Assembly (NCBI GenBank): GCA_964615415.1
Contig: CAZTNI010000001.1
Location: forward strand, 25,290-89,289
DNA length: 64,000 nt
Reading direction: 5' to 3'
From: an uncultured Candidatus Saccharibacteria bacterium
GTDB taxonomy: Bacteria > Patescibacteriota > Minisyncoccia > Phycocordibacterales > SBAW01
The number at the start of each line of letters is the position of its first letter. Position 1 is the stretch's first letter. The notes beneath the pieces were generated by a model, which saw only the letters and a list, made by a program, of their open reading frames with translations, was not told the origin of the DNA and searched no databases. A program made the position numbers and the translations under genes. This document shows positions 1 through 64,000 of this stretch, one piece after another.

Positions 1-1938
1 TGATGCTGGCTGTGAGCCTGCAGTTACAGAAAGTGAGCCAGCCTTCACCGTCATGGTGTTCATGTCGAACGTACCAGTTGAGATGGTGATGCTGTTACCT
101 GAAGTCTGACCAACTGGTGATGACCAGCTAGACGGAACGGTAGTAGCGTAGATCGTTGCGTTGTTTGAAGCAGTAGATGGGAGCTTACCCTTGATGGTGT
201 AAACCTTGCGACCTACTGGGAAGGTAACTGAGTCAGTGAAGGTTGCAGTCATAACACCTGATGACCAAGTGGTATCAACTGGACCTGCAACAACTGCACC
301 ATTCGAGTCAACAATAGTAACTGAAGTCAAAAGACCAGTTGCTGCTGTTGAAGTTGAGAAGGTAACAGTCATGCCTGAAACAGCAACTGCCTCACCTGCG
401 AAGTTAGTTGCGAAACCGCCGAGAGGCTGGTTAGCAACACCCGGAGCGATGTTCTGAGAAGCAACCTCCGTAGCCTTGCCGATAAGAGTTACTGTACCTG
501 GGTTGATGGTAACAGTGTACGCATCATACCAAGGAGTGTACGTACCTGATGGAGCTACACCATAGTTGTAGGTCTGACCAACAAAGTATACATCTGTAAC
601 TTTGTCGATATCAAACGCAACAGTGCGTGATGCGCTGTTTGAACCAGTGAGGTCACCCTGTACGTATACGTCAACTGAGTTGCCCTTGAGGATTGTTACA
701 CCGCCTGGGAACGTAGTTGTGTAGTAACGACCTGTTGCATCGATAGTTGCAGGATATGCAGTACCGTTTACATAGGTCATGATGTTGCTGATGTCAGCTG
801 CTGAAGCTGTACCAACCTGGCGCCAGCGGATGCTGAAGAGCTTAAGATCCTCTGCTGATCCTGCTGTGAAGCGGATACCAGAGAAGCGGACAGCTGTGTC
901 ACCGAGGTTCTTGTTCGTGTTTGCACCTGGGTCATACGAAGATGACGTAGTAGAAACTGAACCAAGAGACAACGTTGTGTTGATCGTGTGAGATGCGCCT
1001 GTGATCGGGAGAGAGCCTGCTACCGGGACAGTTGCAGCTACTGCAACAACCTGGAGAGAAACAATCTGGCCCGAAACGTTTGAAGCTGATGCAATGTTAC
1101 CTGCAACAGTGAGAGTCTTAGTCTCGCCAGGGTTGATGGTGAATGAATCACCGATCGTTGCCTGGTGGTTACTGTTGAGAGTCTTTGCAGTACCGAGCTG
1201 AACGCTGTTTGCTGCATCGATGAGCACAATGCCACCGAAGTTTGAGTCAACGCCGAGACCTGTGCGTTCAACTGTAATACCGTTAACCGTTGCTACGCTG
1301 CCAGAATTATTCTTGAGCGTAATAGTGGTGAACGGAACGCGTGCTGCACCCTGTGGTGCAAGAGCGTTAGCAGGCTGTGCACCTGCCATAACAGTGATAC
1401 CAGGACCAGTTACAACTGGGCCAGTAGAACCACCACCGCAGACAAGGGCTGCCTGAGCGCGGCTCTTAGCACCGAAGTAACCAGCGACCGGGGTAAGACC
1501 GTACTTGGTCTGGAACTTCATAACTGCGGCCTTTGTTGCAGGACCGAAGGTTGAAGTCTCGTTACCAGGAGAACCTGCACCAGTTGCTGCAACCATAGTT
1601 GCTGCATCACCGTTGAGGAACTTCTGGAGCGCCATTACATCTGCACCCGTAGAACCCTGTTGAAGGTCGCGAGTGTAGGTGTAGCACGTACCGCCAGTAG
1701 ACGGAGTTGAAGGATTGCCTGAAGTAGGCTGACCGCGGAGCGATGCGTTGACGTTGTTGATCGTCGTCTGATCAGCTCCGAACGATGAGAGGAGAGAAAG
1801 GATCGATGAGATCTGGCTCTCCGTCAAAGCCGCGCGAGCTGGTGCTGCAAAGCTGCCGAAGGCAACTGAAGCAACCAACGCTGCGCCGACCGCCAATGCG
1901 ATGAGGCGCGTAGAACTGTTAGTAAGGCTGATATTCAT
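1..1938 (-). CDS. secreted surface protein with N-terminal peptidoglycan-binding (PG_binding_1-like) domain followed by a long Thr/Ser/Gly-rich beta-rich region; partial, the 3' end runs off the window start
   Basis: ATG complement at 1936-1938. Hand translation of the complement strand is uninterrupted to position 1. It gives MNISLTNSSTRLIALAVGAALVASVAFGSFAAPARA (signal peptide), then GSTGADVMALQKFLNGD...FGPATKAAVMKFQTKYGL (PG-binding signature). It is absent from the ORF track because there is no stop inside the window. Confidence 0.7.
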   Translation of the reverse strand, partial: MNISLTNSSTRLIALAVGAALVASVAFGSFAAPARAALTESQISSILSLLSSFGADQTTINNVNASLRGQPTSGNPSTPSTGGTCYTYTRDLQQGSTGADVMALQKFLNGDAATMVAATGAGSPGNETSTFGPATKAAVMKFQTKYGLTPVAGYFGAKSRAQAALVCGGGSTGPVVTGPGITVMAGAQPANALAPQGAARVPFTTITLKNNSGSVATVNGITVERTGLGVDSNFGGIVLIDAANSVQLGTAKTLNSNHQATIGDSFTINPGETKTLTVAGNIASASNVSGQIVSLQVVAVAATVPVAGSLPITGASHTINTTLSLGSVSTTSSSYDPGANTNKNLGDTAVRFSGIRFTAGSAEDLKLFSIRWRQVGTASAADISNIMTYVNGTAYPATIDATGRYYTTTFPGGVTILKGNSVDVYVQGDLTGSNSASRTVAFDIDKVTDVYFVGQTYNYGVAPSGTYTPWYDAYTVTINPGTVTLIGKATEVASQNIAPGVANQPLGGFATNFAGEAVAVSGMTVTFSTSTAATGLLTSVTIVDSNGAVVAGPVDTTWSSGVMTATFTDSVTFPVGRKVYTIKGKLPSTASNNATIYATTVPSSWSSPVGQTSGNSITISTGTFDMNTMTVKAGSLSVTAGSQPAS

Positions 1939-2443
1939 AATTAACTAATTCGAACTTCTAATAATTACTTGTAATCACTTATAAAGCGAACAATTCTACC
2001 TGCCTTCAAACCCCCCGCATCGCTCCTATTAAAGGAGGGGGAGGCACGAAGTGTTTGGTAGCAAAAATAGGATGTGGAATTTCTGTCGTGCAATCGTAAC
2101 GGGACAAGGTAATTTCTGGAGAACACAAATACTGACGCTCTAAGCAATAATTGCTTACAACGTCTTCATGTAACATTTCGCGAACGCATCGCGTATTAAA
2201 TTGTCAACGAACCATCATGCAGACTTCACACCATCTTTACAGATATGCGGAATGACAGCCACTCGCACCATTATATAGGGCGCGTGAAGGTGCCTGCAAA
2301 AAAGCCGTGTGGATAAACACTTTCGTGCTCATCTGACGAGCGGTCGACAAGAACGGTAATAAGCCCCCAGAGGGGCCGTTTCGTCGTTGTTTTCCGCCCA
2401 CAGAACATACACTAATTGGGCGCTAGAGTCAATCAATACACTC

Positions 2444-3184
2444 CTAGGCAGTGGGGGTGGCAAAATAGAGACTCCAGCGACGTTCACCCTCTCGCCGTAC
2501 AAGACCCTTATCTATAAGGCTTCCGAGCTCCCGCTGGACCGTTTTAGGGCTACAATTGCGCACCACAGCCGTTATGTCCTTTATGGAAACACCGTTGTTT
2601 TTCCTGACTATTTCGAGTATTAAGGACGTTCGTTCTCCTGGCTCTTCTGGAGTGGCCGGAGTAGGCTTTTCTTTCTTAGAAAAGTGTCCTTTTTGAGTGT
2701 CTTTAACAGTAACTGGCACACCCGACAAAGACTCAAACTCTGAGTGTATGGTCGGCGCTGCAGACTGGAGGTACAGGCTCTCCGGAACTGCAAAATCTTC
2801 AACCGATATAAACGGCGATGGGTGGCTACGTCCTGTTATCTTAGCCACCAACTGCTCATATTCGTTAATTAAAATAAGGCCAGTTTCTTTTCCTATAAGC
2901 CCTCGAGTGCCGAGGAGCCGCAACAGTGACAACAGTGCAAATAGCTCTCCCAAGAGCACCTGTACCGATACGCTTCCTGCCACCATGCGCACTATAAGAG
3001 AAGGAAGGGAAGAGGAGAGGGAAGTCAGAGCCTTAAAGTCAGAGTCGTCTGACGTATCAGACTTTTGCACCAACATTATAAGGACATGCGCAATTTTTTC
3101 TGACTTCAAATAGCAAAAGTACCAGTCGCTTTGACCTTTAAAAAGATCTGAATTTAATGCTGTTTTATGAAAGTCATTTTTCAT
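2444..3184 (-). CDS. hypothetical protein with hydrophobic segment and C-terminal winged helix-turn-helix DNA-binding domain (putative transcription regulator)
   Basis: 246-aa ORF. C-terminal LILEIVRKNNGVSIKDITAVVRNCSPKTVQRELGSLIDKGLVRREGERRWSLY is a typical wHTH. Phased TGTCCT repeats lie upstream. Confidence 0.5.
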   Translation of the reverse strand: MKNDFHKTALNSDLFKGQSDWYFCYLKSEKIAHVLIMLVQKSDTSDDSDFKALTSLSSSLPSLIVRMVAGSVSVQVLLGELFALLSLLRLLGTRGLIGKETGLILINEYEQLVAKITGRSHPSPFISVEDFAVPESLYLQSAAPTIHSEFESLSGVPVTVKDTQKGHFSKKEKPTPATPEEPGERTSLILEIVRKNNGVSIKDITAVVRNCSPKTVQRELGSLIDKGLVRREGERRWSLYFATPTA

Positions 3185-3196
3185 GCCGAGATTTTA

Positions 3197-3262
3197 TGTC
3201 CTATACCCTGTCCTATCTAATGTCCTTTAAAAAGTTATCCACAATCAAGGACATCTGTGTCT
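3197..3262. promoter_or_regulatory. candidate operator: three direct TGTCCTWT repeats at exact 12-nt phasing plus one inverted copy, in the divergent promoter region between the wHTH gene and ftsK
   Basis: tgtcctata at 3197-3205, tgtcctatc at 3209-3217 and tgtccttta at 3221-3229. Inverted aggaca at 3248-3253. Confidence 0.35.
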
Positions 3263-3315
3263 TTAATCGTAGCTCTCGTTTCCTTTAAGCGCAATCTAGA
3301 AAGAGCCGTGATACT

Positions 3316-5559
3316 ATGGTGTGCATGGCGCGCAAGAGTAGTAAACGAGAAAGTCGGTTTAATCCCCTTGCCTCTCTCCCTACCGACACAAAAAAATCCG
3401 TTATTGTTGTGCTCTTCATTATTGTTGGCATGTTCTTAACCCTCGCCGCGTTTGGATACGCTGGCGTTGTTGGTACTGATGCGTACCAGTTCTTTGTGTA
3501 TCTATTAGGGGTTGGTTACTTCCTCCTCCCTCTCCTCTTTTTCCTTCTTGCAGGTAACATGTTCCGAGCCGAGGATTCTGCCTCAGGCCTTTCCCCTTTC
3601 AAAATTATCGCGAGCGCTGTGTTTATTTTTGCCGGCTTGGGCTTTGTAACTATTGTGAGTGGAGACGGTGGCCTCGTAGGGTCTTCTATTGCTGACCCGT
3701 TGGTTGAATTGTTCGACATGTACGTCGCCATGATCGCTTTAGGAGGAGTATCTCTTATTTCACTCCTTATACTGCTTGAGGGGCGCATCTCACTAGAGCC
3801 GTTTGCATTTTTCAAACACCTCATCACCTTCCCTGCGCAACTATATAGAAAGCTCTTTAAGCGCTCTGACGCAGGAGAAGATACGGAACTACTTGTAAAC
3901 GGTGCGCCTATAGAAGACGAAGAGGAGGGGGCGCAAGACGAGGAGCCTCAAACGTACACCAAACAGGCTCCCGAACCTGCCAAGGCTCAAAAAGCTGCCG
4001 AGGCGCAACCAGCACAGACTGGCGGCGGACTCTTCTCTACTCTTGAAGGGTTGCTTGGAGAATACACACCCCCGCCACTTTCTTTGCTTGAGAGAGACAA
4101 GGGCCGCCCAGGCGTGGGAGACATAAAAGCAAACGCAAATATCATTAAGCGCACGCTCGCTAACTTCGGTATTGTTGTAGAGCTCGACGAGATTTCTATA
4201 GGACCGTCAGTTACCCGCTACGCGATTAAACCCGCAGAAGGAGTTCGCCTTTCAAAGATTGTTGCTCTGCAACAAAACTTAGCGCTTGCGCTTGCAGCAA
4301 AGGGCGGTATCCGTATCGAAGCTCCAATTCCAGGCAAATCGCTCGTCGGTATTGAAGTGCCAAACACCGCAAAAGTGACTGTAGGCCTTGGTACCTTGCT
4401 CGACTCGAAAGATTTTTCTGATTCACCGAAACCACTTCTTGTGGCGCTTGGGCGCGATATTACCGGCAACTCAATCTTTTCAAATATCGCGAAGATGCCG
4501 CACGCGCTTGTTGCAGGTGCAACAGGCTCAGGCAAGTCGGTAACGATCCACGCCATAATTAACTCGCTCCTGTTCCGCTGCGGTCCACAACAGCTCCGCT
4601 TCCTCATGATCGACCCAAAGCGTGTTGAATTGACGCTCTACAACGCAATCCCACACCAACTCACTCCTGTAATTACTGATCCTAAGAAAGCTATTGCTGC
4701 TTTGCGCTGGGCCGGCAAGGAAATGGATCGTCGCTACAATATCTTGCAAGAAAATCGCGTTCGCGACATTGGGTCATATCACGAAAACATTCTTGCACCC
4801 GCGCTTGAAAAACTCCGCAAGAAAGGCGCACCAGATGAAGGTGAAACTGTGCCGGAAGCAATGCCATACATTGTCATTATTATCGATGAGTTGGCGGATA
4901 TTATGCAGACCTTCCCTCGCGAACTTGAAGCAGCGATCGTGCGCCTTGCACAGATGAGCCGTGCGGTCGGTATACATCTTGTCCTTTCAACACAGCGTCC
5001 GTCTGTAAATGTTATTACCGGTCTTATTAAAGCCAACGTTCCAACACGCGTTGCGCTGCAAGTAGCTTCACAAATAGACTCCCGCACTATCCTTGACCAG
5101 GGCGGCGCAGAAAGCCTGCTCGGCGCGGGCGACATGCTCTACCTTTCTACCGACATGAATAAACCGACGCGCTTGCAAAGCGCATTCATTAGCGAAAACG
5201 AGGTTAAAAAAGTTGTCGACTTTATTACAGAAAACAACGAAGCGGAGTTGCCTATCGATATCGGCGCGACACAAAGCAGCTCAGGTGGTAGCAGTGGTGG
5301 CGGATTCGATAGTGAAGGTGGTGACGATGTTGATGATGATATGTATGAAGCAGCGCGTGCTGCGGTGATTGAAGCTGGCAAAGCTTCTACGTCGTATATC
5401 CAGCGCAAACTCCGTGTAGGATACGCTCGCGCTGCGCGCCTTATGGATATTCTTGAGGAACGAGGTGTAATTGGTCCTGCAGACGGCGCAAAACCACGTG
5501 AGGTGCTCGACAAAGGCGGCACGGCTCCTGCCGAAGCAGGCCAATCCGGCGAACTATGA
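3316..5559 (+). CDS. ftsK: DNA translocase FtsK/SpoIIIE
   Basis: N-terminal TM helices. Walker A GATGSGKSV and Walker B IVIIIDELAD. C-terminal winged-helix gamma domain SYIQRKLRVGYARAARLMDILEERGVIGP. Confidence 0.9.
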   Translation: MVCMARKSSKRESRFNPLASLPTDTKKSVIVVLFIIVGMFLTLAAFGYAGVVGTDAYQFFVYLLGVGYFLLPLLFFLLAGNMFRAEDSASGLSPFKIIASAVFIFAGLGFVTIVSGDGGLVGSSIADPLVELFDMYVAMIALGGVSLISLLILLEGRISLEPFAFFKHLITFPAQLYRKLFKRSDAGEDTELLVNGAPIEDEEEGAQDEEPQTYTKQAPEPAKAQKAAEAQPAQTGGGLFSTLEGLLGEYTPPPLSLLERDKGRPGVGDIKANANIIKRTLANFGIVVELDEISIGPSVTRYAIKPAEGVRLSKIVALQQNLALALAAKGGIRIEAPIPGKSLVGIEVPNTAKVTVGLGTLLDSKDFSDSPKPLLVALGRDITGNSIFSNIAKMPHALVAGATGSGKSVTIHAIINSLLFRCGPQQLRFLMIDPKRVELTLYNAIPHQLTPVITDPKKAIAALRWAGKEMDRRYNILQENRVRDIGSYHENILAPALEKLRKKGAPDEGETVPEAMPYIVIIIDELADIMQTFPRELEAAIVRLAQMSRAVGIHLVLSTQRPSVNVITGLIKANVPTRVALQVASQIDSRTILDQGGAESLLGAGDMLYLSTDMNKPTRLQSAFISENEVKKVVDFITENNEAELPIDIGATQSSSGGSSGGGFDSEGGDDVDDDMYEAARAAVIEAGKASTSYIQRKLRVGYARAARLMDILEERGVIGPADGAKPREVLDKGGTAPAEAGQSGEL

Positions 5560-5933
5560 GAACCACGCCCACGCTGCGACGCGCACTCTTTGGTATAGGC
5601 AGTGTTTTCCTTGTTGTTGGTATCGTCGGGTACGGTTTCTTTGAAGCGCGGAGACTTGTGCAAGGTCCGATAATCACTATACTTGCCCCAGTGGACGGAA
5701 GCGCCACTTCTTCCCCCACCGTCACTATTTCAGGTATCGCAGAAAACGTTTCGTTCTTAAGCATCAACGATCGCGCAATTTTAACTGACGAGCAGGGCCA
5801 TTTTTTAGAACACATTGCCCTGCCTCAAGGAGTGTCCGTGCTTTCTGTCGCAGCAAAAGATCGGTTTGGTCGCAGTACTTCACGTCTGATCCACATTACT
5901 ATCGTAACCTACTGTCCATTGGGCTCGGCATAA
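5556..5933 (+). CDS. hypothetical membrane-anchored protein
   Basis: 125-aa ORF overlapping the ftsK stop by 4 nt (ATGA). Single N-terminal TM ([16 protein letters not shown]). Confidence 0.45.
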
Positions 5934-5952
5934 ACAGCTCACCTACACATAT

Positions 5953-7035
5953 ATGGCAAAATTTGGCAAAGATAAGGAAAAGAAAGCTCCTCGCAGCGAA
6001 CGAGACAACAGCTCAATTGAAGCAGCTATCCGCGAGATCCAGACCAAGTTCGGTGACGAAGCGATTATGAAGCTAGGTGACGCTCCAAAGGTGGACGTCG
6101 ATGTTATTCCTTCAGGCTCTATTGGTCTCGACTGGGCACTTGGCATTGGTGGCTACCCTCGCGGCCGCATTATCGAAATTTTTGGTCCAGAATCATCAGG
6201 CAAGACTACCCTCACCCTGCACGCCATCGCTGAGGCTCAGAAAAAAGGCGGCGTATGCGCATTTATCGACGCAGAACATGCGCTCGACCCAGACTATGCA
6301 CAAAAAATTGGCGTAAACATCAACAACCTCCTTGTGTCACAGCCAGATACAGGCGAACAAGCACTCGAGATCGTTGAGTCGCTCGTACGCTCCGGCAAAC
6401 TCGACATTATTGTTGTCGACTCCGTAGCTGCTCTTACACCGAAAGACGAGATTGAGGGCGAAATGGGCCAAAGCCATGTAGGTAAACAGGCTCGCCTCAT
6501 GTCTCAAGCACTTCGCAAGTTGACCGGTATCGTCTCGCGCTCAAAGACGGTAGTTATTTTCATCAACCAGATCCGCATGCAGATCGGCGTTATGTTTGGC
6601 AACCCAGAAACAACACCGGGCGGCAAGGCACTGAAGTTCTATACCTCAGTACGCCTTGATATCCGCCGCATTGCACAGATTAAAAAAGGTGAAGAAGTCG
6701 TTGGCGGACGCCACCGCGTAAAGGTTGTTAAAAACAAAGTTGCGGCTCCCTTCCGCACCACTGAATTTGACCTCATGTACAACGAGGGTATCTCAACCGA
6801 AGGCGAACTGCTTGCACTTGGCGAACGCCTTGGCGCAATACAGAAAAGCGGCTCTTCGTACAGCTTTGGCGAAGAAAAACTCGGCCGTGGCTACGACGCA
6901 GCACGCACATACCTTCGAGAAAATAAAAAGGTGTCTAACGACCTCCTGAAAGCAATCAGAAAAGGTCTTGAGGAAAACGCCTCAAGCGGTAGCAACGCGG
7001 GTAGTGGTGAAGGATCGAGCGACTCGGACGAATAG
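5953..7035 (+). CDS. recA: recombinase RecA
   Basis: [39 protein letters not shown] and the downstream RecA core are conserved. Acidic C-terminal tail. Confidence 0.95.
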
Positions 7036-7308
7036 AGAAAGCAGCGCAGCGCCTCCCACAAGTAGCCACACTTGCACCACAAGTGTGGTACTTACTATCG
7101 CAGAAACCACAAAGGTGGCGACCCCTGTCATGCCCCCATTAGTCACCGCAAGAAAGTTTTGCGCTACGTTTGGCACTGACACAAACGTACTAATGCCAAT
7201 TATCGACGCAACAAGTGCGTAGCACTGCAGCGCGAACGGGTTCGTAAGTTTACGTACGGTATATATAAGCCCGACAGAGGCCATTACTTTTTTCTCGAGA
7301 GTGGTCAT
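6982..7308 (-). CDS. putative anti-sigma factor (small multi-TM membrane protein) translationally coupled to the ECF sigma factor
   Basis: Its start ATG overlaps the stop of the upstream sigma gene (ATGA at 7305-7308). 108 aa with hydrophobic helices. Its 3' end overlaps the recA 3' end by 54 nt (convergent). Confidence 0.4.
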
Positions 7309-7910
7309 GGTGTGTTGTTGATGGAATTATAAACCCGTTTGAATTCTTGTTTTGCTCGATGTACACGTGTCTTGATGGCCCCCACAGACACTCCTTCAGT
7401 AGCGGCTATTTCTTCCTGCGACTTCCCTTCTATAAAAAAGGCTGCGAGCGCGTTTGCAAACATGTCAGGCATTCGTTTCAATACTGAGGCAACTACGTCT
7501 GAAAGTTCTTTCTTGCCAAACTGCTCAACACTCTTGTCCGGAATCAGTTCCAAAATTTCTGGCTCAAGGTCGGCACGCACTCCCCGCTCCCTCTTCCCTT
7601 TCATGTAGTGCGTAAGCGCCGTGTTAACCAAGATGCGATACCCCCAGGACGAGAATGTAGCCCCCTCCACCTTCTTAAACTTCTTTGCATTAAGGTAAAT
7701 CTTGGTGAAAGCTTCTTGGACCACGTCTTCAGCCTCTTCTTTACCACGCACAATGCTGAGTGCTTTGCGCAAGAAAGGCGCTTCATACTTGCGTACGAGA
7801 TGTACAAAGAGCGAAGGATGCGTAACTGAAGCCGCCAGCAACTCTTCGTCGCTATATGCCCCAATATCCTCGTCTTCTAGATACTTCCCCATGGTTACAG
7901 GATATATCAT
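7305..7910 (-). CDS. RNA polymerase sigma factor, ECF (sigma-70 region 2/4) family
   Basis: 201 aa. Region 2-like ...DVVQEAFTKIYLNAKKF.. and region 4 HTH ..SQEEIAATEGVSVGAIKTRVHRAKQEF.. Confidence 0.8.
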   Translation of the reverse strand: MIYPVTMGKYLEDEDIGAYSDEELLAASVTHPSLFVHLVRKYEAPFLRKALSIVRGKEEAEDVVQEAFTKIYLNAKKFKKVEGATFSSWGYRILVNTALTHYMKGKRERGVRADLEPEILELIPDKSVEQFGKKELSDVVASVLKRMPDMFANALAAFFIEGKSQEEIAATEGVSVGAIKTRVHRAKQEFKRVYNSINNTP

Positions 7911-8001
7911 AGGCTACTCCTTACAACTCTTGTGGATGGAAGAAGTTTCAAGTACACTGCCAGTATTGCCCGCCAGAACCGGCGGATTTTAATTTAAAAA
8001 T

Positions 8002-8571
8002 ATGTTGGAATATAACGAAATTCTCCCTAAAAAGGTTATTTTACTCGACGGCGAACCGTACGAAGTGCTTGACGCACACGTCTTCCGCAAGCAGCAGCGC
8101 AAGCCGGTTAACCAGACCAAGCTTCGCCACCTTATTACCGGCAAGGTAACTGAACAGGCGTTCCATGTATCTGAAAAGGTTGAAGAGGCTGAACTCTCGA
8201 GCAAGGAGGTAAAGTACCTCTTTACCAACCGCGGCGAGTTCTGGTTCTGCGACCCAAGCAATCCTGCAGATCGCTTTAAGCTCGACGCTGCAGTAATCGG
8301 TTCACAGTCTGCGTTCATGAAAGTAAACTCAACAGCCGAGGCGATTATCTTTGATGAAAAAATTATCGGCTTACGTATGCCTATTAAGGTTGATCTTGTT
8401 GTAAAAGAAGCTCCTCCTGCGGTACGCGGCAACACCGCACAAGGCGGCACCAAGCAGATTGTGCTTGAAACAGGCGCCACAGTGAACGCTCCCCTCTTCG
8501 TAAACGAAGGAGATATTGTACGCATCAACACACAAGAAGGAGTCTACGTTGAGCGCGTCGACAAGAAGTAA
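8002..8571 (+). CDS. efp: elongation factor P
   Basis: 189 aa. KVILLDGEPYEVLDAHVFRKQQRKPVNQTKLRHLITGKV is a typical EF-P N-terminal KOW domain. Confidence 0.9.
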   Translation: MLEYNEILPKKVILLDGEPYEVLDAHVFRKQQRKPVNQTKLRHLITGKVTEQAFHVSEKVEEAELSSKEVKYLFTNRGEFWFCDPSNPADRFKLDAAVIGSQSAFMKVNSTAEAIIFDEKIIGLRMPIKVDLVVKEAPPAVRGNTAQGGTKQIVLETGATVNAPLFVNEGDIVRINTQEGVYVERVDKK

Positions 8572-8579
8572 CAAGGGCA

Positions 8580-8649
8580 CAAACTAAAAATACCCCTGTG
8601 CTCCGGAGAGATATACCTCACTCCTGCACACAGGGGTATTTTTAGTTTG
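8580..8649. terminator. bidirectional terminator-like hairpin (21-bp perfect stem) with a conserved 28-nt loop; copy 1 of a repeated structured element
   Basis: caaactaaaaatacccctgtg [ctccggagagatatacctcactcctgca] cacaggggtatttttagtttg. Lies between convergent efp and rpsR. The loop is 24/28 identical to the loop at 30830-30857. Confidence 0.6.
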
Positions 8650-8660
8650 CGAGTACGCTA

Positions 8661-8852
8661 CTAGCGAACGATAAACGGCATGAGCGCCATGAAGCGTGCG
8701 CGTTTAATCGCCTGAGAAAGTTCACGCTGTGCTGCCGCAGTAAGACCAGTGCGGCGACGTGGCATGATTTTGCCATGTGGATTAACGAACTTCTTCAAAG
8801 TCTCGATGTCTTTGTAATCAATATGTTGGATTTGTGTGTATTCTTTTTGCAT
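8661..8852 (-). CDS. rpsR: 30S ribosomal protein S18
   Basis: 63 aa. [29 protein letters not shown]. Confidence 0.9.
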
Positions 8853-8872
8853 AAACGTGTGTTGATGAAACT

Positions 8873-9328
8873 TTAGAACGGAATATCGTCTGGGTTAATG
8901 TCCTCTTCTGGGTAGTCGATCGTGTCTTCTTTAGGAGCTTTCTGTGGAGCTTCTGCGTCGCTTTCGCGATTAAATGAACCTCCTTGAGCGCTACCGCCTC
9001 CGGTACTGCGAGGACCAAACTGTACGCGCTCAGCAATAATTTCAGTGCGGTACTGCTTCCCCTTCTCGCCTTCCCATGAGCGAGTCTGCAAGCGGCCTTC
9101 TACCAACACTGCGCTTCCCTTTTTAAGATACTGCGCAATAATGTCTGCCTGGCGACCAAAGACCACAACATTGTGGAACTCTACTGCCTCTTGCTTCGTG
9201 CCGTCTGCTTTTTTAAAGACCCGATTCGTTGCAACGCTGAAGGACGCTACTTGTCCACCCGACGGAAGTGCTCGGACCTCAGGGTCGCGAGTCAGATTTC
9301 CGTAGATCATTGCCTTGTTGATATACAT
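8873..9328 (-). CDS. ssb: single-stranded DNA-binding protein
   Basis: OB-fold N-terminus ([32 protein letters not shown]), Gly-rich linker, C-terminal DIPF tail. Confidence 0.9.
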
Positions 9329-9334
9329 GGGGGT

Positions 9335-9862
9335 TTAGGAAACGAGCGCGTCAATACTTTTGTCGAGCTCTTCTTCAGAAACCACTGTCTTTGCTTCTGG
9401 CTCAGCAGCTGGCTTCTTAATGGTTTCGCCTTCAAGGCGGTCAGAGGTAAACACAGCGCGACGTGGCGCAACCGTTACGTCTTCGCGAACCGTCTCGATA
9501 AGGAGATGACGGAAGATTTCGTTCGTATTGCGGAGGTACGACTCGAACGCTGGAATAGACTCCTTCTCAACTGCAAACTTTACCCAACCAAAGTATGATT
9601 CGTTATACTTTTCGCGCTTACCGGTAGCTGCACGCTCAACGGTGTACGCAAGCACAAATTTTTCTGGAGCACCTTCACTAATAATTTCTGCACCACCTTT
9701 AGCGAGTTCAGAACGAAGGCCCTCCACTGCTGAAGCAACTGCTACTTCATCAAGAGTAGGTACGAGATGGTACCCAATCTCGTAGATCGGGCGGCCATCG
9801 GCCTGCTTATTCGCTTGGGTTAAGGAATCCTTAGATTCCTGCGACTTTTCTGCCATGAACAC
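9335..9862 (-). CDS. rpsF: 30S ribosomal protein S6 (with N-terminal extension)
   Basis: YEIGYHLVPTLDE...KFVLAYTVE S6 core. Classical rpsF-ssb-rpsR order. Confidence 0.8.
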   Translation of the reverse strand: MFMAEKSQESKDSLTQANKQADGRPIYEIGYHLVPTLDEVAVASAVEGLRSELAKGGAEIISEGAPEKFVLAYTVERAATGKREKYNESYFGWVKFAVEKESIPAFESYLRNTNEIFRHLLIETVREDVTVAPRRAVFTSDRLEGETIKKPAAEPEAKTVVSEEELDKSIDALVS

Positions 9863-9908
9863 ACCTTATCACACCCCAAGAGACTTGTAAATAAAAAGCG
9901 CTCCGGGG

Positions 9909-10478
9909 TTACCGTAGCGCTTTTTCGGCAGGGAGCGCGTCCCAGACGAAATAGTTATTCTTGTCCTTTTGATGCTCGACATACCCTTCTAGCTTGTACC
10001 ACCGATCAGGGAGATAAACGTCGAACACATACATATGGAACTGGCTGTACACGCCAGGGAACGAGGTCGAAGGAAGTGGCCCCTTAACAAACCCTGGCTG
10101 CGGACTGAGCGGCAGCCGCTCAGTAATTCCCAACTCTTCTCTCAGAGCGCGGTATGCCGCTTCAATCGGATCCTCACCAGGCACCATCTTCTCTCCAACA
10201 CTCATGAGAAGATCTGCTCGGACCTTCTCCCGACCATCTTCGAAAACCTGTTTCTCTTCGCGCAGCCGGAGTGTGCGCCCGTTCTCAACATGGTAAATGT
10301 TGAGGCAGGCTCCCGTCCCGATCTTGAGCAGACGGCCGTGTTCTGACGCCAGCGTCGATTCTCCAGAGTTGAGTTCGGAGAGCAAATGCTCGATCGTCTT
10401 GGCCGAACCAGTTCCCCATAGTTCGAGAGGAACGCTCCGAGCCCGCAGATAGGCCCGGAGTTCTTCGATAGTTTTCAC
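9909..10478 (-). CDS. NUDIX hydrolase
   Basis: NUDIX box GEDPIEAAYRALREELGITE. GTG start preceded by AAAGGAG. Confidence 0.75.
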   Translation of the reverse strand: MKTIEELRAYLRARSVPLELWGTGSAKTIEHLLSELNSGESTLASEHGRLLKIGTGACLNIYHVENGRTLRLREEKQVFEDGREKVRADLLMSVGEKMVPGEDPIEAAYRALREELGITERLPLSPQPGFVKGPLPSTSFPGVYSQFHMYVFDVYLPDRWYKLEGYVEHQKDKNNYFVWDALPAEKALR

Positions 10479-10535
10479 CGGACTCTCCTTTCTCTGTTTC
10501 CAATGATCCTAATTTTAATTATACACCCTTTTTAG

Positions 10536-11327
10536 TTATTTGTCAATAGAAAATACCCGTTGTGAATTAAGGAGAATGTGCGCTGCCACATCGTCTACAG
10601 CAAGATTTTTTATTGCGGCGATTTTAACGACTACATGTTCTACATAGACCGGTTCGTTGCGCTTGCCGCGGTACGGCACCGGTGCTGCGAATGGAGAGTC
10701 AGTTTCTGAAAGAATACGGTCCATAGGCGCAACGCGAATAGACTCGTCATACATGTCGGTGTAGGTAATCGGCCCAGGGAAAGACAGGTAGCAGCCGAGG
10801 TTTAAGTACTGCTGCGCAAGTTCCCCGCTACCGGTAAAGAAATGGATAATAACTGGCACCGAGACTTTTTTCTCGCTTAAAATCTGCAACATGTCGTCGT
10901 GCGCGTTGCGGCAGTGAATGATGAGTGGCTTCCCTACTCGCTCCGCAAGCGCCACCTGCACTTCAAACCGCTCTTTTTGCGCAGCCTTTTCTTCTGCTGT
11001 GCCGCCGCTTCTAAAGTAGTCGAGGCCGCACTCGCCTATTGCTACGACCTTAGGGTCTCTCGCCAAGGCTTCGTACTTTTCGACATCAAAAACTTCTTCT
11101 TTATTGTCATTTGGATGCAGTCCAACTGCGGCCCACAAAAAGTCGTGCTGTTGCGCAAGAGTAAGCCCCGCCTCACTTTCTTTCAGGTCAGTCCCTACAA
11201 CTATTCCTCCCACCCCCTTTTCTTGCATGCGCGTAAACATAGCCTCTCGGTCGGCATCAAACTGCGAAAGCTGCGGATGGCAATGTGCGTCAAAAAATTT
11301 CATACTATCGTTTTGCAAGATCAGCAT
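10536..11327 (-). CDS. tatD: TatD-family metal-dependent hydrolase (DNase)
   Basis: FFDAHCHP, GLHP, AIGECGLDY, PLIIHCR and ETDSPF motifs. Likely start at internal MKFFDAHCH. Confidence 0.85.
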   Translation of the reverse strand: MLILQNDSMKFFDAHCHPQLSQFDADREAMFTRMQEKGVGGIVVGTDLKESEAGLTLAQQHDFLWAAVGLHPNDNKEEVFDVEKYEALARDPKVVAIGECGLDYFRSGGTAEEKAAQKERFEVQVALAERVGKPLIIHCRNAHDDMLQILSEKKVSVPVIIHFFTGSGELAQQYLNLGCYLSFPGPITYTDMYDESIRVAPMDRILSETDSPFAAPVPYRGKRNEPVYVEHVVVKIAAIKNLAVDDVAAHILLNSQRVFSIDK

Positions 11328-11832
11328 TAGATCCTTTTATTACTTTTCCTAGATAAGGTAGTAATTGTTTTTTATATTCTGCAAAAGTTTTTTCATCTTC
11401 AGCCGTGAGTTTTCCTATTTTTTGAAGCTCAATTTCAAATACATTTCCAACTCCTTTCACCGTGTCTAAATTAAAAACCGTATTCCCTTTTTTCCAAAGT
11501 TCCCGAGTTTTTTCTACCACTGAAAAAACTCCCAACACCTGCTCAAGGTATGGCAGCAAATCCTTATCTTTTATCGAGTAGAGTTTTACTTCTGCAACCG
11601 TGCCCTTCTTGTCTCCAAACGCGGGGCGTGTGTAATACACTGCGGTTTGAGTACTATTCTCGAGTCTAATTTTTAATCGAGCAGGCACACCAGACCGTTT
11701 CGGCAGGTTAAAAAAGTAATCTTTTTGTTTTTTAACTTCCTGCCTTTGAGCGCCTAGCTCTTTCAAGATTTTCCTCAGTGGAACGAAATCCTCACAAAAA
11801 TGTTTGAGTTCGAGATTGGTTTTTGATTGCAT
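11305..11832 (-). CDS. CYTH-like (CyaB/thiamine-triphosphatase-like) domain protein
   Basis: 175 aa with ELK (LELKHF), RLKIRLEN and VFEIELQ motif pattern suggestive of CYTH. Weak. Confidence 0.4.
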   Translation of the reverse strand: MQSKTNLELKHFCEDFVPLRKILKELGAQRQEVKKQKDYFFNLPKRSGVPARLKIRLENSTQTAVYYTRPAFGDKKGTVAEVKLYSIKDKDLLPYLEQVLGVFSVVEKTRELWKKGNTVFNLDTVKGVGNVFEIELQKIGKLTAEDEKTFAEYKKQLLPYLGKVIKGSNADLAKR

Positions 11833-11835
11833 GAT

Positions 11836-13269
11836 TTAGTCTTTGCGGGGGAATAAGTTTTCTGGCTTTTTGTTTGCTGCAATTGCTGCGAGAATTTTTT
11901 CTGAAGTTTCTGGCAGGAATGGCGAGAGTAATTGCGCTGCAGCGCCAAGTTCATGCACCAGGTTTACAATAAGCTCCTTCCCTTTTTCTTTATCAGTCTT
12001 TATTACCTTAAATGGTTCGGTTCGTGTAATTTCCTGGTCGATAGCTTGAACACGTCGGAACACTTCAGATATCGCCTCGTTTACTTGATAATTCTTAAAT
12101 GCAGCAGTATACGCCTCAGGATATACAACTTTTTCTATCACAACAGGAGCATCGAGATGTGTTTGCGCAAGCTGCATAATGCGTGCAGCCAAGTTACCAA
12201 GACCGTTCGCCAGGTTTGCGTTATAAAGCTCTTTAAATTGCTCCATCGTAAAGTCGCTGTCTTCAAACGGGTGGATATGGCGCACCAGGTAATAACGAAG
12301 TGCGTCCGTGCCATAGTCCTTCGCTACTGCAATTGGGTCAATAACATTGCCGAGCGATTTACTCATCTTTTGTCCCCCACTCGTAATGAAGCCGTGGTAG
12401 ACCACTTTGTCGGTATTTTTTACTCCACCCGACATGAGCATTGCTTGCCAGATAATAGACTGGAAGCGCACCTGGTCTTTACCAGCCACCTGTACAACCT
12501 CTCCATCCTCCCAGAACTTTTTAAAGTTCCCCTCTTTGTCGTCTGGCCAGCCTAACGTAGAGATGTAGTTCGTAAGCGCATCGAACCACACGTACATCAC
12601 CTGCGTCTCATCATCCGGCACCGGAATACCCCAACTCATGCGAGCTTTCTCGCGAGAAATACTGAAATCTTCAAGCCCTGCTTCTATAAAATTAATTGCT
12701 TCTTCGCGACGCCAGTCCGGCAGCACCACCTCTTCATTTGCAAGATAGGCAAGCAACTTATCTTTGTATGCACTCAAGCGGAAGAAATAATTCTCTTCTT
12801 CGATTTCCTGAAGCTCCATGTTCGGATGGTTTGGGCATTTTCCGTCTACCACATCGCTCTCGCGCAAAAAAGCTTCATCGCCTACGCAGTACAGACCCTT
12901 ATACTTCTTTTTGTAAATATCTCCCGCCACAGCGCAGCGCTTCCAGAGTTCTTGTGCGGCGTATATATGCAACGGGTCAGTGGTGCGAATAAATGCGTTA
13001 TAGGAAAGATTGAGAGCATCTTTCAATTTGGCAACCTCGCCTGCATAAAAATCTACATATGCCTGCACTTCCTCGCCTGCTTCGGTTGCTTTTTGGAAGA
13101 TTTTCTGTCCGTGTTCATCGGTCCCCGTAGTAAAAAACACTTCGCGTCCCAAGAGTCGCTGATACCGCGCAATAGCATCTGCCTGCACTATTTCCAGCGC
13201 AAAACCAATATGCGGAGCTGTGTTCACATACGGGAGCGTCGTGGTGAGGTAAAAAGGCTTGTTTTCCAT
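11836..13269 (-). CDS. metG: methionyl-tRNA synthetase (short form, no C-terminal tRNA-binding domain)
   Basis: TTLPYVNTAPHIGFALEIVQADAIARYQRL, TGTDEHGQKI and KMSKSLGNVIDP. The HIGH motif reads HIGF, verified codon by codon. Confidence 0.85.
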   Translation of the reverse strand: MENKPFYLTTTLPYVNTAPHIGFALEIVQADAIARYQRLLGREVFFTTGTDEHGQKIFQKATEAGEEVQAYVDFYAGEVAKLKDALNLSYNAFIRTTDPLHIYAAQELWKRCAVAGDIYKKKYKGLYCVGDEAFLRESDVVDGKCPNHPNMELQEIEEENYFFRLSAYKDKLLAYLANEEVVLPDWRREEAINFIEAGLEDFSISREKARMSWGIPVPDDETQVMYVWFDALTNYISTLGWPDDKEGNFKKFWEDGEVVQVAGKDQVRFQSIIWQAMLMSGGVKNTDKVVYHGFITSGGQKMSKSLGNVIDPIAVAKDYGTDALRYYLVRHIHPFEDSDFTMEQFKELYNANLANGLGNLAARIMQLAQTHLDAPVVIEKVVYPEAYTAAFKNYQVNEAISEVFRRVQAIDQEITRTEPFKVIKTDKEKGKELIVNLVHELGAAAQLLSPFLPETSEKILAAIAANKKPENLFPRKD

Positions 13270-13278
13270 GAATCAAAC

Positions 13279-14349
13279 CTACCCTTCCTGGCCTTCTTTC
13301 GCAAGGTGCTCGCCGTGAGCAAGTGCGTGTGTTTTGCGCTTATTAATGTCTGAAACGAGTTCTTGGATGGCGCCCGCGATAGGCACCGACAGAAGTACTC
13401 CAAGGAACCCAAGGAGTTTATACCCTACCAAGAGGGCCAAAATAACAAGAAGAGGCGGCACCCCGACAACCTTTTTAACTACGACAGGGTAAATAAGATG
13501 TGCTTCAAACTGCTGTACCACCAGGTACAAACCAGCCACTAACCCTGCTTCGGTCACTCCTCCGGCAACAAAGGCAATAGCAATCGCGGGCACAGCGGCA
13601 ATAAACTGCCCGAACACAGGAATCAGTTCCATAAGACCAGCCAAGACCGCCAACAAGAGCGCATAGGGTACGCCAAGAATTGTAAGACCCAAGTAGAGCA
13701 AAATACCGACAATGACACCAAGCACGAGCTGCCCTTGCATCCACTTCCCTATTTTGTCTTGCGAGCGTTTCCAGAGGTCTAAGACATATGCCTGGTGCTT
13801 CACCGGTGTGACAACGCGCAAGAAGTCATCAACACCCGTTTCTTGTACTGAAAAATAAAAAGAAAAGACGACGATAAGCACAAACGAGGTAATACCGCCG
13901 AAGAATGCTGAAAAGGTGGTAAACACTCCTCCGGTTGTATCGGTAAGCGTTTTAGAAATACTATCGAGCAGCTGGGCCGAAGATACAGAATTCCCAATAC
14001 TTGAAGGAAGCCATCCTGGCGCAAGTGACGAGAAGTTGAGTGACGCGAGTGTCTCAGGTAAGCGACTAAGGAATATCGCTGCTTCGTCCAAAATTGGCGG
14101 CACAAACGCGACCAAGAGTCCGAAAAAAGTCCCCAGTACCAGCAAGTAGCTGACTATAACACCCCAAATACGCGGCACTCCGCGCTTCGTAAACGCATGC
14201 ACCGCAGGCTCAATTGAGGACGCAATCACAATTGCCGTAAGCACAATTAACACGAGGTCGCGCAGGTAAAAGAGCAATCCCACCAACAGCACCAGTAAAA
14301 TGGCAACAAAGATGCTGCCTGCTGAAATAGTTATCGAGAGAGGTTTCAT
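13279..14349 (-). CDS. AI-2E family transporter (PerM/UPF0118)
   Basis: 356 aa, multi-TM, typical AI-2E topology. Confidence 0.8.
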   Translation of the reverse strand: MKPLSITISAGSIFVAILLVLLVGLLFYLRDLVLIVLTAIVIASSIEPAVHAFTKRGVPRIWGVIVSYLLVLGTFFGLLVAFVPPILDEAAIFLSRLPETLASLNFSSLAPGWLPSSIGNSVSSAQLLDSISKTLTDTTGGVFTTFSAFFGGITSFVLIVVFSFYFSVQETGVDDFLRVVTPVKHQAYVLDLWKRSQDKIGKWMQGQLVLGVIVGILLYLGLTILGVPYALLLAVLAGLMELIPVFGQFIAAVPAIAIAFVAGGVTEAGLVAGLYLVVQQFEAHLIYPVVVKKVVGVPPLLVILALLVGYKLLGFLGVLLSVPIAGAIQELVSDINKRKTHALAHGEHLAKEGQEG

Positions 14350-14354
14350 TACCT

Positions 14355-15764
14355 CTATAGTACCACTTCCAGTTGTGAGGAAAGGAGGGAGGAGAGTTCG
14401 CTTACCGGAACACGCTTTTGTTCACCCGTATCGCGGTCACGCACCGTTACTGTGTCTTTCAGTTCTGGCGTCTCGCCCAATGTGTCAAAATCGATCGTGA
14501 TGCACCACGGCGTACCAATTTCGTCCTGGCGGCGGTAACGCTTCCCTACGTTGCCGTTGTCGTCCCACATAATCTGCGGGATTTTTTTCTTAAGATCTGT
14601 GTAAATTTCGCGCGCCTTCGCCACAAGTTCCGGTTTGTTTTTAAGGAGTGGAAATACTGCAGCTTTAATAGGTGCAAGGTGCGGCGGAAGTTTCAATACC
14701 GTGCGCACTTCCCCACCCAACTCGTCTTCAGTGTAGGCCTTTGCAAGCACCGCGAGCACATGACGACCGAGACCAAACGTAGGTTCAAGCACATGCGGCA
14801 CGAGTTTTTCGTTCGTTGTTGGATCGAGGTATGACAAATCCACCTCACTGTTTGTAATATGATTCTTTAAATCGAAGTCTGTGCGGTACGCAAGACCGCC
14901 GATTTCATCAAACTTGTGGGGGTATTTAAAGTGAAAGTCGACCGTGCGCTTACTGTAGTGAGCACGCTCGCCGTCTGGAATCTCGATCTCTTTTATATCT
15001 TCTTTTGCAAAGCCGAGTGCCGCAAACCATGTACGCATTTGTGAGAGCCAGTATTCAAACTTTTCTTGCCACTCTGCTTCTTTAAAGAAGTATTCGAACT
15101 CCATGATCTCAAGCTCGCGCACACGGAAGATAAAGTCGCGCGGCGCGATTTCGTTGCGGAAGTTGCGGCCAATTTGCGCGATACCGAACGGGAGCTTTGG
15201 ATGGTACGAGTCGAGGATGTTTTTAAAATTTACAAACATACCCTGTGCAGTTTCAGGACGCAAATAGACGGTCGTGTCCGCACCATCAACAGAACCGACA
15301 GTCGTTCGGAACATCATATTAAACTGCTGCGGCGCGGTCAGTTCATTACCGTCAGGGCTTTTAATTCCCTTTTCTTTAATAACCTCGCCCATTTGCGCGA
15401 GTGTCATCCCGGTTGGGTTTACTCCCACTTCCTCAAGCAAGTGGTCTGCACGGTAGCGCTTTTTTGTCTTAACATCTGCAACCAGCGGGTCCGCAAAACC
15501 AGCAACGTGGCCAGACGCCTCCCACACCTTCGGATTCATTAAGATAGCCGAGTCGAGGCCGTACATGTCGTCGCGAGAGTCGACAAACATCCTCCACCAC
15601 AAATTTTCGATATTTTTCTTCAGCGCCACGCCAAGCGGTCCGTAATCCCAGGTACCCGCAAGGCCGCCATAGATCTCCGAACCTTGGTATACGAACCCTC
15701 GCCGTTTTGCGAGAGAGACGATTTTCTCCATAGTTGATTCAGATTGAGACATAACTGTCATCAT
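14355..15764 (-). CDS. glyQS: glycyl-tRNA synthetase (dimeric class II type)
   Basis: RRGFVYQGSEIYGGLAGTWDYGPLGV and the class II core. True start possibly at the internal MEKIVSLAK. Confidence 0.9.
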   Translation of the reverse strand: MMTVMSQSESTMEKIVSLAKRRGFVYQGSEIYGGLAGTWDYGPLGVALKKNIENLWWRMFVDSRDDMYGLDSAILMNPKVWEASGHVAGFADPLVADVKTKKRYRADHLLEEVGVNPTGMTLAQMGEVIKEKGIKSPDGNELTAPQQFNMMFRTTVGSVDGADTTVYLRPETAQGMFVNFKNILDSYHPKLPFGIAQIGRNFRNEIAPRDFIFRVRELEIMEFEYFFKEAEWQEKFEYWLSQMRTWFAALGFAKEDIKEIEIPDGERAHYSKRTVDFHFKYPHKFDEIGGLAYRTDFDLKNHITNSEVDLSYLDPTTNEKLVPHVLEPTFGLGRHVLAVLAKAYTEDELGGEVRTVLKLPPHLAPIKAAVFPLLKNKPELVAKAREIYTDLKKKIPQIMWDDNGNVGKRYRRQDEIGTPWCITIDFDTLGETPELKDTVTVRDRDTGEQKRVPVSELSSLLSSQLEVVL

Positions 15765-15786
15765 GGCATATTGTCGCTTTTAGCTC

Positions 15787-15828
15787 AAATAAAAAGAAGG
15801 CCGCCGCACCCTAGAAGGGGTGCGGCGG
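15787..15828 (-). terminator. rho-independent terminator
   Basis: ccgccgcaccc/ggggtgcggcgg stem, followed on the minus strand by ttctttttattt. Confidence 0.6.
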
Positions 15829-15853
15829 ATACAAAGGAATATAGCCCCAGGCG

Positions 15854-16384
15854 CTACATGCGATGACGAAAAATGATCCCGTCATCGAGAGCACGAGGAT
15901 AGGAATTCCTAGCCCAAGGAGCAGAGAGCCACAACCCGCCATTACTATGCCGACTAAGCAGAAACACACATGGCTGGTCATGAGACGAAAATATCTGCTT
16001 CATAGCGACGACTAACTTGTCGCGAAGGGGCTGATCCTTGAGAACCAGTCGGATTGCAGGACCATCGCCGGGCTTACAGAGGGAATGGCCAAGTTCAAGG
16101 ATGCGCGCCCAGATATTGGCAATCGTTGGATTTTCGGTGAAGCCGAGTTCACCTACCGTAACACGAGAAAACTTCACCCTCTCCCGCTCACCCGGCTCCC
16201 AACCACGTCTGGACATAATGTCCTCTATGCAGTCATCAGGCATAATAATACTCTCAGATTTCAACTCCCCAAGGAGTTGTTCTTTAGACTTCCCCCCAAC
16301 TTCGATGTCCAAATAGACTGGAAAGATCGAACTCTGCTGTGATATGTCCAAGTCAGTTTGCTTTGGAGTAGTTGTTGCTGTCAT
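15854..16384 (-). CDS. hypothetical protein
   Basis: ATG at 16382-16384 preceded by AGGGAG SD (6-nt spacer). The ORF-track version starts at an upstream GTG (16429). Confidence 0.45.
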   Translation of the reverse strand: MTATTTPKQTDLDISQQSSIFPVYLDIEVGGKSKEQLLGELKSESIIMPDDCIEDIMSRRGWEPGERERVKFSRVTVGELGFTENPTIANIWARILELGHSLCKPGDGPAIRLVLKDQPLRDKLVVAMKQIFSSHDQPCVFLLSRHSNGGLWLSAPWARNSYPRALDDGIIFRHRM

Positions 16385-16511
16385 CGTTATCTCCCTGAAA
16401 CAGTTGACTCGTAAATCCGAGACGAACACCTAGATCCCTGATCTGACGACACTAGAACATAATTTATTTTGCAATGCAAATATCTTAAAGAAGGTCGCAG
16501 GTAAAGCTAGA

Positions 16512-18455
16512 TTATTTTGGCGCAACAATGTCCACTCCACCAGGACCACTGTCTCCTACTAGGCGTGTTGTCGACGGATTTGCCGTAGCGCGTACCGGCA
16601 CCTGCACAAAACGATCTTGGCCGGTTAACACTACTTCGCTTGTTAAGTCTGGCGACTTACCCACCTGGCTCGTACTTGGCACAATCGTTACCTGGAAGGC
16701 AGCCTGTAGTGCTGCTTGGGTGTACCCTACACCCGCTTTAATGTCACCAATGTTCCATCGCACAGTGCGACTTGCTGCGTCGTAGGTTATGCCGCTTCCT
16801 GAAGGACTCGACATAAATTGTACATAAGACGGCAGCGTTGCAGAGACAGACGCATTCGCAACGGTGTTTGCAGAGTTTTTCACTCCCCAGACAATCGTGT
16901 ACGAAGTCGCTTGTTCGGCGCGCGGCGGCATTGGTCCGATATTTTGGAAACCGCCCGTGTAGTGCAGCGTTTTTACATCAAGCGTTGCTTGGGACGCAAG
17001 CTGCACTCGCGCGGTCGCCGCAGATGCAACCGATTCCGGCGCCCCGCCACCTCCCTGACGCACACCGCGCACCTGTAAATTAAGTTCGATAGTTGGGTTT
17101 GTAATAAGCACGCCTGCTTCTCCGGGCTTCAGTGTACTAAATGAGAAGTGGAAGGTTCCTGTTTCGCCTGGCTGTACCGTCGCAAGAGAATTGTTTTGAT
17201 CTTTAGACCAAATAATCGCAGTTTGTGCGGATTGGTAAAATCCATTTCCGGCACTAATAGCATTTTTGTTAAGAGCAGGACCAGCAAATGACAAAATTAA
17301 CTCCACGTTTGAGACCGGATCAGGGAGATTGTTCTTCCACGTCACCGTACCTTCGAGCTGCTCGCCCGCAGCAACAGAGATAGTTTTTCCTGTTTGCCCC
17401 TCGACTGCGATCGTTGCAGAAATAAACGGCTGCCGCACGGTAACAGTCTGCGGCATGATAAGGAACGGGACTTTAATTTTTGTATCGGTCTGGTCGCTGT
17501 TTGACCCCGCAAAGAAGCGGAAGACGCGTTCATCACCATCTTGTCCTTCAAGGGCACCGGTAATTTTAATAGTGCGCGATGCGCCCGGCTGTAGTGTCCC
17601 TAGTCGCCAAAACGTACCCCCTGCATCTGCCTGTGGCTGTGTTGTTCCGACCGTAAATCCAAATGGATACTGTCCTTGCAGCACTAAATTCTCGACAGGC
17701 GTTGTTGCATTAGAACGCACGGTCACGTCCATAGAAATCTCACCCCCCGTTGTTGTGTCAGTTGGCGCAGATACAGTAATTGAAACGGGAGAGGAGCCTA
17801 TCGTGTACGTCGTTTCCGTTTGCTTTTGGAAAACTGCGTTTGAATTTTTAACACTATATTCAAGCGTTGCACGGATTGTTTGCGTTTCCCCTTCTTGTCC
17901 AAACACAAGAGCAGAAGCTGTTTGTTTTATTTGTTCACCTGCAGGAATCGTGCCAATAGTGTGACGGTCGTACGTCAGCTCCTGCGCTGGGTTAGCAGCA
18001 CTGCGCGTGCCATCCGGGTACGTCAAAATAAGATCCGCAAGCTCGAGGTCAGTTTGGTTGCGGTTGGTAATAATAAACTGGAATGTTGCTTCCTTTCCTC
18101 CATCAATCAAAGACGGTGCCACTATTTCAATATCGATGTTCTGTGGAGAGATAGTATTCACTCCTCCTAAAATCATATAAGCGGCGGCGGCAAGTGACAG
18201 GAAGAAGAACGCGGCCGAACCGAGCAAAAATTTAGTAGCCATAGACATACGAGATTTGGTTTGTAGTGGTTGTGACGGCTGAGGTACACCACTTGTTACA
18301 CCTTCCGGCGTTGCAGCAGGTTCCCAAGCACGAGGAGCATCTGCAGTGCTCGGACTAAGGCTCGAGCGGTCTTCTGCAGGCGGTTTAATATCACTTTGAC
18401 GAGCATAGAGCGCGCGTTTAAGCTTCTCTACCCCGCTTTTCTCTTCGGGAACCAT
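16512..18455 (-). CDS. hypothetical membrane-anchored protein with large Thr/Ser-rich extracytoplasmic domain
   Basis: 647 aa. ~70-aa cytoplasmic N-terminus, one TM (FLLGSAAFFFLSLAAAAYMIL), then an all-beta-like extracellular region. Confidence 0.55.
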   Translation of the reverse strand: MVPEEKSGVEKLKRALYARQSDIKPPAEDRSSLSPSTADAPRAWEPAATPEGVTSGVPQPSQPLQTKSRMSMATKFLLGSAAFFFLSLAAAAYMILGGVNTISPQNIDIEIVAPSLIDGGKEATFQFIITNRNQTDLELADLILTYPDGTRSAANPAQELTYDRHTIGTIPAGEQIKQTASALVFGQEGETQTIRATLEYSVKNSNAVFQKQTETTYTIGSSPVSITVSAPTDTTTGGEISMDVTVRSNATTPVENLVLQGQYPFGFTVGTTQPQADAGGTFWRLGTLQPGASRTIKITGALEGQDGDERVFRFFAGSNSDQTDTKIKVPFLIMPQTVTVRQPFISATIAVEGQTGKTISVAAGEQLEGTVTWKNNLPDPVSNVELILSFAGPALNKNAISAGNGFYQSAQTAIIWSKDQNNSLATVQPGETGTFHFSFSTLKPGEAGVLITNPTIELNLQVRGVRQGGGGAPESVASAATARVQLASQATLDVKTLHYTGGFQNIGPMPPRAEQATSYTIVWGVKNSANTVANASVSATLPSYVQFMSSPSGSGITYDAASRTVRWNIGDIKAGVGYTQAALQAAFQVTIVPSTSQVGKSPDLTSEVVLTGQDRFVQVPVRATANPSTTRLVGDSGPGGVDIVAPK

Positions 18456-18469
18456 ATCTCTAAAGTATA

Positions 18470-19051
18470 CTACAGGTGCGTCGCAGCCAAAGATTCATTG
18501 ATCGTGCGGATTAAAAAGCCCTTTACTACCTGAGCCTGGAGCGCAAGCTCCTCAGTAATATTCTCTTCACCTACAAATGGTGCAAGTTCAGAGATGCGTG
18601 GCACGTACCCCAGCTGGGACAATATACGCAACACAAGTACCCACTCGGCGCTTTCAATCTCTTCCTTCGTGTGAGACGCTGCAAAAAATGAAAACCCTTG
18701 GCGTACGGCGACGTACAGTTTGTCTCCCCGCTCTTCACCATGAATCAGACGAAGCAGGAGTCGCGAGACTCTCCCCACTGCAACTTTCCCCTCACGCGTC
18801 GAAGGTACAAGATCACGAGAAATAGTTTCTACTCCGGTCACTTTCCACTCATGCTTACCGCGCACAAATGAAAACCGTCCTTCGGTAAGCACCTCAAGGC
18901 CGTAGCGTAATTTAGATTTTCCTAAGCGAGCACTACGTGCAGTAGCGCGGATCAATCCGAGCTCTTTCGTAAAAATTGCAACTTGTGTATTAGCCTCTCC
19001 TACTCCACGTTTCGCTAACACCACTCCGTCGCTGACATGGATTTTATGCAT
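18470..19051 (-). CDS. recO: DNA repair protein RecO (short form)
   Basis: N-terminal OB-like DGVVLAKRGVGEANTQVAIFTKELGLIRATARSAR...EWKV. Central AEWVLVLRILSQLGY resembles the RecO helical domain. Confidence 0.6.
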   Translation of the reverse strand: MHKIHVSDGVVLAKRGVGEANTQVAIFTKELGLIRATARSARLGKSKLRYGLEVLTEGRFSFVRGKHEWKVTGVETISRDLVPSTREGKVAVGRVSRLLLRLIHGEERGDKLYVAVRQGFSFFAASHTKEEIESAEWVLVLRILSQLGYVPRISELAPFVGEENITEELALQAQVVKGFLIRTINESLAATHL

Positions 19052-19053
19052 AC

Positions 19054-22000
19054 CTATCCCTTCAGGGTAATACCCTGCACCAGTGCTGCCGCTGCAGCGT
19101 CTCCGACTTCTACCTCAAGTGCTGCAAGGCCGGTTTCTTCCATAATCTCTGATTTATATTTCACCACCAAAGCCTCGCCTTCAAGATTCGTCTGCATACT
19201 GACTTGAGGGCGATCACCGATTGAAAGATTCGCCTGCTTGCGGAATTCTTGCACGGCCCGAATCGTGTCACGCAAAAGTCCCTCTTCTTTCAATTCTGGA
19301 GTTAGAGTCGTATCAAGCAAGACTTCTCCTTCCATAGACGCGTCTTGGGTAAGCGCCTTAACATTAAGCTCGTCTTTGAGTATCTCTTGCACTTGTAGAT
19401 TCGTCGGCAGAACTTTCACCGCCATAGACGCAAGAGGTTGACGCACTTTAATCCCCGCCTTGTCACGCGCCTGGAGACCAAGCGACGCGAGCTTGCGTGT
19501 TGTTTCCATTTGCTCAATAAGCAACGTGTCAACATTTCCTGCAGTAGGCCACGACGTAAGGTGCACACTTTCCGCATCGCCGCCAACATCTTTATACAAA
19601 CGCTCTGCAATGAACGGCATAAGAGGAGCACTAAGCTGTGCGAGTGTCAGAAGCACATAACGCTGTGTTGCAAGCGCATACTGTTTGTCTTCTGCATCCT
19701 TCCCCTTCACGCGGTCACGCGAGCGGCGTACATACCACGTAGAATAATCATCAATGAACGATCGCAGCGCGCGGCAAGCACCCGGGGTGTCGTACGCATC
19801 AAGCGCAGCAGTGATCGAAGAAGTGGTTTGATTAAGACGCGACAGTACCCAACGGTCGAGTACATGCGTACTGTTTGCTGCTTGTGTTGAGCCATCATAC
19901 TCCGCCTTGTAGAGCTCGAAAAACTTATAGCAATTCCAGAGCATCTGCACGACGCGATTATGTACCTCGCGCACTTCCTCGTCGCGGAAACTAAAGTCCT
20001 CTGCCTGCATCACCACACTGTTCATGAGGTAAAAGCGCATCGCATCCGCACCAAACATGTCCATCACCAAAAGCGGGTCGGTGTAGTTACCCTTCGACTT
20101 CGACATCTTCGAGCCGTCATTAGCAAGAATATTGCCCGTGGTCACAACGTTACGGAACGACAACTTATTAAACAGGAGTACGCCCATAGCGTGCATGTAG
20201 TAAAACCAGGTGCGCGTCTGTGCAATATACTCGGCAATAAAGTCTGCCGGGTATGCTTTCGGACGCAATCCAAAGAAGCGCTCCGGATTCACCACATCTT
20301 TTTTCATCGGGTAGTGCTCGGATGCAAACGGCATAGCGCCGGACTCCACCCAACAGTCGATGACTTCCGGAATGCGTTCATACTGTCTCCCCTTCTCGTC
20401 TACGAGCGTAATCGCGTCTATGTATGGTCGATGCAAGTCGAGATCGTACTGTTTTGTGTGTGGAAACGGCACAAAGTCGATCGGGCGGATTTCTCCATTA
20501 CGCAAAAACACTACGTCTCCAGCGCCTGCAATACACTCCGCAATAGTTTTACGCTCGACAATCGTGTTAAGAAGCCACGCCGGGCGCTCATGTGTCACGA
20601 TCAAAATATTTTTCCCCGCATAGCGACGCTCAATTTCAAAAATAAAGTCGCCGACACGCTCGCGGATCTGGGTATATGTCTCTGCGCCATCAGTCACGGT
20701 AGTAAATGGATCGCCATGGCTGTTAAACGACGCGCGCCACTCGATAACCGGCTTTCCGTTAAATATACCTACGTCGATTTCTCGCAGACGCTCATCAACC
20801 ATTACTGCCGAGTCCGACACACCAAGGACCTTTTGTGCGATCTTTGCTGTCTCGCGCGTACGTACCAGGGGCGACATGATAATGAGGTCGATTTTATTTT
20901 TTTGCGCAAATGTTTTTACTTGCGCTTCGACTCCTGCCTTCCCCTCTTCAGTCAGGTGGTTATTCGGGTCGCCCTTAGAGTCGAAAATCTGGTCGACATT
21001 GCTCTTCGCCTGACCATGACGCATCACAAAATATTTGTTGCCCGAGCGTTTTGTCTTTTTTGTCAGCTCGTCGATGCTACCCACCACCATAACCTTGTCA
21101 CCTTTCTTTTCCTTCCAAATAGGAAGTGGCGACGCCCAAAAACGATTGCGGGAAATGGTCCAGTCCGGCGCATTCTCCAGATTATTCTTAAAGCGGCCAT
21201 GCTTTAGGTGTTCAGGCACCCAGGTGATTTTTTCGTTTTCAGAAAGCATCTTTGCCTTCACCTTTTGGATATTGATGAACCAAGACCCGACCGCGTTGTA
21301 AATAAGTGGCGTGCCGCAGCGGTAGCAGTGTGGGTACGAGTGCGTATGCGGCTCTTTTTTATAGAGCAGCCCGCGCTTTTCTAGATCTTCTTTAATAAAT
21401 TTCTCTCCTTTTTTAAGATACTGACCACGCAGTGCTTCTGGAACAAGATCGTTATACGTCCCGTTTGCATTCAAAAGCTGCACCATCGGCAACTTTTCTT
21501 TCTGTCCGAGCGCAAAGTCGTCTTCACCGTACATTGGCGCAATGTGCACGATACCAGTACCGTCTGCAGTCGTTACAAAGTCTCCTGCAACTACGACGTA
21601 CTTTTTCCCTTTTACTCCTGCGATAGCAGGCACAGCAAAGAGAGGCTCGTATTCAACTCCAAGCAGTTCTGCACCCATGAGCGCCTTCACTACTTTTGAA
21701 CCTTCCGGCATGCGCTCTGCGGCCATGAGCAAATGCTCAACGCCTTCTTGTACCACTACGTACGAAATATCTTTTCCTACCGCAAGCGCTACATTACCCG
21801 GCAAGGTCCACGGCGTTGTCGTCCACGCAACGATAGATGTGTTTTGCGGCAGACCAGACTTCTCAGGATTTTTTATTTTAAATTTTACGTACGCGGTTTC
21901 TTCCGTAATATCTTTGTACGTGTTGTCCATCGCGATCTCCGCCTTTGCAAGCGGTGTTTCGCAGTGCGTACAGTACATCAAGACCTTGCGACCTTCGTAG

Positions 22001-22506
22001 AGCAGCTTCTTGCTATCCAAACGCTTAAGCGCCCACCAGACAGACTCGATGTACGAGTTGTCCATCGTCTTGTAGGAGTTTTTAAAGTCGACAAAGCGAC
22101 CAACACGGTCGACATACTTCTCCCAGTCGTCCACGTAGCGCAGCACCATCGAGCGTGCGGTTTCATTAAACACATCGATGCCGATATTGAGAATATCTTT
22201 CTTGCTCTTAAGCTCGAGCTTCTTCTCGACCATGCTTTCGATAGGTAGACCGTGCGTGTCCCAACCCCACCGGCGTGGAACATGGTAGCCGCGCATCGTT
22301 TTATAGCGCGGAATTACGTCTTTAATGACAGAAGAAAGGAGCGACCCCGAGTGCGGCAAGCCGGTCGCAAATGGTGGACCATCATAAAAAATAAACTCGC
22401 CCTTTGGAGACTTCTTTTGGAGCGACTTTTCAAAAATATGATTCTCTTTCCAGAAGGCAAGCACTTCCTCCTCGCGCTTGGCAACTTCCGACTTCCCGGT
22501 CGACAT
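19054..22506 (-). CDS. ileS: isoleucyl-tRNA synthetase, type 2 (eukaryote-like), carrying an inserted histidine-phosphatase-like domain
   Basis: FYDGPPFATGLPHSGS...RRWGWDTHGLPIE, TTPWTLPGN editing domain, KMSKSKGN. Residues ~491-690 match His_Phos_1 motifs (MRHGQAKSN, SPLVRTRETA, IVTHE). Confidence 0.9.
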   Translation of the reverse strand: MSTGKSEVAKREEEVLAFWKENHIFEKSLQKKSPKGEFIFYDGPPFATGLPHSGSLLSSVIKDVIPRYKTMRGYHVPRRWGWDTHGLPIESMVEKKLELKSKKDILNIGIDVFNETARSMVLRYVDDWEKYVDRVGRFVDFKNSYKTMDNSYIESVWWALKRLDSKKLLYEGRKVLMYCTHCETPLAKAEIAMDNTYKDITEETAYVKFKIKNPEKSGLPQNTSIVAWTTTPWTLPGNVALAVGKDISYVVVQEGVEHLLMAAERMPEGSKVVKALMGAELLGVEYEPLFAVPAIAGVKGKKYVVVAGDFVTTADGTGIVHIAPMYGEDDFALGQKEKLPMVQLLNANGTYNDLVPEALRGQYLKKGEKFIKEDLEKRGLLYKKEPHTHSYPHCYRCGTPLIYNAVGSWFINIQKVKAKMLSENEKITWVPEHLKHGRFKNNLENAPDWTISRNRFWASPLPIWKEKKGDKVMVVGSIDELTKKTKRSGNKYFVMRHGQAKSNVDQIFDSKGDPNNHLTEEGKAGVEAQVKTFAQKNKIDLIIMSPLVRTRETAKIAQKVLGVSDSAVMVDERLREIDVGIFNGKPVIEWRASFNSHGDPFTTVTDGAETYTQIRERVGDFIFEIERRYAGKNILIVTHERPAWLLNTIVERKTIAECIAGAGDVVFLRNGEIRPIDFVPFPHTKQYDLDLHRPYIDAITLVDEKGRQYERIPEVIDCWVESGAMPFASEHYPMKKDVVNPERFFGLRPKAYPADFIAEYIAQTRTWFYYMHAMGVLLFNKLSFRNVVTTGNILANDGSKMSKSKGNYTDPLLVMDMFGADAMRFYLMNSVVMQAEDFSFRDEEVREVHNRVVQMLWNCYKFFELYKAEYDGSTQAANSTHVLDRWVLSRLNQTTSSITAALDAYDTPGACRALRSFIDDYSTWYVRRSRDRVKGKDAEDKQYALATQRYVLLTLAQLSAPLMPFIAERLYKDVGGDAESVHLTSWPTAGNVDTLLIEQMETTRKLASLGLQARDKAGIKVRQPLASMAVKVLPTNLQVQEILKDELNVKALTQDASMEGEVLLDTTLTPELKEEGLLRDTIRAVQEFRKQANLSIGDRPQVSMQTNLEGEALVVKYKSEIMEETGLAALEVEVGDAAAAALVQGITLKG

Positions 22507-22528
22507 AAAGCAAAATATAGCACTTTTG

Positions 22529-24214
22529 CTACATTTTTTCAGGTGCTGGAATACCTAATACATGGAGACCCTTCGCGAGCGTTTGCTCCACCGCTTCCGT
22601 AAGCAAGACACCATAGTGCGGATTACTGCCCCCTATTACTCGTTCGTTTGCATACCAACTGTTAAATGCTGCGGCGAGTTCGGTTATATACGTCGTTACA
22701 TAGTGTGGCTCAAGTTCTTTCGCAGCACGCTCAACTGCGTCTGGGAAATGCAGCAGCGTTTTTTCAAGCACCGAGGCAGTAAGAGGAGCATCACTTGTAT
22801 TCCCTACTATCCCCGCCTCCTTGGCAGCATTCATGAGAGAGAGTGCTCGCGTGTGTGCGTACTGTATATACGGACCAGAATCTCCTTCGAGCGAGAGCGA
22901 CTTTGCCGGATCGAAAATAATATCTTTGCCGCTCCCCTGCTTTAACACTTCGTACTTAATACCTCCCACGGCAACCTCTTCTGCAATCTTGTCAGCATCA
23001 GGAAGGTTTCGGTCGCGCATTTTTTCCTTCGCGTCTTCCGTAAGCTCAGCAATGAGCGACTCGCCGGTAATAACGTTCCCCTTGCGAGACGACATTTTCC
23101 CCGAGGCAAAACGCATCATGCCGTGCGTGACGTGTTTTGTTTTTGCAGCAATGTCTGCAATTGCGGGAATCTGCTTCGCGGCAGCAAGCACCACTTTAAA
23201 ATAATCTTTCTGCTCGCTTGCAGTTACTGTAATAGACTCATCCACGCTCACTGTCTCTTGTTTGAGCTGCAAAAGCCCGAGGTCTTTTGCCTCGTATGTT
23301 GGCAACCCCTGCGACGTTATGAAAACGCGCGTATGCTCGCCATGAAAAACAATCGCTCCTTCGCTTTCCTCAAACACATTTTTATTCTCGTTTACTAACT
23401 GAAGCGCGATCGGCGCTGTCTGACTTTCAAAAAAGTAATGGTCAAACTTTGTACCTAACACTTTGTACAACTCTTCAAAATGCTCGAGTGATTCCTTGCG
23501 GCCCTGGTCATAGAGCGCGCTCACCGTAGCGTCGCTCTTGTCGTACACTTTTTTATTTATCGCATCGATCTCCTCTTTATGTGCCTCGTACTCGTTGTTT
23601 CCATAGACATACGCCTCGCCCCAGCGGAGTTCTGGTTTTTGCATCCTGCCCCAGATTGCCTTCGCCACATGCTGCCCCACATCACCTTGGTAGTTAGCCC
23701 GAATTACTTGCGCACCACCGCGCTCGAGCAAGCGTGCAACACTTTCCCCTATTGTGTTGCTCATGAGATGACCAATATGAAACTCTTTAAAAGGGTTCGG
23801 GTCGGTAAATTCAACCATTATTTTCTTGCCGGCATAGACGCTATTCTTCCCCCACGGCTCTTTTGTTGCAGCCTCTACCTCGCTCGTTATCGCATCGCGC
23901 GAGAGAAAGAAGTTTATAAAACCTGCACCTGCAACTTCAATTTTTTCTATTGACGAAAGCGACGAACCGCCAAACAGCTTCACTAAAAGTCCTGCAGATT
24001 TAGTTTTAGAAAATTTCGTTTTCAAGATTTCACTCAACTGTTCCGCGACTTCACGCGGATTTTTCTTCAAAGACTTTGCTGCCGCAAGAGCGGCGTTTGT
24101 AGAATAGTCACCATGCGCCATGTCCCCGGGCCGCTCCACAACAAAAGACACATCCCCCGCTTGTAGGCTTTGGAGGGCTTCTTTTACTGCCGCTTCTATA
24201 GACTCTCGTATCAC
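22529..24214 (-). CDS. argS: arginyl-tRNA synthetase
   Basis: NPFKEFHIGHLMSNTIGE (HIGH), add-1 N-terminal domain, DALR-like C-terminus. Start assigned to in-frame GTG at 24212-24214 (alternative ATG at 24121). The ORF-track extension to 24754 runs through the high-GC island and an upstream terminator and is low-complexity Arg/Ser sequence. Confidence 0.8.
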   Translation of the reverse strand: MIRESIEAAVKEALQSLQAGDVSFVVERPGDMAHGDYSTNAALAAAKSLKKNPREVAEQLSEILKTKFSKTKSAGLLVKLFGGSSLSSIEKIEVAGAGFINFFLSRDAITSEVEAATKEPWGKNSVYAGKKIMVEFTDPNPFKEFHIGHLMSNTIGESVARLLERGGAQVIRANYQGDVGQHVAKAIWGRMQKPELRWGEAYVYGNNEYEAHKEEIDAINKKVYDKSDATVSALYDQGRKESLEHFEELYKVLGTKFDHYFFESQTAPIALQLVNENKNVFEESEGAIVFHGEHTRVFITSQGLPTYEAKDLGLLQLKQETVSVDESITVTASEQKDYFKVVLAAAKQIPAIADIAAKTKHVTHGMMRFASGKMSSRKGNVITGESLIAELTEDAKEKMRDRNLPDADKIAEEVAVGGIKYEVLKQGSGKDIIFDPAKSLSLEGDSGPYIQYAHTRALSLMNAAKEAGIVGNTSDAPLTASVLEKTLLHFPDAVERAAKELEPHYVTTYITELAAAFNSWYANERVIGGSNPHYGVLLTEAVEQTLAKGLHVLGIPAPEKM

Positions 24215-24242
24215 GTATATAACACTAGCATTTGTAGGCTGT

Positions 24243-24282
24243 ATAAAAAAGAAAGAGCCGGTTCCATTTCTGGAACCGGCTC
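24243..24282 (-). terminator. rho-independent terminator for the island gene
   Basis: gagccggttcc agaaat ggaaccggctc followed by tttcttttttatac on the minus strand. Confidence 0.7.
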
Positions 24283-24311
24283 GAATCGAACTCGGGTGTA
24301 CTTGCTCGGTG

Positions 24312-25358
24312 TTAGCCGAGCGGCAAGAAGGTGCCGACGGTGTCGACACGGTCCGAGAAGACCTTGTACACCTGCACCTGGCCGTTCTGCTCGACTCGGT
24401 CGAGAGCCACGAACGTCCCACCGTTGAGGCCGGCCTTCCGGGCCTCCTGCACGGTCTCCATGCTGGGGTAGATCTGCACGTCGTGCACATCATCCCCGAT
24501 CTCCATGAGAACCGTACGAAGCGGCTTCGGCGCGGACGCCGAGACCATGCCGCGAAGAACGGGCTGCGGCGTAACGACCGCCTTCCCGACCTTCTTGGCA
24601 CCCTGGCCGCGAGGCTTCTCGATCTTGAACGCTTCGAGGAGCTTGCCGACCGTCTTGGTTTCCTCGTCGAAGGACTCGACGAGGATGACGGTCGTTCCGT
24701 GCGGCAACACCATCCACTCGGACGTGGTGACGGGAATGCCCCGCCGCCGCGCACCCTGCGCGTCGAAGCCGAAGATCACGTCGCGCGCGAGAAGCCGGTC
24801 GATCTTCGCCTGCTTCTGCGCCTGACGAGCAGCAACTTCCGCCGCACGCTGTGCATCCTCGGCAGCATTGCGCTGCCGGGCCGCCTCACGCGCAGCAGCC
24901 TCGTCCTTGGAGAAGACGAGCCTCTCCTTGTCGTTGAGGACAAAGCCCCGGCCGAGATACTCGGCAGCAGCCTCCTTGAGCAGGATCCGCTTCCGGATCC
25001 CCGAAGGCTCGTTGTTGACGAACGACGCAAGCGTGCGAACCTTTTCGATCCGCCCTTCACGACCCTTGCCAACGAGGGCGATGACCGGAGTGTCTCCCGC
25101 CATCGCCAGGATGCCGACACCGTCGAAGTCTTCCATGCCGGCGACGGCCTGGAAGGACCAGACCAGCTCGTCATCGATCGAGATCTTCGCGAGCACGAAG
25201 TTGAAGTGCTCCGGCAGATCCTTCTTGCGAAGAAGCTCGAGTTCGAGGGTCTTCCCCTCGACTTCGATCGTGCCGATCTCGACGTAGTGAGTCGAAGTGT
25301 CCTTGTTCTCGATGGTCACGAAACCAGGGAAGGAAATGCGGGAAACAATAGCGGTCAT
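24312..25358 (-). CDS. hypothetical two-domain protein with central Ala/Arg/Gln coiled coil, encoded in a high-GC island
   Basis: 348 aa of normal complexity. AGGAGG SD 6 nt upstream of ATG. GC3-rich codons (gtc gac acg gtc cga gaa gac...). The antisense ORFs here (430 aa on the plus strand and others) are low-complexity artifacts. Confidence 0.6.
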   Translation of the reverse strand: MTAIVSRISFPGFVTIENKDTSTHYVEIGTIEVEGKTLELELLRKKDLPEHFNFVLAKISIDDELVWSFQAVAGMEDFDGVGILAMAGDTPVIALVGKGREGRIEKVRTLASFVNNEPSGIRKRILLKEAAAEYLGRGFVLNDKERLVFSKDEAAAREAARQRNAAEDAQRAAEVAARQAQKQAKIDRLLARDVIFGFDAQGARRRGIPVTTSEWMVLPHGTTVILVESFDEETKTVGKLLEAFKIEKPRGQGAKKVGKAVVTPQPVLRGMVSASAPKPLRTVLMEIGDDVHDVQIYPSMETVQEARKAGLNGGTFVALDRVEQNGQVQVYKVFSDRVDTVGTFLPLG

Positions 25359-25481
25359 TGGTGTCCTCCTGGGACAGTGAGTGAATTTTCAAGATACCCC
25401 TACAGCTTGTAGAGGCAGGTTCTACCATTTACTATTGTATCACCTTTCGGCCAAAAAGTCAAGGTCTATTAGGGGCCTTAT

Positions 25482-26603
25482 TTAAAGGGTTTTTATGAGG
25501 AGGTTATCGGGCGACTTGCTCCCATCGACTGTAAATGTGTTGCGGCCGATAAGGGCGCCGTTTTCAGTTTCCACGTTACAGCGCCACTTTCCCTCTCCTA
25601 CAAGTAGGCTGCTGTAGCCGCGAAAGCCGCCTTGCCTGCCGCCACTAATTTCAAATGAGGTGCGGAACACGTCCTTCCACTTCCCTGCTTCCGCATCATA
25701 CTTTTCCCATCGATGATAAATCGGTGCCATGAGTCCTGTCGGTGCAAAGACAGACGAATAACACGTCGCTTTGTCAGTCGCATCAGTGATGTGATACGTC
25801 GAACTCGTACTGCGCCAAAATACAAACCACGATGCTGGTTCGTACACCGCCCGGTAAATTGCATCATCAATAGGTGCAGGGAGCCGCTCGAGCGTGTGAT
25901 ATACCCCGATCTCTTTTAAGGAAAGTGGCACCGGCGGAATGATCCGCATAAAATAGAGACTCGTAAACAACACAAACACAAACCCGACCAAGAACGAAAC
26001 TTCGTAGAGTTGATGTGCGCGCTCCCTGCCGCGCAACACAAGCCAATACACGAGCCCAAGGAACCCTGCGATAATAACCAGGCTAATTACTCCAGTCGCA
26101 AGAAAAACGAGCGTGCCTACGGAATGGAATACAAATGTTGGCAGCGCGATAATAAGATACGTAAACAACAAGGTGTAGTAGACCGCGATGTTAAATCGCA
26201 ACTGTGCGTAGCGCGTTTTTAGAAACTCATTACCTATCAGCATGGCGCCGAGCATGCACAGAAAGAGCGCCGAACTCGCAAAGGTCCCACTCCTGCCGTA
26301 GAGCACAAGCATGTTACTTGCCAGACCTCCGAAGCAAAACTGGAGAATGAATATCAGAAAGAGCGGCTGGTACTCGGGGTGCGTTTCCTCGCGCCTAATC
26401 GTACGTAAGTTAAGAAAGATGATGAGTGCACCCGCAATGCCCAAGTACGACAGCAAAATAAGATTGTTGGTAGGACTATCCGGTCGATCAGCAATAAACA
26501 AATCGAAAATAAAGCCGGTTAAAATACCGACGATCATGATCCGCCGCTCGTAGCGGCGCCACAGTTCAACAGACTTCGACACACGCGATCGAAACCACTC
26601 CAT
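25482..26603 (-). CDS. hypothetical integral membrane protein (N-terminal multi-TM, C-terminal soluble domain)
   Basis: 373 aa, ~6 TM helices, then ~140-aa soluble domain. Confidence 0.5.
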   Translation of the reverse strand: MEWFRSRVSKSVELWRRYERRIMIVGILTGFIFDLFIADRPDSPTNNLILLSYLGIAGALIIFLNLRTIRREETHPEYQPLFLIFILQFCFGGLASNMLVLYGRSGTFASSALFLCMLGAMLIGNEFLKTRYAQLRFNIAVYYTLLFTYLIIALPTFVFHSVGTLVFLATGVISLVIIAGFLGLVYWLVLRGRERAHQLYEVSFLVGFVFVLFTSLYFMRIIPPVPLSLKEIGVYHTLERLPAPIDDAIYRAVYEPASWFVFWRSTSSTYHITDATDKATCYSSVFAPTGLMAPIYHRWEKYDAEAGKWKDVFRTSFEISGGRQGGFRGYSSLLVGEGKWRCNVETENGALIGRNTFTVDGSKSPDNLLIKTL

Positions 26604-26623
26604 GCTTCTATTTTACTCCCTCG

Positions 26624-27892
26624 CTAGACAAACGACTCGGGTATAGGAAAACGTGTGCAGAGCGCCTTAATTTCGGTTTTGATACTTTCAAGCTTCACTA
26701 GGTCAGTTTTATTTTTGAGCGCCTCGAGCATCAGCTCTGCAATACGGGCACTTTCTGCTTCTTTAAAGCCACGCGTGGTAATTGCGGGCGTACCGAAGCG
26801 AATACCAGAGGGGTCCATCGGTCCGCGCGTATCGTCTGCGATAGTGTTTTTATTAAGCGTCATACCTACCGTATCGAGGAGCGCCTCTGCTTCCTTACCA
26901 GGAATACCGAGTGAACCGAAGACATCCGCGAGTATGAGATGGTTCGATGTGCCACCGCCAAGCATGCGAATGTTGTGTGTGCGGAATACTTCTTCCATCG
27001 CCTTTGCGTTTTTAAGCACCTGTGCTGCGTAGGTTTTAAATGATGGATGGAGCGCCTCACCAAACGCGACTGCTTTTGCAGCAATAACATGCATAAGCGG
27101 ACCGCCCTGGAGTCCTGGGAAGACTGCCTTGTCTACTTTTTTTGCAATCTCTTCGCTGTCGCGAGTTAGGATGATGCCGCCGCGCGGGCCGCGTAGTGTT
27201 TTGTGCGTCGTCGAGGTCATGACATCAAACCCATAGTCGAACGGATTCTTAACAACACCCGCCGCAATAAGTCCTGCAATGTGTGCAATGTCGATAACTG
27301 CATACGCCCCCACTTCCCGAGCAATAGACACAAACTTTTCGTAATCGAGTTCGCGAGAGTATGCAGAAAATCCTGCAAGGACAATTTTTGGCTTTGCCTC
27401 GATCGCAACACGGCGCATGTCGTCGTAGTCGATTTCGCCCGTGTCAGGGTTCTTCATCTTGTAACGCACAAAGTTGAAGAACTTTGTGATGTAGGTAACC
27501 GGATGGCCGTGCGTTAAGTGGCCACCGTGTGAGAGGTCCATACCAAGCACGGTATCCCCTGGCTGCAGGAGTGCCATATACATTGCGATGTTTGCGTTAG
27601 CGCCTGAGTGTGGCTGCACATTCGCAAACTTTGCACCAAAGAGTTTTTTTGCACGCTCAATAGCAAGTGTCTCTACAACGTCAGTAAACTGCTGCCCGCC
27701 GTAGTAGCGCTTGCCTGGGTAGCCTTCGGAATACTTGTTCGTAAAAATCGAGCCCTGCGCCTCACGCACCGCTTTTGAAACGTAATTTTCAGACGGAATA
27801 AGCTCTAAGCCTTCGCGTTCACGCTGCTCTTCGCCCTCAAGGGCTGCAAATACTTCTGTATCTTGTTTTTGAATAGATTCGTATAGGTTCAT
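26624..27892 (-). CDS. glyA: serine hydroxymethyltransferase
   Basis: LELIPSENYVSKAV..., GYPGKRYYGG, THKTLRGPRGG. Confidence 0.95.
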   Translation of the reverse strand: MNLYESIQKQDTEVFAALEGEEQREREGLELIPSENYVSKAVREAQGSIFTNKYSEGYPGKRYYGGQQFTDVVETLAIERAKKLFGAKFANVQPHSGANANIAMYMALLQPGDTVLGMDLSHGGHLTHGHPVTYITKFFNFVRYKMKNPDTGEIDYDDMRRVAIEAKPKIVLAGFSAYSRELDYEKFVSIAREVGAYAVIDIAHIAGLIAAGVVKNPFDYGFDVMTSTTHKTLRGPRGGIILTRDSEEIAKKVDKAVFPGLQGGPLMHVIAAKAVAFGEALHPSFKTYAAQVLKNAKAMEEVFRTHNIRMLGGGTSNHLILADVFGSLGIPGKEAEALLDTVGMTLNKNTIADDTRGPMDPSGIRFGTPAITTRGFKEAESARIAELMLEALKNKTDLVKLESIKTEIKALCTRFPIPESFV

Positions 27893-27951
27893 GGTAAAAG
27901 CCGTTAGTAGAATAATGCTCCCGTTTGTTGAATCCCTACACCATGACCCTA

Positions 27952-28593
27952 CTATACCATTTTTAAAAGTCGTACTTCTTCTATTGTTTTGAGTACCTTC
28001 TCCAGCACCACCTCCTTTGGTTCGCCCGCGTCTATGACTCGGTGCGGCGCCACATGCGTAAATTCTTTAAAACCGTCGCGAACGCGGTTGTGGAAGTCGA
28101 GCTCGCGCTCGTCGAAGTGCGTCTGCTTCCCTACCCGGCGCTTTGCACGCGCGAGCGCAATAGAGGGCGCAACATCGAGGATTATGTAGCGGTCTGGAAT
28201 AAATCCTTGCAAATAATGCGCGCGCATCGCCCAAAACAGGTCAATCAGCTGACGCTGCTCCTGAGCACAAATCTGGTACGCCCAGGTTGAAGAATCGAAG
28301 CGATCTGAAATAACCACCATCCCCTGCTTGAGTGCTGGGATCACTGTTTGGTTTAAGTGGTCGCGCCGTGCTGCCCAAAAGAGGCCGAACATAGTCTCTG
28401 CATCCGCATGTTTTGCATCGTCCGAAAGGATAAGTTCGCGGATCTTTTCGGCATATGGCGAGCCGCCCGGTTCCCTGGTCCAAAGGGCAGGAATACGCAG
28501 CTGCTCTAAGGCGGCAACAGCATCCTTCGACATAGTAGTAGTGCCCGTTCCCTCTCCGCCGTCGATCACAATGAATGTTCCAGAAGTAGTCAT
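27952..28593 (-). CDS. tmk: thymidylate kinase
   Basis: FIVIDGGEGTGTTT (P-loop), TREPGG, DRF. Confidence 0.85.
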   Translation of the reverse strand: MTTSGTFIVIDGGEGTGTTTMSKDAVAALEQLRIPALWTREPGGSPYAEKIRELILSDDAKHADAETMFGLFWAARRDHLNQTVIPALKQGMVVISDRFDSSTWAYQICAQEQRQLIDLFWAMRAHYLQGFIPDRYIILDVAPSIALARAKRRVGKQTHFDERELDFHNRVRDGFKEFTHVAPHRVIDAGEPKEVVLEKVLKTIEEVRLLKMV

Positions 28594-28689
28594 AGCAGTA
28601 ATTACCGTGTGTTCGCGGCAACTATACCTTGCGATATAAAAATGTACAGATCTTGCAGAGCGTCCTGGGGTGGTATACTTCTTTGCGAT

Positions 28690-29364
28690 ATGGCGCTGTC
28701 TGACCGAAAGATTCTGGAAGCAATGGAGGAAGGTTCTGTAGTTATTGAACCTTTTAAGCGCGAAAACCTGGCAACTTCAAGCTACGACGTTACCTTGGGC
28801 GAATACTTTTTTGCTGAACAGCCGCCGAAACATTTTGAAAACCTCTACAATATTTACGACAAAAAACACGTAGAGCGTGTCTGGGGCACCGAGCCACACA
28901 AGGCAAAAACTGCAAAAGAAGTACTTAAGGATTATAAATTTGATTTCACAGGCATTTCTCCTGACGACAAAATTATTTTGCTTGCACCGGGCGAAACTAT
29001 TTTAGGTCACACGAACGAGTTTATTGGCGGCCGGGAGCATATTACCACCATGATGAAGGCGCGCTCCAGCTTGGGCCGCAGCTTTATAGAGGTCTGTAAA
29101 TGCGCAGGTTGGGGGGACGTCGGCTACATCAACCGCTGGACTATGGAAATTACCAACAACTCTTCCCACTACTACATTCCGCTTGTGGTTGGTCGTCGCA
29201 TTGCCCAAATTATTTTCTACGAAACAGGTCCTATTTTGGAAAACGACTACGCAAAGAGTGGTAAATATCAAACTACTGGCTCGGTTGCACAGCTCAAAAA
29301 ACAGTGGAAGCCGGAGAGCATGCTCCCTCGCCTCTATTTGGATCGTGATATAAAAAAGAAATAA
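28690..29364 (+). CDS. dcd: dCTP deaminase (dUTPase superfamily)
   Basis: MALSDRKILEAM...IEPF...ENLATSSYDVTLG, typical Dcd N-terminus. Start taken at ATG 28690 (the ORF track starts at 28609). Confidence 0.7.
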   Translation: MALSDRKILEAMEEGSVVIEPFKRENLATSSYDVTLGEYFFAEQPPKHFENLYNIYDKKHVERVWGTEPHKAKTAKEVLKDYKFDFTGISPDDKIILLAPGETILGHTNEFIGGREHITTMMKARSSLGRSFIEVCKCAGWGDVGYINRWTMEITNNSSHYYIPLVVGRRIAQIIFYETGPILENDYAKSGKYQTTGSVAQLKKQWKPESMLPRLYLDRDIKKK

Positions 29365-29420
29365 TTCACTATGATCTAACGCGCTACGTACATATTTACT
29401 CGATTGACTGAAATACCTCT

Positions 29421-30806
29421 ATGCAATTTGAAGATCTGAAACATGTACGTCGCCCCCTCTCGGGCAATGGCAAAGTAGTAGTACTCGACACCGGCGCGCT
29501 CATAACGCCAGAAGCAAGCGCTATGCTCCAAGCGCTCCACTCGCGCTCGATCGGCGGAGTCGACTCCCACCTCGTAAAGCTCGCACAAAAAGGTGCTAAA
29601 AACTTCATGGACACGTACTACGTGGGGTACGGCGATAAGTCTATTGGCGACTGTGGCACGACAACCATCTTCGTTGAAGGAGTGTCCATGCTCGTTGCGA
29701 AAGCGATCCAGGACTCCCAACTTTATAACGGGCAGGAATCTTCGACACGCTACATCGACTTTACCTTCCAACCATTTGCAAACCCTGCAGGCACGCAAAA
29801 AGGCGCAGAAACATTAGAGTCACTCCGCACGTTTTACCTCCACGGTTTAGACGTAATGAAAGCCGAGCTCGCCAAGCGCCACCCGAAAGGCGCCGAGGAA
29901 GACGAGAAGGTGTGGCAAAAAGCAATTAACGCCCGCGCATTCGACATCATGCGCTCGTTCCTCCCTGCAGGTGCCGCAACAAACCTCGCATGGCATACCG
30001 AGCTGCGTCATGCTGCAGACCAGCTTGCACGTCTACGTAACCACCCACTTCCGGAAGTACGTGAAGTCGCTGCAGCGGTTACCGAAGCGCTTGACGAAGC
30101 GTACCCGAGTTCGTTTAAACAAAAACGCTACCCTGCTACCGAGGAATACACCCACAAGTGGATGGAAAGCTCGTACTACTACAACGACAATCCAGGAAGC
30201 GGCGCGAGCCTTGCTTCGACCGTACTCCACGGCATTACGCTCGAGAGAAACGCTATAGACTACAACTTACTGCGTTCGTATAAAACAATTCTTGAAACAC
30301 GCCCCGTCAAAACCGAACCGCCGAAGTTTCTTGCAGAAGCTGGCACTATGCGCTTCTCCTTCTTGCTCGACTTCGGATCATTCCGCGACTTGCAGCGCCA
30401 CCGCTCGCTCGTGCAGCGCATGCCGCTTTTAACCGACAAGCGCGGGTTCCACTTGTGGTACCTCGAGCAGATGCCGGAAACACTCAAGCAGGAAGCTATT
30501 GGCTTCCTTGCTCGTTACAGCAATGCAGTTGATGCACTTAAGCTTTCGTCGGTACTCACGCAGTACTACATTCCGATGGGCTACCAGGTGAGCTTGCGTA
30601 TGACGGGAGACCTCCCTGCACTTATGTGGGTTGTGGAACTTCGCTCAGGTATTTCCGTCCACCCAACGCTCCGCATCGCTGCACAGCACATTGGACAGCT
30701 CATGCTTGAGCAGCTCGGCGGCGCAGGCTTAAAACTCTACATAGACGAAAGCGAAGACCGCTTTAACTACAAGCGCGGCACGCAAGACATAGTCGAGAAA
30801 CAGTAG
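29421..30806 (+). CDS. thyX: flavin-dependent thymidylate synthase ThyX-like, apparent fused tandem duplication
   Basis: C-terminal half has FRDLQRHRSLVQRMP (ThyX RHR motif). N-terminal half has a degenerate copy (TTIFVEGVSMLVAKAIQDSQLYNGQESSTRY vs consensus fTF.ie.sRav.rQlvRHR..s.sqqSqRY). 461 aa, about twice a normal ThyX. Confidence 0.6.
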   Translation: MQFEDLKHVRRPLSGNGKVVVLDTGALITPEASAMLQALHSRSIGGVDSHLVKLAQKGAKNFMDTYYVGYGDKSIGDCGTTTIFVEGVSMLVAKAIQDSQLYNGQESSTRYIDFTFQPFANPAGTQKGAETLESLRTFYLHGLDVMKAELAKRHPKGAEEDEKVWQKAINARAFDIMRSFLPAGAATNLAWHTELRHAADQLARLRNHPLPEVREVAAAVTEALDEAYPSSFKQKRYPATEEYTHKWMESSYYYNDNPGSGASLASTVLHGITLERNAIDYNLLRSYKTILETRPVKTEPPKFLAEAGTMRFSFLLDFGSFRDLQRHRSLVQRMPLLTDKRGFHLWYLEQMPETLKQEAIGFLARYSNAVDALKLSSVLTQYYIPMGYQVSLRMTGDLPALMWVVELRSGISVHPTLRIAAQHIGQLMLEQLGGAGLKLYIDESEDRFNYKRGTQDIVEKQ

Positions 30807-30809
30807 AAA

Positions 30810-30877
30810 GTAAAAAATAAAAGCCCGTGCTTTGGAGAGATATACCTCACTCCGACACACGGGCTTTTATTTTTTAC
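30810..30877. terminator. bidirectional terminator-like hairpin (20-bp stem) with conserved 28-nt loop; copy 2 of the repeated element
   Basis: gtaaaaaataaaagcccgtg [ctttggagagatatacctcactccgaca] cacgggcttttattttttac. Lies between convergent thyX and rplK. Confidence 0.6.
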
Positions 30878-30887
30878 TTCAGTTTAA

Positions 30888-31310
30888 TTATTTTACATCA
30901 ACACCCATTGAGCGGGCAGAACCAGCAACAACTTTCATTGCTTGCTCCATCGTGTGCGCATTGAGGTCTGGCATTTTGCGCTCTGCGATAGCCTGTACCT
31001 GCGCCTTTGTAAGCGTACCGATCTTTGCAGTATTTGGCTTACCACTTCCCTTCTCTTTACCGAGGGCCTTAAGGATAAGACCAGAAACCGGAGGAGTCTT
31101 GAGGATAAATGAGTAGGTGCGATCCTCGTATACAGAAATCTCTGCAGGGATCATGTCGCCACGCATGTCTTTAGATGCCTCGTTGAATTTCTTGATGAAT
31201 TCACCGATGTTGATGCCGGCAGGACCGAGCACCTGACCCATGGCAGGGGTCATAGCCGCAGCGCCACCCGCCGCAACAATCTTGATTTTCTTGACTATCT
31301 TCTTTGCCAT
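30888..31310 (-). CDS. rplK: 50S ribosomal protein L11
   Basis: KIVKKIKIVAAGGAAAMTPAMGQVLGPAGINIGEF.... Confidence 0.95.
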   Translation of the reverse strand: MAKKIVKKIKIVAAGGAAAMTPAMGQVLGPAGINIGEFIKKFNEASKDMRGDMIPAEISVYEDRTYSFILKTPPVSGLILKALGKEKGSGKPNTAKIGTLTKAQVQAIAERKMPDLNAHTMEQAMKVVAGSARSMGVDVK

Positions 31311-31328
31311 ATGCCGAGTGATATTACC

Positions 31329-31880
31329 TTATATACGTTTGATTTGCAAAAAGTCCAATTCTACCGGGGTTTCGCGGCCAAACATAGCCACAAGGACCTT
31401 TACCTTGCCACGACTCTCGTCCACTTCACCCACCTTACCATCGAGGTCTTTAAACGGACCATCGACAATAACAACCGAGTCTCCAACCGTAAGGTCAATA
31501 GCATGTTTTACTGAACCCTCTGCAGCCTGCATGCGGCCCAAGAGCTCATCCACCTCCTTTTGCTGGAGCGGCACTGGGTTTACACCAGAACCAACGAAAC
31601 CGGTTACGCGCGGCGTGTTGCGTACGACGAACCACGACTGGTCGTCTACGATCATCTCCACAAGCACGTAGCCTGGGTAGATCTTTTCATCTTCCTCGAC
31701 GCGGCGACCGCCTTTAATTTTGACCGTGTGTTCTGTTGGTACAACCACGTTGAAAATCTTCTCTTGAAGACCGAGAGATTCGATGCGCTGCTTCAGGTTG
31801 CGAGCAACTGCGTTTTCATACCCTGCATAGGTGTGAATCGCATACCATGCCCGACCGAGACTAGAGTCTTGTTTTGCCAT
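31329..31880 (-). CDS. nusG: transcription termination/antitermination factor NusG
   Basis: WYAIHTYAGYENAV (NGN domain), C-terminal KOW GDSVVIVDGPFKDLDGKVGEVD. Confidence 0.9.
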   Translation of the reverse strand: MAKQDSSLGRAWYAIHTYAGYENAVARNLKQRIESLGLQEKIFNVVVPTEHTVKIKGGRRVEEDEKIYPGYVLVEMIVDDQSWFVVRNTPRVTGFVGSGVNPVPLQQKEVDELLGRMQAAEGSVKHAIDLTVGDSVVIVDGPFKDLDGKVGEVDESRGKVKVLVAMFGRETPVELDFLQIKRI

Positions 31881-31900
31881 AGCTACAATGAAAAAAGTGA

Positions 31901-32072
31901 ACTAAATAATGCGCTTAAGGATTGCTGAGAAGAGGTAGTCCAAAAGACCGAGGTATACCGCTACTGCGAGCGACAAACCGATAACAACAAGACTGTATGC
32001 GATTACTTGTGCACGAGTAGGCCACGATACATGCTTGAGCTCGCCCCGAACGTCTTTAATGTAGTTAAACAT
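31901..32072 (-). CDS. secE: preprotein translocase subunit SecE
   Basis: Hand-translated 56 aa: MFNYIKDVRGELKHVSWPTRAQVIAYSLVVIGLSLAVAVYLGLLDYLFSAILKRII. Below the ORF-track size cutoff. Canonical secE-nusG-rplK order. Confidence 0.7.
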
Positions 32073-32090
32073 AGGGTTATTTTTGCCTAA

Positions 32091-32116
32091 GAAAAAAGGC
32101 CTCGGCGGCCTTTATT
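32091..32116 (-). terminator. rho-independent terminator
   Basis: aaaggcc tcggc ggccttt flanked by an A-run and a T-run. Downstream of the SIMPL gene stop on the minus strand. Confidence 0.5.
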
Positions 32117-32165
32117 TCTCCCCTATCGTACCCCTTGTTGAAGGGGGTTGTCAAGAGTGGGATAT

Positions 32166-32984
32166 TTAGCGAATTTCGTAGGTAACAGTAACGTATGAGG
32201 TGATTTTATTCTCTCCTGTTGAGATATCTGGAGCCTTAGACTGAGTTACTGCATTTTCAGCACCTCCCATGCCGTACGCTACATCACGAGCGTACATTGG
32301 CACTGGATAGCCACCAGTACTTTCGTTAAATGACACGACGCGTACCAAGTGCACCCCGAGTTGCTTCGCAAGGACATCTGCTTTTTCCTTTGCATCAGCG
32401 ATAGCCTTGTTGCGTGCTTCGTCCTGAACCATATTTGGGTCATCGAAGGTGAACGTAAGACTGCTTACTTCAGTTGCACCTTTTGTGCCAACTCCTGCAA
32501 GCAGGTCACCTGCTTTCGCAGTATCACGAACTTTCACGGTAGTAGTCTGGCGCACCTCGTAGCCGCGAAGTACCTGACGACCACCTGGACAGTACGTACC
32601 AACAGCACACGTTACAGTCTCGTAATCGTATTGCGGATAAATATTGTAGCCAGTAGTGCGGATGTCCTTTTCAGCAATACCTGCGTCTTTCAGGTACGCA
32701 GACACTGCGTTCATTTTCGTCGTTGCATCTTCTTGTGCAGCGGCGACTGTCGGCTTAAGCGACGTAACCGAGAATGTAAACTCTGCAATATCTGGCACAG
32801 CAAACATTTCCCCCTCCCCACTAATGGTGATCGTATTGGCCGGCATAACACCTGCTCCTACATAGCGAAGCTCCATCATGGCTGCAACACTGCGAATACC
32901 CAAAAACACGGCAAGGATCACTACGGTAGCAAAAATTGCCACGCGCAGTCGCGAGCCCTGAGTTCCTTCAAACAACGGATTCAT
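32166..32984 (-). CDS. SIMPL-domain (DUF541) secreted protein
   Basis: Signal/TM at the N-terminus. ITISGEGEMFAVPDIAEFTFSVTS resembles the SIMPL N-terminal motif. Confidence 0.65.
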   Translation of the reverse strand: MNPLFEGTQGSRLRVAIFATVVILAVFLGIRSVAAMMELRYVGAGVMPANTITISGEGEMFAVPDIAEFTFSVTSLKPTVAAAQEDATTKMNAVSAYLKDAGIAEKDIRTTGYNIYPQYDYETVTCAVGTYCPGGRQVLRGYEVRQTTTVKVRDTAKAGDLLAGVGTKGATEVSSLTFTFDDPNMVQDEARNKAIADAKEKADVLAKQLGVHLVRVVSFNESTGGYPVPMYARDVAYGMGGAENAVTQSKAPDISTGENKITSYVTVTYEIR

Positions 32985-33020
32985 AGTTTATAAAACTAGT
33001 AAATAATTAATAACTCACTG

Positions 33021-33800
33021 TTACTGACGAGCTTGGACCTGTCTTATTACAGCCATAATGCTTTCGTACGGAAGTGCGCCAGAAATAGGCACCTGCACAC
33101 CATTACCCGCAACGATGGTGAAGGGTGTGCCTTGGCCACCATTTTGCATAGCATCCGCTGTTTCTGTATCTATTTTAGAACCAAATTTTTCACTCGAAAC
33201 ACAAGATGCAAACGTCTGTGCATTAGCACCAAACTGCGTTGCAAGCTGGGCGTAGTATGCAGGACTCATCTTGCCTTGGTTACTCATAACAGCGTCGGTG
33301 AATTTCCAAAAGCCGTTATTGCCAAGCTGGTCCGCGATACATTCTGCGGCGAGTGCCGAAGGACGCGCCTGCGGATGAATACTTTCGAGTGGGAAATTGC
33401 GGTGTACCCAGGCGATCTGTCCGTTTGATTCTTCAGCAATGCGCTTGAGTGTCGGATAAATGCGGGCGCAGTACGGACACTGAAAATCCGAGTATTCAAT
33501 AAGCATGATTGGCGCATCAGGAGAACCTACGATGTGGTCCTTGTCGGAGACAGGAGGCACATTAGTAGTTACCTGCTGTTCATTCGTGTTTACTGTAGGC
33601 ACTGCTCCTGCAGACGCCGGTCCTGGAAAATAATTTGTAAATAATATTGCAGCGGCGATCAGAGCACCCGAGGCAAGAATAGCCATAGCGGGAGAAAATT
33701 CTACTTTTTTTGTTTCTGGCATAGTACTTGTAGTGAGGATAATCGAACTACTCAAGGCTACCGTCCTTCTTCTCTTTAAGCAAATCACGAATTTCTTCAA
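33021..33800 (-). CDS. DsbA-like thiol:disulfide oxidoreductase (thioredoxin fold, CPYC)
   Basis: EYSDFQCPYCARIYP active-site motif. N-terminal membrane anchor. Start may be the internal MPETKK (33722) because the track start overlaps mscL. Confidence 0.75.
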   Translation of the reverse strand: MKKFVICLKRRRTVALSSSIILTTSTMPETKKVEFSPAMAILASGALIAAAILFTNYFPGPASAGAVPTVNTNEQQVTTNVPPVSDKDHIVGSPDAPIMLIEYSDFQCPYCARIYPTLKRIAEESNGQIAWVHRNFPLESIHPQARPSALAAECIADQLGNNGFWKFTDAVMSNQGKMSPAYYAQLATQFGANAQTFASCVSSEKFGSKIDTETADAMQNGGQGTPFTIVAGNGVQVPISGALPYESIMAVIRQVQARQ

Positions 33801-34188
33801 GCAAGCGCTCTTGTGCCGGCTTGTCGTGTGCAGGAACAGACTTCTCCCCTTCCCTAATCATGCGCTTACGTGCAGCAGAAAGGATTTTGAATACAATAAA
33901 GATCGAGAACGATACAAGAAGAAAGTTTATAAGCGCCTGAATAAACGAACCGTACTTTAGAACCACATCAGGCCGCACTGCAAACGAGAGCGTCTTAAAG
34001 TCCACGTTATTAGTAAGCAACCCAAGAAGCGGTGTGATCAAGTCTGCCACGAGCGAATTTACTACCGCAGTAAACGCAGTACCGATGATGACCGCAAATG
34101 CGAGCTCAAGCGCATTCCCTTTTACTGCAAAATTACGAAATTCTTTAAAAAACCCTTGTGTTGCTCCGATAATTTTTTCTTTTGCCAT
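33748..34188 (-). CDS. mscL: large-conductance mechanosensitive channel
   Basis: FKEFRNFAVKGNALELAFAVIIGTAFTAVVNSLVADLITP.... Confidence 0.9.
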   Translation of the reverse strand: MAKEKIIGATQGFFKEFRNFAVKGNALELAFAVIIGTAFTAVVNSLVADLITPLLGLLTNNVDFKTLSFAVRPDVVLKYGSFIQALINFLLVSFSIFIVFKILSAARKRMIREGEKSVPAHDKPAQERLLEEIRDLLKEKKDGSLE

Positions 34189-34193
34189 TGTAA

Positions 34194-34667
34194 TTAGCGC
34201 TTGGTTTGCAAACGCTCAATATCGCCTAGTAATTTTTGTAATCGGTCTTGAATCTCAACAAGCGTGATTTCCTGCGCTATCCCCTTTTCGCGTAGCCGCT
34301 CTTCTTCAGTAATACCCTCAACATCTTCCTGAATTTCGTCGACATCCTCTTGAATCTCATCAACGTCTTCCTGAATTTCGTCGATATCTTCCTGGATCTC
34401 GTCGATATCGTGCTCAACCACCTCCAAACTCTCGGTCGTTTGGTTAATACTCATTTGGATAAAAATCGCGAGATAAATTGCCTCAAGCGACACCAAGGTA
34501 GTAAGCACAAGCAGCATGCGGTCAAAAGAAACAACATGGAAAAATGCTGCTCCAAAGCAGCTGACGAAAACCAAAGTATGAAACAAGATTGAAGATGGTG
34601 AACCTATCCACCGAGTCATGCGCGCAGATGCAGCATGTATCGCTTTTGACGTCCGACGTTCTCCCAT
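34194..34667 (-). CDS. DUF1003-like two-TM membrane protein with C-terminal acidic heptad repeats
   Basis: WIGSPSSILFHTLVF...FDRMLLVLTTLVSLEAIYLAIFIQMSINQ matches the DUF1003 core pattern. The C-terminus is DIDEIQEDIDEIQEDVDEIQEDVDEIQEDVEG. Confidence 0.55.
   Translation of the reverse strand: MGERRTSKAIHAASARMTRWIGSPSSILFHTLVFVSCFGAAFFHVVSFDRMLLVLTTLVSLEAIYLAIFIQMSINQTTESLEVVEHDIDEIQEDIDEIQEDVDEIQEDVDEIQEDVEGITEEERLREKGIAQEITLVEIQDRLQKLLGDIERLQTKR
34320..34410. repeat. tandem 21-nt (heptad-encoding) repeat, ~4.5 copies
   Basis: atcttcctgaatttcgtcgac / atcctcttgaatctcatcaac / gtcttcctgaatttcgtcgat / atcttcctggatctcgtcgat on the plus strand. Encodes (D/E)EIQED(V/I) repeats. Confidence 0.7.
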
Positions 34668-34708
34668 ACAAAAAATTGTAACACTAACGCACTTTCTTCC
34701 CTATCTTT

Positions 34709-34781
34709 GGGTGCCTACTGGGAATCGAACCCAGATTGCGAGTTCCACAAACTCGAGTGTTAACCGTTACACCATAGGCAC
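34709..34781 (-). tRNA. tRNA-His (anticodon GTG) with G-1:C73
   Basis: Hand-folded. 8-bp acceptor GGTGCCTA/TAGGCACC. Anticodon loop TTGTGGA. T-arm CTGGGTTCGATTCCCAG. Confidence 0.85.
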
Positions 34782-34845
34782 CATATCTAGCACGCTCATG
34801 TTACAGCCGCGCACCATGTAGCTAACTATATATCAGAGTGCGCAC

Positions 34846-35841
34846 TTATGCGCCAGGCTCCGAAGAAGTTTCTTTTGGTTTAAATGGGTATGCACTGCCC
34901 GTAATAGGAGCAGGCTTGATAACAAGACTTAACACGACAGACGCCACCAACACGGTAAGCGTAATACTGAGTGACAACACGGTTGGGATCTTAAAGATAT
35001 CCATGAGCAGCATTTTTGTACCGATAAACCCGAGGATAATTGCAAGACCATAGGAGAGCAGGTGGAAGCGTTCATGTAAGCCTGCGAGCAAGAAATACAG
35101 AGCACGAAGTCCTAAAATCGCAAATATATTTGAGGTAAGCACAATGAACGGATCTGTGGTGACTGCGAAGATTGCAGGGATTGAATCGACCGCAAAGAGA
35201 ATGTCGACAAGACCTATCATAATAACCGCGGCAAGGAGCGGTGTCGCTGCTTTGGCACCATTGTGTAGGGTAAAAAATTTCTCCCCTTCTAGCTTTGGAG
35301 CAATTTTAAGCCCGCGCCGCAGGAGTTTCATTGCAACACTACTTTCCAAGTCGGGCTCTTTGCCGATAGAGCGCCAAATTTTGATACCCGTATAGACCAA
35401 GAATCCGCCGAATATGTAGAGCACCCAGTGAAATTCTGAAATGAGCCACGCGCCGACAAATATCATAATTGCGCGGAGTACGATCGCAAACAAAATACCG
35501 AACATAAGGAGCCGCTTTTGAAATTCTGCAGGCACCGCAAAGAACGTAAATACGAGCAAGAATACGAAAATATTATCGACAGCGAGCGCCTTTTCGATCA
35601 AGTAGCCGGTAATAAACTCGAGCGACTTCTGGTTTGCAATCGCCTGTGCTGCAGGGTCAGCGCTCGCGCCTCCTAAGTACCACCACAGCCACCCCACAAA
35701 CACGAAGGATAGGAAGACCCATGCCACAGACCATATCCCCGCTTCTTTAAGCGACACTTTGTGCGCCCCTTGTTTGCGCATGGCAAAAAAGTCGACACAA
35801 AGAGCAATCGTAACAAACACAATAAAGATTATCCAAACCAT
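34846..35841 (-). CDS. TerC-family integral membrane protein
   Basis: KALAVDNIFVFLLVF signature. Multi-TM. Confidence 0.85.
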   Translation of the reverse strand: MVWIIFIVFVTIALCVDFFAMRKQGAHKVSLKEAGIWSVAWVFLSFVFVGWLWWYLGGASADPAAQAIANQKSLEFITGYLIEKALAVDNIFVFLLVFTFFAVPAEFQKRLLMFGILFAIVLRAIMIFVGAWLISEFHWVLYIFGGFLVYTGIKIWRSIGKEPDLESSVAMKLLRRGLKIAPKLEGEKFFTLHNGAKAATPLLAAVIMIGLVDILFAVDSIPAIFAVTTDPFIVLTSNIFAILGLRALYFLLAGLHERFHLLSYGLAIILGFIGTKMLLMDIFKIPTVLSLSITLTVLVASVVLSLVIKPAPITGSAYPFKPKETSSEPGA

Positions 35842-35848
35842 ACAATGT

Positions 35849-35933
35849 GTGGTGCCCAGGAGAGGACTCGAACCTCCAAGCCTTGCGGCATATGCACCTC
35901 AAGCATACGCGTATACCAATTCCGCCACCTGGG
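35849..35933 (-). tRNA. tRNA-Leu (anticodon GAG), long variable arm, CCA encoded
   Basis: GCCCAGG acceptor. Anticodon arm TATGC-TTGAGGT-GCATA. Variable arm TGCCGCAAGGC. T-arm GGAGGTTCGAGTCCTCC. Confidence 0.85.
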
Positions 35934-35974
35934 CATGTAGAACACTATATACCAAAAAGCGCGTTGTCGCGCTT

Positions 35975-36403
35975 TTACTCCTGCACAGGAGCTGCTTCTG
36001 GAGCCGACGCAACTTCCTCTGAGGTTGAAGGAGTCTCGCGAGCCTCGACTGTCTCCTGCTTGCGCATCTGACGTTTTACATCGCGAGCAGCCTTGCGACG
36101 AATAAAGTACAGTTTTGAGCGGCGCGTACGAGTACGGCGCAACACTTCAACAGACTCGATTGCAGGAGAATAGAGCGGGAAGATTTTCTCTACCCCTACC
36201 CCGCTTGCAACGCGACGTACGGTAAACATTGCACCTGCTTCGGTGCCATGTTTAACCGCCAAAACAAGGCCCTCGAACGCCTGACGGCGGCTCTTGCCCT
36301 TCTCGACGATCTTCTGCCATACGCGGACAGTGTCGCCACTACGAAGCTCGAGCGCTGCGCGCTCCTTCATGTCGACTGGGGATGTTTTAACCGCTGATTT
36401 CAT
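35975..36403 (-). CDS. rplS: 50S ribosomal protein L19 (with C-terminal extension)
   Basis: LRSGDTVRVWQKIVEKGKSRRQAFEGLVLAVKHGTEAGAMFTVRRVASGVGVEKIFPLYSP. Confidence 0.9.
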   Translation of the reverse strand: MKSAVKTSPVDMKERAALELRSGDTVRVWQKIVEKGKSRRQAFEGLVLAVKHGTEAGAMFTVRRVASGVGVEKIFPLYSPAIESVEVLRRTRTRRSKLYFIRRKAARDVKRQMRKQETVEARETPSTSEEVASAPEAAPVQE

Positions 36404-36497
36404 GTGGAAACTACTTTAGCACGGAGACATACGTCTGTCTAGAAAATGGTCTGGCCCGAGAGGTTCCAAGCCGATACGGGAGAACCGAGGACCTTTT

Positions 36498-37232
36498 CTA
36501 GGCAGATGTTGTCGCAGATGATAAACGCTGCTCTGCCTCTACAAAATCTTTAGGCAACGGGGCCTCAAAAAGTACTTCCTCCCCTGTTTCCGGGTGCCTA
36601 AAGGTAAGCGAGAGCGCATGGAGTGCGAGGCGCTCAAAACCAAGGATAGCTGGCCGCCCTGGCGCATACATAGAGTCTGCAACGATAGGATGTTGGATAG
36701 AAGCAAAGTGTACACGGATCTGGTGTGTACGGCCTGTCTTTGGAAACACTTCTGTATATGACGCTTCTTTAGTGCGGGCAATAACCCGAAATGCGGTTTG
36801 TGCGTCTCGCAACGTACCCTTCGCATCGCGCTTTGCCGTACGTGGACCTTTTCCGCCTCGACCTGAACCGATTGGTTTGTCGATTATGCCGCGTTCATCT
36901 TTAAGCTCGCCGTAAACAAACGCGCGGTACGCTTTCTTCACTTCTCGATTTTGAAATTGCGCTTTAAGCACATCGAACGCTTCCTGTGTGCGTGCCGCCA
37001 CCAACACACCCGACGTTTCGCGGTCGATGCGGTGCACAATACCCGGACGCTCAATAAGCGAACCGTCTTGGAGTCGCTGCTCTTCCCCTACTCCCTTTAT
37101 TTCTGGATATTCGGCAACAAGCCAGTCGACAAGAGTCTTCCAGTCATGTTTACCGTCGGCATGTACAGCAAGACCTGCAGGTTTATTAAGTACCAAGATG
37201 GAATCGTCTGCGTAGATGACTGTCGGCTGCAT
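36498..37232 (-). CDS. RluA-family pseudouridine synthase
   Basis: GIVHRIDRETSGVLVAART catalytic motif. Start set at the internal MQPTVIYADD because the longer track ORF overlaps tRNA-Val. Confidence 0.8.
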   Translation of the reverse strand: MQPTVIYADDSILVLNKPAGLAVHADGKHDWKTLVDWLVAEYPEIKGVGEEQRLQDGSLIERPGIVHRIDRETSGVLVAARTQEAFDVLKAQFQNREVKKAYRAFVYGELKDERGIIDKPIGSGRGGKGPRTAKRDAKGTLRDAQTAFRVIARTKEASYTEVFPKTGRTHQIRVHFASIQHPIVADSMYAPGRPAILGFERLALHALSLTFRHPETGEEVLFEAPLPKDFVEAEQRLSSATTSA

Positions 37233-37243
37233 TGTTTCTTTTG

Positions 37244-37316
37244 TGGGCGATACAGGACTCGAACCTGTGACCTTCTCTGTGTAAAAGAGTTGCTCTACCA
37301 ACTGAGCTAATCGCCC
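37244..37316 (-). tRNA. tRNA-Val (anticodon TAC)
   Basis: GGGCGAT/ATCGCCC acceptor. D-arm GCTCAGTTGGTAGAGC. Anticodon loop TTTACAC. T-arm CAGGTTCGAGTCCTG. Confidence 0.85.
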
Positions 37317-37442
37317 GTTCCATGCACAATACCAAGTTTATATCTGGGTCACAAGTCGAATTTTCTCGTCAGAAAATTCGCTCGCGACCCCGGCTCGCGG
37401 TTTCGCAAAACGCGAAACATCGCTACGCCCGACCAACGTATC

Positions 37443-37466
37443 AGAAAAACTGCCTCAAGGCAGTTC
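37443..37466 (-). terminator. rho-independent terminator downstream of tRNA-Arg(TCT)
   Basis: ctgccttgaggcag followed by tttttctga on the minus strand. Confidence 0.5.
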
Positions 37467-37476
37467 TTTCTGTCGT

Positions 37477-37551
37477 TGGTCCCCCCGGAGGGAATCGAAC
37501 CCCCATAACCGGCTTAGAAGTCCGGTGTTCTATCCATTGAACTACGAGGGG
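37477..37551 (-). tRNA. tRNA-Arg (anticodon TCT), C1:G72, CCA encoded
   Basis: CCCCTCG/CGGGGGG acceptor. D-stem GTTC/GAAC. Anticodon loop CTTCTAA. T-arm GGGGGTTCGATTCCCTC. Confidence 0.75.
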
Positions 37552-38159
37552 AGGAGGTGCAAGTAGAGGGTACCATACGCAACAAAAATCGCGAGAACAA
37601 CGAACGCAAACCAGAGGAAATATTTATTTACAACGGCAATAATTTGCGGACCGAATTTATACGAAAAGTAGCCGACAATCCAGATGCGCGCCGCGCGTCC
37701 TAAAAACATACCCGCCGCATATCCAATAAACGAAATTCCTAAAAATCCGGCAAGATACGTAAACGGCTTGTCTGGCAATAACGTAAACGCGATAAAAAAC
37801 ATAACAAAGAAAATGTTCCCATCGAGCAGTTGCTGTGTTACCTGGTGCGCCTCCCCTGCTCCTGTCCACTGCAGGAGGGCCTCGCCAAAGCCCTTAAACA
37901 TGAACATGCCGATAAGGTAGCCGGTGATACCGCCAAGGAAGGTAAAGATAGTCGTGAGCACCATGTAGAATTTCCACTTCTCGCGACGCGCCAAAATCAT
38001 CGCAGTCATAAGCGCTTCCGGCACTATCGGAGAAATAAAAGGCTCGAGGTACGACAGAAAACACAGCCAAAAAATGCCGTGCGGACCCTGCGCACGCGCA
38101 GCAAACCACGCCCACGACTTTTCCTTAATAGTCGTGATGTGCTCGAAGATAACGTGCAT
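37542..38159 (-). CDS. DedA/VTT-domain family membrane protein
   Basis: 205 aa, multi-TM, with a LLxG...GRAARI-like DedA pattern. The last 3 codons overlap the 5' end of tRNA-Arg(TCT). Confidence 0.5.
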   Translation of the reverse strand: MHVIFEHITTIKEKSWAWFAARAQGPHGIFWLCFLSYLEPFISPIVPEALMTAMILARREKWKFYMVLTTIFTFLGGITGYLIGMFMFKGFGEALLQWTGAGEAHQVTQQLLDGNIFFVMFFIAFTLLPDKPFTYLAGFLGISFIGYAAGMFLGRAARIWIVGYFSYKFGPQIIAVVNKYFLWFAFVVLAIFVAYGTLYLHLLPS

Positions 38160-38170
38160 GCGAAAAATAG

Positions 38171-38497
38171 TTAGCGAACCGTAGAGCCTGGCGTTGCAGT
38201 CGTTTCAAATAGGGACAGCGGTTCTTCCCCGCCCCCAGTTGCAAGGATCATTGCCTGACTCTCCATACCCATCATCATGCGTGGCGCAAGATTTGTTACA
38301 AACGGACAACGCTTTCCTACCAACACTGTAGGGTCTGGAAAATATGCCGCAATGCCTGAGAGCACTTGGCGATCCTCGTTACCAAAATTAACCTGCAATT
38401 TAAGCAGCTTGTCGCTCCCTTCAATCTTTTCCGCAGACTTAATTTCTCCGATGCGGATCTCTACCTTCTTAAAATCATCAATTGAAATTTGTTCCAT
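38171..38497 (-). CDS. free-standing tRNA-binding domain protein (CsaA/Trbp111/EMAP-like; MetRS C-terminal-domain homolog)
   Basis: FKKVEIRIGEIKSAEKIEGSDKLLKLQVNFGNEDRQVLSGIA is an OB-fold tRNA-binding motif. The MetRS in this window lacks this domain. Confidence 0.7.
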   Translation of the reverse strand: MEQISIDDFKKVEIRIGEIKSAEKIEGSDKLLKLQVNFGNEDRQVLSGIAAYFPDPTVLVGKRCPFVTNLAPRMMMGMESQAMILATGGGEEPLSLFETTATPGSTVR

Positions 38498-38525
38498 ATA
38501 TTCTTCAGTAAAACGTTCTTTGATC

Positions 38526-38942
38526 TTACTCCTTATTGCGATTACGGTCGAGATAACTCTGGAGTATGACTGCCGCCGCAGCTGCGTCTAACTTATCTTG
38601 CGAGGGATTTTGCTTACGAGACCCATCTGGCGCATATTGCCTAGCTGCGGCTGCGCTCGACATAAACTCAGCTTCATACACCACTTCTTTTCCGGTTAGT
38701 TCATGAAGATCTTTCTTAAATTGCTCAATATCTTCCATGACCAAGTTCGGCTCGTTCTGAAAATTGCGCGACTCGCCAAGGATAATTTTTTCCGCACCAC
38801 TTTTTTGCACCTCTTCAGCAACGTTCGCCAAAGCCTCCTTCCCTGCCTCAACTACAGCAAGCGGAAATGCGAGACTGCCTGTGTCGTCGGACACTGCAAG
38901 TCCGATACGCTTCGTCCCATAATCAATGCCTATGTACTTCAT
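38526..38942 (-). CDS. ruvX: Holliday junction resolvase-like RuvX/YqgF
   Basis: MKYIGIDYGTKRIGLAVSD. Start at the internal ATG because the track ORF N-terminus overlaps tRNA-Ser. Confidence 0.8.
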   Translation of the reverse strand: MKYIGIDYGTKRIGLAVSDDTGSLAFPLAVVEAGKEALANVAEEVQKSGAEKIILGESRNFQNEPNLVMEDIEQFKKDLHELTGKEVVYEAEFMSSAAAARQYAPDGSRKQNPSQDKLDAAAAAVILQSYLDRNRNKE

Positions 38943-38948
38943 CTGTGC

Positions 38949-39033
38949 GGAGGGGGTGAGATTCGAACTCACGGTACCTTGCGGTACTCCTGTTTTCAAG
39001 ACAGGTGCGATAGACCACTCTGCCACCCCTCCA
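38949..39033 (-). tRNA. tRNA-Ser (anticodon TGA), long variable arm
   Basis: GGAGGGG/CCCCTCC acceptor. Anticodon arm CCTGT-CTTGAAA-ACAGG. T-arm GTGAGTTCGAATCTCAC. Confidence 0.85.
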
Positions 39034-39080
39034 ATGCAACACACAATAACCTATAAAAGTCTGGGTGTATACTAGTAGCA

Positions 39081-39554
39081 ATGAACCCTGGAGAAGACAA
39101 GGAGTTTTCTTGGAGTACACAAACGCATGAACACCGAGAGCATAGTACCGACTGGTACTGGACATTTATTGTGGGAGCCTTGGCGCTCGCAGGCTTCGCT
39201 GTCTTTCTTGGAAATATTCTTTTTGCGATTATCGTTGTGATGGGTATTGGATCCATCCTCTTCCTTGCAGCACGCGGCCCTCGCGAGCATGTTATCCGTA
39301 TTGATGAGCGCGGTGTGTCAGTCGACGGAACTCGCTATCCGTTTAACGCAATCCACTCATTTTGGATCGAGCGTGGTGTCGAAACACCTCGTCTATTTAT
39401 AACCATGAACGGAGTCCTTTCTCCCCACCTGTCGATCCCTCTCTCAAACAAAGAAGAGGCTCTTAAAGTACAGCAACTGCTCAGCCGCGTTCTGACAGAA
39501 GAAGAGCAAGGACCTCATTTTGGAGAGAACTTGGCCCGCCTTATCGGGCTCTAG
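39081..39554 (+). CDS. hypothetical two-TM membrane protein
   Basis: 157-aa ORF divergent from tRNA-Ser. Confidence 0.45.
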   Translation: MNPGEDKEFSWSTQTHEHREHSTDWYWTFIVGALALAGFAVFLGNILFAIIVVMGIGSILFLAARGPREHVIRIDERGVSVDGTRYPFNAIHSFWIERGVETPRLFITMNGVLSPHLSIPLSNKEEALKVQQLLSRVLTEEEQGPHFGENLARLIGL

Positions 39555-39597
39555 AAATTTCCTCTATTTCGTTGTATTCTCAACATTGCTTCCTTAT

Positions 39598-39669
39598 GCC
39601 CTTGTCGTTCAATGGATAGGACGGCAGCTTGCGGAGCTGCTGATGTAGGTTCGATTCCTACCAGGGGCA
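39598..39669 (+). tRNA. tRNA-Arg (anticodon GCG)
   Basis: GCCCTTG/CAGGGGC acceptor. Anticodon arm GCAGC-TTGCGGA-GCTGC (G37). T-arm GTAGGTTCGATTCCTAC. Confidence 0.7.
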
Positions 39670-39675
39670 CACGAT

Positions 39676-39708
39676 ACAAATAAACCCGGCTTAAGCCGGG
39701 TTTATTTG
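39676..39708 (+). terminator. rho-independent terminator (14-bp perfect stem)
   Basis: caaataaacccggc ttaa gccgggtttatttg followed by ttcg. Confidence 0.7.
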
Positions 39709-39856
39709 TTCGCACGTGATCGCCGGGGGCGAAATCGAAAGCCGGAGCGCGACGGCGCGAGGCAGGGTCGTGCGAATTTTCACCAGAAAATTACGCCTGA
39801 CCGATTCCTACTTTGAGTTGTGGGCCACACACATGACCACAAGAGTGTCTGTTTAT

Positions 39857-41452
39857 CTATATCTCCTCAAACGTCGGGATAATATTTGCCGTTACCGACT
39901 GAGTCAGTTGCGAGGTCGTGCGACCGCGATCGATCGTACAGGTAAGTGTGTAGACCGTTTCTGCAGTAATAACCTGCGCGATACTTCCCTGCGAACCAGT
40001 GCCAATTTGAGTGCCGTTTGCTTTGACTGTACATGAACGAGCGTTATTAACACTCCACGCAACGGTTACATTGCTTCCGGTGCGCACTGACGTCGCAGGA
40101 TAGTTACCGTTTACGGTGATTGAAGATGAGACCGGGAGGCACTGGTTGCCTACAACCGCGTATCCGGTATTAGCAGAACAGGATCCGTCGGTTTCCTGGT
40201 GACAATTTGCTGGAACTGAAGTCTGTGCACCTGCAAAGTTTGAACAAAGGTCGCTCGGTACACACTGATTTCCTGAAACTGTATAACCCACATTCGCATC
40301 ACAAGTTCCATTTTGATTGCGATGACAATTGTTTGGCACCGTAAGTTGAGTACCGGAGAAGTTTGAACAGAGGTCCTCTGTTGCTGGAACACACGAACTT
40401 CCCTGGAGCACATACCCTGTTGGACATGACGACACACAAACGCCACTACTATTCATCACTTGTCCACCAGGACATGCCGAGACGCACTGCCCGTTTTGAG
40501 ATACGTAGCCAAACGGCACGGTTCCTTGTTGACCGGAGATATTTGGGCACACATCGCTTTGCGTAGCGACACAGCTATTGTTTTGATACATGTATCCTGC
40601 AGGACAGCCACAGGTCTGAGGATTTCCTTTACCGTTACTGGTACAGTCCGGAGCAGGTACACACTGACCACCCTGCATTACTTGACCATTCGGACATTCT
40701 TGAATCTCTTGGCATTGTGAAGATGCTGACTGTACCCCAGGAACATTCGGACAGTGGTCGGTTGGTCCCGTATTGTTGTCATTTCCTCCCTCTCCACCGC
40801 TGCATTCATTTTCAGGAATAGTCGTATGCACTTCGAGCTGGCTGCTTTCGTAATACTCTACGTAGTAGCCGCAAGGCTCCCCGTCGCCATAGGTCAACAC
40901 GTTCCATTCACGATGACACCCGCTGCTATCACATTGCACTCCTCCTACATATGAATCCCCTAGTCTTTCACACTCCAAACCTCCACTCGTATTGCAGTCT
41001 CCTTGGTTTGCAATCCTATCTGCGTCTCTCCATGCCGCTGCTTCAGCGCTAGACAAACAGCGTCCATCGAGAACCATTGTTGAGCACGTGTCGCCGCTTC
41101 CTCCTCCGCCCCCGGAAGAACTGCAATATTCTGTATACCCATGTGAACACCAATATTCCGCAGAGTAGCAGTTACCATCAGAGCCTAGTGTTTCTCCTCC
41201 GCTACATGCCTGAGACCCGCCACCTGAACCACTGCAGTAACTTGAGTATCCTTGACTGCACCAATAGTCAGCATCGCTGTTCGCACTACTTCCCTCGTAG
41301 TAGTTACCATCCGGTCCTTGGTAACAAGTTACTGTTGCTCCTGAACTTGTTTGGCAAGTAGCCGCATTTGCAGGTGTAGGAACAAAAAATGACAGAGCTG
41401 CAAGGAAGAAAAATCCAAGAATGAGTGCACCGCGTTTTATAGATAGAGTCAT
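39857..41452 (-). CDS. secreted cysteine-rich repeat protein with conserved C-terminal domain and IPTFEEI tail
   Basis: Signal peptide MTLSIKRGALILGFFFLAALSFFVPTPANA. Many CPxGxVxQGxxCV-type repeats. C-terminal domain ...TVYTLTCT...SVTANIIPTFEEI. Confidence 0.7.
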   Translation of the reverse strand: MTLSIKRGALILGFFFLAALSFFVPTPANAATCQTSSGATVTCYQGPDGNYYEGSSANSDADYWCSQGYSSYCSGSGGGSQACSGGETLGSDGNCYSAEYWCSHGYTEYCSSSGGGGGSGDTCSTMVLDGRCLSSAEAAAWRDADRIANQGDCNTSGGLECERLGDSYVGGVQCDSSGCHREWNVLTYGDGEPCGYYVEYYESSQLEVHTTIPENECSGGEGGNDNNTGPTDHCPNVPGVQSASSQCQEIQECPNGQVMQGGQCVPAPDCTSNGKGNPQTCGCPAGYMYQNNSCVATQSDVCPNISGQQGTVPFGYVSQNGQCVSACPGGQVMNSSGVCVSSCPTGYVLQGSSCVPATEDLCSNFSGTQLTVPNNCHRNQNGTCDANVGYTVSGNQCVPSDLCSNFAGAQTSVPANCHQETDGSCSANTGYAVVGNQCLPVSSSITVNGNYPATSVRTGSNVTVAWSVNNARSCTVKANGTQIGTGSQGSIAQVITAETVYTLTCTIDRGRTTSQLTQSVTANIIPTFEEI

Positions 41453-41456
41453 AAAA

Positions 41457-41810
41457 TTACTGGTTAGCTGCGGGAGGAAGCACTTGTGTTGGAGGTGTAT
41501 TGTCTGAAGGTATTGGCATCGGTATTACCGGAAACACTGGTGTTTCTGTTTGAGGTTCAACTTCTGATATTTCATAGAGCACGTACCATGCGGCACCTGC
41601 CCCTCCACACAAAAGAGCGACAATAAATACCCCGAGCAATATCCACAAGGTTTTTTTATGACCTAACTCAGGTGGAAGAGTAGAAACAGGAGCAGACACA
41701 GGAGACGTTTTCATATTTTCTGAAGCCATACTTCTTTTAGTATAGCTCCCCTCTGTAGCTATCCACATAAAACACTGTCGTGTGTGGATAAAAGAAAAAG
41801 GGCCACGCAT
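41457..41810 (-). CDS. small Pro-rich single-TM membrane protein
   Basis: 4 nt upstream of the Cys-rich gene. TM segment LWILLGVFIVALLCGGAGAAWYVL. Confidence 0.4.
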   Translation of the reverse strand: MRGPFSFIHTRQCFMWIATEGSYTKRSMASENMKTSPVSAPVSTLPPELGHKKTLWILLGVFIVALLCGGAGAAWYVLYEISEVEPQTETPVFPVIPMPIPSDNTPPTQVLPPAANQ

Positions 41811-41825
41811 GTGATTGCGTGACCC
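41787..41825 (-). terminator. rho-independent terminator
   Basis: gggtcacgca atcaca tgcgtggccc followed by tttttctttta on the minus strand. Confidence 0.65.
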
Positions 41826-41859
41826 TATAAGTCGTTCACCCCCATGAGACCTCGCGATC

Positions 41860-42225
41860 TCAGTTGGTGAAATAGACGTGGATGAGCCCCTGCTCTCCGT
41901 CCTGGATCGTGCCGCCGAAGCGGTACGGACCCGGGCCGTAGAAGAGATTCACTTCCGAATACCGGATAGCGAAGCGAGGTCCGGCGTCGTGAGCTCCCAG
42001 CATGACATGCTGGATACAAGGCGCCAGAAGCTGAGCATTGAGCACCTGCACTTGGACCCCCTCGAAAGAGTAGGTCTGGGTGTCGCAGTTGTAGCTGTCA
42101 GCTCCAACCGTGGTGACTCGACCCAGGGTCTCGATGACCTGAGAGTTAGTCAGGTCAGCCGCCGCCACCGAAGTGGCGAACAGCGCAGCGGCCAGCGAGG
42201 CTGCCGCCAGAATCTTCCGTCTCAT
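41860..42225 (-). CDS. small secreted 2-Cys protein (high-GC island gene A)
   Basis: Signal peptide MRRKILAAASLAAALFATSVAAA. SD ACGGAGGG upstream. GC-rich codons. Confidence 0.6.
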   Translation of the reverse strand: MRRKILAAASLAAALFATSVAAADLTNSQVIETLGRVTTVGADSYNCDTQTYSFEGVQVQVLNAQLLAPCIQHVMLGAHDAGPRFAIRYSEVNLFYGPGPYRFGGTIQDGEQGLIHVYFTN

Positions 42226-42240
42226 CGGGATGACCCTCCG

Positions 42241-42582
42241 TTACGTCGTCGCCGGGCAAGCCGGGCTGATGAACTCGACCCATTCGGTGGGGCGAGCCGT
42301 CACAACGCCATCACCGCAACGAAGCCAGGCTTCGTAGTTGGTGTAGACCTTGATGACAGTGCTCCCGACGATCGGAACGAGAATTCCGATCTGCCCAGCG
42401 AGCAGCAGATTGTACTGCTCGTTGTAGGGCTGATAGGTCGAGCCCGGCGCGTTGAAGAAGTCGATCCAACCACCGGCGTAAAACGCCTCGGTCAGACGGA
42501 CTTCCTGTTCCTGCGCCGACGCCACCGAAGTGGCACCGAAAGCAAGCAGCGCGGCAGTAGCCGCGATGACGATTTTCTTCAT
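42241..42582 (-). CDS. small secreted 2-Cys protein (high-GC island gene B)
   Basis: ATG at 42580-42582 with AAAGGAGGG SD. Signal peptide MKKIVIAATAALLAFGATSVASA. Confidence 0.6.
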   Translation of the reverse strand: MKKIVIAATAALLAFGATSVASAQEQEVRLTEAFYAGGWIDFFNAPGSTYQPYNEQYNLLLAGQIGILVPIVGSTVIKVYTNYEAWLRCGDGVVTARPTEWVEFISPACPATT

Positions 42583-42614
42583 ATGAATGGCCCTCCTTTC
42601 GCGGCCATTTTCGC

Positions 42615-42636
42615 GAGAGCGCACCGTTGCGCTCTC
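42615..42636. promoter_or_regulatory. perfect 9-bp-arm palindrome upstream of island gene B (operator or 5'-UTR hairpin)
   Basis: gagagcgca ccgt tgcgctctc. Confidence 0.35.
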
Positions 42637-42660
42637 AGGTTGACACCTGGCCAGATCCTA

Positions 42661-44211
42661 TCACAGGACCGACCTTTTGTCAAGCCTCCCTACTCTCTGG
42701 CCAAAAAAGCCTGAAAAGACAACCAAAAGTGCACCTATGGGAAAGAACGTACCGAACACCTGGTAAGGAGTGGAGTCGGTACGCAGAGGTACGTCTTCCT
42801 CCACTACACTAGAGAGATCCCATGAAGTCTCTGTGACAACCATACCACGATTGTCGAGCATGTACGCTGGGGACATGTTGCCGGATTGCACGTACCACCT
42901 CCCCTCCTCCACTGCGCGCACTTTCGCTATCGATTGCATCTGTGCAAAAACGGTACGCGACCCATGGAACCAGCTGTAGGAGGAAACATTTGCGAGTACT
43001 GACGCTCCCTTTTCTACATCACGAGCATATAAGTACGGACTCATAACTTCGTCACAAAAACGTACTGCCATATTCCCACTCCCCACCTGTGCAAGTTTTG
43101 TGTGTGTCCCACTTACGTACGAACGTGTATTTCGCACTTGTTCTTGAAACGCCTTATTCCCTACCAACGCGAGCACTCCGTGCGATATATACGGCACGTA
43201 CTCACCAAGTGGAAGGATAAATTGTTTGTCACTCGTTTCAATACGACCATCGCGATACACAAAGATACTTCGCGCGTGCGTGTTGCCGTCATTGCTTCTC
43301 ACACTTTCTGCATCTATGAATAGCGGAACTTGCGGCACCATGTTCGCATCGCGCGCATACCGTGCAAATGCCGCACTCTCTGGAAGTAGCAGTGCTTCCG
43401 CAGTTACATGTGGCGCAACAAGTGTTGCAAGTGTATCTATACGAGTTTCCGCTTCGCCCGGAAGGAAGTGAAGTTGTGGCGGGAAGTACGTACTTACTGC
43501 AGCGACGCGAATAGTTTCTTCACTCGTCGTAATATTTCCAAACAACGACCACGCTCCATACCCGCTCACACAGCACACAACGACAATACTTACGCCGACA
43601 TAGATGTTGCGCTCGATGTTCTTCGTTGTAATGACTCTATATATAAGAACATTCACGAGTATCACTGTTGCGCTCAACAGGTATACACCGCCAACGGACG
43701 CAAGTTGCAACAACAACGCATTATTCGCGAGCACGTATCCCAAGTGACCTAAGGTAAAGTGCGCACCCAGGAGCGATCCGTTTCCTGCAAACACAAATGC
43801 AAAGACGTGCGCATGCAACCATTCCCCCACTACCCATGCAGACGGAATGCATACAAGCACGGTGTATCGATACGAAAGAAAATACTGCAGCACCACTGCA
43901 AACACCGCTGTTCCAAGCGAGAGTACGCAGACTGAAAAAATCCAGTGTGTGCCGACTGCAAGTATTTGGAGTAGTGGGTGTTCAATCCCAAACCAATCTA
44001 TCGGCAGTGTGTGCCAAAAAATTGCCCACAATGCTAACCCATACAAAGGGAGTCCGAGTAAAAAACCTCTGAACGCTTGAGTGGAAAGACCGACTGGTCG
44101 TTTTGTCGTTATAAAAAGAAATGGCAAAAACCCTACCAGTGCAAGTGGCCACAGGGCAGGGACAACAAATCCCACACCAAGAAAAATGCCGGAAACGAAA
44201 GATGCTATCAA
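42661..44211 (-). CDS. lnt: apolipoprotein N-acyltransferase-like (N-terminal multi-TM + CN-hydrolase domain)
   Basis: Catalytic-triad contexts LLLPESAAF (Glu), SDKQFILPLGEYVPY (Lys), VRFCDEVMSP (Cys). C-terminal TM. Confidence 0.7.
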   Translation of the reverse strand: MIASFVSGIFLGVGFVVPALWPLALVGFLPFLFITTKRPVGLSTQAFRGFLLGLPLYGLALWAIFWHTLPIDWFGIEHPLLQILAVGTHWIFSVCVLSLGTAVFAVVLQYFLSYRYTVLVCIPSAWVVGEWLHAHVFAFVFAGNGSLLGAHFTLGHLGYVLANNALLLQLASVGGVYLLSATVILVNVLIYRVITTKNIERNIYVGVSIVVVCCVSGYGAWSLFGNITTSEETIRVAAVSTYFPPQLHFLPGEAETRIDTLATLVAPHVTAEALLLPESAAFARYARDANMVPQVPLFIDAESVRSNDGNTHARSIFVYRDGRIETSDKQFILPLGEYVPYISHGVLALVGNKAFQEQVRNTRSYVSGTHTKLAQVGSGNMAVRFCDEVMSPYLYARDVEKGASVLANVSSYSWFHGSRTVFAQMQSIAKVRAVEEGRWYVQSGNMSPAYMLDNRGMVVTETSWDLSSVVEEDVPLRTDSTPYQVFGTFFPIGALLVVFSGFFGQRVGRLDKRSVL

Positions 44212-46551
44212 TTAGATTTCCTGAAACGCTGGCAACAGCGTAATCGTTGCGGTCGCACTTACACTTGTCTCACCATTGCTACAGGTAAGCGTATAGCGTT
44301 TTGTCTGTGTAATAGCAGTTGTTGAAACAGTACCCGTGGTGCTGGTAACGCTGTATGTACCAGTGTCATCTGTCGGGTCTGGAGAGATAGTGCAGGTAAG
44401 ACCTGTGATTGAACTGAGTGTCCAGCGGAGTGTCGAGGCTACGCCACGGCGAACTTTGTCGCCATAGAACGAGGAAATACTTGGCAAGTTAGCAACACAC
44501 TGTGTACCACTCCAGCTAAATCCTGATGGAATACAGCTGCCAGTAGGACCTGGGTTTGGCGCACTGCAGCCCGTTGGAACAGACGCCTGTCCGCCAATGA
44601 TGTCGGTACAAATATCGAGTGAACATTGGCTCCCCGTCCAGTAGTATCCTGACGGAATACATACACCTGATGGGCTTGGAGTTGGACCGGCGCAGCCCGT
44701 TGGAAGTGATGATTGCGAACCACCAACATCCGTACACACATCCGCTGGTCCAACGGTTACGGTAACCGTGTCTACCGCACTACTCCCTCCTGCTCCTGTG
44801 CACGTCAATGTATACGTGTACGTGCCGAGTGTAGAAAATGGGCCAACAGTGCGCTCTACGCCACTCGTACCCGTCGTAGATCCAGTCCACGGCGCAGCAG
44901 CATCTTTAGTGAGGGTGCAGTCGCTCGAGTTAGTAGACGACCAACTAAACGGAAGAGACGAACCTTGTGTTGTCGACACTGTGTCATCCGCTTCATTATT
45001 TCCAAGCAAGTCTGCAGTAGTGGCTGGGTTTACAGTTAGCGTTGTAGAACACGTGCCGCTGCCACCTGGTCCGGTTACGGTGCCGGTGTACGTAGTTGTC
45101 GTACTTGGCCCAACTGAAGTAGAACCTGCGCCCGGAGGAGTAGACACAGTCCCAACACTGGTTATTGAAAATGAGGTTGCCGCTGTTGAAGACCAGGTGA
45201 GCGTAGACGAACCACCACTATTTATAGTGCTTGGGCTAAGACTCAAGGTACACGTTGGTGTTGTAGCAGCAGTCCACGTAACGCGAACTTCTCCAAGACC
45301 ACCATAACTACCATCAACTTCTCTGTTCGGACCTCCGGTGCCTGTACTACCGCGTGCACCTACAGTAACTGCAATTGATGAGTCTTGGGTTAGTTCTCCA
45401 AAAGAAAATGTTTTGGTCGCATAGCCACCACCACCGCCTCCACCACCGTCGTTACTTAAACCACGACTGCCTCCACCTCCACCGCCGCCTGGCGACTTTC
45501 CGTAGTTTCCAAAAATAATGCCGGGACCGACAGCGCCGCCGCCATCACCCCCTGGTCCGCCCGCATCACCTCCACTACCACTCCAGTTGCCGGTCGGGTA
45601 TCCAGCATTATTACCGTCCTCTCCGTCTTGACTACCAGAACCTCCTCCCGAAGTCGATCCGCCGTCTCCACCAGGACCATTTCCTCCACAACAATAACTA
45701 GATGCGCGCCCCTTTTCTCCTCCATTAGCAATAACAGGGGTCGGAGAATTAAATTTACTTTGACCGCCGTTGGTTGCGTCGTCTTGCGACCACCATCCTG
45801 CCGAGCCACCACCGCCACCACCTCCCCACACTTCTACCGTCAAAGAGTCATATGCCGGAACAGTGAAAGTACCTGAAGACGTAAAGTGTTGTGTACCGCC
45901 GGTAGCGTCTATCCAGGTAATGCGTACCTCTCCGCGCGCGCCGTCACCTCCATCAGGGCTACCACTTGTAGCACCCGAGCCCCCAGACCCTACTGTTACG
46001 CTTATGTTAGACCCTGCTGTAAGCTCACCGCTTGTGTACGTTCTTGTTGCGTATGCTCCTCCTCCGCCGCCACCATAGTTTTTATAATATCCTGAAAAGT
46101 ATTCTGAATAGGAACTACTGCCTCCTCCCCCAGGAATCATACCGTTTGCCCCGTTGTCAGTGAGTGTATTAGGCGCCCCTTTACCACCGGCAGCCCCTCC
46201 TGCATTACCGCCCGCGCCTCCGCTCGCGCCACTCTGGCCCGCACTACCATTTGCACCTGAAGTTGCCCCAGAGTATGTACCTCCAGAACCTGCAGTACCA
46301 TTGTTATCGCCCCTACTTCCGCCATTCGCTATAAGCGGCGTGGGTGCATTAAATTTACTTTGCCCACCGTTACTACCATCAGCGTTGGAATTAGCGCCTC
46401 CTCCTCCACCGCCCCACACCTCCACTGTTATAGATGTATAGCCCGTAGGTACAGTAAAAGTGCCCGAACTTGTAAATGTTTGAGAGCCTGCAAACACAAG
46501 CTGTGGAAGAAATAAGAGTACACTGGCGAGAAGTAATTTTTTCATGATCAT
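44212..46551 (-). CDS. secreted glycine-rich protein with ~200-aa internal tandem duplication and conserved C-terminal domain/LPAFQEI tail
   Basis: Signal peptide MIMKKLLLASVLLFLPQLVFA. Two copies of QxFTSSGTFTVP..TVEVWGGGGGG...NGGQSKFN.PTP.IANGG...GEVR.TW. C-terminus ...KRYTLTCSNGETSVSATATITLLPAFQEI. Confidence 0.7.
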   Translation of the reverse strand: MIMKKLLLASVLLFLPQLVFAGSQTFTSSGTFTVPTGYTSITVEVWGGGGGGANSNADGSNGGQSKFNAPTPLIANGGSRGDNNGTAGSGGTYSGATSGANGSAGQSGASGGAGGNAGGAAGGKGAPNTLTDNGANGMIPGGGGSSSYSEYFSGYYKNYGGGGGGAYATRTYTSGELTAGSNISVTVGSGGSGATSGSPDGGDGARGEVRITWIDATGGTQHFTSSGTFTVPAYDSLTVEVWGGGGGGGSAGWWSQDDATNGGQSKFNSPTPVIANGGEKGRASSYCCGGNGPGGDGGSTSGGGSGSQDGEDGNNAGYPTGNWSGSGGDAGGPGGDGGGAVGPGIIFGNYGKSPGGGGGGGSRGLSNDGGGGGGGGYATKTFSFGELTQDSSIAVTVGARGSTGTGGPNREVDGSYGGLGEVRVTWTAATTPTCTLSLSPSTINSGGSSTLTWSSTAATSFSITSVGTVSTPPGAGSTSVGPSTTTTYTGTVTGPGGSGTCSTTLTVNPATTADLLGNNEADDTVSTTQGSSLPFSWSSTNSSDCTLTKDAAAPWTGSTTGTSGVERTVGPFSTLGTYTYTLTCTGAGGSSAVDTVTVTVGPADVCTDVGGSQSSLPTGCAGPTPSPSGVCIPSGYYWTGSQCSLDICTDIIGGQASVPTGCSAPNPGPTGSCIPSGFSWSGTQCVANLPSISSFYGDKVRRGVASTLRWTLSSITGLTCTISPDPTDDTGTYSVTSTTGTVSTTAITQTKRYTLTCSNGETSVSATATITLLPAFQEI

Positions 46552-47009
46552 TGACCTACATATACAACACCGACTTGCTTGCCACTTTTGTTATGGAACA
46601 GCCAGGTACCTTGCTCTTTAAATTTAAATTCCCAAAATTCTCCTGATGAAAGATTTTTGCACGAGTTAAATGCAGACTCGCCACACTCCCCTTCTTCTGG
46701 GTACGGAGGATTATCGATCGAAGAAACTCCTTCGAGCCACAGCTTCCCACCCGAGTTGTTTATAAATCGGATTGTGTCACCTGCGCGCACACGCACTTCC
46801 GACGGCTCAAAACGCGCATCGGAAAGAGAGACCAGATGTTCAAACCCGCCTTGACTTGAAGCAGGATTAGACGGCAACTCCGTTGTGATATTTTCCTCTT
46901 CCACAGGCAAAGGAGTAAGACTCGGCAAAAATATCCACGCAACAAAAAATGCAACACCTCCTAAGACAAGAAGAATGATAAGGGGGAGATATTTTTTAAC
47001 ATCCCACAT
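46548..47009 (-). CDS. hypothetical secreted/anchored protein with cupredoxin-like beta domain; translationally coupled (ATGA) to the Gly-rich gene
   Basis: N-terminal TM YLPLIILLVLGGVAFFVAWIFL. EVRVRAGDTIRFINNSGG pattern. Confidence 0.45.
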   Translation of the reverse strand: MWDVKKYLPLIILLVLGGVAFFVAWIFLPSLTPLPVEEENITTELPSNPASSQGGFEHLVSLSDARFEPSEVRVRAGDTIRFINNSGGKLWLEGVSSIDNPPYPEEGECGESAFNSCKNLSSGEFWEFKFKEQGTWLFHNKSGKQVGVVYVGQ

Positions 47010-47021
47010 GCTTGTTCCATT

Positions 47022-47043
47022 ATGGCACTGTAAAAACCCTCAT
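47022..47043 (-). terminator. rho-independent terminator downstream of tRNA-Arg(CCG)
   Basis: aaaaccctcgtatgagggtttttac on the minus strand. Confidence 0.55.
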
Positions 47044-47074
47044 ACGAGGGTTTTCAACAGTGAGGACACCTATG

Positions 47075-47146
47075 TCCTCTCGGCAAGAATCGAACTTGCA
47101 TCTCCTCCTTCGGAGGGAGGCGTTCTATCCATTGGACTACGAGAGG
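47075..47146 (-). tRNA. tRNA-Arg (anticodon CCG), C1:G72
   Basis: CCTCTCG/CGAGAGG acceptor. Anticodon arm CCTCC-CTCCGAA-GGAGG. T-arm GCAAGTTCGATTCTTGC. Confidence 0.75.
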
Positions 47147-47159
47147 GACCCGTGGAGTC

Positions 47160-47405
47160 TTATTGGGTCTTCAGAAGCCGAGCCACGCCCGCCTTCCGGC
47201 GTGCAGCGGTGTTCTTCTTTATAAGGCCACGCTTCATTGCCTTGTCGATAGCCTGGTATGCAGCTGCGAGTGCAGCGGCGTCCCCTTTGTTTGCAGAGCG
47301 AGCTGTCTTAAGAGCAGTGCGCAATGCAAAACGGCGCGAGTCGTTCATAGACTTGCGGCGGCGGCTTTGGCGGTGTGCCTTCTTTGCTGACTTTGTTATT
47401 GCCAT
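47160..47405 (-). CDS. rpsT: 30S ribosomal protein S20
   Basis: MAITKSAKKAHRQSRRRKSMN.... Start at the internal ATG. Confidence 0.85.
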   Translation of the reverse strand: MAITKSAKKAHRQSRRRKSMNDSRRFALRTALKTARSANKGDAAALAAAYQAIDKAMKRGLIKKNTAARRKAGVARLLKTQ

Positions 47406-47469
47406 GACAGGCAGAATACATTGAAAAGAGGTATTCCGCAAGCCGGCCCCTCCAGATTATAGTTAAGGC

Positions 47470-48060
47470 ATGATCGGGAAGCTTACGGGACGATTTGACG
47501 GCACCACCCCAGACGGCACCGCTCTTATTAATGTACATGGGGTAGGCTACGCCGTCCGGGTACCCGTCGGTTCCCTTCTTGACCTTAAAGCCGCATCCGG
47601 AGAAATCTCTCTCTATATACATACAGCAGTACGGGACGACGCTATCGACCTGTATGGGTTTACTGCAACCGAAGAACTCATATTTTTTAAACAATTAATG
47701 AGTGTCTCGGGTATTGGCCCCAAAACAGCCATCAATATTCTTAATGTGGCTGATGTCACCACCCTCAAAAACTCTGTTGCTCGTGGCGACAGCACGGCCC
47801 TCACTAAAGTGTTCGGTATTGGCAAAAAGAGTGCAGAGCGTATAGTAGTCGAACTGCGAGACAAACTTGCACAGGAAGTAGGAACAGCTGGCATTGGTAT
47901 TCCTGCGGGCGATGATGGCGAAGTTCTTGAAGCCCTCATGTCGCTCGGGTATAAAGCAGACGAAAGTAGAAAGGTATTGAAAGAAATCGGCCCTGCAAAA
48001 GAATTTTCTACTCGCGAGCGCATTGCTCAAGCACTCAAACACTTAGGTTCGCGCATGTAA
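47470..48060 (+). CDS. ruvA: Holliday junction DNA helicase RuvA
   Basis: MIGKLTGRF...VGYAVRVP (OB domain). LMSVSGIGPKTAINIL (HhH). Confidence 0.9.
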   Translation: MIGKLTGRFDGTTPDGTALINVHGVGYAVRVPVGSLLDLKAASGEISLYIHTAVRDDAIDLYGFTATEELIFFKQLMSVSGIGPKTAINILNVADVTTLKNSVARGDSTALTKVFGIGKKSAERIVVELRDKLAQEVGTAGIGIPAGDDGEVLEALMSLGYKADESRKVLKEIGPAKEFSTRERIAQALKHLGSRM

Positions 48061-48065
48061 GTAAT

Positions 48066-49316
48066 ATGAAATCACTACTTAAAAAACTGATCCCCGCTTC
48101 CCTGCTCGACCAGTATCATTTATTTCTTGCAAAGCTTGGCGCACGCATATACCGCCACCCTTCAAAAGAATTACTGGTAATTGGAGTGACTGGCACTAAA
48201 GGAAAATCCACTACCACAGAACTTATTCGGGCTATTTTAGAAGAAGCTGGCCACATGGTCGCTTCAACAAACACCATTCGCTTCGCCATCGGCAAAGAAA
48301 GTCGACCGAACCTTTTTAAAATGTCGATGCCAGGGCGCTTTTTCCTGCAAAAATTTTTACGTGAAGCAGTTACCAAGGGAGCTACCCATGCAGTTATTGA
48401 AATGACGTCTGAAGGCGCAAAGCAGCATCGTCATCGCGGTATCGAGATGGACGCTCTTGTGTTTACCAACCTTGCTCCTGAACACCTCGAGTCGCATGGC
48501 GGCATGGAAGCATATGCAAACGTAAAAATTTCTATCGCAAAACATCTTGCAACATCTTCAAAACGCCCTCGCTACATTGTAGCGAACGCAGACGATAAGT
48601 ACGGAAAACGCTTTTTGGAGGTCGATGTTGAAGAAAAACGCCCCTTCTCTCTGAAAGATGCAGAACCATACAACACGGACGACAAAGCTATTCGGTTTGT
48701 ATGGAAGCGCGAGCTGTTTACTGTTCCCCTGCCCGGCCTCTTTAACTTACAAAATGTGCTCGCCGCATTAACCATGGGAGACGCACTCGGCATCCCGCTT
48801 GAAACCATGAAGCGTGCACTTGAGCATGTATCAACAGTGCCCGGTCGTGCAGAGCGTGTGAACCGCGGCCAGCAATTTACCGTCATTGTCGACTACGCAC
48901 ATACACCAGATTCACTTCGTGCGCTGTACGAAACATTTAAAGGCAAGCGAATTATCGGCGTTATGGGTGCAACCGGCGGTGGCCGCGATCATTGGAAGCG
49001 TCCGGAAATGGGTGCCATTGCTGACGAGTATTGCGACATGGTCATCCTTACCAACGAGGACCCGTACGACGAAGACCCGAACAAAATTATTGCCGATGTT
49101 GCGAAAGGATTTTCTCGCAAAAAGCCGCATGTTATTTTCGATCGTCGCGCAGCTATCCGCGAAGCGCTTCGCGAAGCAAAGCAAGGCGATGCGATACTTA
49201 TAACCGGCAAGGGCACTGACCCGTACATCATGGGCCCACGTGGCACGAAAGAACCATGGAGCGACAAAAAAGTAGCTGAAGAAGAACTTGATAAACTATT
49301 TCCTTCTAAAAAATAG
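48066..49316 (+). CDS. Mur ligase family protein, MurE-like
   Basis: IGVTGTKGKSTT P-loop. VIVDYAHTPDSL (MurE-type DYAHTPD). No recognizable N-terminal UDP-binding domain. Confidence 0.6.
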   Translation: MKSLLKKLIPASLLDQYHLFLAKLGARIYRHPSKELLVIGVTGTKGKSTTTELIRAILEEAGHMVASTNTIRFAIGKESRPNLFKMSMPGRFFLQKFLREAVTKGATHAVIEMTSEGAKQHRHRGIEMDALVFTNLAPEHLESHGGMEAYANVKISIAKHLATSSKRPRYIVANADDKYGKRFLEVDVEEKRPFSLKDAEPYNTDDKAIRFVWKRELFTVPLPGLFNLQNVLAALTMGDALGIPLETMKRALEHVSTVPGRAERVNRGQQFTVIVDYAHTPDSLRALYETFKGKRIIGVMGATGGGRDHWKRPEMGAIADEYCDMVILTNEDPYDEDPNKIIADVAKGFSRKKPHVIFDRRAAIREALREAKQGDAILITGKGTDPYIMGPRGTKEPWSDKKVAEEELDKLFPSKK

Positions 49317-49334
49317 AAGGATACAATACAGCCT

Positions 49335-49544
49335 ATGGCGGACGATCATAAATCAGATCCATTTGCAGAAGCAAAAAACGTCGCGTACTGGGTAGTTGGA
49401 GTTATGTTGGTGCTTTTGGGTGCCTGGTATTTAAGCGGGGGCCCTGAACGCTCAGACCTGCGCGGCATATTCCTTACTCCTATAACGGGCGAGTCATACG
49501 GACCCACTCTTCCAACCGGACCAACGTCGACCCCTAATCGGTAA
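49335..49544 (+). CDS. hypothetical small membrane protein
   Basis: 69 aa, one TM. Confidence 0.3.
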   Translation: MADDHKSDPFAEAKNVAYWVVGVMLVLLGAWYLSGGPERSDLRGIFLTPITGESYGPTLPTGPTSTPNR

Positions 49545-49546
49545 TT

Positions 49547-49945
49547 ATGTTTAATCCATTCCCTGATCTCTTAATGTACGGGTTCTTTGCTCCCACCCTT
49601 CTTCGTTTTGCTGCTGCAACTATCTTTGCCTACCTCGCCTACCGACACTTCGAACACCGAGGAAAAGCGTCTCGCATTGTGTTCCCTATTGTAGGCCGCG
49701 GGGTTTGGATCGTATGGTTTGCAATTCTTGCAGAACTCGCAGTTGCTGCTGCGCTGTTTGCAGGATTTTATACACAAATTGCGGCGCTTGTGGGGGCTAT
49801 TATCGCACTCAAACACATTGTGTGGCGCGGCAAGTATCCAGGATTCTTTTGGATTACCCGCAGCGCAGCATTTGTACTCCTTACTGTTTGTCTTTCTCTT
49901 ATACTAAGTGGCGCCGGCGCCCTTGCTTTTGATCTTCCACTTTAG
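49547..49945 (+). CDS. hypothetical 4-TM membrane protein (DoxX-like)
   Basis: 132 aa, hydrophobic throughout. Confidence 0.4.
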   Translation: MFNPFPDLLMYGFFAPTLLRFAAATIFAYLAYRHFEHRGKASRIVFPIVGRGVWIVWFAILAELAVAAALFAGFYTQIAALVGAIIALKHIVWRGKYPGFFWITRSAAFVLLTVCLSLILSGAGALAFDLPL

Positions 49946-50029
49946 TAGGAATGGGTTAGAGAAATAAGTATTAAAGAGGCTACGCAGGCGCGACGGCGCC
50001 GAGTCTGAGCAAATTTCTAGCAAGAAATT

Positions 50030-50536
50030 ATGCGTACTCTTGAATACTTCATTTCCCAACCTATTCCCATGATTCTCATCCTCCACAACATACGCAGCGT
50101 CCATAACGTTGGATCTATATTCCGCACCGCGGACGCTGCGGGTGTGTCTAAAATATTTTTAACTGGCTACACCCCTACCCCCCTCGATCGCTTTAACCTA
50201 CCCCGCAAAGATTTTGCAAAAGTTTCTTTGGGCGCAGAGAAAACTATTCCCTGGGAATATGCAAAACAATTTGCGCCCGTGGCTAAAAAATTAAAGAAAG
50301 AGGACTACACCATTGCAGCTATTGAACAAGATAAAGACTCTACTTCCCTCTTTGACTACAAACCGCAAGATACAGAAAAACTCGCGCTTGTGTTGGGCAA
50401 CGAAGTGCTTGGTATTTCAAAACTGTCACTCAAACTCTGCGACGTTATTCTAGAGATCCCTATGCGAGGCAAAAAAGAATCCCTCAACGTCTCCGTCGCT
50501 GCAGGCATCGCAATGTTTACTGTTTTGCAAAAATAA
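50030..50536 (+). CDS. SpoU/TrmH-family RNA 2'-O-methyltransferase
   Basis: ILHNIRSVHNVGSIFRTADAAG...LVLGNEVLGIS...IPMRGKKESLNVSVAAGIAMF. Confidence 0.8.
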   Translation: MRTLEYFISQPIPMILILHNIRSVHNVGSIFRTADAAGVSKIFLTGYTPTPLDRFNLPRKDFAKVSLGAEKTIPWEYAKQFAPVAKKLKKEDYTIAAIEQDKDSTSLFDYKPQDTEKLALVLGNEVLGISKLSLKLCDVILEIPMRGKKESLNVSVAAGIAMFTVLQK

Positions 50537-50538
50537 AT

Positions 50539-50567
50539 CCCGCCGCGAATCGCGGCGGGTATTTTTA
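50539..50567. terminator. bidirectional rho-independent terminator
   Basis: cccgccgcg aat cgcggcggg, followed by tattttta (plus strand) and preceded by an A-run (minus strand). Confidence 0.7.
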
Positions 50568-50825
50568 TGAGGATGACTTGGGTGCGTCCGGAAAGAAGTG
50601 ATCTCGAACTGAGTGGAAGACACTGCCCGGAAGAGTCTCTTCGAATGTCCTCACCGGCTCCCGAAGAGGCTCGTTCGGATATTCCCCGAGGTTGAGCCGC
50701 GGCGGCTCCTTGCCCGAGAAAAATGTTTCGACAAGAGTTTCAAAGACGCTCGGGGTCTCCTCGAAGGATCTCACCGGTTCTCTCAGACCTCCGTCTTGAG
50801 GATAGATATCAATTCTGTTTTGCAT
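50565..50825 (-). CDS. hypothetical small protein with internal REPVR(S/T)FEET repeat
   Basis: ATG at 50825 with AAGGGAG SD. Two copies of LREPVRxFEETxP. Confidence 0.4.
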   Translation of the reverse strand: MQNRIDIYPQDGGLREPVRSFEETPSVFETLVETFFSGKEPPRLNLGEYPNEPLREPVRTFEETLPGSVFHSVRDHFFPDAPKSSS

Positions 50826-50937
50826 CAAACACTCCCTTGGTTACCACCAAAGGAACTGTACTCCTTAATGAAGAAACCCGCCAGAGGTCTTGCGACTTGG
50901 CGGGTTAAGCAGGTAGGGCTGCTCAGGCCTACGAGAA

Positions 50938-51279
50938 CTAGAGGTTCGGGAGAACTTCGCGGAGGAACTTCCCTCCGTCATTCGAATGCGGCACGTAGGC
51001 ACCGCGCCGAATATATCCGAAGCTGGTGCCCTGCATCACTTCTCGGAACTTCGCGACAACTGTCTGTTCGTCGAGACTGGGCAGGAAGTTTGCATTGAGG
51101 ACGACCCACGGCTTTCTGTCCTCGTCGTATATCGCGATCACGCCGTTATTGTCGTCGCACGTGAATGGCGACCCTCGGCCGACAAGCTGAGGCTTGCCGT
51201 TCACTGTCTCGGTCGTGCCGAGCGCAGAGAAAAAACCGTAGCCAAGAAGAATCTCTGAAAGCTTCTCATTCGTACCCAT
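50938..51279 (-). CDS. hypothetical protein
   Basis: ATG at 51279 with AGGAGA SD. A canonical promoter lies ~50 nt upstream. Confidence 0.45.
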   Translation of the reverse strand: MGTNEKLSEILLGYGFFSALGTTETVNGKPQLVGRGSPFTCDDNNGVIAIYDEDRKPWVVLNANFLPSLDEQTVVAKFREVMQGTSFGYIRRGAYVPHSNDGGKFLREVLPNL

Positions 51280-51337
51280 CTTGCGTCTCCTAAGACATCT
51301 TGCGGGTAGGCAGAGGCCAATCCTCATACCTAGTACA

Positions 51338-51366
51338 ATTATACACCCAAATTACATATTTGTCAA
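51338..51366 (-). promoter_or_regulatory. canonical sigma-70-type promoter (TTGACA, 17-nt spacer, TATAAT)
   Basis: Minus strand reads TTGACAaatatgtaatttgggtgTATAAT. -35 at 51361-51366, -10 at 51338-51343. Confidence 0.6.
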
Positions 51367-51513
51367 GTATATACAAGCCCCGCGAAAAAGCTTCAAAAAT
51401 AGGCACCATTTTGCTATAGTGTGTCAATTGCGCTCCATATCTGCACTTTGCTTGATATGGACGCGCGTTCGGGGCGAAAAGAAAGCGAGAGGCTTTCTTT
51501 TCTTCCTCACTTT

Positions 51514-51587
51514 GCGCCCATAGCTCAGTTTGGTAGAGCGGCTCCCTTTTAAGGAGAAGGTCCTTGGTTCAAATCCAAGTGGGCGCA
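51514..51587 (+). tRNA. tRNA-Lys (anticodon TTT)
   Basis: GCGCCCA/TGGGCGC acceptor. D-arm GCTCAGTTTGGTAGAGC. Anticodon loop CTTTTAA. T-arm CTTGGTTCAAATCCAAG. Confidence 0.85.
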
Positions 51588-51602
51588 CAAATATCCCTGA
51601 CC

Positions 51603-52163
51603 CTAGAGTTTTAAGGCAAATCGTTCCAGGAGAAGTTCTAGGTCCCCTGCCCCTCTGTGCGAATCGTGGTACAGGAAGGTTAATTCGCGCGAAAGTTTTA
51701 CATCTTGCATCTGCCGCGCCTTCCATGCCAGGAGCCCTGCTACCGCTTCTGCTTTTTCTCCTGCGCGGAGCGCTTCCGTAATCCCGAGCCACAGCTTTTT
51801 CTTATCTCTGGTACCGAGCGCAAAAGTCACTCCAAATGGATCAAATCCCCTCTCCTTTTTTGGTGCTTCTTTTTGTATATCAATGTTTGCACCTGCTTTT
51901 GTCAGGATGTCGGTCGGCCGTTTAAGCAATTTTTCTTCTTTGAAAACGAATGTGTGTTCCGACTCTACAAACACTTCTGCCAAATCTAGAAATTCGTCTT
52001 GCCGTTCACTGTTTATTGCCCCTTCTAAAATAAAAGTGCGTACTCCACCAAAAAGAGCTGTGGTGGATGCAAGCGCGGCAATCTCATCCACCGCCATGTT
52101 CATCCACTTTAATTCTTCCCCTTGCGGAGCCTTGCCTCCGCTGCCAACAATAACGCGCATCAT
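51603..52163 (-). CDS. hypothetical protein (weak resemblance to DNA polymerase III delta C-terminal region)
   Basis: 186 aa. The stop overlaps the polA start (ATGA). Confidence 0.3.
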   Translation of the reverse strand: MMRVIVGSGGKAPQGEELKWMNMAVDEIAALASTTALFGGVRTFILEGAINSERQDEFLDLAEVFVESEHTFVFKEEKLLKRPTDILTKAGANIDIQKEAPKKERGFDPFGVTFALGTRDKKKLWLGITEALRAGEKAEAVAGLLAWKARQMQDVKLSRELTFLYHDSHRGAGDLELLLERFALKL

Positions 52164-54544
52164 ATCTCTAGTTTTTTCATCTCGCCCCAGTTTTTGCCCA
52201 CCTTCCCTTCTGCAATAAATGGAATGCCTCGCGTTTCTTTAATAGAAACAATATTTTCCATAATCTCCTTAATTTTTGGCGCCAAGTAGCCTACCTTTTC
52301 TTCCTCGATCTCAAACACAAGTTCGTCATGTACCTGGAGCAGCAAGTATGCTCCGTCGCGATGCCCTTCTTTTGTAAGCAGTGCGTCAATCTGTATCATC
52401 GCCAGTTTAATAATGTCCGCCTGTGTTCCCTGCATTGGCGCATTAATTGCCATGCGCTCTGATGCTGCACGTACATACGGGATCGGCGACTTAATGCCGT
52501 CAAAATAGCGGCGGCGGCCGAAATACGTCTTTGTGTAGCCCTGGGTTGCTGCGGCAACTTTTACTTCATCTATGTAGGCCGCGAGGCGCGGAAACGCTTC
52601 AAAATATTCGTTATAAAATGCTTGGGCTTCTGCGCGCGTCGTGCCGAGCGCTTCACGCAGCGCATTTACTCCCATGCCGTAGAGGATGCCGAAGTTGATC
52701 ACCTTTGCGCGTCGGCGTTGTTCATACTCCACTTCGCTCGGAGATACATGGAACACTTTTGCCGCAACTTCCGTATGTACGTCGCGCCCATTCTTAAAAA
52801 TTTCTGTAAGCGACTCATCACCCGAAAGAAACGCCGCGATACGAAGTTCGATTTGCGAGTAGTCGAAGGACACTAACTGCATCCCCTGCTCTGCCACAAA
52901 CGCATCACGAATAGCTCGCCCCGCGTCGGTTTTAATTGGAATATTTTGAAGACCCGGATTTTTGGTAGCGATGCGTCCTGTTGCTGCACCCATTTGTATA
53001 AACGTGGTGTGCACGCGACTCTTGTCGTCCAACAATGTAGGCAGGTTATCAATATAGGTCGAGAGTAGTTTCTGTAGTTCGCGATAGCTCAGGATATCCG
53101 CCACGATTGGGTGGAGGTCTTTCATTTTTTCGAGCTCGCTTTCCTTGGTTGAGCGCGCACCTGTTGAGGTCTTCTTTTGGTTTTTTACGATAAGTCCGAG
53201 TTTATCGAACAAAATTTCGCCTAATTGTTTTGGCGAATTGATGTTAAACGTAGTGCCCGCAGCATCATAAATACGTTTTGCAATACTCTCCAACTCTTTA
53301 TGATACTGCTTAGAGAGATCTGTAAGATGATTAGTATCGATAAGCACCCCGCGCTTTTCCATAGCGCGCAATACCGGTACAAGCGGTAGTTCTATTTTTT
53401 CATATACAAACGCAAGCTCTTTCTCTTCTAACTCGGCAAGAATGTTTTTCTTTGCCTCTTCAAATGTTCTGCTGCGACCCACACGATAGATGTCTTCTAT
53501 AGTCGGCTCGGCAATATTCGAGTCGAGTACTGACACTGCTACCGCCATAGCAGCCACCTCTTCCGGAGGTACGTTTTCTTCTATGCCCAACCCCTCGCCC
53601 ATATCTTCAAAGGCATCATCAGCGTCATGCAAACTAAAGAGCCCACGCAGACGCGGAATAAGCGAACGGAACTCGAATTCAGAAAACATAGTAAGCGTCC
53701 TATCTTCGTTAGCGCTGTAGCGCCACTCTTTTTCCGGAAGGACAAACGTAATAGGTACGTCGCGGTGAATCTGTGCCAACGCCTTCGACATCTCTGCCTG
53801 CTCTTTTTGGTCTTTCAATTTTTCTATTATCCCTTTCTTGATCCCCGCCTTCTCTACCCAATCAGGATGCTTTTCGAGTGCTTCGTATACTTTTTCTACT
53901 GATCCAAATTCTTTAATGAGCGTTGTGGCAGTTACTTCGCCAATACCTTTTACACCAGGAATACCGTCTGATGGGTCGCCACGCAAACCTTTGTAGTCAG
54001 GAATCTGCTCGGGACCAAACCCAAAACGCTCTCGTACACCATTCTCGTTATACATAATGGTCTCCGACAAACCCTTTTTAAGGGTGTAGACCATTACACG
54101 GTCGTCATCTACCAGCTGCATCGCATCCATATCGCCCGAAGCAATAATCACTTGCACATCTTTGTGCGTTTTCATGCGCTCCGCGATAGTGCCTAAAATA
54201 TCGTCCGCTTCAAAACCCGGACATTCATACCGATCAATGCCGAACGCATCCAGCACATCGCGGGAACGTTTAATTTGTTCTACCAACGCATCCTCTGCCT
54301 TAGGCCGGTGCGCCTTATATTTTTCGTACGCAATATGACGATGCGTCGGCTGCGGCAAGTCGTAGGCAGCCACAATGTAATCTGGTTTGAGTTCGGTCAT
54401 GATCTTCATGAGCATTGATGCAAGGCCATAGAGCGCTCCGGTTGGCTCGCCCTTACTTGAAGAAAAGTCTGGCAGTGCATGATACGCGCGATGCAAAATT
54501 GCATGCGTATCGAGGACAACTAGTTTTTTTGAAAATTTAGCCAT
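52160..54544 (-). CDS. polA: DNA polymerase I (5'-3' exonuclease + polymerase domains)
   Basis: LVVLDTHAILHRAY...(5' nuclease). RIHTTFIQ...ATGRIATKNPGLQNIP, DYSQIELRI, LQVHDELVFE motifs A/B/C. Confidence 0.9.
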   Translation of the reverse strand: MAKFSKKLVVLDTHAILHRAYHALPDFSSSKGEPTGALYGLASMLMKIMTELKPDYIVAAYDLPQPTHRHIAYEKYKAHRPKAEDALVEQIKRSRDVLDAFGIDRYECPGFEADDILGTIAERMKTHKDVQVIIASGDMDAMQLVDDDRVMVYTLKKGLSETIMYNENGVRERFGFGPEQIPDYKGLRGDPSDGIPGVKGIGEVTATTLIKEFGSVEKVYEALEKHPDWVEKAGIKKGIIEKLKDQKEQAEMSKALAQIHRDVPITFVLPEKEWRYSANEDRTLTMFSEFEFRSLIPRLRGLFSLHDADDAFEDMGEGLGIEENVPPEEVAAMAVAVSVLDSNIAEPTIEDIYRVGRSRTFEEAKKNILAELEEKELAFVYEKIELPLVPVLRAMEKRGVLIDTNHLTDLSKQYHKELESIAKRIYDAAGTTFNINSPKQLGEILFDKLGLIVKNQKKTSTGARSTKESELEKMKDLHPIVADILSYRELQKLLSTYIDNLPTLLDDKSRVHTTFIQMGAATGRIATKNPGLQNIPIKTDAGRAIRDAFVAEQGMQLVSFDYSQIELRIAAFLSGDESLTEIFKNGRDVHTEVAAKVFHVSPSEVEYEQRRRAKVINFGILYGMGVNALREALGTTRAEAQAFYNEYFEAFPRLAAYIDEVKVAAATQGYTKTYFGRRRYFDGIKSPIPYVRAASERMAINAPMQGTQADIIKLAMIQIDALLTKEGHRDGAYLLLQVHDELVFEIEEEKVGYLAPKIKEIMENIVSIKETRGIPFIAEGKVGKNWGEMKKLEI

Positions 54545-54983
54545 GGTTTTTTTCTAGCTCAATATACCGTTCTTTCTCACCCGCTCCTTCCGAAGACAAA
54601 GAGATAACAACGTCGGGCGACGGAAGCATCCCCTCTACCCGCTCCGGCCACTCAATACACACCAAAGCACTTGGATCAGACAAAAAAGTTTCTGGCTTGA
54701 GTGTTCGAAATTCCTCTGGCGTATCTAAACGATACGCATCAATATGCACAAAGGTGCGGAACGGCCTCCACGCAATAGGATATGTTTTCATAAGCACATA
54801 CGTTGGACTTTGTACGGTGTCTGTAATTCCAAGCGAAAGCGCGAGGGCTTGTACGAAGGTGGTTTTCCCTGCTCCCAAGTCTCCCCGAAGTGCTACAATA
54901 ACTGCTTCTTTTTTATCCTGAGGGATACTGTCGAGCAGTGCCGCCGCAACACTCTGTAGTTCGTGCAAAGCCACCTTGGTCAT
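54537..54983 (-). CDS. tsaE: tRNA threonylcarbamoyladenosine biosynthesis ATPase TsaE
   Basis: VIVALRGDLGAGKTTFVQALALSLGI..SPTY.L...Y. Start at the internal MTKVALHELQ. Confidence 0.75.
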   Translation of the reverse strand: MTKVALHELQSVAAALLDSIPQDKKEAVIVALRGDLGAGKTTFVQALALSLGITDTVQSPTYVLMKTYPIAWRPFRTFVHIDAYRLDTPEEFRTLKPETFLSDPSALVCIEWPERVEGMLPSPDVVISLSSEGAGEKERYIELEKNHG

Positions 54984-55011
54984 GTGCCCGTAGTGTACAA
55001 TATATACACGT

Positions 55012-56694
55012 ATGGTGCAGTTCGCTGACACAGAACAAAATCGACGCATCGCTTTCCTTAAAAACCGAGAGGAAGAAGAGCTTGCGCAAATGCTCTCTAA
55101 AAAATATGGGGTTGAGTATGTCGACCTGTCTCTTGTTGCGGTCAACGTGGATGCGTTGCGTGTTTTAAACGAGAAAGAAGCACGAGATGCCGAAGCGGCC
55201 GTATTCGGCAGAGTTGCAAAACGCTTAAGCCTTGCCGTACGCGCACCGGAAAATCCGAAAGTAAAAACCTTGGTGCAAAAGCTGCAAGACGCTGGCTATG
55301 AAGTTGCCGTGTTTATGACCTCCCAAGAAAGCCTGCGACGCGCGTTCGCACGCTACGCCGACCTGTCGTATGCGACAGAAACAAAAGCGGGTGTATTTGA
55401 ACTGTCGAATGAAGAAGTTGAGCAGCTGCTCGCGAAGGTAACGAGTCTTGCGGATATTGGGAAACTCATTACCGAAGCAATTACGCTAAAACATACGTAT
55501 CGTATTACCCGTATTCTGGAAATTATTCTTGCTGGCGGTCTTGCCACTGGCGCGTCGGACGTACACTTTGAACCCGAAGAAGAACATATTCGCCTACGCT
55601 ATCGCCTCGACGGCGTATTGACCGACGTGCTTACGTTCGACCACGACACTTATAAACTCGTACTCTCTCGCCTTAAACTGCTTTCAGGATTAAAACTCAA
55701 TATCGTTGCCGATGCACAAGACGGTCGCTTCAGTATCAAGGTAAAAGGATCCGAAATCGAGCTGCGTACTTCAATACTGCCTGGCAACTATGCGGAAACA
55801 GTGGTGCTTCGTATTCTTAACCCTTCCGCTATTAGCGTACAACTAGAAGAACTTGGATTAGATGATGCGCTGCGGGTGCGTATTGAAAAAGAAGTTGCTA
55901 AACCAAACGGAATGATTTTAACTACCGGACCAACTGGTTCCGGTAAAACCACCACCCTCTACGCATTTTTGCGCAAAATAAATAAACCTGAAACAAAAAT
56001 TATTACGATCGAAGACCCGATCGAATACCACCTGCAAGGGATCGTACAAACACAGGTTGATAAAAAAAATTACACTTTCGCCGCAGGTTTGCGCTCAGCG
56101 CTCCGCCAAGACCCAGACATCATCATGGTGGGAGAAATTCGTGACAGTGAGGTTGCCGAAACTGCAATCAATGCTGCATTGACCGGCCACTTGGTGTTCT
56201 CTACCCTTCACACCAACAATGCGGCCGGGTCCTTCCCCCGCCTCATTGACCTTGGGGTCAGTGAAAAAGTACTTTCATCTGCAGTCAACGTTGCTATGGC
56301 CCAACGCCTGATCCGCAAACTCTGCAAGGTATGTAAAAAAACTCGGCCCGCTACCGCGGAGGAAAAAACACTGATCGATCGAGTTATGGCAGGTGTGCAC
56401 GACCGCTCACTTGTACCGCAAGACACCTCTACTATATATGAGGCTGCAGCCGAAGGGTGTGCCGAGTGCCACGGCCGTGGTTATAAAGGCCGTATTGGTA
56501 TATTTGAGGCCATTTTCATGGACCATGCCATCGAAGAGATTCTTCGCTCTAGACCATCTGAGCGTGAAGTGGCAGAAGCAGCAAAACCGCAAGGCATACC
56601 AACAATGCAGGAGGACGGGATATTAAAAGTATTGCGCGGTGTTACCACTATTGAAGAACTTTCGCGCGTTGTCGATCTTGACGCTCGCACGTAG
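55012..56694 (+). CDS. pilB: type IV pilus / type II secretion assembly ATPase (PilB/GspE family)
   Basis: ILTTGPTGSGKTTTLYA (Walker A). IITIEDPIEY, DPDIIMVGEIRD, STLHTN. C-terminal Cys cluster CKVCKK...CAECHGRGYKGR. Confidence 0.85.
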   Translation: MVQFADTEQNRRIAFLKNREEEELAQMLSKKYGVEYVDLSLVAVNVDALRVLNEKEARDAEAAVFGRVAKRLSLAVRAPENPKVKTLVQKLQDAGYEVAVFMTSQESLRRAFARYADLSYATETKAGVFELSNEEVEQLLAKVTSLADIGKLITEAITLKHTYRITRILEIILAGGLATGASDVHFEPEEEHIRLRYRLDGVLTDVLTFDHDTYKLVLSRLKLLSGLKLNIVADAQDGRFSIKVKGSEIELRTSILPGNYAETVVLRILNPSAISVQLEELGLDDALRVRIEKEVAKPNGMILTTGPTGSGKTTTLYAFLRKINKPETKIITIEDPIEYHLQGIVQTQVDKKNYTFAAGLRSALRQDPDIIMVGEIRDSEVAETAINAALTGHLVFSTLHTNNAAGSFPRLIDLGVSEKVLSSAVNVAMAQRLIRKLCKVCKKTRPATAEEKTLIDRVMAGVHDRSLVPQDTSTIYEAAAEGCAECHGRGYKGRIGIFEAIFMDHAIEEILRSRPSEREVAEAAKPQGIPTMQEDGILKVLRGVTTIEELSRVVDLDART

Positions 56695-56819
56695 GAGTGT
56701 GAAAAGGCGAAAAATTCGATATACACCGTGAAAAAAATATCGGGTCAACGTTGTGGGAGCTACTATTGAGGAGTAGAGTGGGTATGTGCGAGAGAGTCTG
56801 CCTTTCGGTAGACAGGGTT

Positions 56820-56985
56820 CGAGGGAATATATCTCCAAGCAATAACACAATTCGAAATCTATCGAAAAGCGGAGGCCGCTCTTGAGGTGCACCCCCGCCC
56901 ATGCGCAAAGCGTATGAGCCGGATTGTCCTTAGAAAGGTTCCGATACCCGCGGGGGGTCGTATTGCTTGGAGATATGCTCACCCG
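56820..56985. other. non-coding region with long imperfect inverted repeats (candidate structured RNA or miniature inverted-repeat element)
   Basis: ggttcgagggaatatatctccaagcaata (56820-56847) vs reverse complement of tattgcttggagatatgctcacccgaacc (56958-56986). No ORF of 60 aa or more. Confidence 0.3.
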
Positions 56986-57083
56986 AACCAGCAGTACAAA
57001 TAAGTCGTGCGTTGGTTCCTGGAAAAAGAAAAAGCTCCCTAGAAGAAGGAGCGCTAGAGTGATCCTAGCATACTAAAGAACGT

Positions 57084-58106
57084 ATGTCAAGCACACCGGA
57101 TATTACACCAAACGAGGGAGGGTCTCCCCTTTTTCTTGACCAAACCTTGCGTCCAGCGTCATGGAACGACTACGTGGGACAAGAAACCATCAAGAATAAT
57201 CTCCATATTTTAATCTCTGCCGCAAAAGAACGCGGAGCTCCTCCTGAACATATCCTTTTTTATGGTCCGCCGGGGCTTGGTAAGACAACACTTGCGCACT
57301 TAATTGCTCGTGAATTAGGTGGAAGTTTGCGCACAACGTCTGGGCCTGCTATTGAACGTGTCGGCGACTTAGCTGCACTACTTACTAACCTGGCACCGGG
57401 AGATATTTTATTTATCGACGAGATCCACCGCCTTTCTCGTTCTATTGAAGAGGTGCTCTACCCTGCCATGGAGTCGGGAGTGCTTAATATCATTATCGGC
57501 AAAGGCCCATCAGCACGCACGCTCGACCTCCCTCTACCGCCATTCACACTTATTGCCGCAACAACACGCGTTGCCGATCTTTCAGCACCACTACGCTCTC
57601 GCTTTTCTGGTGGTGTGTTCCGTCTTGAGTTTTATTCTGAAGACGATATTGCAAAAATTGTTGAACGCTCAGCGAACATTCTTGGTGTTGAAATAGACAA
57701 AGGCGGCATACAAGAAATTGCTCAACGTAGTCGCTCTACCCCACGTACTGCAAATTATCTTCTGAAGCGTGCACGCGACTACGCACAACTCAAGCGCGCT
57801 CCGCTGGCACAAGCATCTGTTGAAGCCGCGCTTGGCATGCTTGAAGTGGATTCCTTGGGCCTTACTCCGCTTGACCGCAAGTTGCTTACAGTACTTATTG
57901 AGCGCTTTAACGGAGGCCCTGCCGGAGTATCCGCACTTGCTGCAGCGCTTTCAGAAGAACCGGAAACAATTTCAGAAGTGCACGAACCATTCCTTTTGCA
58001 ATTAGGATTAATAGAACGCACCCCGCGCGGCCGTGTGGCGACTAAAAAAGCGTACGAGCATCTAGGAAAAGAAGCACCAGAAAACTTTAACGACAGACTT
58101 TTGTAA
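57084..58106 (+). CDS. ruvB: Holliday junction DNA helicase RuvB
   Basis: [28 protein letters not shown], sensor and winged-helix regions. Confidence 0.95.
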
Positions 58107-58111
58107 AAGAA

Positions 58112-58139
58112 AAAGCTCCGCGCGTAAGCGCGGAGCTTT
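58112..58139. terminator. bidirectional rho-independent terminator
   Basis: aaagctccgcgc gtaa gcgcggagcttt. Confidence 0.7.
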
Positions 58140-58151
58140 ATATACAAATCT

Positions 58152-58553
58152 CTAAGCAGTATCCAGCAAAGGTTGCCACTTCTCTGAAAGACCAGGGAAT
58201 ACTTCGAGCAAGCCGGCAACCAGAACAGGGAGTGCCTCGTGGACTTTATTTACATTTTCCACAGAGATTATTTCTTTCCCTTTTGTGGAAAAACACATGC
58301 GCATTTTTTGCAGGTGATCAGTTTTGCCAACTGACACTTCGCAATAAATCTCATTCGAGCCCGCACTTCCTGCCAAATGCCACCTAATATCTCCCCCATC
58401 CCACAGCATAATGCCGTAAGCTTCCCCTTTTGGAGGACCAGGGGGCAAGAAACCCAGAAGAAGCGTGGTGACTTGGAGTATTTCCTTTCTCTTGCGATCA
58501 ACTTCTGCAGAGGAGCGAATGAGTCGCGCAATGAAATTATTATCAATTTTCAC
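58152..58553 (-). CDS. hypothetical protein
   Basis: 133-aa ORF convergent with ruvB. Confidence 0.35.
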   Translation of the reverse strand: MKIDNNFIARLIRSSAEVDRKRKEILQVTTLLLGFLPPGPPKGEAYGIMLWDGGDIRWHLAGSAGSNEIYCEVSVGKTDHLQKMRMCFSTKGKEIISVENVNKVHEALPVLVAGLLEVFPGLSEKWQPLLDTA

Positions 58554-58699
58554 TGTCTACTCCTATCTCTAGGAAACCCTCTCGGGTTTGCGAATGAGCA
58601 TCTCTGCTCAGGGTTCTACCCACTTCTTATTTTACCATACTTTATTAAAATACGCAAGTATTTCCCTACTCCATTCTTTTAGAGTAAGCTCTTTTACAT

Positions 58700-59227
58700 A
58701 TGGCAGGACATAGTAAATGGGCAAAACTTAAACACCAAAAAGGTAAAACAGACGCACAGAAGAGCAAAACGTTTTCTAAACTTGTGCGTTTTATTGCAGT
58801 AGAAGCTAAAAAAGCTAAAGGAGACCGCACTGCCCCAGGGCTTCGTGCGGCAATAGAAAAAGCTCGCGGAGAAAACATGCCGGCCGACAACATTGACCGC
58901 GCAATTGATAAAGCGTCTGGCAGCAGTGCAGAACTCGAGGCGGTGCAATACGAAGCATACGGCCCAGGCGGCGCAGCAATTATTATCGACGGCTACACGG
59001 ATAGCCGTAACCGCACCGCACAAGAAATAAAACATCTTCTTTCTGAACATGGCGGCACGCTTGCTACTCCGGGCGCTGCTATCTGGGCATTTACGAAAGT
59101 TGATGGCGCACTTGAACCAACCACCACTGTTCCCCTTTCTGAAGAAGATGGGCAAAAATTAGGAACACTCCTCGAAGCGCTCGAAGAACACGATGACGTC
59201 AACGAAGTCTATACCAACGGCGCATAA
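58700..59227 (+). CDS. YebC/PmpR-family transcriptional regulator (short)
   Basis: MAGHSKWAKLKHQKGKTDAQKSKTFSKLVR...LRAAIEKAR. Confidence 0.8.
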   Translation: MAGHSKWAKLKHQKGKTDAQKSKTFSKLVRFIAVEAKKAKGDRTAPGLRAAIEKARGENMPADNIDRAIDKASGSSAELEAVQYEAYGPGGAAIIIDGYTDSRNRTAQEIKHLLSEHGGTLATPGAAIWAFTKVDGALEPTTTVPLSEEDGQKLGTLLEALEEHDDVNEVYTNGA

Positions 59228-59711
59228 TACTCGGGTCCTCGCATTTGACCCGGGGTTTGAGCGTCTTGGTGTTGCAATTGTAGAAAAACAGAGCGGCAAA
59301 GAGATTCTCTTGTATTCAGATTGCATACGCACAAGCAAATCACTTTCTTTTCACGAACGCTTGTACATAGTAGGTGCCACCGCAGTAAAACTAATTGAAG
59401 AATATAAGCCCACTGCGGTTGCGCTTGAAGAGGTCTACTTCTCTAAAAACGAGAAAACTGCTATGAAAATTGCCGAGGTGCGTGGTGTATTAGCGTATGT
59501 AGCCCGCGCAAACCACCTTCCGGTCTATGAATACACGCCCCAGGAAGTAAAAATTGCAGTTACGGGGTACGGAAAGAGCGACAAAACAGCAGTAGCGCTC
59601 ATGGTGCCGAAGTTAGTACAGGTTTCAAAACAAAAACGCTTGGATGATGAGCTAGATGCGATCGCAGTAGGGCTTACGTGTCTCGCGTCTGTACGAAATT
59701 CTCTCTCATAA
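59193..59711 (+). CDS. ruvC: crossover junction endodeoxyribonuclease RuvC
   Basis: VLAFDPGFERLGVAIVE...Y.P..VK..V.GYG...K, C-terminal D..DA.A.A. Overlaps the yebC 3' end. Confidence 0.85.
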   Translation: MTSTKSIPTAHNTRVLAFDPGFERLGVAIVEKQSGKEILLYSDCIRTSKSLSFHERLYIVGATAVKLIEEYKPTAVALEEVYFSKNEKTAMKIAEVRGVLAYVARANHLPVYEYTPQEVKIAVTGYGKSDKTAVALMVPKLVQVSKQKRLDDELDAIAVGLTCLASVRNSLS

Positions 59712-59816
59712 CGTCTTATCCACATGGGTTTTTAGAGGGGAGGGTTGCAAAGATTATTAGGTTTGATACAACTTCTTTCATTGGGGAAAAATTATTAGGT
59801 TAAAGAACACTAGGTA

Positions 59817-59978
59817 TGTACGACGAGTTTGAAATCAATGATCCGTTCCTCAGCCAAGACATGGACGAAGATGAGGACGAGGCTGCTCCAGGAGCAAGCG
59901 AGGATGAGTCTGATGACGACCTCGATGCCGATGAGGAGGGAGATGATCTCTCTGCGGACGACGACGAGGAAGAGTAGC
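59817..59978 (+). CDS. possible small highly acidic protein (53 aa)
   Basis: Hand-translated MYDEFEINDPFLSQDMDEDEDEAAPGASEDESDDDLDADEEGDDLSADDDEEE. Ends immediately before a terminator. Below the ORF-track cutoff. Confidence 0.3.
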
Positions 59979-60010
59979 AAAAACCCCGGCATGCCGGGGT
60001 TTTCTTTTTA
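59979..60010. terminator. bidirectional rho-independent terminator
   Basis: aaaaaccccgg catg ccggggttttt. Confidence 0.7.
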
Positions 60011-61201
60011 CTTCACAACGATTTTTATAAAGCGGTGCTTCCCTACACGAATAGTCATTGATTTCTGAATCGGCGTAGTAATGTCCGTAAATGCCTCCCC
60101 TCCCACTTCACTAACCGCCCCTTGAGCAACCAGGCGGCGCAATTCGCTCTTCGATTCACCAAGAGAGCTCAGTGCCTCGTGGAGAGGAGATCCCTTTGCA
60201 ACGCTCACTTCCGGAGTGTTTTCTGGTACTCCTCCTTCCGTGAAAGCGGCAGTAAAACTCTGCTCGGCTTTTTCTGCGGCTTCCTTGCTGTGATACAGAG
60301 TCACAATCTCTCGCGCAAGACGCATCTTTGCTTCTTTTGGATGGCCGGCAAGAATTTCTTTCACTTCATCCATAGGCACACGCGTACAAAGCTCGAAGTA
60401 CGTTGGCACCTGTGTGTCCGCCATACTCATTACTTTTCCGTACATGTCTTCTGGTTGTGCGGTAAGTGTAATAACGTTTCCGCGACTTGAGCTCATTTTT
60501 GTACCATCCAGACCTTCGATAAGCGGATTGAGCACAATATCCTGTGGACGCTGTTTAAAATGTTCCTGAAGTGGTCGTCCTGCAAGCACATTAAATTTCT
60601 GATCCATCCCTCCCAGTTCTACATCAGCCTTGATGGCTACCGAGTCATACCCTTGCATAAGCGGATAGAGTAATTCGCGCAACGACACTCGCTTCCCTGC
60701 ATCAAGACGACGTTTAATATTGTCGCGAGCAATAAAGTCCGCAACGGAAAAGAGGTTTGCGTGTTCACCGATTTCTCGGTAGTTAAGTTTCGAAAGCCAT
60801 TCGCTGTTATAGCGCATTTCCACTTTTGAAAGATCGAGAATTTTCCCGGCTTGGTCAAAGTACGTTTTTTTGTTTTGTTCGATAACTTCCCGGGACAGCA
60901 TCGGGCGCTCGCTGTCTTTGTCTGACGTGTCACCGATAACTGCCGTAAAATCGCCCACAATAAGTACCACCTGATGCCCTAATGCTTGGAAATCGCGAAG
61001 CTTCAGGAGCGGAATAGCCCGCCCAATATGCAAGTCTGGGCTTGTAGGATCAATACCAAGCTTAATACGTAGGCGTTCCCCGGAAAGGAGTTTGCGCCGC
61101 AGGTCTGCTTTTACGACCACTTCTGACACTCCCCGAGTGAGGAGCTCATCTACTTTTTTCTCATCGGTCGAAACAGGCGCCGTCTTAGAAAACCATCCCA
61201 T
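60008..61201 (-). CDS. tyrS: tyrosyl-tRNA synthetase
   Basis: GIDPTSPDLHIGRAIPLLKL (the HIGH motif reads HIGR), GGMDQKFN, KMSSSRGN. C-terminal S4-like domain. Confidence 0.9.
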   Translation of the reverse strand: MGWFSKTAPVSTDEKKVDELLTRGVSEVVVKADLRRKLLSGERLRIKLGIDPTSPDLHIGRAIPLLKLRDFQALGHQVVLIVGDFTAVIGDTSDKDSERPMLSREVIEQNKKTYFDQAGKILDLSKVEMRYNSEWLSKLNYREIGEHANLFSVADFIARDNIKRRLDAGKRVSLRELLYPLMQGYDSVAIKADVELGGMDQKFNVLAGRPLQEHFKQRPQDIVLNPLIEGLDGTKMSSSRGNVITLTAQPEDMYGKVMSMADTQVPTYFELCTRVPMDEVKEILAGHPKEAKMRLAREIVTLYHSKEAAEKAEQSFTAAFTEGGVPENTPEVSVAKGSPLHEALSSLGESKSELRRLVAQGAVSEVGGEAFTDITTPIQKSMTIRVGKHRFIKIVVK

Positions 61202-61243
61202 ACAAACGATACTGTAGCATAGGATCTATCGTGATAGAATGTA

Positions 61244-63445
61244 ATGGTGAAGCGGGTGTCTCGTCATCTTCGGCATCATATGGGCCTCCTACGCCAACAT
61301 TGGCGAGCAATACTACTATGGGGAACCGTCGCCTTTTTCTTCCTTGGAGGAGCTGCTTTTCTGTGGGCGGCCACGCTTAAGATCCCGGACCTCTCTTCCC
61401 TCGCTAACAGAAAGGTCGAACAGTCGGTTAAAATTTACGACCGCACCGGCGAAGTGCTTTTATACGACCTCCACCAAAACGTACAGCGCACCGTGGTGCC
61501 GCTTGATAAAATTTCTAAAAACGTTCAAAACGCGACTATCGCTATTGAAGATCCTAATTTCTATAACCATTCCGGCATTGAGTTGCGTGCTATTGCTCGT
61601 GTTGCGGTTAACCTGCTCCTCCCGGGCGGTATTTCTCAAGGCGGCTCCACTATTACGCAGCAGGTAGTAAAACTAACAATCCTTACCGGCGACAAAACAC
61701 TAACTCGCAAGTTTAAGGAGTGGGTATTGGCATTAAAGCTCACTAAGGTCTTAACAAAAGACCAGGTCTTGGAGCTGTACCTTAACCAAGTGCCGTATGG
61801 CGGCAGCGTGTATGGCGTAGAAGAGGCCGCACAAAAGTTTTTTGGTAAGTCAGCGTTGGATGTTTCTGTCCCTGAAGCGGCCTACCTCGCAGCGGTGATG
61901 CCTGCTCCTACCTACTATTCCCCGTACGGCAATCATCGCGAGGCACTGGATGCACGTAAAAACTTGGTATTGAGCAAAATGCTTGAACACGGCTACATTA
62001 CACAGAGCGAGTATGAAGAAGCAAAAATTGCACAAGTGGAATTTCAAGCTCCCCGAGATTCTTCTATCCAAGCGCCACACTTTGTTTTTTATGTACGCCA
62101 ATACCTTGAAGACAAGTACGGTGCTGATGCTCTTGAAGAAAGTGGGTGGCGCGTTATCACAACCCTAGACGCCGACATGCAAGCAAAGGCGGAAGACATT
62201 GTATATCGCAACGCGATGGCAAATGTTGAAGCATTTAATGCAAGCAATATGGCTTTAAGCGCGGTAGACCCGCGTAATGGCGAAATACTCGCCATGGTAG
62301 GTTCTCGTGATTACTTCGATGCAGATATCGACGGTGCCTACAACGTTGCAGTATCACATCCAGGCCGCCAGCCAGGTTCTACATTTAAGCCTTTTGCATA
62401 CGCTGAAGCCTTGTTAAAAGGGTACACTCCGGACACGGTATTGTTTGACGTAAAAACGCAGTTCTCTACCGCATGTGCGCCTGATAATTTCTCTAAAGAA
62501 TATCCGTGTTTCTCTCCTGATAATTACGACGGTCAGTTCCGCGGCCCTATGACGTTGCGCAACGCTCTTGCTCAATCAATTAACGTTCCTGCGGTGAAAG
62601 TACTCTATCTAGCAGGCCTTAACGACACACTCTCGTTGGCTAAGTCGATGGGTATTTCTACACTCGGCAATCCAAACCAGTACGGACTTACCCTAGTGCT
62701 CGGCGGTGGTGAAGTAACGCTGCTCGACATGACGAGTGCGTACGGCAGCTTTGCATACGATGGTATTCATGTTCCTACTACTGCAATCTTGCGCATCGAG
62801 GATGCATCAGGAGTTGTTATAGAAGACAACTTCCGTGCTCAAGGAGTACGTGTACTTCCTGCCACTGTTGCACAACAAGTTAACGACATGCTTTCAGACC
62901 CTATTGCGCGCGAACCACTTGGTAACAGTGCTCTTAATTTTCCCGGCTACGATGTAGCGGTTAAAACTGGTACCACGAACAATTACGTAGACGCGTGGAC
63001 CATTGGCTATACACCAAACGTTGTTATGGGTATTTGGGCAGGCAACAATGACAACTCTCCTATGGAAAAACGTGTGTCTGGTCTTATTGTAGGTCCTGCC
63101 TGGAGAGAAATGATGCAGTACATTCTTGCTAATACCCCTCCTACCCCATTCTCTCGTAGTGAAAGCACTCCAACTGGTCTCAAACCAGCGCTACGTGGTA
63201 TATGGCAAGGAAATACCACGTTTACTCAAAACAATATTGAGTATGTTGAGCAATCTGTACACGAAATCCTACACTGGGTATTTAAAAACGATCCAAACGG
63301 CCCAGTACCAACCGAGCCACAAAGTGACTCTCAGTACGCGCTCTGGGAGTACCCTGTCCGTCTCTGGGCGCAACAAAATGGGTATATAGATGGTGCACAG
63401 GTTCCTGTCGGCACAGCACCCTCAACCTCGCCACAATCGTTCTAA
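61244..63445 (+). CDS. bifunctional penicillin-binding protein 1A (glycosyltransferase GT51 + transpeptidase)
   Basis: IAIEDPNFYNHSGIEL, GGSTITQQVVK, STFKPF, SxN (SIN), KTGTT. Confidence 0.9.
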   Translation: MVKRVSRHLRHHMGLLRQHWRAILLWGTVAFFFLGGAAFLWAATLKIPDLSSLANRKVEQSVKIYDRTGEVLLYDLHQNVQRTVVPLDKISKNVQNATIAIEDPNFYNHSGIELRAIARVAVNLLLPGGISQGGSTITQQVVKLTILTGDKTLTRKFKEWVLALKLTKVLTKDQVLELYLNQVPYGGSVYGVEEAAQKFFGKSALDVSVPEAAYLAAVMPAPTYYSPYGNHREALDARKNLVLSKMLEHGYITQSEYEEAKIAQVEFQAPRDSSIQAPHFVFYVRQYLEDKYGADALEESGWRVITTLDADMQAKAEDIVYRNAMANVEAFNASNMALSAVDPRNGEILAMVGSRDYFDADIDGAYNVAVSHPGRQPGSTFKPFAYAEALLKGYTPDTVLFDVKTQFSTACAPDNFSKEYPCFSPDNYDGQFRGPMTLRNALAQSINVPAVKVLYLAGLNDTLSLAKSMGISTLGNPNQYGLTLVLGGGEVTLLDMTSAYGSFAYDGIHVPTTAILRIEDASGVVIEDNFRAQGVRVLPATVAQQVNDMLSDPIAREPLGNSALNFPGYDVAVKTGTTNNYVDAWTIGYTPNVVMGIWAGNNDNSPMEKRVSGLIVGPAWREMMQYILANTPPTPFSRSESTPTGLKPALRGIWQGNTTFTQNNIEYVEQSVHEILHWVFKNDPNGPVPTEPQSDSQYALWEYPVRLWAQQNGYIDGAQVPVGTAPSTSPQSF

Positions 63446-64000
63446 CGATTCATTGGCATCGCCAAATAAAAGAATGATGGGTCGCCTGCATCTTTAATAA
63501 GGATAGGCTTCCCTGCCCCATTTGAATGGATACGCACACTATCTCCAACTATTGCTTGCAAACTATCTGCAAGATATTTCCCATTAAAGTTAAGCGTTAC
63601 TGCTCCTCCTGAAATAGTCGCTCGCACACGCGATGTTTGTTCCCCAACTTCTGGATTACGTGATGAAAGCACAAGAGATTTATCAGAAGGATCTATTGTA
63701 AACGACACCTGCGCAAACTTATCAGCAAACACAGAAAGGGACTTTAGCGCTTGCGCAACATCTTCTCGCAACACTACCACTTCAGTAGAAAACGAAGTAG
63801 GAATAATTTGACGATAATTAGGAAACGCTCCATCAATAAGACGACTCGTGTAGTACACATCGCCAATATGGGTAGAAATTTGATTTTCGTTGTAATACAC
63901 CTCTACATCTCCTGATACGTTTTCAAGAAGACGCATCAACTCAGTAGCGTTTCGGATCGGAATAAGAAGTTGCGGCACACTTCCCCCATTTCGAAGTGAA
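63442..64000 (-). CDS. dnaN: DNA polymerase III beta subunit (sliding clamp), C-terminal part; the 5' end lies beyond the window end
   Basis: ...LIDGAFPNYRQIIP...VTLNFNGKYLADSLQAI...PILIKDAGDPSFFYLAMPMN. The frame is open to the window edge. Confidence 0.85.
   Translation of the reverse strand, partial: SLRNGGSVPQLLIPIRNATELMRLLENVSGDVEVYYNENQISTHIGDVYYTSRLIDGAFPNYRQIIPTSFSTEVVVLREDVAQALKSLSVFADKFAQVSFTIDPSDKSLVLSSRNPEVGEQTSRVRATISGGAVTLNFNGKYLADSLQAIVGDSVRIHSNGAGKPILIKDAGDPSFFYLAMPMNR

Follow-up and report, generated by a model that had tools for sequence, protein, structure and literature searches.

A terminal Ig-like domain with a conserved five-residue tail on probable envelope proteins of Patescibacteria, and its candidate TPR reader

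Two genes in the window, which denotes the whole 64-kb stretch of DNA analysed, encode exported proteins that end in nearly the same residues, raising the question of whether this ending is a sorting tag and, if so, what might read it. Tail protein 1 (531 aa; 39857..41452, minus strand) starts with a signal peptide (...PANA/ATC), followed by a Cys-rich region, Cys repeats and a terminal Ig-like domain (CTD; residues 440-531; 39860..40135, minus strand). The domain closes with the tail P-T-F-E-E-I (39860..39877, minus strand), directly before the TAG stop codon (39857..39859), and the interval 39857..39920 covers the 20 final codons of the protein plus this stop. Tail protein 2 (779 aa; 44212..46551, minus strand) has a signal peptide (...VFA/GSQ), two Gly_rich_2-type regions, two internal Ig-like copies (about residues 430-600; 44752..45264, minus strand, located by alignment), Cys repeats and a terminal Ig-like domain (about residues 685-779; 44215..44499, minus strand) ending in the tail P-A-F-Q-E-I (44215..44232). 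Pfam matched PF21722 in tail protein 2 with 30.4 bits, whereas tail protein 1 gave nothing above cut-off in Pfam or NCBIfam. Both signal peptides are of the AxA type, and a lipobox is absent from the two sequences.

The ending of the 531-aa ORF reads TANIIPTFEEI (in full VYTLTCTIDRGRTTSQLTQSVTANIIPTFEEI, then stop) and that of the 779-aa ORF TITLLPAFQEI (in full KRYTLTCSNGETSVSATATITLLPAFQEI, then stop), with VTANIIPTFEEI and ATITLLPAFQEI as the respective tail strings. A sequence-only reading of this DNA had proposed that the two proteins share their ending, and a six-frame scan of the 64-kb window agrees: among 3063 stop-terminated peptides, P.F[EQ]E[ILV]$ ($ marks the peptide end) occurs only in the two tail proteins, compared to a chance expectation that we estimate at about 0.002. 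The common C-terminal Ig-like domain of about 90 aa was likewise confirmed, and the further internal copy claimed for the Gly-rich protein does exist, except that there are two of them. With 531 and 779 aa, neither protein is "giant", as had been stated. Nor are they "otherwise unrelated", for BLASTP (E=5e-9) also aligns the upstream Cys-rich repeats (C.N..G.Q..VP..C), and the two are paralogous over about 230 aa. This paralogy would suit an ending that has no function and was merely inherited from the local duplication of one domain. That explanation is almost certainly wrong: the two terminal domains are just 37% identical over about 90 aa (both Cys kept), yet the tail is retained, and it also persists, at a fixed distance from the stop codon, in about 75 metagenome-assembled genomes (MAGs) and among cluster representatives at the 50%-identity level.

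The tail is in fact far from confined to these two proteins, the outcome that would have reduced it to a local duplication. HMMER and DNA-pattern scans found about 100 further genes outside the window that end in V-N-[ILV]2-P-x-[FYW]-x-E-x-stop, nearly all of them in Patescibacteria. A profile built from the two window domains was run in a full HMMER scan against a library of 1.8 billion proteins grouped into 50%-identity clusters, in which tail protein 1 is representative P0001, and recovered 570 cluster representatives at E<1e-3. The best 150 of these 570 include 57 with P.[FYW].E.$ endings, with the consensus VTVN[IL][ILV]P.[FY]QE[IFL]. In addition, a hand-designed degenerate DNA pattern (V-N-phi-phi-P-x-[FY]-[QE]-E-phi-stop) matched 119 stretches in 185,579 GTDB species genomes. 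In about 95 of the matches the tail closes a long ORF, and nearly all of these come from Patescibacteria MAGs; 17 matches, in other phyla, have no ORF, against about 17 expected by chance on our own estimate. The tail pattern had no match in viral contigs.

There are several tail genes per genome, for example five in one Kaiserbacteria MAG (three at locus L019, one each at L023 and L041), and each of sixteen 8-kb blocks contains at least two, often in tandem. The encoded proteins range from 190 to 1205 aa and have varied passenger regions. Most of 75 full-length members possess an N-terminal hydrophobic signal or anchor segment, as judged by eye, and a Pfam search on 73 members assigned CARDB to 14, PKD_4 to 11 and Gly_rich_2 to three, most having no match at all. 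The profile and DNA-pattern scans thereby bear out the earlier suggestion of a strictly C-terminal conserved motif on many different secreted proteins. On the best explanation, both tail proteins are members of an extensive class of envelope proteins, exported by Sec and specific to the lineage, in Patescibacteria (CPR), above all those of the Parcubacteria type.

What is conserved is a specialised Ig-like β-sandwich of about 90 aa at the end of the protein, with two conserved Cys, and after it a five-residue tail, x-[FYW]-x-E-x, which ends at the free C-terminus. The landmarks of the sandwich are R-V-R within strand one, I-x-x-Q ahead of the YTLTC strand, and V-N-[ILV]-[ILV]-P, which closes the last strand. 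Domain copies collected with a tail-blind HMM show how tightly the tail is bound to the protein end: the distance from the last-strand Pro to the stop is exactly five residues in 153 of 154 terminal domains, and x[FYW]xE follows the domain in 145 of 154 terminal copies versus one of 191 internal copies. Glu occupies position -2 in 151 of the 154, so that both the extreme C-terminal position and the nearby acidic side chain of an EEVD-like ligand are present. All eight terminal domains that lie outside the ascertainment by DNA pattern also have the tail, each with Glu at -2. Part of what had been read as a conserved tail is shared more widely: the five residues after the Pro are indeed specific to the terminus, whereas each copy of the domain, wherever it lies, finishes with T.T..P[AT], the internal copies of tail protein 2 ending in TVTVGPA and TLTVNPA. 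These internal copies also lack the terminal-specific R-V-R, Q and N; overall, terminal and internal copies from the same proteins differ at R12, R14, Q62 and N84.

The domain of tail protein 1 was modelled by AlphaFold2 as an eight-strand β-sandwich with a mean pLDDT of 93.6, its last strand formed by domain residues 73-86. Foldseek comparison of this model against the PDB retrieved only generic Ig, FN3 and PKD folds (TM 0.55-0.64, E>=2.7e-3), none of them specific. No Pfam or NCBIfam model covers the domain, and the match of an internal copy to a K319L-like PKD domain in Pfam is weak. A word-indexed protein search returned nothing usable with either the 92-aa domain or a 55-sequence alignment as query. 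We found no description of the domain and tail in the literature searched, where the literal tail strings match only the hydrology term "REVAP", and nothing relevant in work on sorting signals, sortases or protein sorting in CPR, Patescibacteria or Parcubacteria; the C-terminal domain and its five-residue tail are thus apparently undescribed. N84, Q62 and the invariant Glu had raised the idea of an intramolecular isopeptide- or ester-bond domain (CnaA/CnaB, Thr-Gln), which was dismissed: such a bond needs a conserved Lys or His, and the domain has none, its strand-A positions being Arg.

The model bears directly on whether the tail needs an external reader. It could instead be an intramolecular cap that folds back on its own Ig-like domain and thereby stabilises or seals the last domain of a stalk, in which case Glu(-2) and the C-terminal carboxylate would form salt bridges with R-V-R, while the aromatic and last residues would pack on the edge of the sandwich. 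The terminal-specific R12, R14, Q62 and N84 could hold an acidic tail in this way, a clasp within the domain itself that would count against a recognition tag, and both the fixed five-residue length and the moderately high pLDDT of the tail in the monomer model (mean 89 for model residues 81-90 and 75 for residues 91-92) suit such a structure. Against this, DSSP describes the modelled tail as coil outside the sandwich, beyond the last strand. Moreover, Ig-like domains that end other proteins from the same search, such as P0044, P0080 and P0116, have no tail, and therefore the fold needs none. The tail is conversely found on proteins without a terminal Ig-like domain: [FYW]xEx$ ends 10 of 91 of these, compared to 0.17 expected (p=3e-15), and [FYW]xExxx$ ends six, for example with NWREVAP. 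As a cap would also leave the pairing with TPR genes described below unexplained, we consider it unlikely.

Could the tail instead be a covalent sorting signal? The sequence-only reading had compared it with LPXTG, PEP-CTERM and GlyGly-CTERM, while noting that it matched no motif known to it. The latter holds, as no curated sorting-signal model was matched (NCBIfam at E<=1, Pfam at E<=0.1). The tail does resemble the signals of sortases, exosortases, archaeosortases and rhombosortases (LPXTG, PEP-CTERM, PGF-CTERM and GlyGly-CTERM) in that it is strictly C-terminal, lineage-restricted, carried by varied secreted proteins and present several times per genome. However, those signals are tripartite, with a motif, a transmembrane helix and a basic tail, and are cleaved, whereas the present proteins end five residues after the Pro and lack a transmembrane segment, a basic tail and a leaving group. 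An LPXTG/sortase signal was rejected on these grounds: a hydrophobic segment and a charged tail are missing, and 153 of 154 relatives likewise stop at the fifth residue past the Pro. PEP-CTERM, PGF-CTERM and GlyGly-CTERM were rejected with no NCBIfam match for either protein at E<=1. Lacking the hydrophobic segment, the tail does not belong with the signals of sortase or exosortase type.

A related proposal places the Lnt-like acyltransferase of the cluster at the centre of a dedicated system, in which it would process the tail and attach the proteins covalently to lipid or wall. The enzyme (42661..44211, minus strand) is a genuine apolipoprotein N-acyltransferase (Lnt) homologue, scoring 145.4 bits against the TIGR00546 cut-off of 132.9 and containing LNT_N (PF20154) and CN_hydrolase (PF00795). 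It directly follows tail protein 2, and Lnt genes adjoin tail genes, in several orientations, at five of about 95 other loci (L005, L053, L074, L103 and L109), which exceeds a rough chance level of about 0.3% per gene. Nevertheless, some of these loci are syntenic with the window and therefore not independent, and about 90 of the 95 have no Lnt nearby, so the Lnt-centred system is not general. Lnt acylates the N-terminal amine of lipoproteins, yet neither window protein has a lipobox; and since nothing follows the motif, a transpeptidation would have neither a leaving group nor a source of energy. Processing by Lnt is thus very improbable, and the homologue is probably a neighbour outside the tail system. 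What survives of the earlier overall reading is a genuine, strictly C-terminal motif, stripped of the covalent-signal architecture and of its Lnt-centred machinery.

We tentatively propose, at somewhat less than even confidence, that the tail is a recognition tag at the free C-terminus by which the proteins are kept or assembled at the cell surface, and that an anchored TPR protein probably reads it; binding, surface exposure and topology are all inferred. In this scheme, a Sec-exported envelope protein would carry a C-terminal module made of the Ig-like domain and an exposed tail. The tag would present two carboxylates, one from Glu at -2 and the other the COO- of the main chain, with an aromatic and a usually hydrophobic residue beside them, and would retain or assemble the proteins at the cell surface non-covalently. 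Its most likely reader would be a conserved, N-terminally membrane-anchored TPR family with the TPR domain predicted to face outward, working in the manner of Hop, SGTA and Tom70 with EEVD-type C-termini, PEX5 with PTS1, or BamD with the C-terminal signal of outer-membrane proteins. Some tails end in a polar residue (Q, K, R, E, T or N), and some variants have two or three extra residues after E-phi, features that fit a strict free-carboxylate pocket poorly.

The TPR family emerged from gene neighbourhoods. Searching forward from the tail genes, eight to nine of the 52 genes directly upstream belong to this one anchored family. A reverse, tail-blind search with the TPR motif WxxAYPGN[DNHY]P yielded 120 metagenome loci, 92 of them with the TPR family. 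The strict tail ends 26 of 55 products of the gene after the TPR gene versus four of 519 others (odds ratio 115, p=1e-25), figures to be read with the facts that the TPR gene pairs with one orthologous tail-protein family (f1, itself N-terminally anchored), that the 64-kb window contains no TPR homologue, and that neighbourhood statistics are inflated by conserved synteny in CPR genomes, the TPR-f1 pair adjoining the S10 operon. When variant tails such as PxLEEF and NW[KR]E[VI]AP are included, 52 of 66 genes after the TPR gene qualify, 15 of the 52 without an Ig domain. The coordinates of the TPR and tail genes overlap, which suggests translational coupling. By sequence, the family matches consensus TPR, Tom70/71 and STIP1 chains, and our mapping from the alignment would place its conserved R, N and W residues at groove-facing TPR positions. 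It falls into two subfamilies, "GNYYF" with tails ending in F, L or I, and "GERHF" with tails ending in Q, R, K, E or T; covariation of TPR columns with the last tail residue was discarded as support, being confounded by phylogeny. The TPR protein is the only recurrent candidate reader, and the neighbourhood evidence favours it over Lnt. Other conserved genes close to many tail genes, namely L25, SLT_2, L31, RF1, S2, EF-Ts, two small membrane proteins, GT2 and a YcaO plus nitroreductase pair, were dismissed as partners, since they look like housekeeping synteny; the dominant contexts of tail genes elsewhere are ribosomal-gene neighbourhoods.

The TPR protein may, however, serve only its f1 partner and not every tail protein. 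This restricted role is part of another explanation, in which the domain and tail act as a homotypic or assembly signal that polymerises the proteins or docks them to each other, to an S-layer or to the wall, for example by edge-strand addition, and the TPR protein is a chaperone or partner of f1 alone. Its pairing with a single orthologous family is in line with this, as are the tandem genes and the cassettes in which each tail gene lies behind a different small anchored protein. At about ten loci the neighbour of the cassettes is an SLT_2 lytic transglycosylase with a coiled coil, which assemblies that span the wall would lead one to expect. On the other hand, no strand is missing from the sandwich in the model, which is complete, and a repeat-fibre architecture is not evident; we regard an assembly signal of this kind as unlikely.

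The closest parallel for the TPR-read tag is the two-carboxylate clamp, by which TPR grooves recognise free C-termini, a mechanism that is well established (PMC5101480). As in the pairs formed by Hop/STIP1, CHIP, SGTA and Tom70 with IEEVD, MEEVD or DMSLD, and by PEX5 with the PTS1 tripeptide, the motif is very short, lies at the extreme C-terminus and sets an acidic residue beside the free carboxylate with flanking hydrophobic contacts, and a TPR protein is paired with it, here at the level of genes. The proposed system would differ in being extracytoplasmic and bacterial, in a monoderm-like CPR envelope; in using the penultimate Glu rather than a terminal Asp as the second carboxylate, with a usually hydrophobic last residue; and in normally placing the tag on a dedicated Ig-like domain. 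BamD, a TPR lipoprotein that reads the β-signal, and the DegS PDZ domain, which reads YxF-COOH, are likewise envelope readers of an aromatic-containing extreme C-terminus on exported proteins. They serve outer-membrane biogenesis and stress sensing in diderms, with β-barrel substrates and a motif that ends in Phe, and this motif lacks the invariant Glu.

Two other systems resemble the tail proteins in overall layout. The C-terminal domain of T9SS substrates in Bacteroidota (Por_Secre_tail, TIGR04183) is also an Ig-like sandwich (about 80-100 aa) that occurs many times per genome, on Sec-exported proteins whose passengers vary widely. Compared to it, the present domain shares the sandwich fold and has no match to its Pfam or NCBIfam models, so membership was rejected; the conserved part is the last five residues with the free C-terminus, there is no sign of cleavage, and the hosts are Patescibacteria, which are not known to have an outer membrane or a T9SS. 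The WxL-domain/csc clusters of lactobacilli and enterococci similarly combine a C-terminal domain, non-covalent surface attachment and small membrane-anchored partners, but are unrelated in sequence and fold, and are not known to contain a TPR component.

Patescibacteria make up a very large share of bacterial diversity. Those known in culture all grow attached to host cells, and little is understood about the construction and anchoring of their surface proteins. Searching for a terminal Ig-like domain that leads into x-[FYW]-x-E-x and the stop is a simple rule that would flag candidate secreted or surface proteins in their genomes, including many "hypothetical" CARDB-, PKD- and Gly-rich proteins that are likely adhesins, and would indicate the anchored TPR family as a concrete partner candidate. 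If the TPR partnership is true, the tail would represent a new class of protein-sorting signal that has no membrane segment, is not cleaved and has its free C-terminus recognised outside the cytoplasm. A wider and still more doubtful generalisation is that CPR display much of their surface proteome independently of sortases and non-covalently, by means of an aromatic-x-Glu-x-COOH tag, usually borne by a dedicated Ig-like domain, which an extracytoplasmic anchored TPR receptor would capture. Such a system would be the bacterial equivalent, at the cell surface, of PEX5-PTS1 or Hop-EEVD recognition, and the entire surface proteome of these episymbionts could then be predicted from sequence.

Within the window, the genes around the two tail genes follow an arrangement seen at other loci. 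A small bitopic membrane protein (41457..41810, minus strand; 117 aa as an ORF and 103 aa in the public gene call) is encoded directly upstream of tail protein 1, in the same order of an anchored partner gene followed by a tail gene; elsewhere, a gene with a single N-terminal hydrophobic segment precedes 50 of 73 tail genes versus 75 of 744 other genes. Upstream of tail protein 2 lies the gene for an N-terminally anchored, cupredoxin-like protein of 153 aa (46548..47009, minus strand), whose stop overlaps the start of the tail gene. Its matches to cupredoxin and plastocyanin models in Pfam and NCBIfam are weak and all below cut-off, and cupredoxin-like homologues adjoin tail genes at two further loci (L031 and L097). 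Finally, a terminator-like hairpin of 11 pairs followed by a T-run (41799..41826, minus strand; a consensus match only) probably marks the boundary between two transcription units within the cluster.

The sequence-only reading had noticed a common C-terminal tail on two proteins of the window, encoded co-directionally on the minus strand. Protein 1 (531 residues, 39857..41452 (-)) ends in ...TVYTLTCTIDRGRTTSQLTQSVTANIIPTFEEI, followed by a TAG stop, and protein 2 (779 residues, 44212..46551 (-)) ends in ...KRYTLTCSNGETSVSATATITLLPAFQEI. The shared tail is real: among the 3063 stop-terminated peptides that the window yields in six frames, only these two have the ending P.F[EQ]E[ILV], with a chance expectation that we estimate at ~0.002. 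Their C-terminal 92-95 residues align with 37% identity, both cysteines being kept, and protein 2 has two internal copies of this Ig-like domain, rather than the single further copy counted earlier. These internal copies end in TVTVGPA... and TLTVNPA..., so the T.T..P part of the originally described motif simply closes the domain, and specific to the terminus are the five residues past the proline. The two proteins had also been taken as otherwise unrelated; in fact they are partial paralogues, since BLASTP (E=5e-9) also aligns Cys-rich repeats, 'C.N..G.Q..VP..C', that precede the domain in both. Both sequences have AxA-type signal peptides, and neither has a lipobox. The sole Pfam match was a Gly_rich_2 region in protein 2, with nothing over either C-terminal domain, and NCBIfam, which includes curated CTERM sorting-domain models, matched neither protein, even at E<=1. 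The sortase/exosortase and T9SS signal families were tested for their defining features and rejected, the tail lacking them.

A HMMER profile of the two window domains gave 570 matches at E<1e-3 among 1.84 billion cluster representatives; of the best 150 of these, 57 have the ending P.[FYW].E.$, and their consensus is V-T-V-N-[IL]-[ILV]-P-x-[FY]-Q-E-[IFL]. A degenerate DNA pattern (V-N-phi-phi-P-x-[FY]-[QE]-E-phi-stop, ~36 bits), run on one genome per GTDB species, matched 119 stretches, ~95 of them long ORFs ending in the tail; 17 lack an ORF and lie in unrelated phyla, and ~17 chance matches are expected by our estimate. The real matches come from MAGs named Paceibacterota, Patescibacteria, Parcubacteria, Kaiserbacteria, Nomurabacteria or Minisyncoccia, and from TPA bins labelled 'Candidatus Saccharibacteria' with the same synteny. 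A few lie in bins with other labels, which we read as binning or labelling issues because at least one of these loci (L094) has the same Patescibacteria synteny. Viral contigs gave no tail matches. Moreover, even the narrow DNA pattern found five tail genes in one Kaiserbacteria MAG, and at least two in each of sixteen 8-kb blocks. This breadth and the several copies per genome rule out a local duplication as the origin of the shared ending. It is a lineage-wide and apparently undescribed C-terminal module of surface proteins of Patescibacteria. The only non-terminal case seen is the cluster representative P0140 (329 aa), in which ...IINIIPNFEE precedes 16 further residues, TCPPLYHHENGICIHD. 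A 52-aa ORF ending in ...AVNILPSFQEI, kept in two Nostoc MAGs (L032 2210..2368 and L042 3607..3765), is probably a chance match in the frame of another gene.

The 75 full-length tail proteins range from 190 to 1205 aa, and by eye most possess a hydrophobic signal or anchor segment at the N-terminus. Pfam assigned CARDB to 14 of 73 tail proteins, PKD_4 to 11, Gly_rich_2 to three and other domains to a few, leaving most without a known domain and none with an obvious enzyme domain; they look like adhesin or surface-structure proteins. AlphaFold2, given the terminal 92 residues and an alignment of 55 sequences, folds the terminal domain into an eight-strand β-sandwich (mean pLDDT 93.6), of which the last strand comprises residues 73-86, followed by the tail (P87-I92) as a coil with pLDDT dropping to ~75. 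Foldseek against the PDB returned only generic Ig, FN3 and PKD sandwiches for this model. With an HMM that ends at the conserved proline and is thus blind to the tail, x-[FYW]-x-E was found after the proline in 145 of 154 C-terminal domain copies, most of the other nine having an aliphatic variant such as P-T-V-K-E-I, compared to one of 191 internal copies, and exactly five residues follow the proline in 153 of the 154; since the queries behind the main sets themselves include the tail, the tail proportions are upper estimates. Free of this bias are the internal/terminal contrast and eight independent terminal copies in the retrieved loci, all of them out of reach of the DNA pattern and all bearing the tail. 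Terminal copies also differ from internal copies of the same proteins at R12 and R14 (R-V-R, first strand), Q62 and N84, so conservation extends beyond the tail to a specialised terminal domain, the two forming one unit. That the tail serves as an intramolecular cap seems unlikely to us.

The motif also occurs beyond this domain. Ten of 91 matches with a C-terminus other than the Ig-like domain end in [FYW]-x-E-x, against 0.17 expected from how often the motif occurs internally in these proteins (p=3e-15). Six matches without a terminal Ig-like domain have extended [FYW]-x-E-x-x-x endings (e.g. NWREVSF, NWIEVNP, EFKEVSP and VWREVAP), which sit after a four-Cys module. The short motif thus behaves like a tag able to sit on other C-terminal contexts. 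A homotypic or assembly role we consider rather improbable. The four-Cys unit, C[WF]xC...C...C..C with the ending [FYW]-[RKI]-E-[VIN]-x-x (e.g. NWREVSF, NWKEVAP), constitutes a second C-terminal module, carried by P0004, P0016, P0081, P0092 and P0098 and at loci L169 and L213.

An apolipoprotein N-acyltransferase (Lnt) homologue lies between proteins 1 and 2 (42661..44211 (-)), scoring 145 bits with the NCBIfam model TIGR00546 (cut-off 133); judged by its sequence, it is a genuine one. Its start is ambiguous: a TTG abutting the protein 2 stop (window 44211 / L001 5860) gives 516 aa, and the start in the public gene call lies 36 nt further downstream, giving 504 aa. The dedicated system earlier envisaged around this enzyme is not supported. 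Lnt homologues adjoin a tail gene in five other loci only (L005, L053, L074, L103 and L109), of which L053 is syntenic with the window; the adjacency is above chance and far from general. Moreover, Lnt N-acylates lipoprotein N-termini, a reaction that does not lead to a C-terminal tag. We accordingly regard covalent processing, by Lnt or otherwise, as very improbable. Within the supposed seven-gene cluster, a terminator-like hairpin (41799..41826 (-); 11 bp with 7 GC, followed by a T-run) probably divides the genes into two transcription units, suggesting one with the cupredoxin-like gene, protein 2, Lnt and two small secreted proteins, and another with the small membrane protein and protein 1.

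Another neighbour is a co-directional upstream gene whose product has a single N-terminal hydrophobic segment, present for 50 of 73 tail genes versus 75 of 744 other genes. The window repeats this pattern, as protein 2 follows the cupredoxin-like anchored protein and protein 1 follows a small, Pro-rich anchored one. A hotspot common to about 30 GTDB loci has the order L25 - SLT_2 lytic transglycosylase - [small anchored protein + tail protein]n - L31 - RF1 - S2 - EF-Ts. It is seen at L033, L038, L039, L057, L058, L061, L067, L110 and L115, with a secreted, coiled-coil transglycosylase of ~450 aa and one to three cassettes; beyond EF-Ts lie two unknown small membrane proteins and a GT2 glycosyltransferase. 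A distinct two-gene cassette has small proteins with a conserved 'AWTGPTxxAPxxNVxAPINVGxxxQxKxGGL' N-terminal region directly before tail genes (L044, L075, L086, L100 and L114); the tail proteins of L044, L075, L086 and L114 start with 'S(D/S)NLSG(W/Y)AWS..IGWVSFN'.

In a Pfam scan, one TPR family accounts for 8-9 of 52 genes immediately upstream of tail genes. Its members (240-305 aa) are basic at the N-terminus and contain one transmembrane segment, for which the positive-inside rule predicts an N-in/C-out topology with the TPR domain outside. They match no specific NCBIfam family, and resemble in sequence consensus TPR, OGT, Tom70/71 and STIP1. The proteins downstream belong to one family, f1, with its own N-terminal anchor, and the TPR stop frequently overlaps the downstream start. 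Independently of the tail, the TPR motif W-x-x-A-Y-P-G-N-[DNHY]-P was searched in metagenome contigs, and 92 of 120 matched loci have a family member. The next same-strand gene could be evaluated in 55 cases and bears the strict tail in 26 of them, versus 4 of 519 other genes at these loci (odds ratio 115, p=1e-25), statistics to which conserved synteny contributes, as the TPR-f1 cassette is usually found immediately upstream of the S10 ribosomal operon, near a YcaO-nitroreductase pair. Nevertheless, TPR and tail genes remain paired in loci with different surrounding genes. When both locus sets are pooled and variant endings (P-x-L-E-E-F, NW[KR]E[VI]AP, PIFEEIPPS, PNFLEVLDR and others) are counted as well, 52 of 66 proteins downstream of the TPR gene are tailed, 15 of them without an Ig-like terminal domain. 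Two proteins with the four-Cys module are encoded immediately after a gene of the TPR family. The 64-kb window itself contains no TPR gene.

TPR grooves are classic readers of free C-termini, as in PEX5 for PTS1 and in BamD for the C-terminal signal of outer-membrane proteins. The two-carboxylate clamp of the TPR proteins Hop, SGTA and Tom70 binds IEEVD, MEEVD or DMSLD (PMC5101480). Recognition of this kind calls for four features, all of which the tail has: an invariant Glu adjacent to the C-terminus, a constant spacing to the free carboxylate, an aromatic residue at -4 and a usually hydrophobic last residue. [quoted passage not shown] We therefore propose that an exposed tail might be captured non-covalently by the anchored TPR protein, which would retain or assemble tail proteins at the cell surface. 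The analysis demonstrates the motif and where it occurs, the fold and the pairing of the genes; topology, exposure and binding we infer. Such a recognition tag read by the TPR protein is our tentative choice, held with less than even confidence. However, some tails end in a polar residue or run on for two to three residues more, and the TPR protein may serve its neighbour family f1 only.

Adjoining the f2-TPR-tail cassette, just upstream of the S10 operon, are a YcaO cyclodehydratase-like gene (~500 aa) and a nitroreductase/McbC-like gene (~246 aa), which might represent a RiPP-type or a ribosomal-modification system, at L123, L131, L135, L149, L187, L212, L226, L239 and ~15 other metagenome loci, sometimes with a small ORF (f14, ~116 aa) between them.

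The remaining window encodes housekeeping functions (tRNA synthetases, RecA, RuvABC, PolA, FtsK, PBP, a PilB-like ATPase and eight tRNAs), and several local genes have their closest relatives in Paceibacterota/Patescibacteria MAGs. A 647-aa DUF11-repeat protein (16512..18455 (-)), likely another surface protein, ends in ...GGVDIVAPK without the tail. The isoleucyl-tRNA synthetase (19054..22506 (-), 1150 aa) has its catalytic domain split into halves by an inserted His_Phos_1 (histidine-phosphatase) domain (residues 493-646), and the arginyl-tRNA synthetase (22529..24754 (-), 741 aa) carries an unannotated N-terminal extension of ~180 aa before Arg_tRNA_synt_N.

Follow-up and report, generated by a model that had tools for sequence, protein, structure and literature searches.

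A conserved slot beside lnt that may hold an old, fast-evolving locus for small secreted proteins in a Paceibacterota-like bacterium

Next to an lnt-like gene, the 64,000-nucleotide stretch of DNA that was analyzed (the window) carries two tandem genes, B and A, for small proteins with signal peptides (Table 1). We lean towards the view that these genes occupy a conserved, old, and fast-evolving secreted-protein locus of a Paceibacterota-like CPR lineage, with no recent insert involved, and that the products are extracellular and of an interaction type. According to this proposal, a dedicated sigma-70-type promoter at the 3' end of lnt would drive transcription of B and then A, strong Shine-Dalgarno (SD) sites would serve their translation, and the transcript would be stopped by a strong intrinsic terminator. 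A clade of Paceibacterota-like (Parcubacteria, CPR) bacteria would share the slot adjoining lnt, which would contain from one to at least four small genes for signal-peptide proteins whose families are unrelated or barely related. Such genes would outpace the flanking ones in evolution, with turnover by duplication, loss, and replacement, and their GC-rich codons, poor in third-position A (A3), and SDs would be the mark of a gene class across the clade that is kept in place, with no fading trace of an import. A and B are probably lineage-specific, rapidly diversifying, and abundantly made extracellular or cell-surface proteins, and they are likely to act in contacts with other cells, whether host, competitor, or phage, rather than in housekeeping.

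Table 1. Coordinates, in the window, of the B-A operon, its putative expression signals, and the flanking genes
Feature	Position	Strand	Details
lnt-like gene, upstream anchor	42661-44211	-	apolipoprotein N-acyltransferase-like, LNT_N and CN_hydrolase; native composition
Sigma-70-type promoter	42655-42683	-	TTGACA (42683-42678), 17-nt spacer, TG-extended TAGGAT (42660-42655)
Palindrome	42615-42636		GAGAGCGCA-ACGG-TGCGCTCTC; perfect, 9-bp arms, 4-nt loop
SD of gene B	42591-42599	-	AAAGGAGGG, 8 nt upstream of ATG
Gene B	42241-42582	-	113 aa from ATG; the ORF listing extends to a GTG (127 aa)
Gene B signal peptide			MKKIVIAATAALLAFGATSVASA; cleavage after ASA; 90-aa mature part, Cys 66 and 86
SD of gene A	42234-42241	-	ACGGAGGG; overlaps the final base of the B stop codon
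Gene A	41860-42225	-	121 aa; signal peptide MRRKILAAASLAAALFATSVAAA; 98-aa mature part, Cys 24 and 47
20-nt block in the signal-peptide coding part of A	42158-42177		19/20 identical to the B block 42515-42534
Intrinsic terminator	41789-41826	-	11-bp stem (7 G-C pairs), 6-nt loop, then TTTTTCTTTT; z = -4.6
Gene for 90-aa single-pass membrane protein, downstream anchor	41457-41729	-	start taken at MASENMK...; native composition

The preliminary description of this region had proposed two tandem minus-strand genes whose products each have a signal peptide and exactly two Cys in the mature part, and the genes, the signal peptides, and the Cys residues were all found as it had given them. When read by eye, both proteins have the features of Sec/signal peptidase I substrates, namely a basic n-region (MRRK/MKK), an Ala/Leu-rich core, and the cleavage sites AAA/D and ASA/Q, and both are predicted to be exported from the cytoplasm by way of these signal peptides. 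A single disulfide between the two Cys is most likely in each protein; the gene for a DsbA/Thioredoxin_4 protein lies 9 kb from the operon (33021-33800). Neither signal peptide contains a Cys that could belong to a lipobox (L-[AS]-[GA]-C), so A and B are not lipoproteins, the class of possible Lnt substrates. The A protein has a conserved C-terminal motif, FYGPGPYRFGGTIQDG. Single-sequence AlphaFold2 models were unusable for both products (A, strands only, pLDDT 39; B, all-beta, pLDDT 46), and a Foldseek comparison of the low-confidence B model with the PDB gave nothing significant (best E = 0.38).

Protein similarity between A and B is limited to the first 34 residues, and the mature parts are unrelated. 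The nearly identical 20-nt block in the signal-peptide coding parts, together with an alike SD context (GGAGGGyCAT), suggests a tandem duplication or gene conversion. As the likeness does not extend beyond the SD and signal-peptide region, A and B were not accepted as clear paralogues; duplication is hinted at, unproven.

The promoter matches 10 of 12 consensus positions, includes the TG, and is the sole promoter-like match in 41300-43000. Its -35 element lies within the last lnt codons, and the lnt stop codon TGA (42663-42661) provides the TG of the extended -10, which would place the transcription start near 42648. In the relative L006, TTGACA-17-TAAGGT is likewise placed after lnt, and by reading of the sequence a promoter follows lnt in L004 and L007 as well. 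Near-perfect SDs had been claimed for the two genes, and GGAGG-type sites were indeed found ahead of A and B, with native genes lacking an SD. The block AAGGAGGGCCAT at the B SD is common to the first small gene of L006, and in the predicted fold of the leader a small AUGGCC/GGCCAU hairpin has most of the B SD in its loop. B and A are separated by a 15-nt spacer and lie in one reading frame. The terminator that had been noted beside the operon is also real (hairpin 41826-41799 followed by a T-run), and since it lies on the minus strand straight after gene A, it ends the B-A transcript. An equivalent hairpin and T-run come after the small gene in L006 and, by reading of the sequence, in L004. 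With its own promoter and a strong terminator the B-A operon is self-contained; that the promoter functions and that the operon is highly expressed are predictions from these signals.

The perfect palindrome with 9-bp arms is present as described, but the suggestion that it is an operator found no support, because it is missing from the L006 leader and its half-site is not enriched in a search for recurrences within the window (19 matches with at most one mismatch versus 18.4 expected). It lies in the predicted 5' UTR, at about +12 to +33 from the putative start, with no T-run after it, and it folds as a 9-bp hairpin; the whole 81-nt leader has a folding energy of -30.5 kcal/mol (z = -3.3). 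Distinct perfect hairpins with 9-bp or longer arms number about 17 in the window, this palindrome included, versus about 2.6 in a first-order Markov simulation. The palindrome was rejected as the lnt terminator because, unlike the window's other hairpins, it has no T-run, and because it sits downstream of the promoter. It is a non-conserved hairpin of the predicted 5' UTR. No Rfam covariance model matched 41650-42800 with E up to 1, and across the whole window only tRNAs scored above the gathering score.

The GC content of 41826-42660 is 0.599 versus 0.493 for the whole window, and an 800-bp interval at 41851 has a GC z of 5.0 relative to the remaining window, in keeping with the anomaly of about 60% GC reported earlier. 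Only the 24.3-25.4 kb region has a higher GC z in the window (6.8). By codon position, GC is 0.63/0.45/0.73 in gene A and 0.58/0.47/0.74 in gene B, a pattern that identifies the minus-strand frames as the coding ones. GC3 is thus 0.73-0.74 in A and B versus 0.32-0.58 in native genes, and the frequency of A at third positions is 0.06 in the A/B operon and 0.03 in the 24.3-25.4 kb region versus 0.24 in native genes. The compositional match that had been drawn between these two regions was reproduced, as codon usage, GC, GC3, A3 depletion, and strong SDs are common to both. Such an anomaly is just what horizontal transfer predicts.

This codon bias is missing from eight native genes of the highly expressed kind (rpsF, rpsT, rplK, rplS, ssb, nusG, secE, and efp), in which GC3 is 0.46-0.57 and third-position A is 0.18-0.26, and ordinary translational selection was therefore rejected as its source. 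SD sites are also absent from the native genes examined, these eight included, which makes the strong SDs specific to the class of small secreted proteins.

An artefact, whether a chimeric assembly join or a misread coding strand in which the real gene would be a 278-aa plus-strand ORF (41878-42714), is highly improbable. It would fit with the Logan contigs that end within the region (at 42291, 42513, and 42619), with the lack of A and B among the NCBI proteins of the 316-kb contig that carries them, and with the mere existence of the long antisense ORF. However, three independent Logan assemblies (SRR14271376, SRR14271370, and SRR14271367) are 100% identical to the window over 40984-42619, from which it follows that the right junction is no assembly artefact; the left junction (42660) lies outside these independent contigs and is backed by the like gene order in L006, where lnt, a GC-rich small gene, and the membrane protein gene follow one another in the same way. 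The GC of the antisense ORF peaks at codon position 1, mirroring the minus-strand frame, and the ORF is not conserved in L006, so it was rejected as a real gene. It stays open because TTA, CTA, and TCA codons are absent.

L006 is the closest relative that was compared (Lnt 60% identical). There lnt is followed by only one small gene, which is A-like, and then by the gene for the 90-aa membrane protein (product 46-49% identical). The product of the small gene, P0059, is 36% identical to A (E 8.6e-6 in an exhaustive HMMER search of 1.84 billion protein clusters); the gene has a GC content of 0.60 versus 0.41-0.51 in its flanks and carries the same SD block as B. By reading of the sequence, the 90-aa membrane protein gene is kept after the slot in L004 too. 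In our window, the neighbors of the operon are lnt, the membrane protein gene, and surface protein genes.

Analogous small signal-peptide genes are found after lnt in L004 (one), L009 (at least four), and L007 (one, interrupted by the contig end) and before lnt in L010 (two). All of them encode signal peptides and belong to families unrelated to A and B; homology of B or A to the L004/L009 family was rejected (hhalign probability 19% and 1%). Most have GGAGG-type SDs, with none visible in L007 and GAGGAG in L009_s2, and their GC3 is 0.65-0.73 versus 0.45-0.63 for the lnt genes of the same relatives, except for L009_s2 (0.56). The number of Cys in the mature part is even in 11 of 11 complete slot-class proteins. 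Genes of this class also occur away from lnt, at 1427-1936 in L004 and 51-428 in L011. Apart from the families with recognizable orthologues, the slot genes are mutually unrelated, a pattern that also fits repeated replacement from outside.

Because relatives carry GC-rich small genes at the same spot, the locus is probably old and not a recent foreign insert. The preliminary description had instead favored recent acquisition from a foreign donor common to both GC-rich regions, which is not supported, given the A homologue at the same locus in L006 and the lack of any donor in the collections searched. It had also held that homologues of native composition at this locus in relatives would speak against acquisition: a homologue, P0059, does lie beside lnt, but it is GC-rich and not of native composition. 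As for presence or absence in relatives, the A-like gene of L006 and the analogous genes of L004, L007, L009, and L010 stand against L005 and L011, in which no such small gene adjoins lnt. Of the features of a genomic island, the composition does deviate, but absence of the locus, donor homologues, and mobility signatures at the borders were not found.

Descent within the clade is suggested by the distribution of two families, which tracks the Lnt tree: the window and L006 have A-like genes, and L004 and L009 have L004_s1-like genes. In both pairs the orthologues are less alike than the corresponding Lnt proteins (36% versus 60% for the A-like pair, 40% versus 69.5% for the L004_s1-like pair). 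As these two families follow the Lnt phylogeny and exceed the divergence of Lnt, their genes are long resident yet not ameliorated. Vertical descent of the slot genes is predicted on this basis, with two orthologous pairs only to back it. The assignment to a Paceibacterota-like lineage is based on one named Lnt homologue, a Candidatus Paceibacterota protein that is 37% identical; a scan of GTDB species-representative contigs with Lnt alone and with the clade alignment gave no relative.

The same observations can be weighed against recurrent horizontal acquisition, which we consider unlikely. In that case the slot would be a hot spot of recombination into which small expression cassettes (SD plus ORF, perhaps with a terminator) are repeatedly imported from an unsampled GC-rich pool, such as other bacteria, the symbiont's host, or phages and plasmids of CPR bacteria, and the 24.3-25.4 kb gene would share this origin. 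This would account for the properties common to the two regions (GC, GC3, A3 depletion, and strong SDs), in which they are unlike all native genes including ribosomal ones, and for the variation of slot content among relatives in family and copy number. Horizontal gene transfer is also reported to be frequent in Patescibacteria, mostly within the group (PMC12455944). Moreover, the anti-SD motif is reportedly missing in about half of Parcubacteria (PMC9297842); in such an organism the SDs may be useless, and if the present one has no anti-SD, its SDs would be pointless to the host and foreign origin would be favored. The 16S rRNA gene does not lie within the window. What argues against recurrent acquisition, beyond the two families that track the Lnt phylogeny with more divergence than Lnt itself, is that none of the collections searched contained a donor homologue, that neither mobility genes (integrase, transposase) nor flanking direct repeats were found at the borders, and that the promoter, whose position is conserved, overlaps native lnt sequence in part. 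No tRNA gene lies within 2 kb of the operon.

We put forward a further reading tentatively. In this Parcubacteria/Paceibacterota lineage, one small genome may maintain two expression regimes, with ordinary genes, those for ribosomal proteins included, that have neutral codons and no SD on the one hand and, on the other, a hypervariable, disulfide-bonded secreted class that is SD-led, GC3-rich, and housed in conserved slots, its signature being actively maintained over deep divergence. The marks of this dedicated class would be GGAGG SDs of canonical form, promoters close to consensus, strong terminators, and codons rich in GC3 and poor in A3, and the signature could be kept up by selection on mRNA or by recombination-driven, GC-biased conversion in tandem arrays.

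Searches for relatives of the proteins themselves agree with the statement in the preliminary description that the family could not be placed, as no known family fits A or B in profile searches or in PDB sequence searches. Scans of A and B against Pfam, NCBIfam, and PHROGs gave nothing above cut-off, the mature parts found nothing in the PDB by sequence, and a word-indexed search of 5.8 billion proteins returned self matches only. The exhaustive HMMER search, which was run with the product of gene A and left out B, found P0059 as the one real homologue in 1.84 billion clusters. Neither protein matched plasmids (tblastn) or viral contigs, the island DNA matched no phages (blastn), and JGI metagenome contigs scanned with B gave nothing, so that B had no homologue among the 5.8 billion word-indexed proteins, the plasmids, the viral contigs, or the JGI contigs. 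The protein of the 24.3-25.4 kb island found nothing in Pfam, phages, plasmids, or viral contigs and had two weak, uninformative matches in PHROGs (best E 0.0026, 50 residues).

The earlier suggestion of bacteriocins was not borne out, and we regard it as very unlikely that A and B are a toxin/bacteriocin pair, that is, a Sec-exported antimicrobial protein with a partner or immunity protein. The products are small, secreted, Cys-paired, and fast-evolving, and are encoded in tandem with their own strong expression signals, as such a pair might be; in addition, B has a weak NCBIfam match to the BLB8/JUQZ-1 family model (NF053514, E = 0.019). However, this match scores 15.2 bits against a cut-off of 40, and its residues 1-69 include the signal peptide. 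The operon contains no double-glycine leader, ABC exporter, or membrane immunity protein, and the 90-aa membrane protein gene nearby is conserved independently of A and B. Since both A and B are predicted to be exported, neither would be a cytoplasmic immunity factor, and since L006 has the A-like gene alone, A and B need not occur as a pair.

The prevailing view of CPR/Patescibacteria is that they live attached to other cells. We know of almost no proteins that mediate this contact, in part because small orphans escape gene callers and homology searches. If true, the proposed secreted class would be a marker of the organism's cell-cell interaction or effector repertoire. If the signature (GGAGG SD, GC3-rich codons, signal peptide, paired Cys, and conserved slot) occurs genome-wide, candidate interaction proteins could be picked from sequence alone, and the signature would pose a question about translation initiation in a lineage that otherwise does not use SDs. 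For methods that find islands, the lnt slot is a caution that a sharp compositional anomaly does not equal recent transfer.

Several known systems resemble the slot in part. Among the effector repertoires of host-associated microbes are the small cysteine-rich proteins that filamentous plant pathogens secrete. Like A and B, these are short and lineage-specific, carry a signal peptide and an even count of Cys, and have no detectable homologues; they also diverge quickly, are duplicated in tandem, and lie in genomic compartments of distinct composition. A and B differ in being bacterial (CPR) with a Sec/SPase I signal; the likeness is one of evolutionary pattern alone. The Vlp lipoproteins of Mycoplasma form a variable surface family in which the 5' region and signal peptide are conserved and the mature parts diverge. 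They are comparable to A and B in their tandem array, in their variable copy number, and in the sharing of SD context and signal-peptide coding sequence by genes with unrelated mature parts, but A and B have no lipobox Cys, internal repeats, or phase-variable promoter tract.

The O-antigen and capsule clusters between galF and gnd are hypervariable loci of atypical GC with conserved flanks. The lnt slot is similar in its conserved flanks (here lnt and the 90-aa gene), its variable content, and a compositional offset that persists across related lineages, but its GC offset is upward and not downward, and in place of biosynthetic clusters it has only one to four tiny protein-coding genes. Classical, horizontally acquired genomic islands of Patescibacteria share the atypical GC and codon usage but span 2.7-45 kb versus 0.83 kb here (PMC12455944), and unlike them the lnt-slot region has no mobility genes and is found at the same locus in a distant relative. 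A last likeness concerns choice-of-anchor D/HYDIN-VesB-like Ig domains: A gave no match to the NF012200 and PF22544 profiles at E up to 1, and its residues 81-115 (PRFAIRYSEVNLFYGPGPYRFGGTIQDGEQG) align with the repeat starts of the six-domain protein P0058, in a match of about 35 residues that involves several repeats and crosses a P0058 domain boundary.

The GC content of the stretch at 41826-42660 is 59.9%, against 49.3% for the whole window, and an 800-bp window centred on it lies 5.0 sd above the rest, a value exceeded within the window only by the 24.3-25.4 kb region (island 1; 6.8 sd). The preliminary description had placed here two tandem genes for small proteins, A and B, each with a signal peptide, two Cys residues and a strong SD, and all of these features were found (see the table). 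B and A share one reading frame with a 15-nt spacer, and their GC content by codon position (0.63/0.45/0.73 for A and 0.58/0.47/0.74 for B) shows that the minus-strand frames are coding. The antisense ORF was rejected as a real gene because its GC maximum is at codon position 1, the mirror of the true frame. It is open because TTA, CTA, and TCA codons are missing from A and B, a side effect of NNA-codon avoidance. The NCBI protein set for the 316-kb source contig lists neither A nor B but includes Lnt (the apolipoprotein N-acyltransferase-like product of the 5' neighbour) and the island-1 protein, so this region may be unannotated or mis-called in that record. Positions 40984-42619 are reproduced at 100% identity in three independent Logan assemblies, so the boundary towards the downstream native gene is genuine.

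Features of the window and of related loci (L004-L007 and L009-L011) that contain lnt homologues
Locus	Feature	Position	Strand	Details
Window	predicted promoter	42683-42655	minus	TTGACA-17 nt-TAGGAT; TG extension from lnt stop codon
Window	perfect palindrome	42615-42636		between -10 element and SD, predicted 5' UTR
Window	SD of B	42599-42591	minus	AAAGGAGGG
Window	gene B	42582-42241	minus	113 aa counted from ATG
Window	SD of A	42241-42234	minus	ACGGAGGG
Window	gene A	42225-41860	minus	121 aa
Window	terminator hairpin and T-run	41826-41799	minus	directly 3' of gene A
Window	antisense ORF	41878-42714	plus	278 aa; spans whole A/B region
Window	island 1	24255-25462	minus	one 348-aa ORF, gene 24312-25358
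Window	native genes without SD, examples	35975-36403, 30888-31310, 47160-47405, 9335-9862, 8002-8571
Window	DnaA-box-like 9-mers	41759-41767, 41639-41647, 3235-3243, 59716-59724	plus
Window	DnaA-box-like 9-mers	41783-41791, 2308-2316	minus
L004	DnaA-box-like 9-mer	about 5401-5409
L006	DnaA-box-like 9-mer	about 1843-1850
L010	DnaA-box-like 9-mer	about 3088-3096
Window	DsbA-like / Thioredoxin_4 protein	33021-33800	minus	259 aa
Window	large secreted proteins flanking the locus	39857-41452, 44212-46551	minus
Window	promoter upstream of secE and nusG	32095-32154	minus	TTGACA-18-TACGAT (10/12 consensus)
Window	secE	31905-32072
Window	nusG	31329-31880
Window	class I aminoacyl-tRNA synthetase	19054-22506	minus	1150 aa
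L004	gene after lnt			Lnt 53% identical to window's; one 162-aa signal-peptide gene; SD AAGGAGGGC; GC3 0.73
L009	genes after lnt			Lnt 50% identical; at least 4 small signal-peptide genes in tandem
L007	gene after lnt			Lnt 47% identical; one small signal-peptide gene, cut by contig end
L010	genes before lnt			749-kb contig; Lnt 41% identical; two small signal-peptide genes; SD AAAGGAGGG
L005, L011	lnt neighbours			Lnt 50% and 42% identical; no small signal-peptide gene adjoining lnt
L004	signal-peptide protein away from lnt	1427-1936	minus	169 aa; GC3 0.79; GGAGG SD; even Cys count
L011	signal-peptide protein away from lnt	51-428	minus	125 aa; GC3 0.65; GGAGG SD; even Cys count

The predicted promoter is the only promoter-like site in 41300-43000. 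A terminator beside the island had been described as a native boundary; it is present, but since its hairpin and T-run lie on the minus strand right after A, it ends the B-A transcript and is not merely the edge of native DNA. The palindrome is perfect, as claimed, and folds into a 9-bp hairpin, and the loop of a second small hairpin contains most of the SD. Its proposed role as an operator found no support when the palindrome was sought elsewhere, as it has no counterpart in L006 and the half-site is not enriched across the window; most simply, it is a leader hairpin, possibly mRNA-stabilising. As judged from these predicted signals, the A/B stretch is complete as a unit, with its own promoter and leader ahead of two SD-led genes and a terminator behind them. 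Island 1 (GC 0.63; GC3 of its ORF 0.82) has a matching build, with a TG-extended consensus promoter (TTGACT-17-TACAAT), a hairpin in the leader, AGGAGG as the SD, and a terminator of 12 bp, and both of its junctions are confirmed by a 16.7-kb Logan contig. Its protein lacks a signal peptide and has no relatives in Pfam, phages, plasmids, or viral contigs, with weak matches only in PHROGs.

The preliminary description could not place the family of A and B, and our searches bear this out. Neither A nor B has a relative in Pfam, NCBIfam, PHROGs, or PDB, and a word-indexed search among 5.8 billion proteins recovered nothing beyond A and B themselves. When A was run exhaustively with HMMER against 1.84 billion cluster representatives, there were two matches, P0059 and P0058. 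P0059 (129 aa) is 36% identical to A and shares the motif YGxGPYxFGGTxQDG. P0058 consists of six choice-of-anchor D / HYDIN-VesB Ig domains, whose repeat starts resemble A residues 81-115; because A does not match those profiles, this likeness is a weak hint of a beta-sandwich fold. Single-sequence AlphaFold2 models of A and B were unusable (pLDDT 39 and 46, respectively). By these searches, A and B are new orphan families.

P0059 is encoded on L006, a 2.2-kb JGI contig, in the order lnt (product 60% identical to the window Lnt), P0059, and a homologue (46-49% identical) of the 90-aa membrane protein encoded 3' of A. Its gene is a GC island (0.60, compared with 0.41-0.51 in the flanks) with a GC3 of 0.715 versus 0.47 for lnt. 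L006 also shares with the window the promoter geometry right after lnt, an SD block (AAGGAGGGCCAT), and a hairpin and T-run terminator; gene B and the palindrome are both absent from it. Further loci of the clade were obtained via other Lnt homologues. In L010, the GC3 of the two small genes is 0.65 and 0.67, compared with 0.45. The genes in this slot beside lnt fall into at least five mutually unrelated families, and the two recognisable ones track the Lnt tree (A-like in the window and L006; L004_s1-like in L004 and L009), with orthologues that diverge more than Lnt does (36% versus 60% identity and 40% versus 69.5%). At these loci, all called genes with a GGAGG-preceded start encode small signal-peptide proteins with raised GC3, the sole exception being the island-1 gene, whose GC3 is likewise raised but whose 348-aa product lacks a signal peptide. 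Two of these small genes, in L004 and L011, are not beside lnt, showing that the gene class extends beyond the slot. As A and B are not lipoproteins, adjacency to lnt looks like conserved synteny with no functional link.

The GC-rich signature and the codon usage common to the A/B stretch and island 1, which had been read as marks of a foreign cassette, proved real in the composition check. Third-position A is at 0.06 in A/B and at 0.03 in island 1, compared with 0.24 in native genes, and third-position T is partly kept. A single recent import sits poorly with the related genomes, where an A orthologue occupies the corresponding site in a relative whose Lnt is no more than 60% identical, and slot genes carry the same signature in five relatives that themselves have a GC3 between 0.45 and 0.63. 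Furthermore, no homologue was found anywhere else in the collections searched, nor any mobility feature at the locus. An old import would be expected to have lost its deviant composition through amelioration. Translational selection of the ordinary kind was also rejected as the cause of the codon bias, as in eight native genes (those for S6, S20, L11, L19, SSB, NusG, SecE, and EF-P) GC3 is 0.46-0.57, third-position A is 0.18-0.26, and an SD is lacking. It therefore appears that the signature is under active maintenance. Selection on mRNA is one candidate for this maintenance, and GC-biased conversion in recombining tandem copies is another, hinted at by a 19/20-nt block common to the signal-peptide regions of A and B; continuing exchange with an unsampled pool is a third candidate, though a rather unlikely one.

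A recognisable SD is absent from native genes, including those for ribosomal proteins, SSB, NusG, SecE, and EF-P. Within the window, a correctly spaced GGAGG precedes the real start only of A, B, and the island-1 gene. In a published survey, about half of Parcubacteria were without the anti-SD motif, and the SD-less native genes fit this reported loss in part of the group (PMC9297842). What the locus presents is a conserved slot for SD-led secreted proteins, deviant in composition, in a CPR lineage that is poor in SDs. This is a variant on the known themes of hypervariable surface or effector loci and of atypical-GC variable loci; we found no description of such a slot in the literature searched.

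Both signal peptides are of textbook Sec type, with basic residues and an Ala/Leu-rich core followed by AAA|D in A and ASA|Q in B, and neither has a lipobox. The count of mature Cys is even in 11/11 complete proteins of the class from the window and relatives, with two in A and two in B. In the mechanism we propose, a promoter at the lnt stop codon would co-transcribe B and A, which would be translated efficiently from their own SDs, exported via Sec, cut by signal peptidase I, and oxidised to form one disulfide each before working outside the cell. The paired Cys of the secreted proteins could plausibly be oxidised by a DsbA-like protein, the gene for which lies 9 kb from the operon. The locus is flanked by a Cys-rich 531-aa secreted protein with no match in Pfam and a Gly-rich 779-aa one (Gly_rich_2, PKD-like), and the whole neighbourhood codes for surface and extracellular proteins. 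Orphans that diverge fast, duplicate in tandem, and occupy a conserved slot show the pattern of proteins pressed to diversify at an interface with other cells or with phages. Adhesion or host interaction ranks first among the roles considered; an antimicrobial role, in line with the bacteriocin-like factors suggested earlier, ranks second and is quite improbable.

DnaA-box-like 9-mers occur in the window and in three relatives. Between the operon terminator and the gene for the 90-aa membrane protein, a perfect TTATCCACA is paired in inverted orientation with an 8/9 copy. There are four perfect copies in the window, where length alone would predict about 0.5, and short inter-ORF gaps contain at least three of the four (2308, 3235, and 41783). 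L004 and L006 have the motif at the corresponding position, always 38-41 nt from a TATACT -10, and in L010 it lies upstream of the two small genes; it may be a conserved regulator site. Upstream of secE and nusG, a hairpin and T-run follow the promoter within about 12 nt, ahead of secE; they may form a leader of the attenuator type, or else terminate the SIMPL/DUF541 gene upstream, in which case this terminator would overlap the promoter of secE. Finally, the class I aminoacyl-tRNA synthetase (tRNA-synt_1 and Anticodon_1) has a His_Phos_1 (histidine phosphatase) domain inserted at residues 493-646, an unusual fusion.

Follow-up and report, generated by a model that had tools for sequence, protein, structure and literature searches.

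We find that the stretch of DNA analyzed here, 64 kb in length (the window), carries an insert with two unrelated small genes, and that the first of these, ORF1, is probably a self-contained promoter-leader-gene-terminator unit in which the leader gates translation. The leader is a conserved RNA secondary structure with covariation support, and the unit as a whole, which recurs across Patescibacteria, comprises a near-consensus promoter, a 5′-terminal hairpin (P1), a regulatory hairpin of ~45 nt, a protein of ~100 aa and an intrinsic terminator.

ORF1 encodes a 113-aa protein on the minus strand (50938..51279), with an AGGAG Shine-Dalgarno (SD) sequence 8 nt upstream, and belongs to an unnamed family of small Patescibacteria proteins. 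Its sigma-70-type promoter, TTGACA-17-TATAAT (51338..51366, minus strand), which the earlier note on this DNA had reported, matches the consensus at 12 of 12 positions; it is one of two perfect matches in 64 kb, compared to none in 100 shuffles. Transcription would start at ~51331-51330, and alignment reveals equivalent promoters at equal distance in the homologs. Promoter and leader are 82% identical between the window and homolog locus L072, vs. 62% for the coding sequence at the nucleotide level and 45% at the amino acid level. An extended, 129-aa form of ORF1 starting at 51327 was considered and rejected, as this start falls inside P1 and it is the MG start that the homologs keep.

The GC content of the region is lower than the 55-57% first attributed to it, at 52.9% for 50565-51370, 55.8% for ORF1 and 52.7% for the second gene, ORF2; with a window mean of 49.3% (standard deviation, 2.9%), the region lies near the 90th percentile. 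The GC3 of ORF1, 0.69, is a real outlier relative to 52 long ORFs (mean 0.484, standard deviation 0.06, maximum 0.609). Both minus-strand ORFs are SD-led, as claimed, and the further suggestion that this distinguishes them from most native genes finds crude support in an SD-like 4-mer upstream of 8 of the 52 long ORFs of the window, with start codons uncurated. A plus-strand ORF of 161 aa was rightly dismissed as spurious, because the two minus-strand frames that it overlaps are supported by homology and by their synonymous substitution patterns.

The leader spans ~70 nt (51264..51333, minus strand; covariance model score 61.8 bits, E = 5e-14), folds into three helices that covary, and sits between promoter and ATG at all loci. 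Next to the P1 hairpin (51330-51309, minus strand), helix P3 is formed by pairing of ACCCG (51307-51303) with UGGGU (51278-51274), the latter made up of the UG of the start codon plus codon 2, and helix P2 by pairing of UGUCU (51297-51293) with AGACG (51288-51284), all on the minus strand. P3 and P2 enclose a two-fold symmetric internal loop, GCAAGAU opposite GCAAGAU, within a hairpin of ~45 nt; its unpaired strands are CAAGA (51302-51298) and CAAGA (51283-51279, minus strand), the second of which includes the A of the AUG. The UAGG loop of P2 and the 3′ arm of this helix bear the ORF1 SD sequence (AGGAG), and the fold occludes the SD sequence, the AUG and codon 2. The minimum free energy (MFE) fold of the window's leader alone agrees with the consensus helices, and RNAalifold independently gives identical ones.

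Among 22 leaders retrieved via their proteins, 90% of the alignment cells are paired and both partners vary in 13 of 17 base pairs; no shuffle out of 500 attains this, and slid controls give 25-51%. With 50 distinct leader sequences, 93% of cells are paired and compensatory changes are found in 14 of 18 pairs (117 cells; 0 of 500 shuffles), in an alignment that was fitted to the model and is hence biased towards its structure. P3 covaries with codon 2 across homologs (ATCC/GGAT, ACTC/GAGT and TTCC/GGAA). The C, G and A positions of the internal loop are invariant on both strands, which among metagenome leaders is partly ascertainment, because the pattern used to retrieve them already prescribes some of the loop positions; this bias does not touch the 22 sequences obtained via their proteins.

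An nhmmer search places the leader upstream of nearly all ORF1 homologs. Its specificity was assessed with a protein-independent DNA pattern run on metagenomes, followed by the covariance model over the retrieved loci, and we find that matches of ≥32 bits precede ORF1-family genes, as all those checked by translation do, with pattern matches elsewhere scoring <25 bits. Among the sequences examined, the leader occurs only upstream of the ORF1 family. Two other readings of the same motifs were set aside. An upstream ORF within the leader, beginning at the AUG in GCAAGAUGYCU, varies in frame and length among homologs, as judged by eye, and a DNA operator made of two CGCAAGATG direct repeats is at odds with a repeat spacing that follows P2 loop length and with flanks that covary as RNA pairs. 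A third copy of CGCAAGA, in the ORF1 terminator, is likely due to chance.

The ORF1 family comprises 245 clusters at 50% identity and is marked by the motifs GFFSALGT, NNG, YDE.G.PW and GAYVPHSNDGG; invariant motifs are common to nine homologs of 41-49% identity. ORF1 loci come from Patescibacteria MAGs (19), save one contig labelled Gammaproteobacteria, and searches of viral contigs, phage records and plasmid records gave no ORF1 match. Pfam, PADLOC, PHROGs and NCBIfam searches with ORF1 and ORF2 return nothing, save two PHROG matches at E > 0.1. The lack of a family assignment noted earlier must be qualified, in that ORF1 falls within the unnamed 245-cluster family. Pfam gives nothing usable for ten long family members, and a sequence profile search of the PDB for the fold of the family reaches a best E value of 0.12. 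The structure predicted for the family is of high model confidence, and Foldseek finds no match for the predicted ORF1 structure in BFVD. No conserved gene neighborhood surrounds the homologs, with DnaK/GrpE nearby in only 3-4 of 46 loci; they stand alone in varied contexts, most with a strong promoter, a structured leader and a terminator of their own.

On the basis of this architecture, we propose that ORF1 is transcribed strongly and controlled at translation initiation: the folded leader would block 30S binding, and an effector recognizing the conserved internal loop would shift the balance between closed and open forms. We consider it slightly more likely that this effector is a small molecule or ion, and the leader a new riboswitch-like class, than that ORF1 binds its own leader. 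The small translational riboswitches (preQ1-I, SAM-II, guanidine-III, NAD+-II/pnuC and THF-II/folE) are likewise compact 5′-UTR elements, comparable to the ~45-nt leader hairpin, with covarying helices around conserved unpaired nucleotides and with the SD sequence and start codon in the fold, and the pnuC and folE motifs resemble the leader in each serving, in essence, a single gene family (PMC7749635, PMC11317127). The leader differs from all of these in that it is built around a two-fold symmetric 5x5 internal loop rather than a pseudoknot or junction, and in that the controlled gene is without an assigned function. It also differs in that no Rfam model overlaps the window's leader at E ≤ 10; two further loci, L022 and L011, give no credible match (RF00043, 15 bits vs. 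a threshold of 55; RF01500, 12 bits vs. 40).

If ORF1 were itself the effector, it would bind the GCAAGAU/GCAAGAU loop, probably as a dimer, and stabilize the hairpin that occludes the SD sequence and AUG, resulting in negative feedback; we regard this as possible, although on balance doubtful. Ribosomal-protein and ThrRS leaders are known cases of such autogenous control, and the thrS operator is bound by dimeric ThrRS, a symmetric site being suited to a dimer. The ORF1 leader resembles these autoregulatory leaders (the L20 and S15 ribosomal-protein leaders and the thrS operator) in serving a single family and in overlapping the SD sequence and AUG. Its exclusive association with the ORF1 family in the sequences examined, the two-fold pseudo-symmetry of the loop, a family member that is a fused tandem duplicate (P0092) and the tandem paralogs at L023, L035 and L106, each of which keeps its own leader, are no less compatible with a protein that binds as a dimer than with a small ligand. 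Promoters of consensus strength, which would make negative feedback useful, point the same way. Two homologs, L018 and L026, lack the motif, and gene and leader do not invariably go together. ORF1 is, however, unlike the proteins of known autoregulatory leaders: its family is not basic (median pI 6.3, median net charge -1), Pfam gives no RNA-binding domain, and the near-neutral protein has no recognizable RNA-binding fold and is no known ribosomal or translation protein.

We also considered a leader that works without any effector, as an RNA thermometer or as a constitutive element setting stability and translation rate, and judge this unlikely. The 5′ hairpin would then guard against RNases, with P1 placed at the presumed 5′ end, and the weak P2 and P3 helices with their non-canonical loop would melt with temperature. 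As in ROSE and fourU thermometers, the SD sequence and AUG are held in imperfect helices with non-canonical pairs, here short helices broken by a purine-rich loop in keeping with general thermometer design, and grpE/dnaK adjoin the same 3-4 of 46 homologs. In contrast to a thermometer, the leader has two strongly conserved loop strands, with unpaired nucleotides that remain invariant on both strands over ~45% protein divergence, a constraint that melting by itself would not impose; nor is there a consistent link to heat-shock or virulence genes, the heat-shock neighborhood being weak and specific to one clade. Control of translation by an effector that binds the loop remains our preferred explanation.

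The 3′ boundary of the unit is likewise conserved. RNA folding predicts a terminator-like hairpin (ACCCGCCA..UGGCGGGU), then UUUCUUCAUU, at 50867..50905 on the minus strand; homologous CCCGCC..GGCGGG hairpins with T runs follow the ORF1 homologs in L003, L012, L017, L019 and L124, and a hairpin with a T run follows the stop codon in 34 of 46 homologs. ORF1 is probably a monocistronic unit, bounded by a predicted intrinsic terminator that is conserved in the family. Between stop codon and hairpin lies a candidate H-type pseudoknot (50907..50932, minus strand), [GUAGG]CCU(GAGCAG)C[CCUAC](CUGCUU), and 13 of 47 homologs have the same arrangement behind the stop codon, with a sequence that differs among the window, L008, L018, L027 and L010, as tallied by eye because the MAFFT alignment mis-aligned two subgroups. 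Rfam searches of three loci at E ≤ 10 return no family for this element.

ORF2 begins 112 nt beyond ORF1, across a spacer that contains the terminator, and encodes 86 aa from an ATG at 50825, or 87 aa from a TTG at 50828, ending at 50565 on the minus strand. Its SD sequence, AAGGGAG (50838-50832), is paired in a hairpin (50832..50854, minus strand) present in both the MFE and centroid folds (z = -2.8). Downstream, a bidirectional intrinsic terminator (50539..50559) with a nine-pair G-C stem and a T run on either strand, already recognized in the earlier note, is common to ORF2 and to the plus-strand SpoU gene. That note had overlooked the conserved leader RNA, the terminator-like hairpin between the ORFs and the ORF2 SD hairpin. 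The two-gene operon that it proposed retains a single promoter and a shared strand, but a simple operon is doubtful because a terminator-like hairpin and U tract, conserved in the ORF1 family, separate the ORFs and the ORF2 SD sequence is buried. Expression of ORF2 would then occur only by terminator read-through.

We find that ORF2 is a genuine coding sequence under constraint and a lineage-specific orphan. Its product is acidic (pI 4.8) and contains two copies of the motif L-R-E-P-V-R-S/T-F-E-E-T, encoded by a direct repeat of 33 nt (spacing 120 nt, identity 76%), which bears out the internal repeat described previously. Synonymous and non-synonymous codon differences number 16:6 relative to metagenome protein P0012 and 6:1 between the two repeats of ORF2 itself. 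Outside its own genome, the only protein match is a partial one to P0012, with a weaker form of the N-terminal motif in Erythrobacter phage XM05 gp154; searches for P0012 in IMG/VR and for ORF2 in phage records found nothing. A tblastn search of ~150 loci detects ORF2 only in its own genome and at the unrelated locus L007. A repeat, CTGTTTTGCA, is found at the SpoU end and at the ORF2 start, and is likely a chance occurrence.

These data bear on whether ORF1 and ORF2 were acquired together and function as a bicistronic pair, be it toxin-antitoxin-like or a small regulatory module, which we consider very improbable. The two small genes are adjacent on the same strand, as in type II toxin-antitoxin systems, they run from one promoter to one strong terminator within a single 853-nt insert, and a promoter scan detects no separate promoter for ORF2. 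Unlike such systems, they show no co-conservation and carry no known toxin or antitoxin domain, with no matches in PADLOC, Pfam or NCBIfam, and they are split by a 112-nt spacer with a homologous terminator and a paired ORF2 SD sequence. ORF2 is absent beside every other ORF1 homolog, the homologs are monocistronic with terminators of their own, and the only relatives of ORF2 are one unrelated metagenome protein and, with weaker similarity, one phage protein. A functional pair, and with it the earlier proposal of a toxin-antitoxin-like pair or small regulatory module, is largely refuted because co-conservation is lacking; ORF2 is very probably not a functional partner of ORF1.

Both genes lie in an 853-nt insert or variable cassette (50537..51389) that is missing at the syntenic site of the closest relatives, which were found via the neighboring SpoU gene, a SpoU/TrmH methyltransferase gene (SpoU identity 86% for L150 and 78% for L151 and L152). 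SpoU directly abuts tRNA-Lys in all three, with 27 nt from SpoU stop codon to tRNA-Lys in L150, and a fourth locus, L153, holds a different small gene at this site; the presence/absence comparison that had been suggested thus reveals a presence/absence polymorphism at the syntenic SpoU/tRNA-Lys site. In the window, a relic of the ancestral junction between SpoU end and tRNA promoter persists on the plus strand at 51390..51442, 96% identical to L150 1251-1302, and includes the promoter of tRNA-Lys (TTCAAA-17-TATAGT) as well as a duplicate of the tRNA 5′ start. An imperfect direct repeat of 13 nt (9 of 13 positions) brackets the insert. Comparison with L150 and the right copy defines the left copy (GTTTTGCAAAAATAA, 50522..50536, plus strand), which now supplies the 3′ end and stop codon of SpoU. 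The right copy (GCTTCAAAAATAG, 51390-51402, plus strand) is the old SpoU end and stop codon, contiguous with ancestral DNA. The abutting genes in the relatives and the junction relic support the earlier view of the region as an acquired cassette. Comparison with relatives of 78-86% SpoU identity points to insertion into the window's lineage; alternatively, deletion between direct repeats in the relatives may account for the pattern.

The insert resembles tRNA-adjacent islets and integrative elements in its presence or absence at a fixed site by a tRNA gene, with alternative cargo in a relative, and in a flanking direct repeat through which the target gene regains its 3′ end while a displaced relic stays behind. 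ORF1 units are likewise enriched beside tRNAs: 9 of 48 loci have a tRNA gene ≤300 nt upstream of the leader, vs. 1.9 expected (0 of 2000 randomizations). The insert differs in its length of only 853 nt, in its short, imperfect repeat and in the lack of an integrase or recombinase; ORF1 and ORF2 are the only genes in the insert, and no recombinase domain is found in either.

Regulation has hardly been explored in Patescibacteria, and in the open-access literature we found no description of a native cis-regulatory RNA specific to this group. The strongly covarying, compact leader described here has a testable structure, and its invariant symmetric loop is a defined aptamer candidate; the 245-cluster protein family, with a confident predicted structure and without known relatives, offers a protein for RNA- and ligand-binding tests. 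A compact translational switch native to Patescibacteria could also serve as an expression-control tool in these organisms, a need that has been stated explicitly (PMC11665869). The SpoU/tRNA-Lys site is a concrete insertion hot spot with alternative cargos, and an instance of natural gene gain in a reduced genome. More tentatively, the observations may combine into a larger picture, in which a new riboswitch class or RNA-protein autoregulatory pair accompanies a Patescibacteria family of new fold in a recombinase-less mobile cassette that lands beside tRNAs. If this holds, bacteria with ultra-small genomes would possess a kind of small mobile expression module not described before.

The central result is a cis-regulatory leader RNA that had not been described before and that accompanies an unnamed family of Patescibacteria proteins, represented in the window by ORF1, a 113-aa minus-strand gene (51279..50938) with AGGAG upstream that lies ~50 nt downstream of a perfect TTGACA-17-TATAAT promoter (51366..51338, minus strand). 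The 64-kb window holds two such perfect promoters, ORF1's included, and 100 shuffles hold none. ORF2 (86 aa, minus strand; ATG at 50825, stop at 50565) carries the SD AAGGGAG upstream, and beyond it lies a bidirectional terminator with a 9-bp, all-GC stem (50539-50559, both strands). The earlier note had described the promoter, both SD-led ORFs, the terminator and an internal repeat in ORF2, and we find each of these, the repeat being visible at the DNA level as 33 nt at a spacing of 120 nt with 76% identity. GC is raised as claimed, but the quoted 55-57% is too high: the region is 52.9% GC (ORF1, 55.8%; ORF2, 52.7%) against a window mean of 49.3% (sd 2.9%), a modest elevation. The GC3 of ORF1, 0.69, is higher than in any of the window's 52 long ORFs (mean 0.484, max 0.609), and a crude count, in which SD-like 4-mers precede 8 of these 52, agrees with the view that SD use is unusual among native genes.

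The proposal that the two genes form an operon stands only in part. The adjacent ORFs are real, but a terminator-like hairpin, ACCCGCCA..UGGCGGGU then UUUCUUCAUU (~50905-50867, minus strand), separates them and corresponds to the CCCGCC..GGCGGG-T-run terminators of five compared loci (L003, L012, L017, L019 and L124). This homologous terminator intervenes, the predicted fold buries the SD of ORF2 in another hairpin, and a promoter scan detects no promoter-like site for ORF2; the "operon" could therefore work by read-through at most. The second of the window's two perfect TTGACA-17-TATAAT promoters (10518-10546, minus strand) has a spacer closely like that of ORF1, TTGACAAATA...GGGTGTATAAT, and precedes a 189-aa GTG-start ORF (9909-10478, minus strand) with the SD AAAGGAGAG, a raised GC of 54.6%, a GC3 of 0.595 and a terminator-like hairpin; this may be another strongly expressed cassette.

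Neither ORF1 nor ORF2 matches Pfam, PHROGs, PADLOC or NCBIfam, but ORF1 does belong to a real, unnamed family. Searching 1.84 billion representatives with a profile yields 245 clusters at E<=1e-3, of which 151 reach E<=1e-10; almost all have lengths of 90-135 aa. The family as a whole is near-neutral (median pI 6.3); homologs are 41-49% identical and share the invariant motifs GFFSALGT, NNG, YDE.G.PW and GAYVPHSNDGG.F. Genome matches fall in Paceibacterota, Parcubacteria and other Patescibacteria MAGs, with a single divergent match on a contig labelled Gammaproteobacteria, and none are found among phage records, plasmid records or IMG/VR. No known domain is found in the longer members, one of which, P0092, is a fused tandem duplicate of the family domain. 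Tandem paralog pairs occur at L023 (2928-3787), L035 and L106, and each paralog there has a leader RNA to itself.

ORF1 homologs stand on their own rather than belonging to a gene pair. Their neighbors elsewhere are unrelated (MgsA, GrpE/DnaK, MreB or RecG-like genes), neighbor clustering over 46 distinct loci yields no recurrent partner, the best being DnaK at 4 loci, and a hairpin plus T run lies directly 3' of the gene in 34 of 46 homologs. ORF2 is absent beside other ORF1 homologs, with tblastn against ~150 loci matching only its own genome and the unrelated L007, which argues against the suggested toxin-antitoxin or two-gene module. By eye, 13 of 47 homologs carry a candidate H-type pseudoknot in the 3' UTR, [AAAGAC]CC(GAGCA)A[GTCTTT]AAAC(TGCTC) and then a T run, just past the stop codon (L008, L010, L011, L016, L017, L018, L020, L027, L050, L081, L124 and L148); it has no Rfam match, and the window copy (50907-50932, minus strand) has differing yet complementary arms, GTAGG/CCTAC and GAGCAG/CTGCTT.

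An upstream alignment of six ORF1 homologs shows that the promoter-to-ATG stretch is conserved at the DNA level, and an nhmmer profile places the leader upstream of almost every homolog, including both tandem paralogs of L023. From the inferred transcript 5' end, the leader comprises a hairpin of variable sequence, P1, with a loop that is often AUUGG, an A-rich linker, and a regulatory hairpin, 5'-ACCCG-CAAGA-UGCCU-(loop with AAGG)-AGGCG-CAAGA-UGGGU-3'. Within the latter, the loop and 3' arm of P2 (UGYCU/AGRCG) contain the SD, and P3 joins ACCCG to codon 2 (GGU) and the preceding UG of the start codon. Between them lies a two-fold symmetric internal loop, GCAAGAU/GCAAGAU, in which both unpaired strands read C-R-N-G-A, each flanked by a G.U pair, and inside which the start-codon A falls. 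In an alignment of 22 leaders retrieved through the protein, and thus unbiased for RNA, pairing covers 90% of cells and both partners vary in 13 of the 17 pairs, values reached by 0 of 500 shuffles; pairing falls to 25-51% when partners are slid by 1-3 columns. Compensatory changes occur in P2 (GYCU/AGRC) and in P3 (ATCC/GGAT, ACTC/GAGT and TTCC/GGAA), the latter altering codon 2 of the protein. RNAalifold alone recovers the same helices, and the window's single leader folds to the consensus structure. Among 50 distinct sequences, fitted to a covariance model and with part of the loop fixed by the retrieval pattern, 93% of cells pair and 117 show double changes. Three representatives match no Rfam 15 family at E<=10, and literature searches returned no description of the RNA.

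A protein-independent pattern, CCGCNNGATGYY-N1-16-GGAGRCRCNNGATG, scanned over metagenome contigs gave at least 120 loci, and a covariance model trained on the 22 protein-retrieved sequences splits them cleanly: 57 match at E<=1e-5, all at 32-85 bits, and each match whose downstream ORF was translated precedes an ORF1-family gene, with the pattern's chance hits elsewhere, for the most part in GC-rich DNA, scoring <25 bits. The sole window copy (51333..51264, minus strand) scores 61.8 bits. Compared with its nearest relative, L072, promoter and leader are 82% identical versus 62% for the coding sequence (45% at the amino acid level), and thus the non-coding part is the more constrained. The motif is missing from two homologs, L018 and L026; the former retains P1 and, by eye, has an apparently simpler hairpin over the SD.

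The conserved fold, which sits behind consensus-strength promoters, encloses the SD, AUG and codon 2. It would gate translation: the closed hairpin would keep the 30S subunit out, with an effector that reads the invariant loop tipping the balance between closed and open states. We tentatively consider a small ligand or ion as this effector, given the invariant unpaired nucleotides between covarying helices, the compact leader with its integrated SD, and an ORF1 protein that is not basic and has no known RNA-binding fold. That the ORF1 protein itself is the effector is rather doubtful, and is favored by the two-fold symmetric site, by the family's fused duplicate and its tandem paralogs, which hint at a dimer, and by confinement of the leader to the ORF1 family among the sequences examined. 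A response to temperature, or no effector at all, is improbable, as conservation of the loop exceeds what melting would require and heat-shock neighbors occur at few loci only.

ORF2 is an acidic (pI 4.8), proline- and glutamate-rich protein, most of which is made up of two copies of Y-P-x-(D/E)-x-x-L-R-E-P-V-R-(S/T)-F-E-E-T...F, and it is a lineage-specific orphan without link to the ORF1 family. Its sole database relative, P0012 (E 7e-5; motif 67% identical), is a 138-aa protein with the motif in its interior, encoded beside an SNF2-like gene in a contig of 62% GC (L007, 318-734). Synonymous differences exceed non-synonymous ones both between ORF2 and P0012 (16 versus 6) and between repeats 1 and 2 (6 versus 1); therefore the frame is under purifying selection and ORF2 is, judged from codons, a genuine coding sequence. 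With P0012 as query, there is a marginal match (E 2e-3, 57% identity over 34 residues) overlapping the N-terminal end of gp154 from Erythrobacter phage XM05. This hypothetical protein of 149 aa is encoded within a cluster of small genes of the phage (L154, PV416404.1, 107017-107466). ORF2 is possibly of mobile-element origin. The motif YPxDGGL(R/K)E.VR.F...F..(L/I).E.F, common to P0012 and ORF2, heads the phage protein.

Syntenic contigs found through homologs of the flanking SpoU/TrmH gene support the idea of an acquired cassette. L150 (SpoU 86% identical) runs from the SpoU stop through 27 nt to tRNA-Lys(UUU) and a 186-aa gene; in L151 and L152 (78%) tRNA-Lys follows SpoU with nothing inserted, and a 204-aa gene and PolA come next. 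The proposed presence/absence comparison thus finds the insert missing in these three. At the same site (5528-5953, minus strand) L153 (78%) holds another gene, of 98 aa, with a perfect TTGACA-17-TATAAT promoter, a ~100-nt leader and its own terminator, beside a relic sequence shared with the window, AAAAGCTTyAwAwATAGG; this points to a hot spot whose cargo can be exchanged. Window positions 51390-51442 are 96% identical to the L150 junction (SpoU 3' end and stop, tRNA-Lys promoter, first tRNA bases). An imperfect direct repeat, made up of today's SpoU end, GTTTTGCAAAAATAA (50522-50536), and the relic copy, GCTTCAAAAATAG (51390-51402), thus encloses an 853-nt insert that contains no recombinase. 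On sequence grounds, this layout is that left by integration into a gene 3' end; deletion in the relatives, rather than insertion in the window lineage, is conceivable. Positions 50520-50541, at the SpoU 3' end, and 50815-50836, at the ORF2 start, share a weak direct repeat (an extended CTGTTTTGCA, 17/22 positions); it could mark a separate ORF2 insertion but is within chance expectation. Relative to L150, ~70-80 extra bases (51443-51511), unique in the window and bounded by a duplicated tRNA 5' start, lie between the tRNA-Lys promoter and gene, with two near-perfect hairpins, GCGCTCCATATC..GATATGGACGCGC and GAAAAGAAAGC-gagag-GCTTTCTTTTC.

At 9 of 48 ORF1 loci a tRNA gene, in four cases tRNA-Lys, occurs in the 300 nt before the leader, where random placement gives 1.9 and 0 of 2000 randomisations reach 9. 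Family promoters often begin 40-130 nt from a tRNA gene (L001, 4829-4900; L014, 2812-2896; L016, L081, L104, L127 and L148), and in L001 the -35 element is immediately downstream of the tRNA-Gly 3' end. The promoter-to-terminator unit of ORF1 tends to adjoin tRNA genes. The kind of element is already known, an mRNA leader that occludes SD and AUG, riboswitch-like or autoregulatory; this leader motif with its symmetric core, and the gene family that goes with it, are new.
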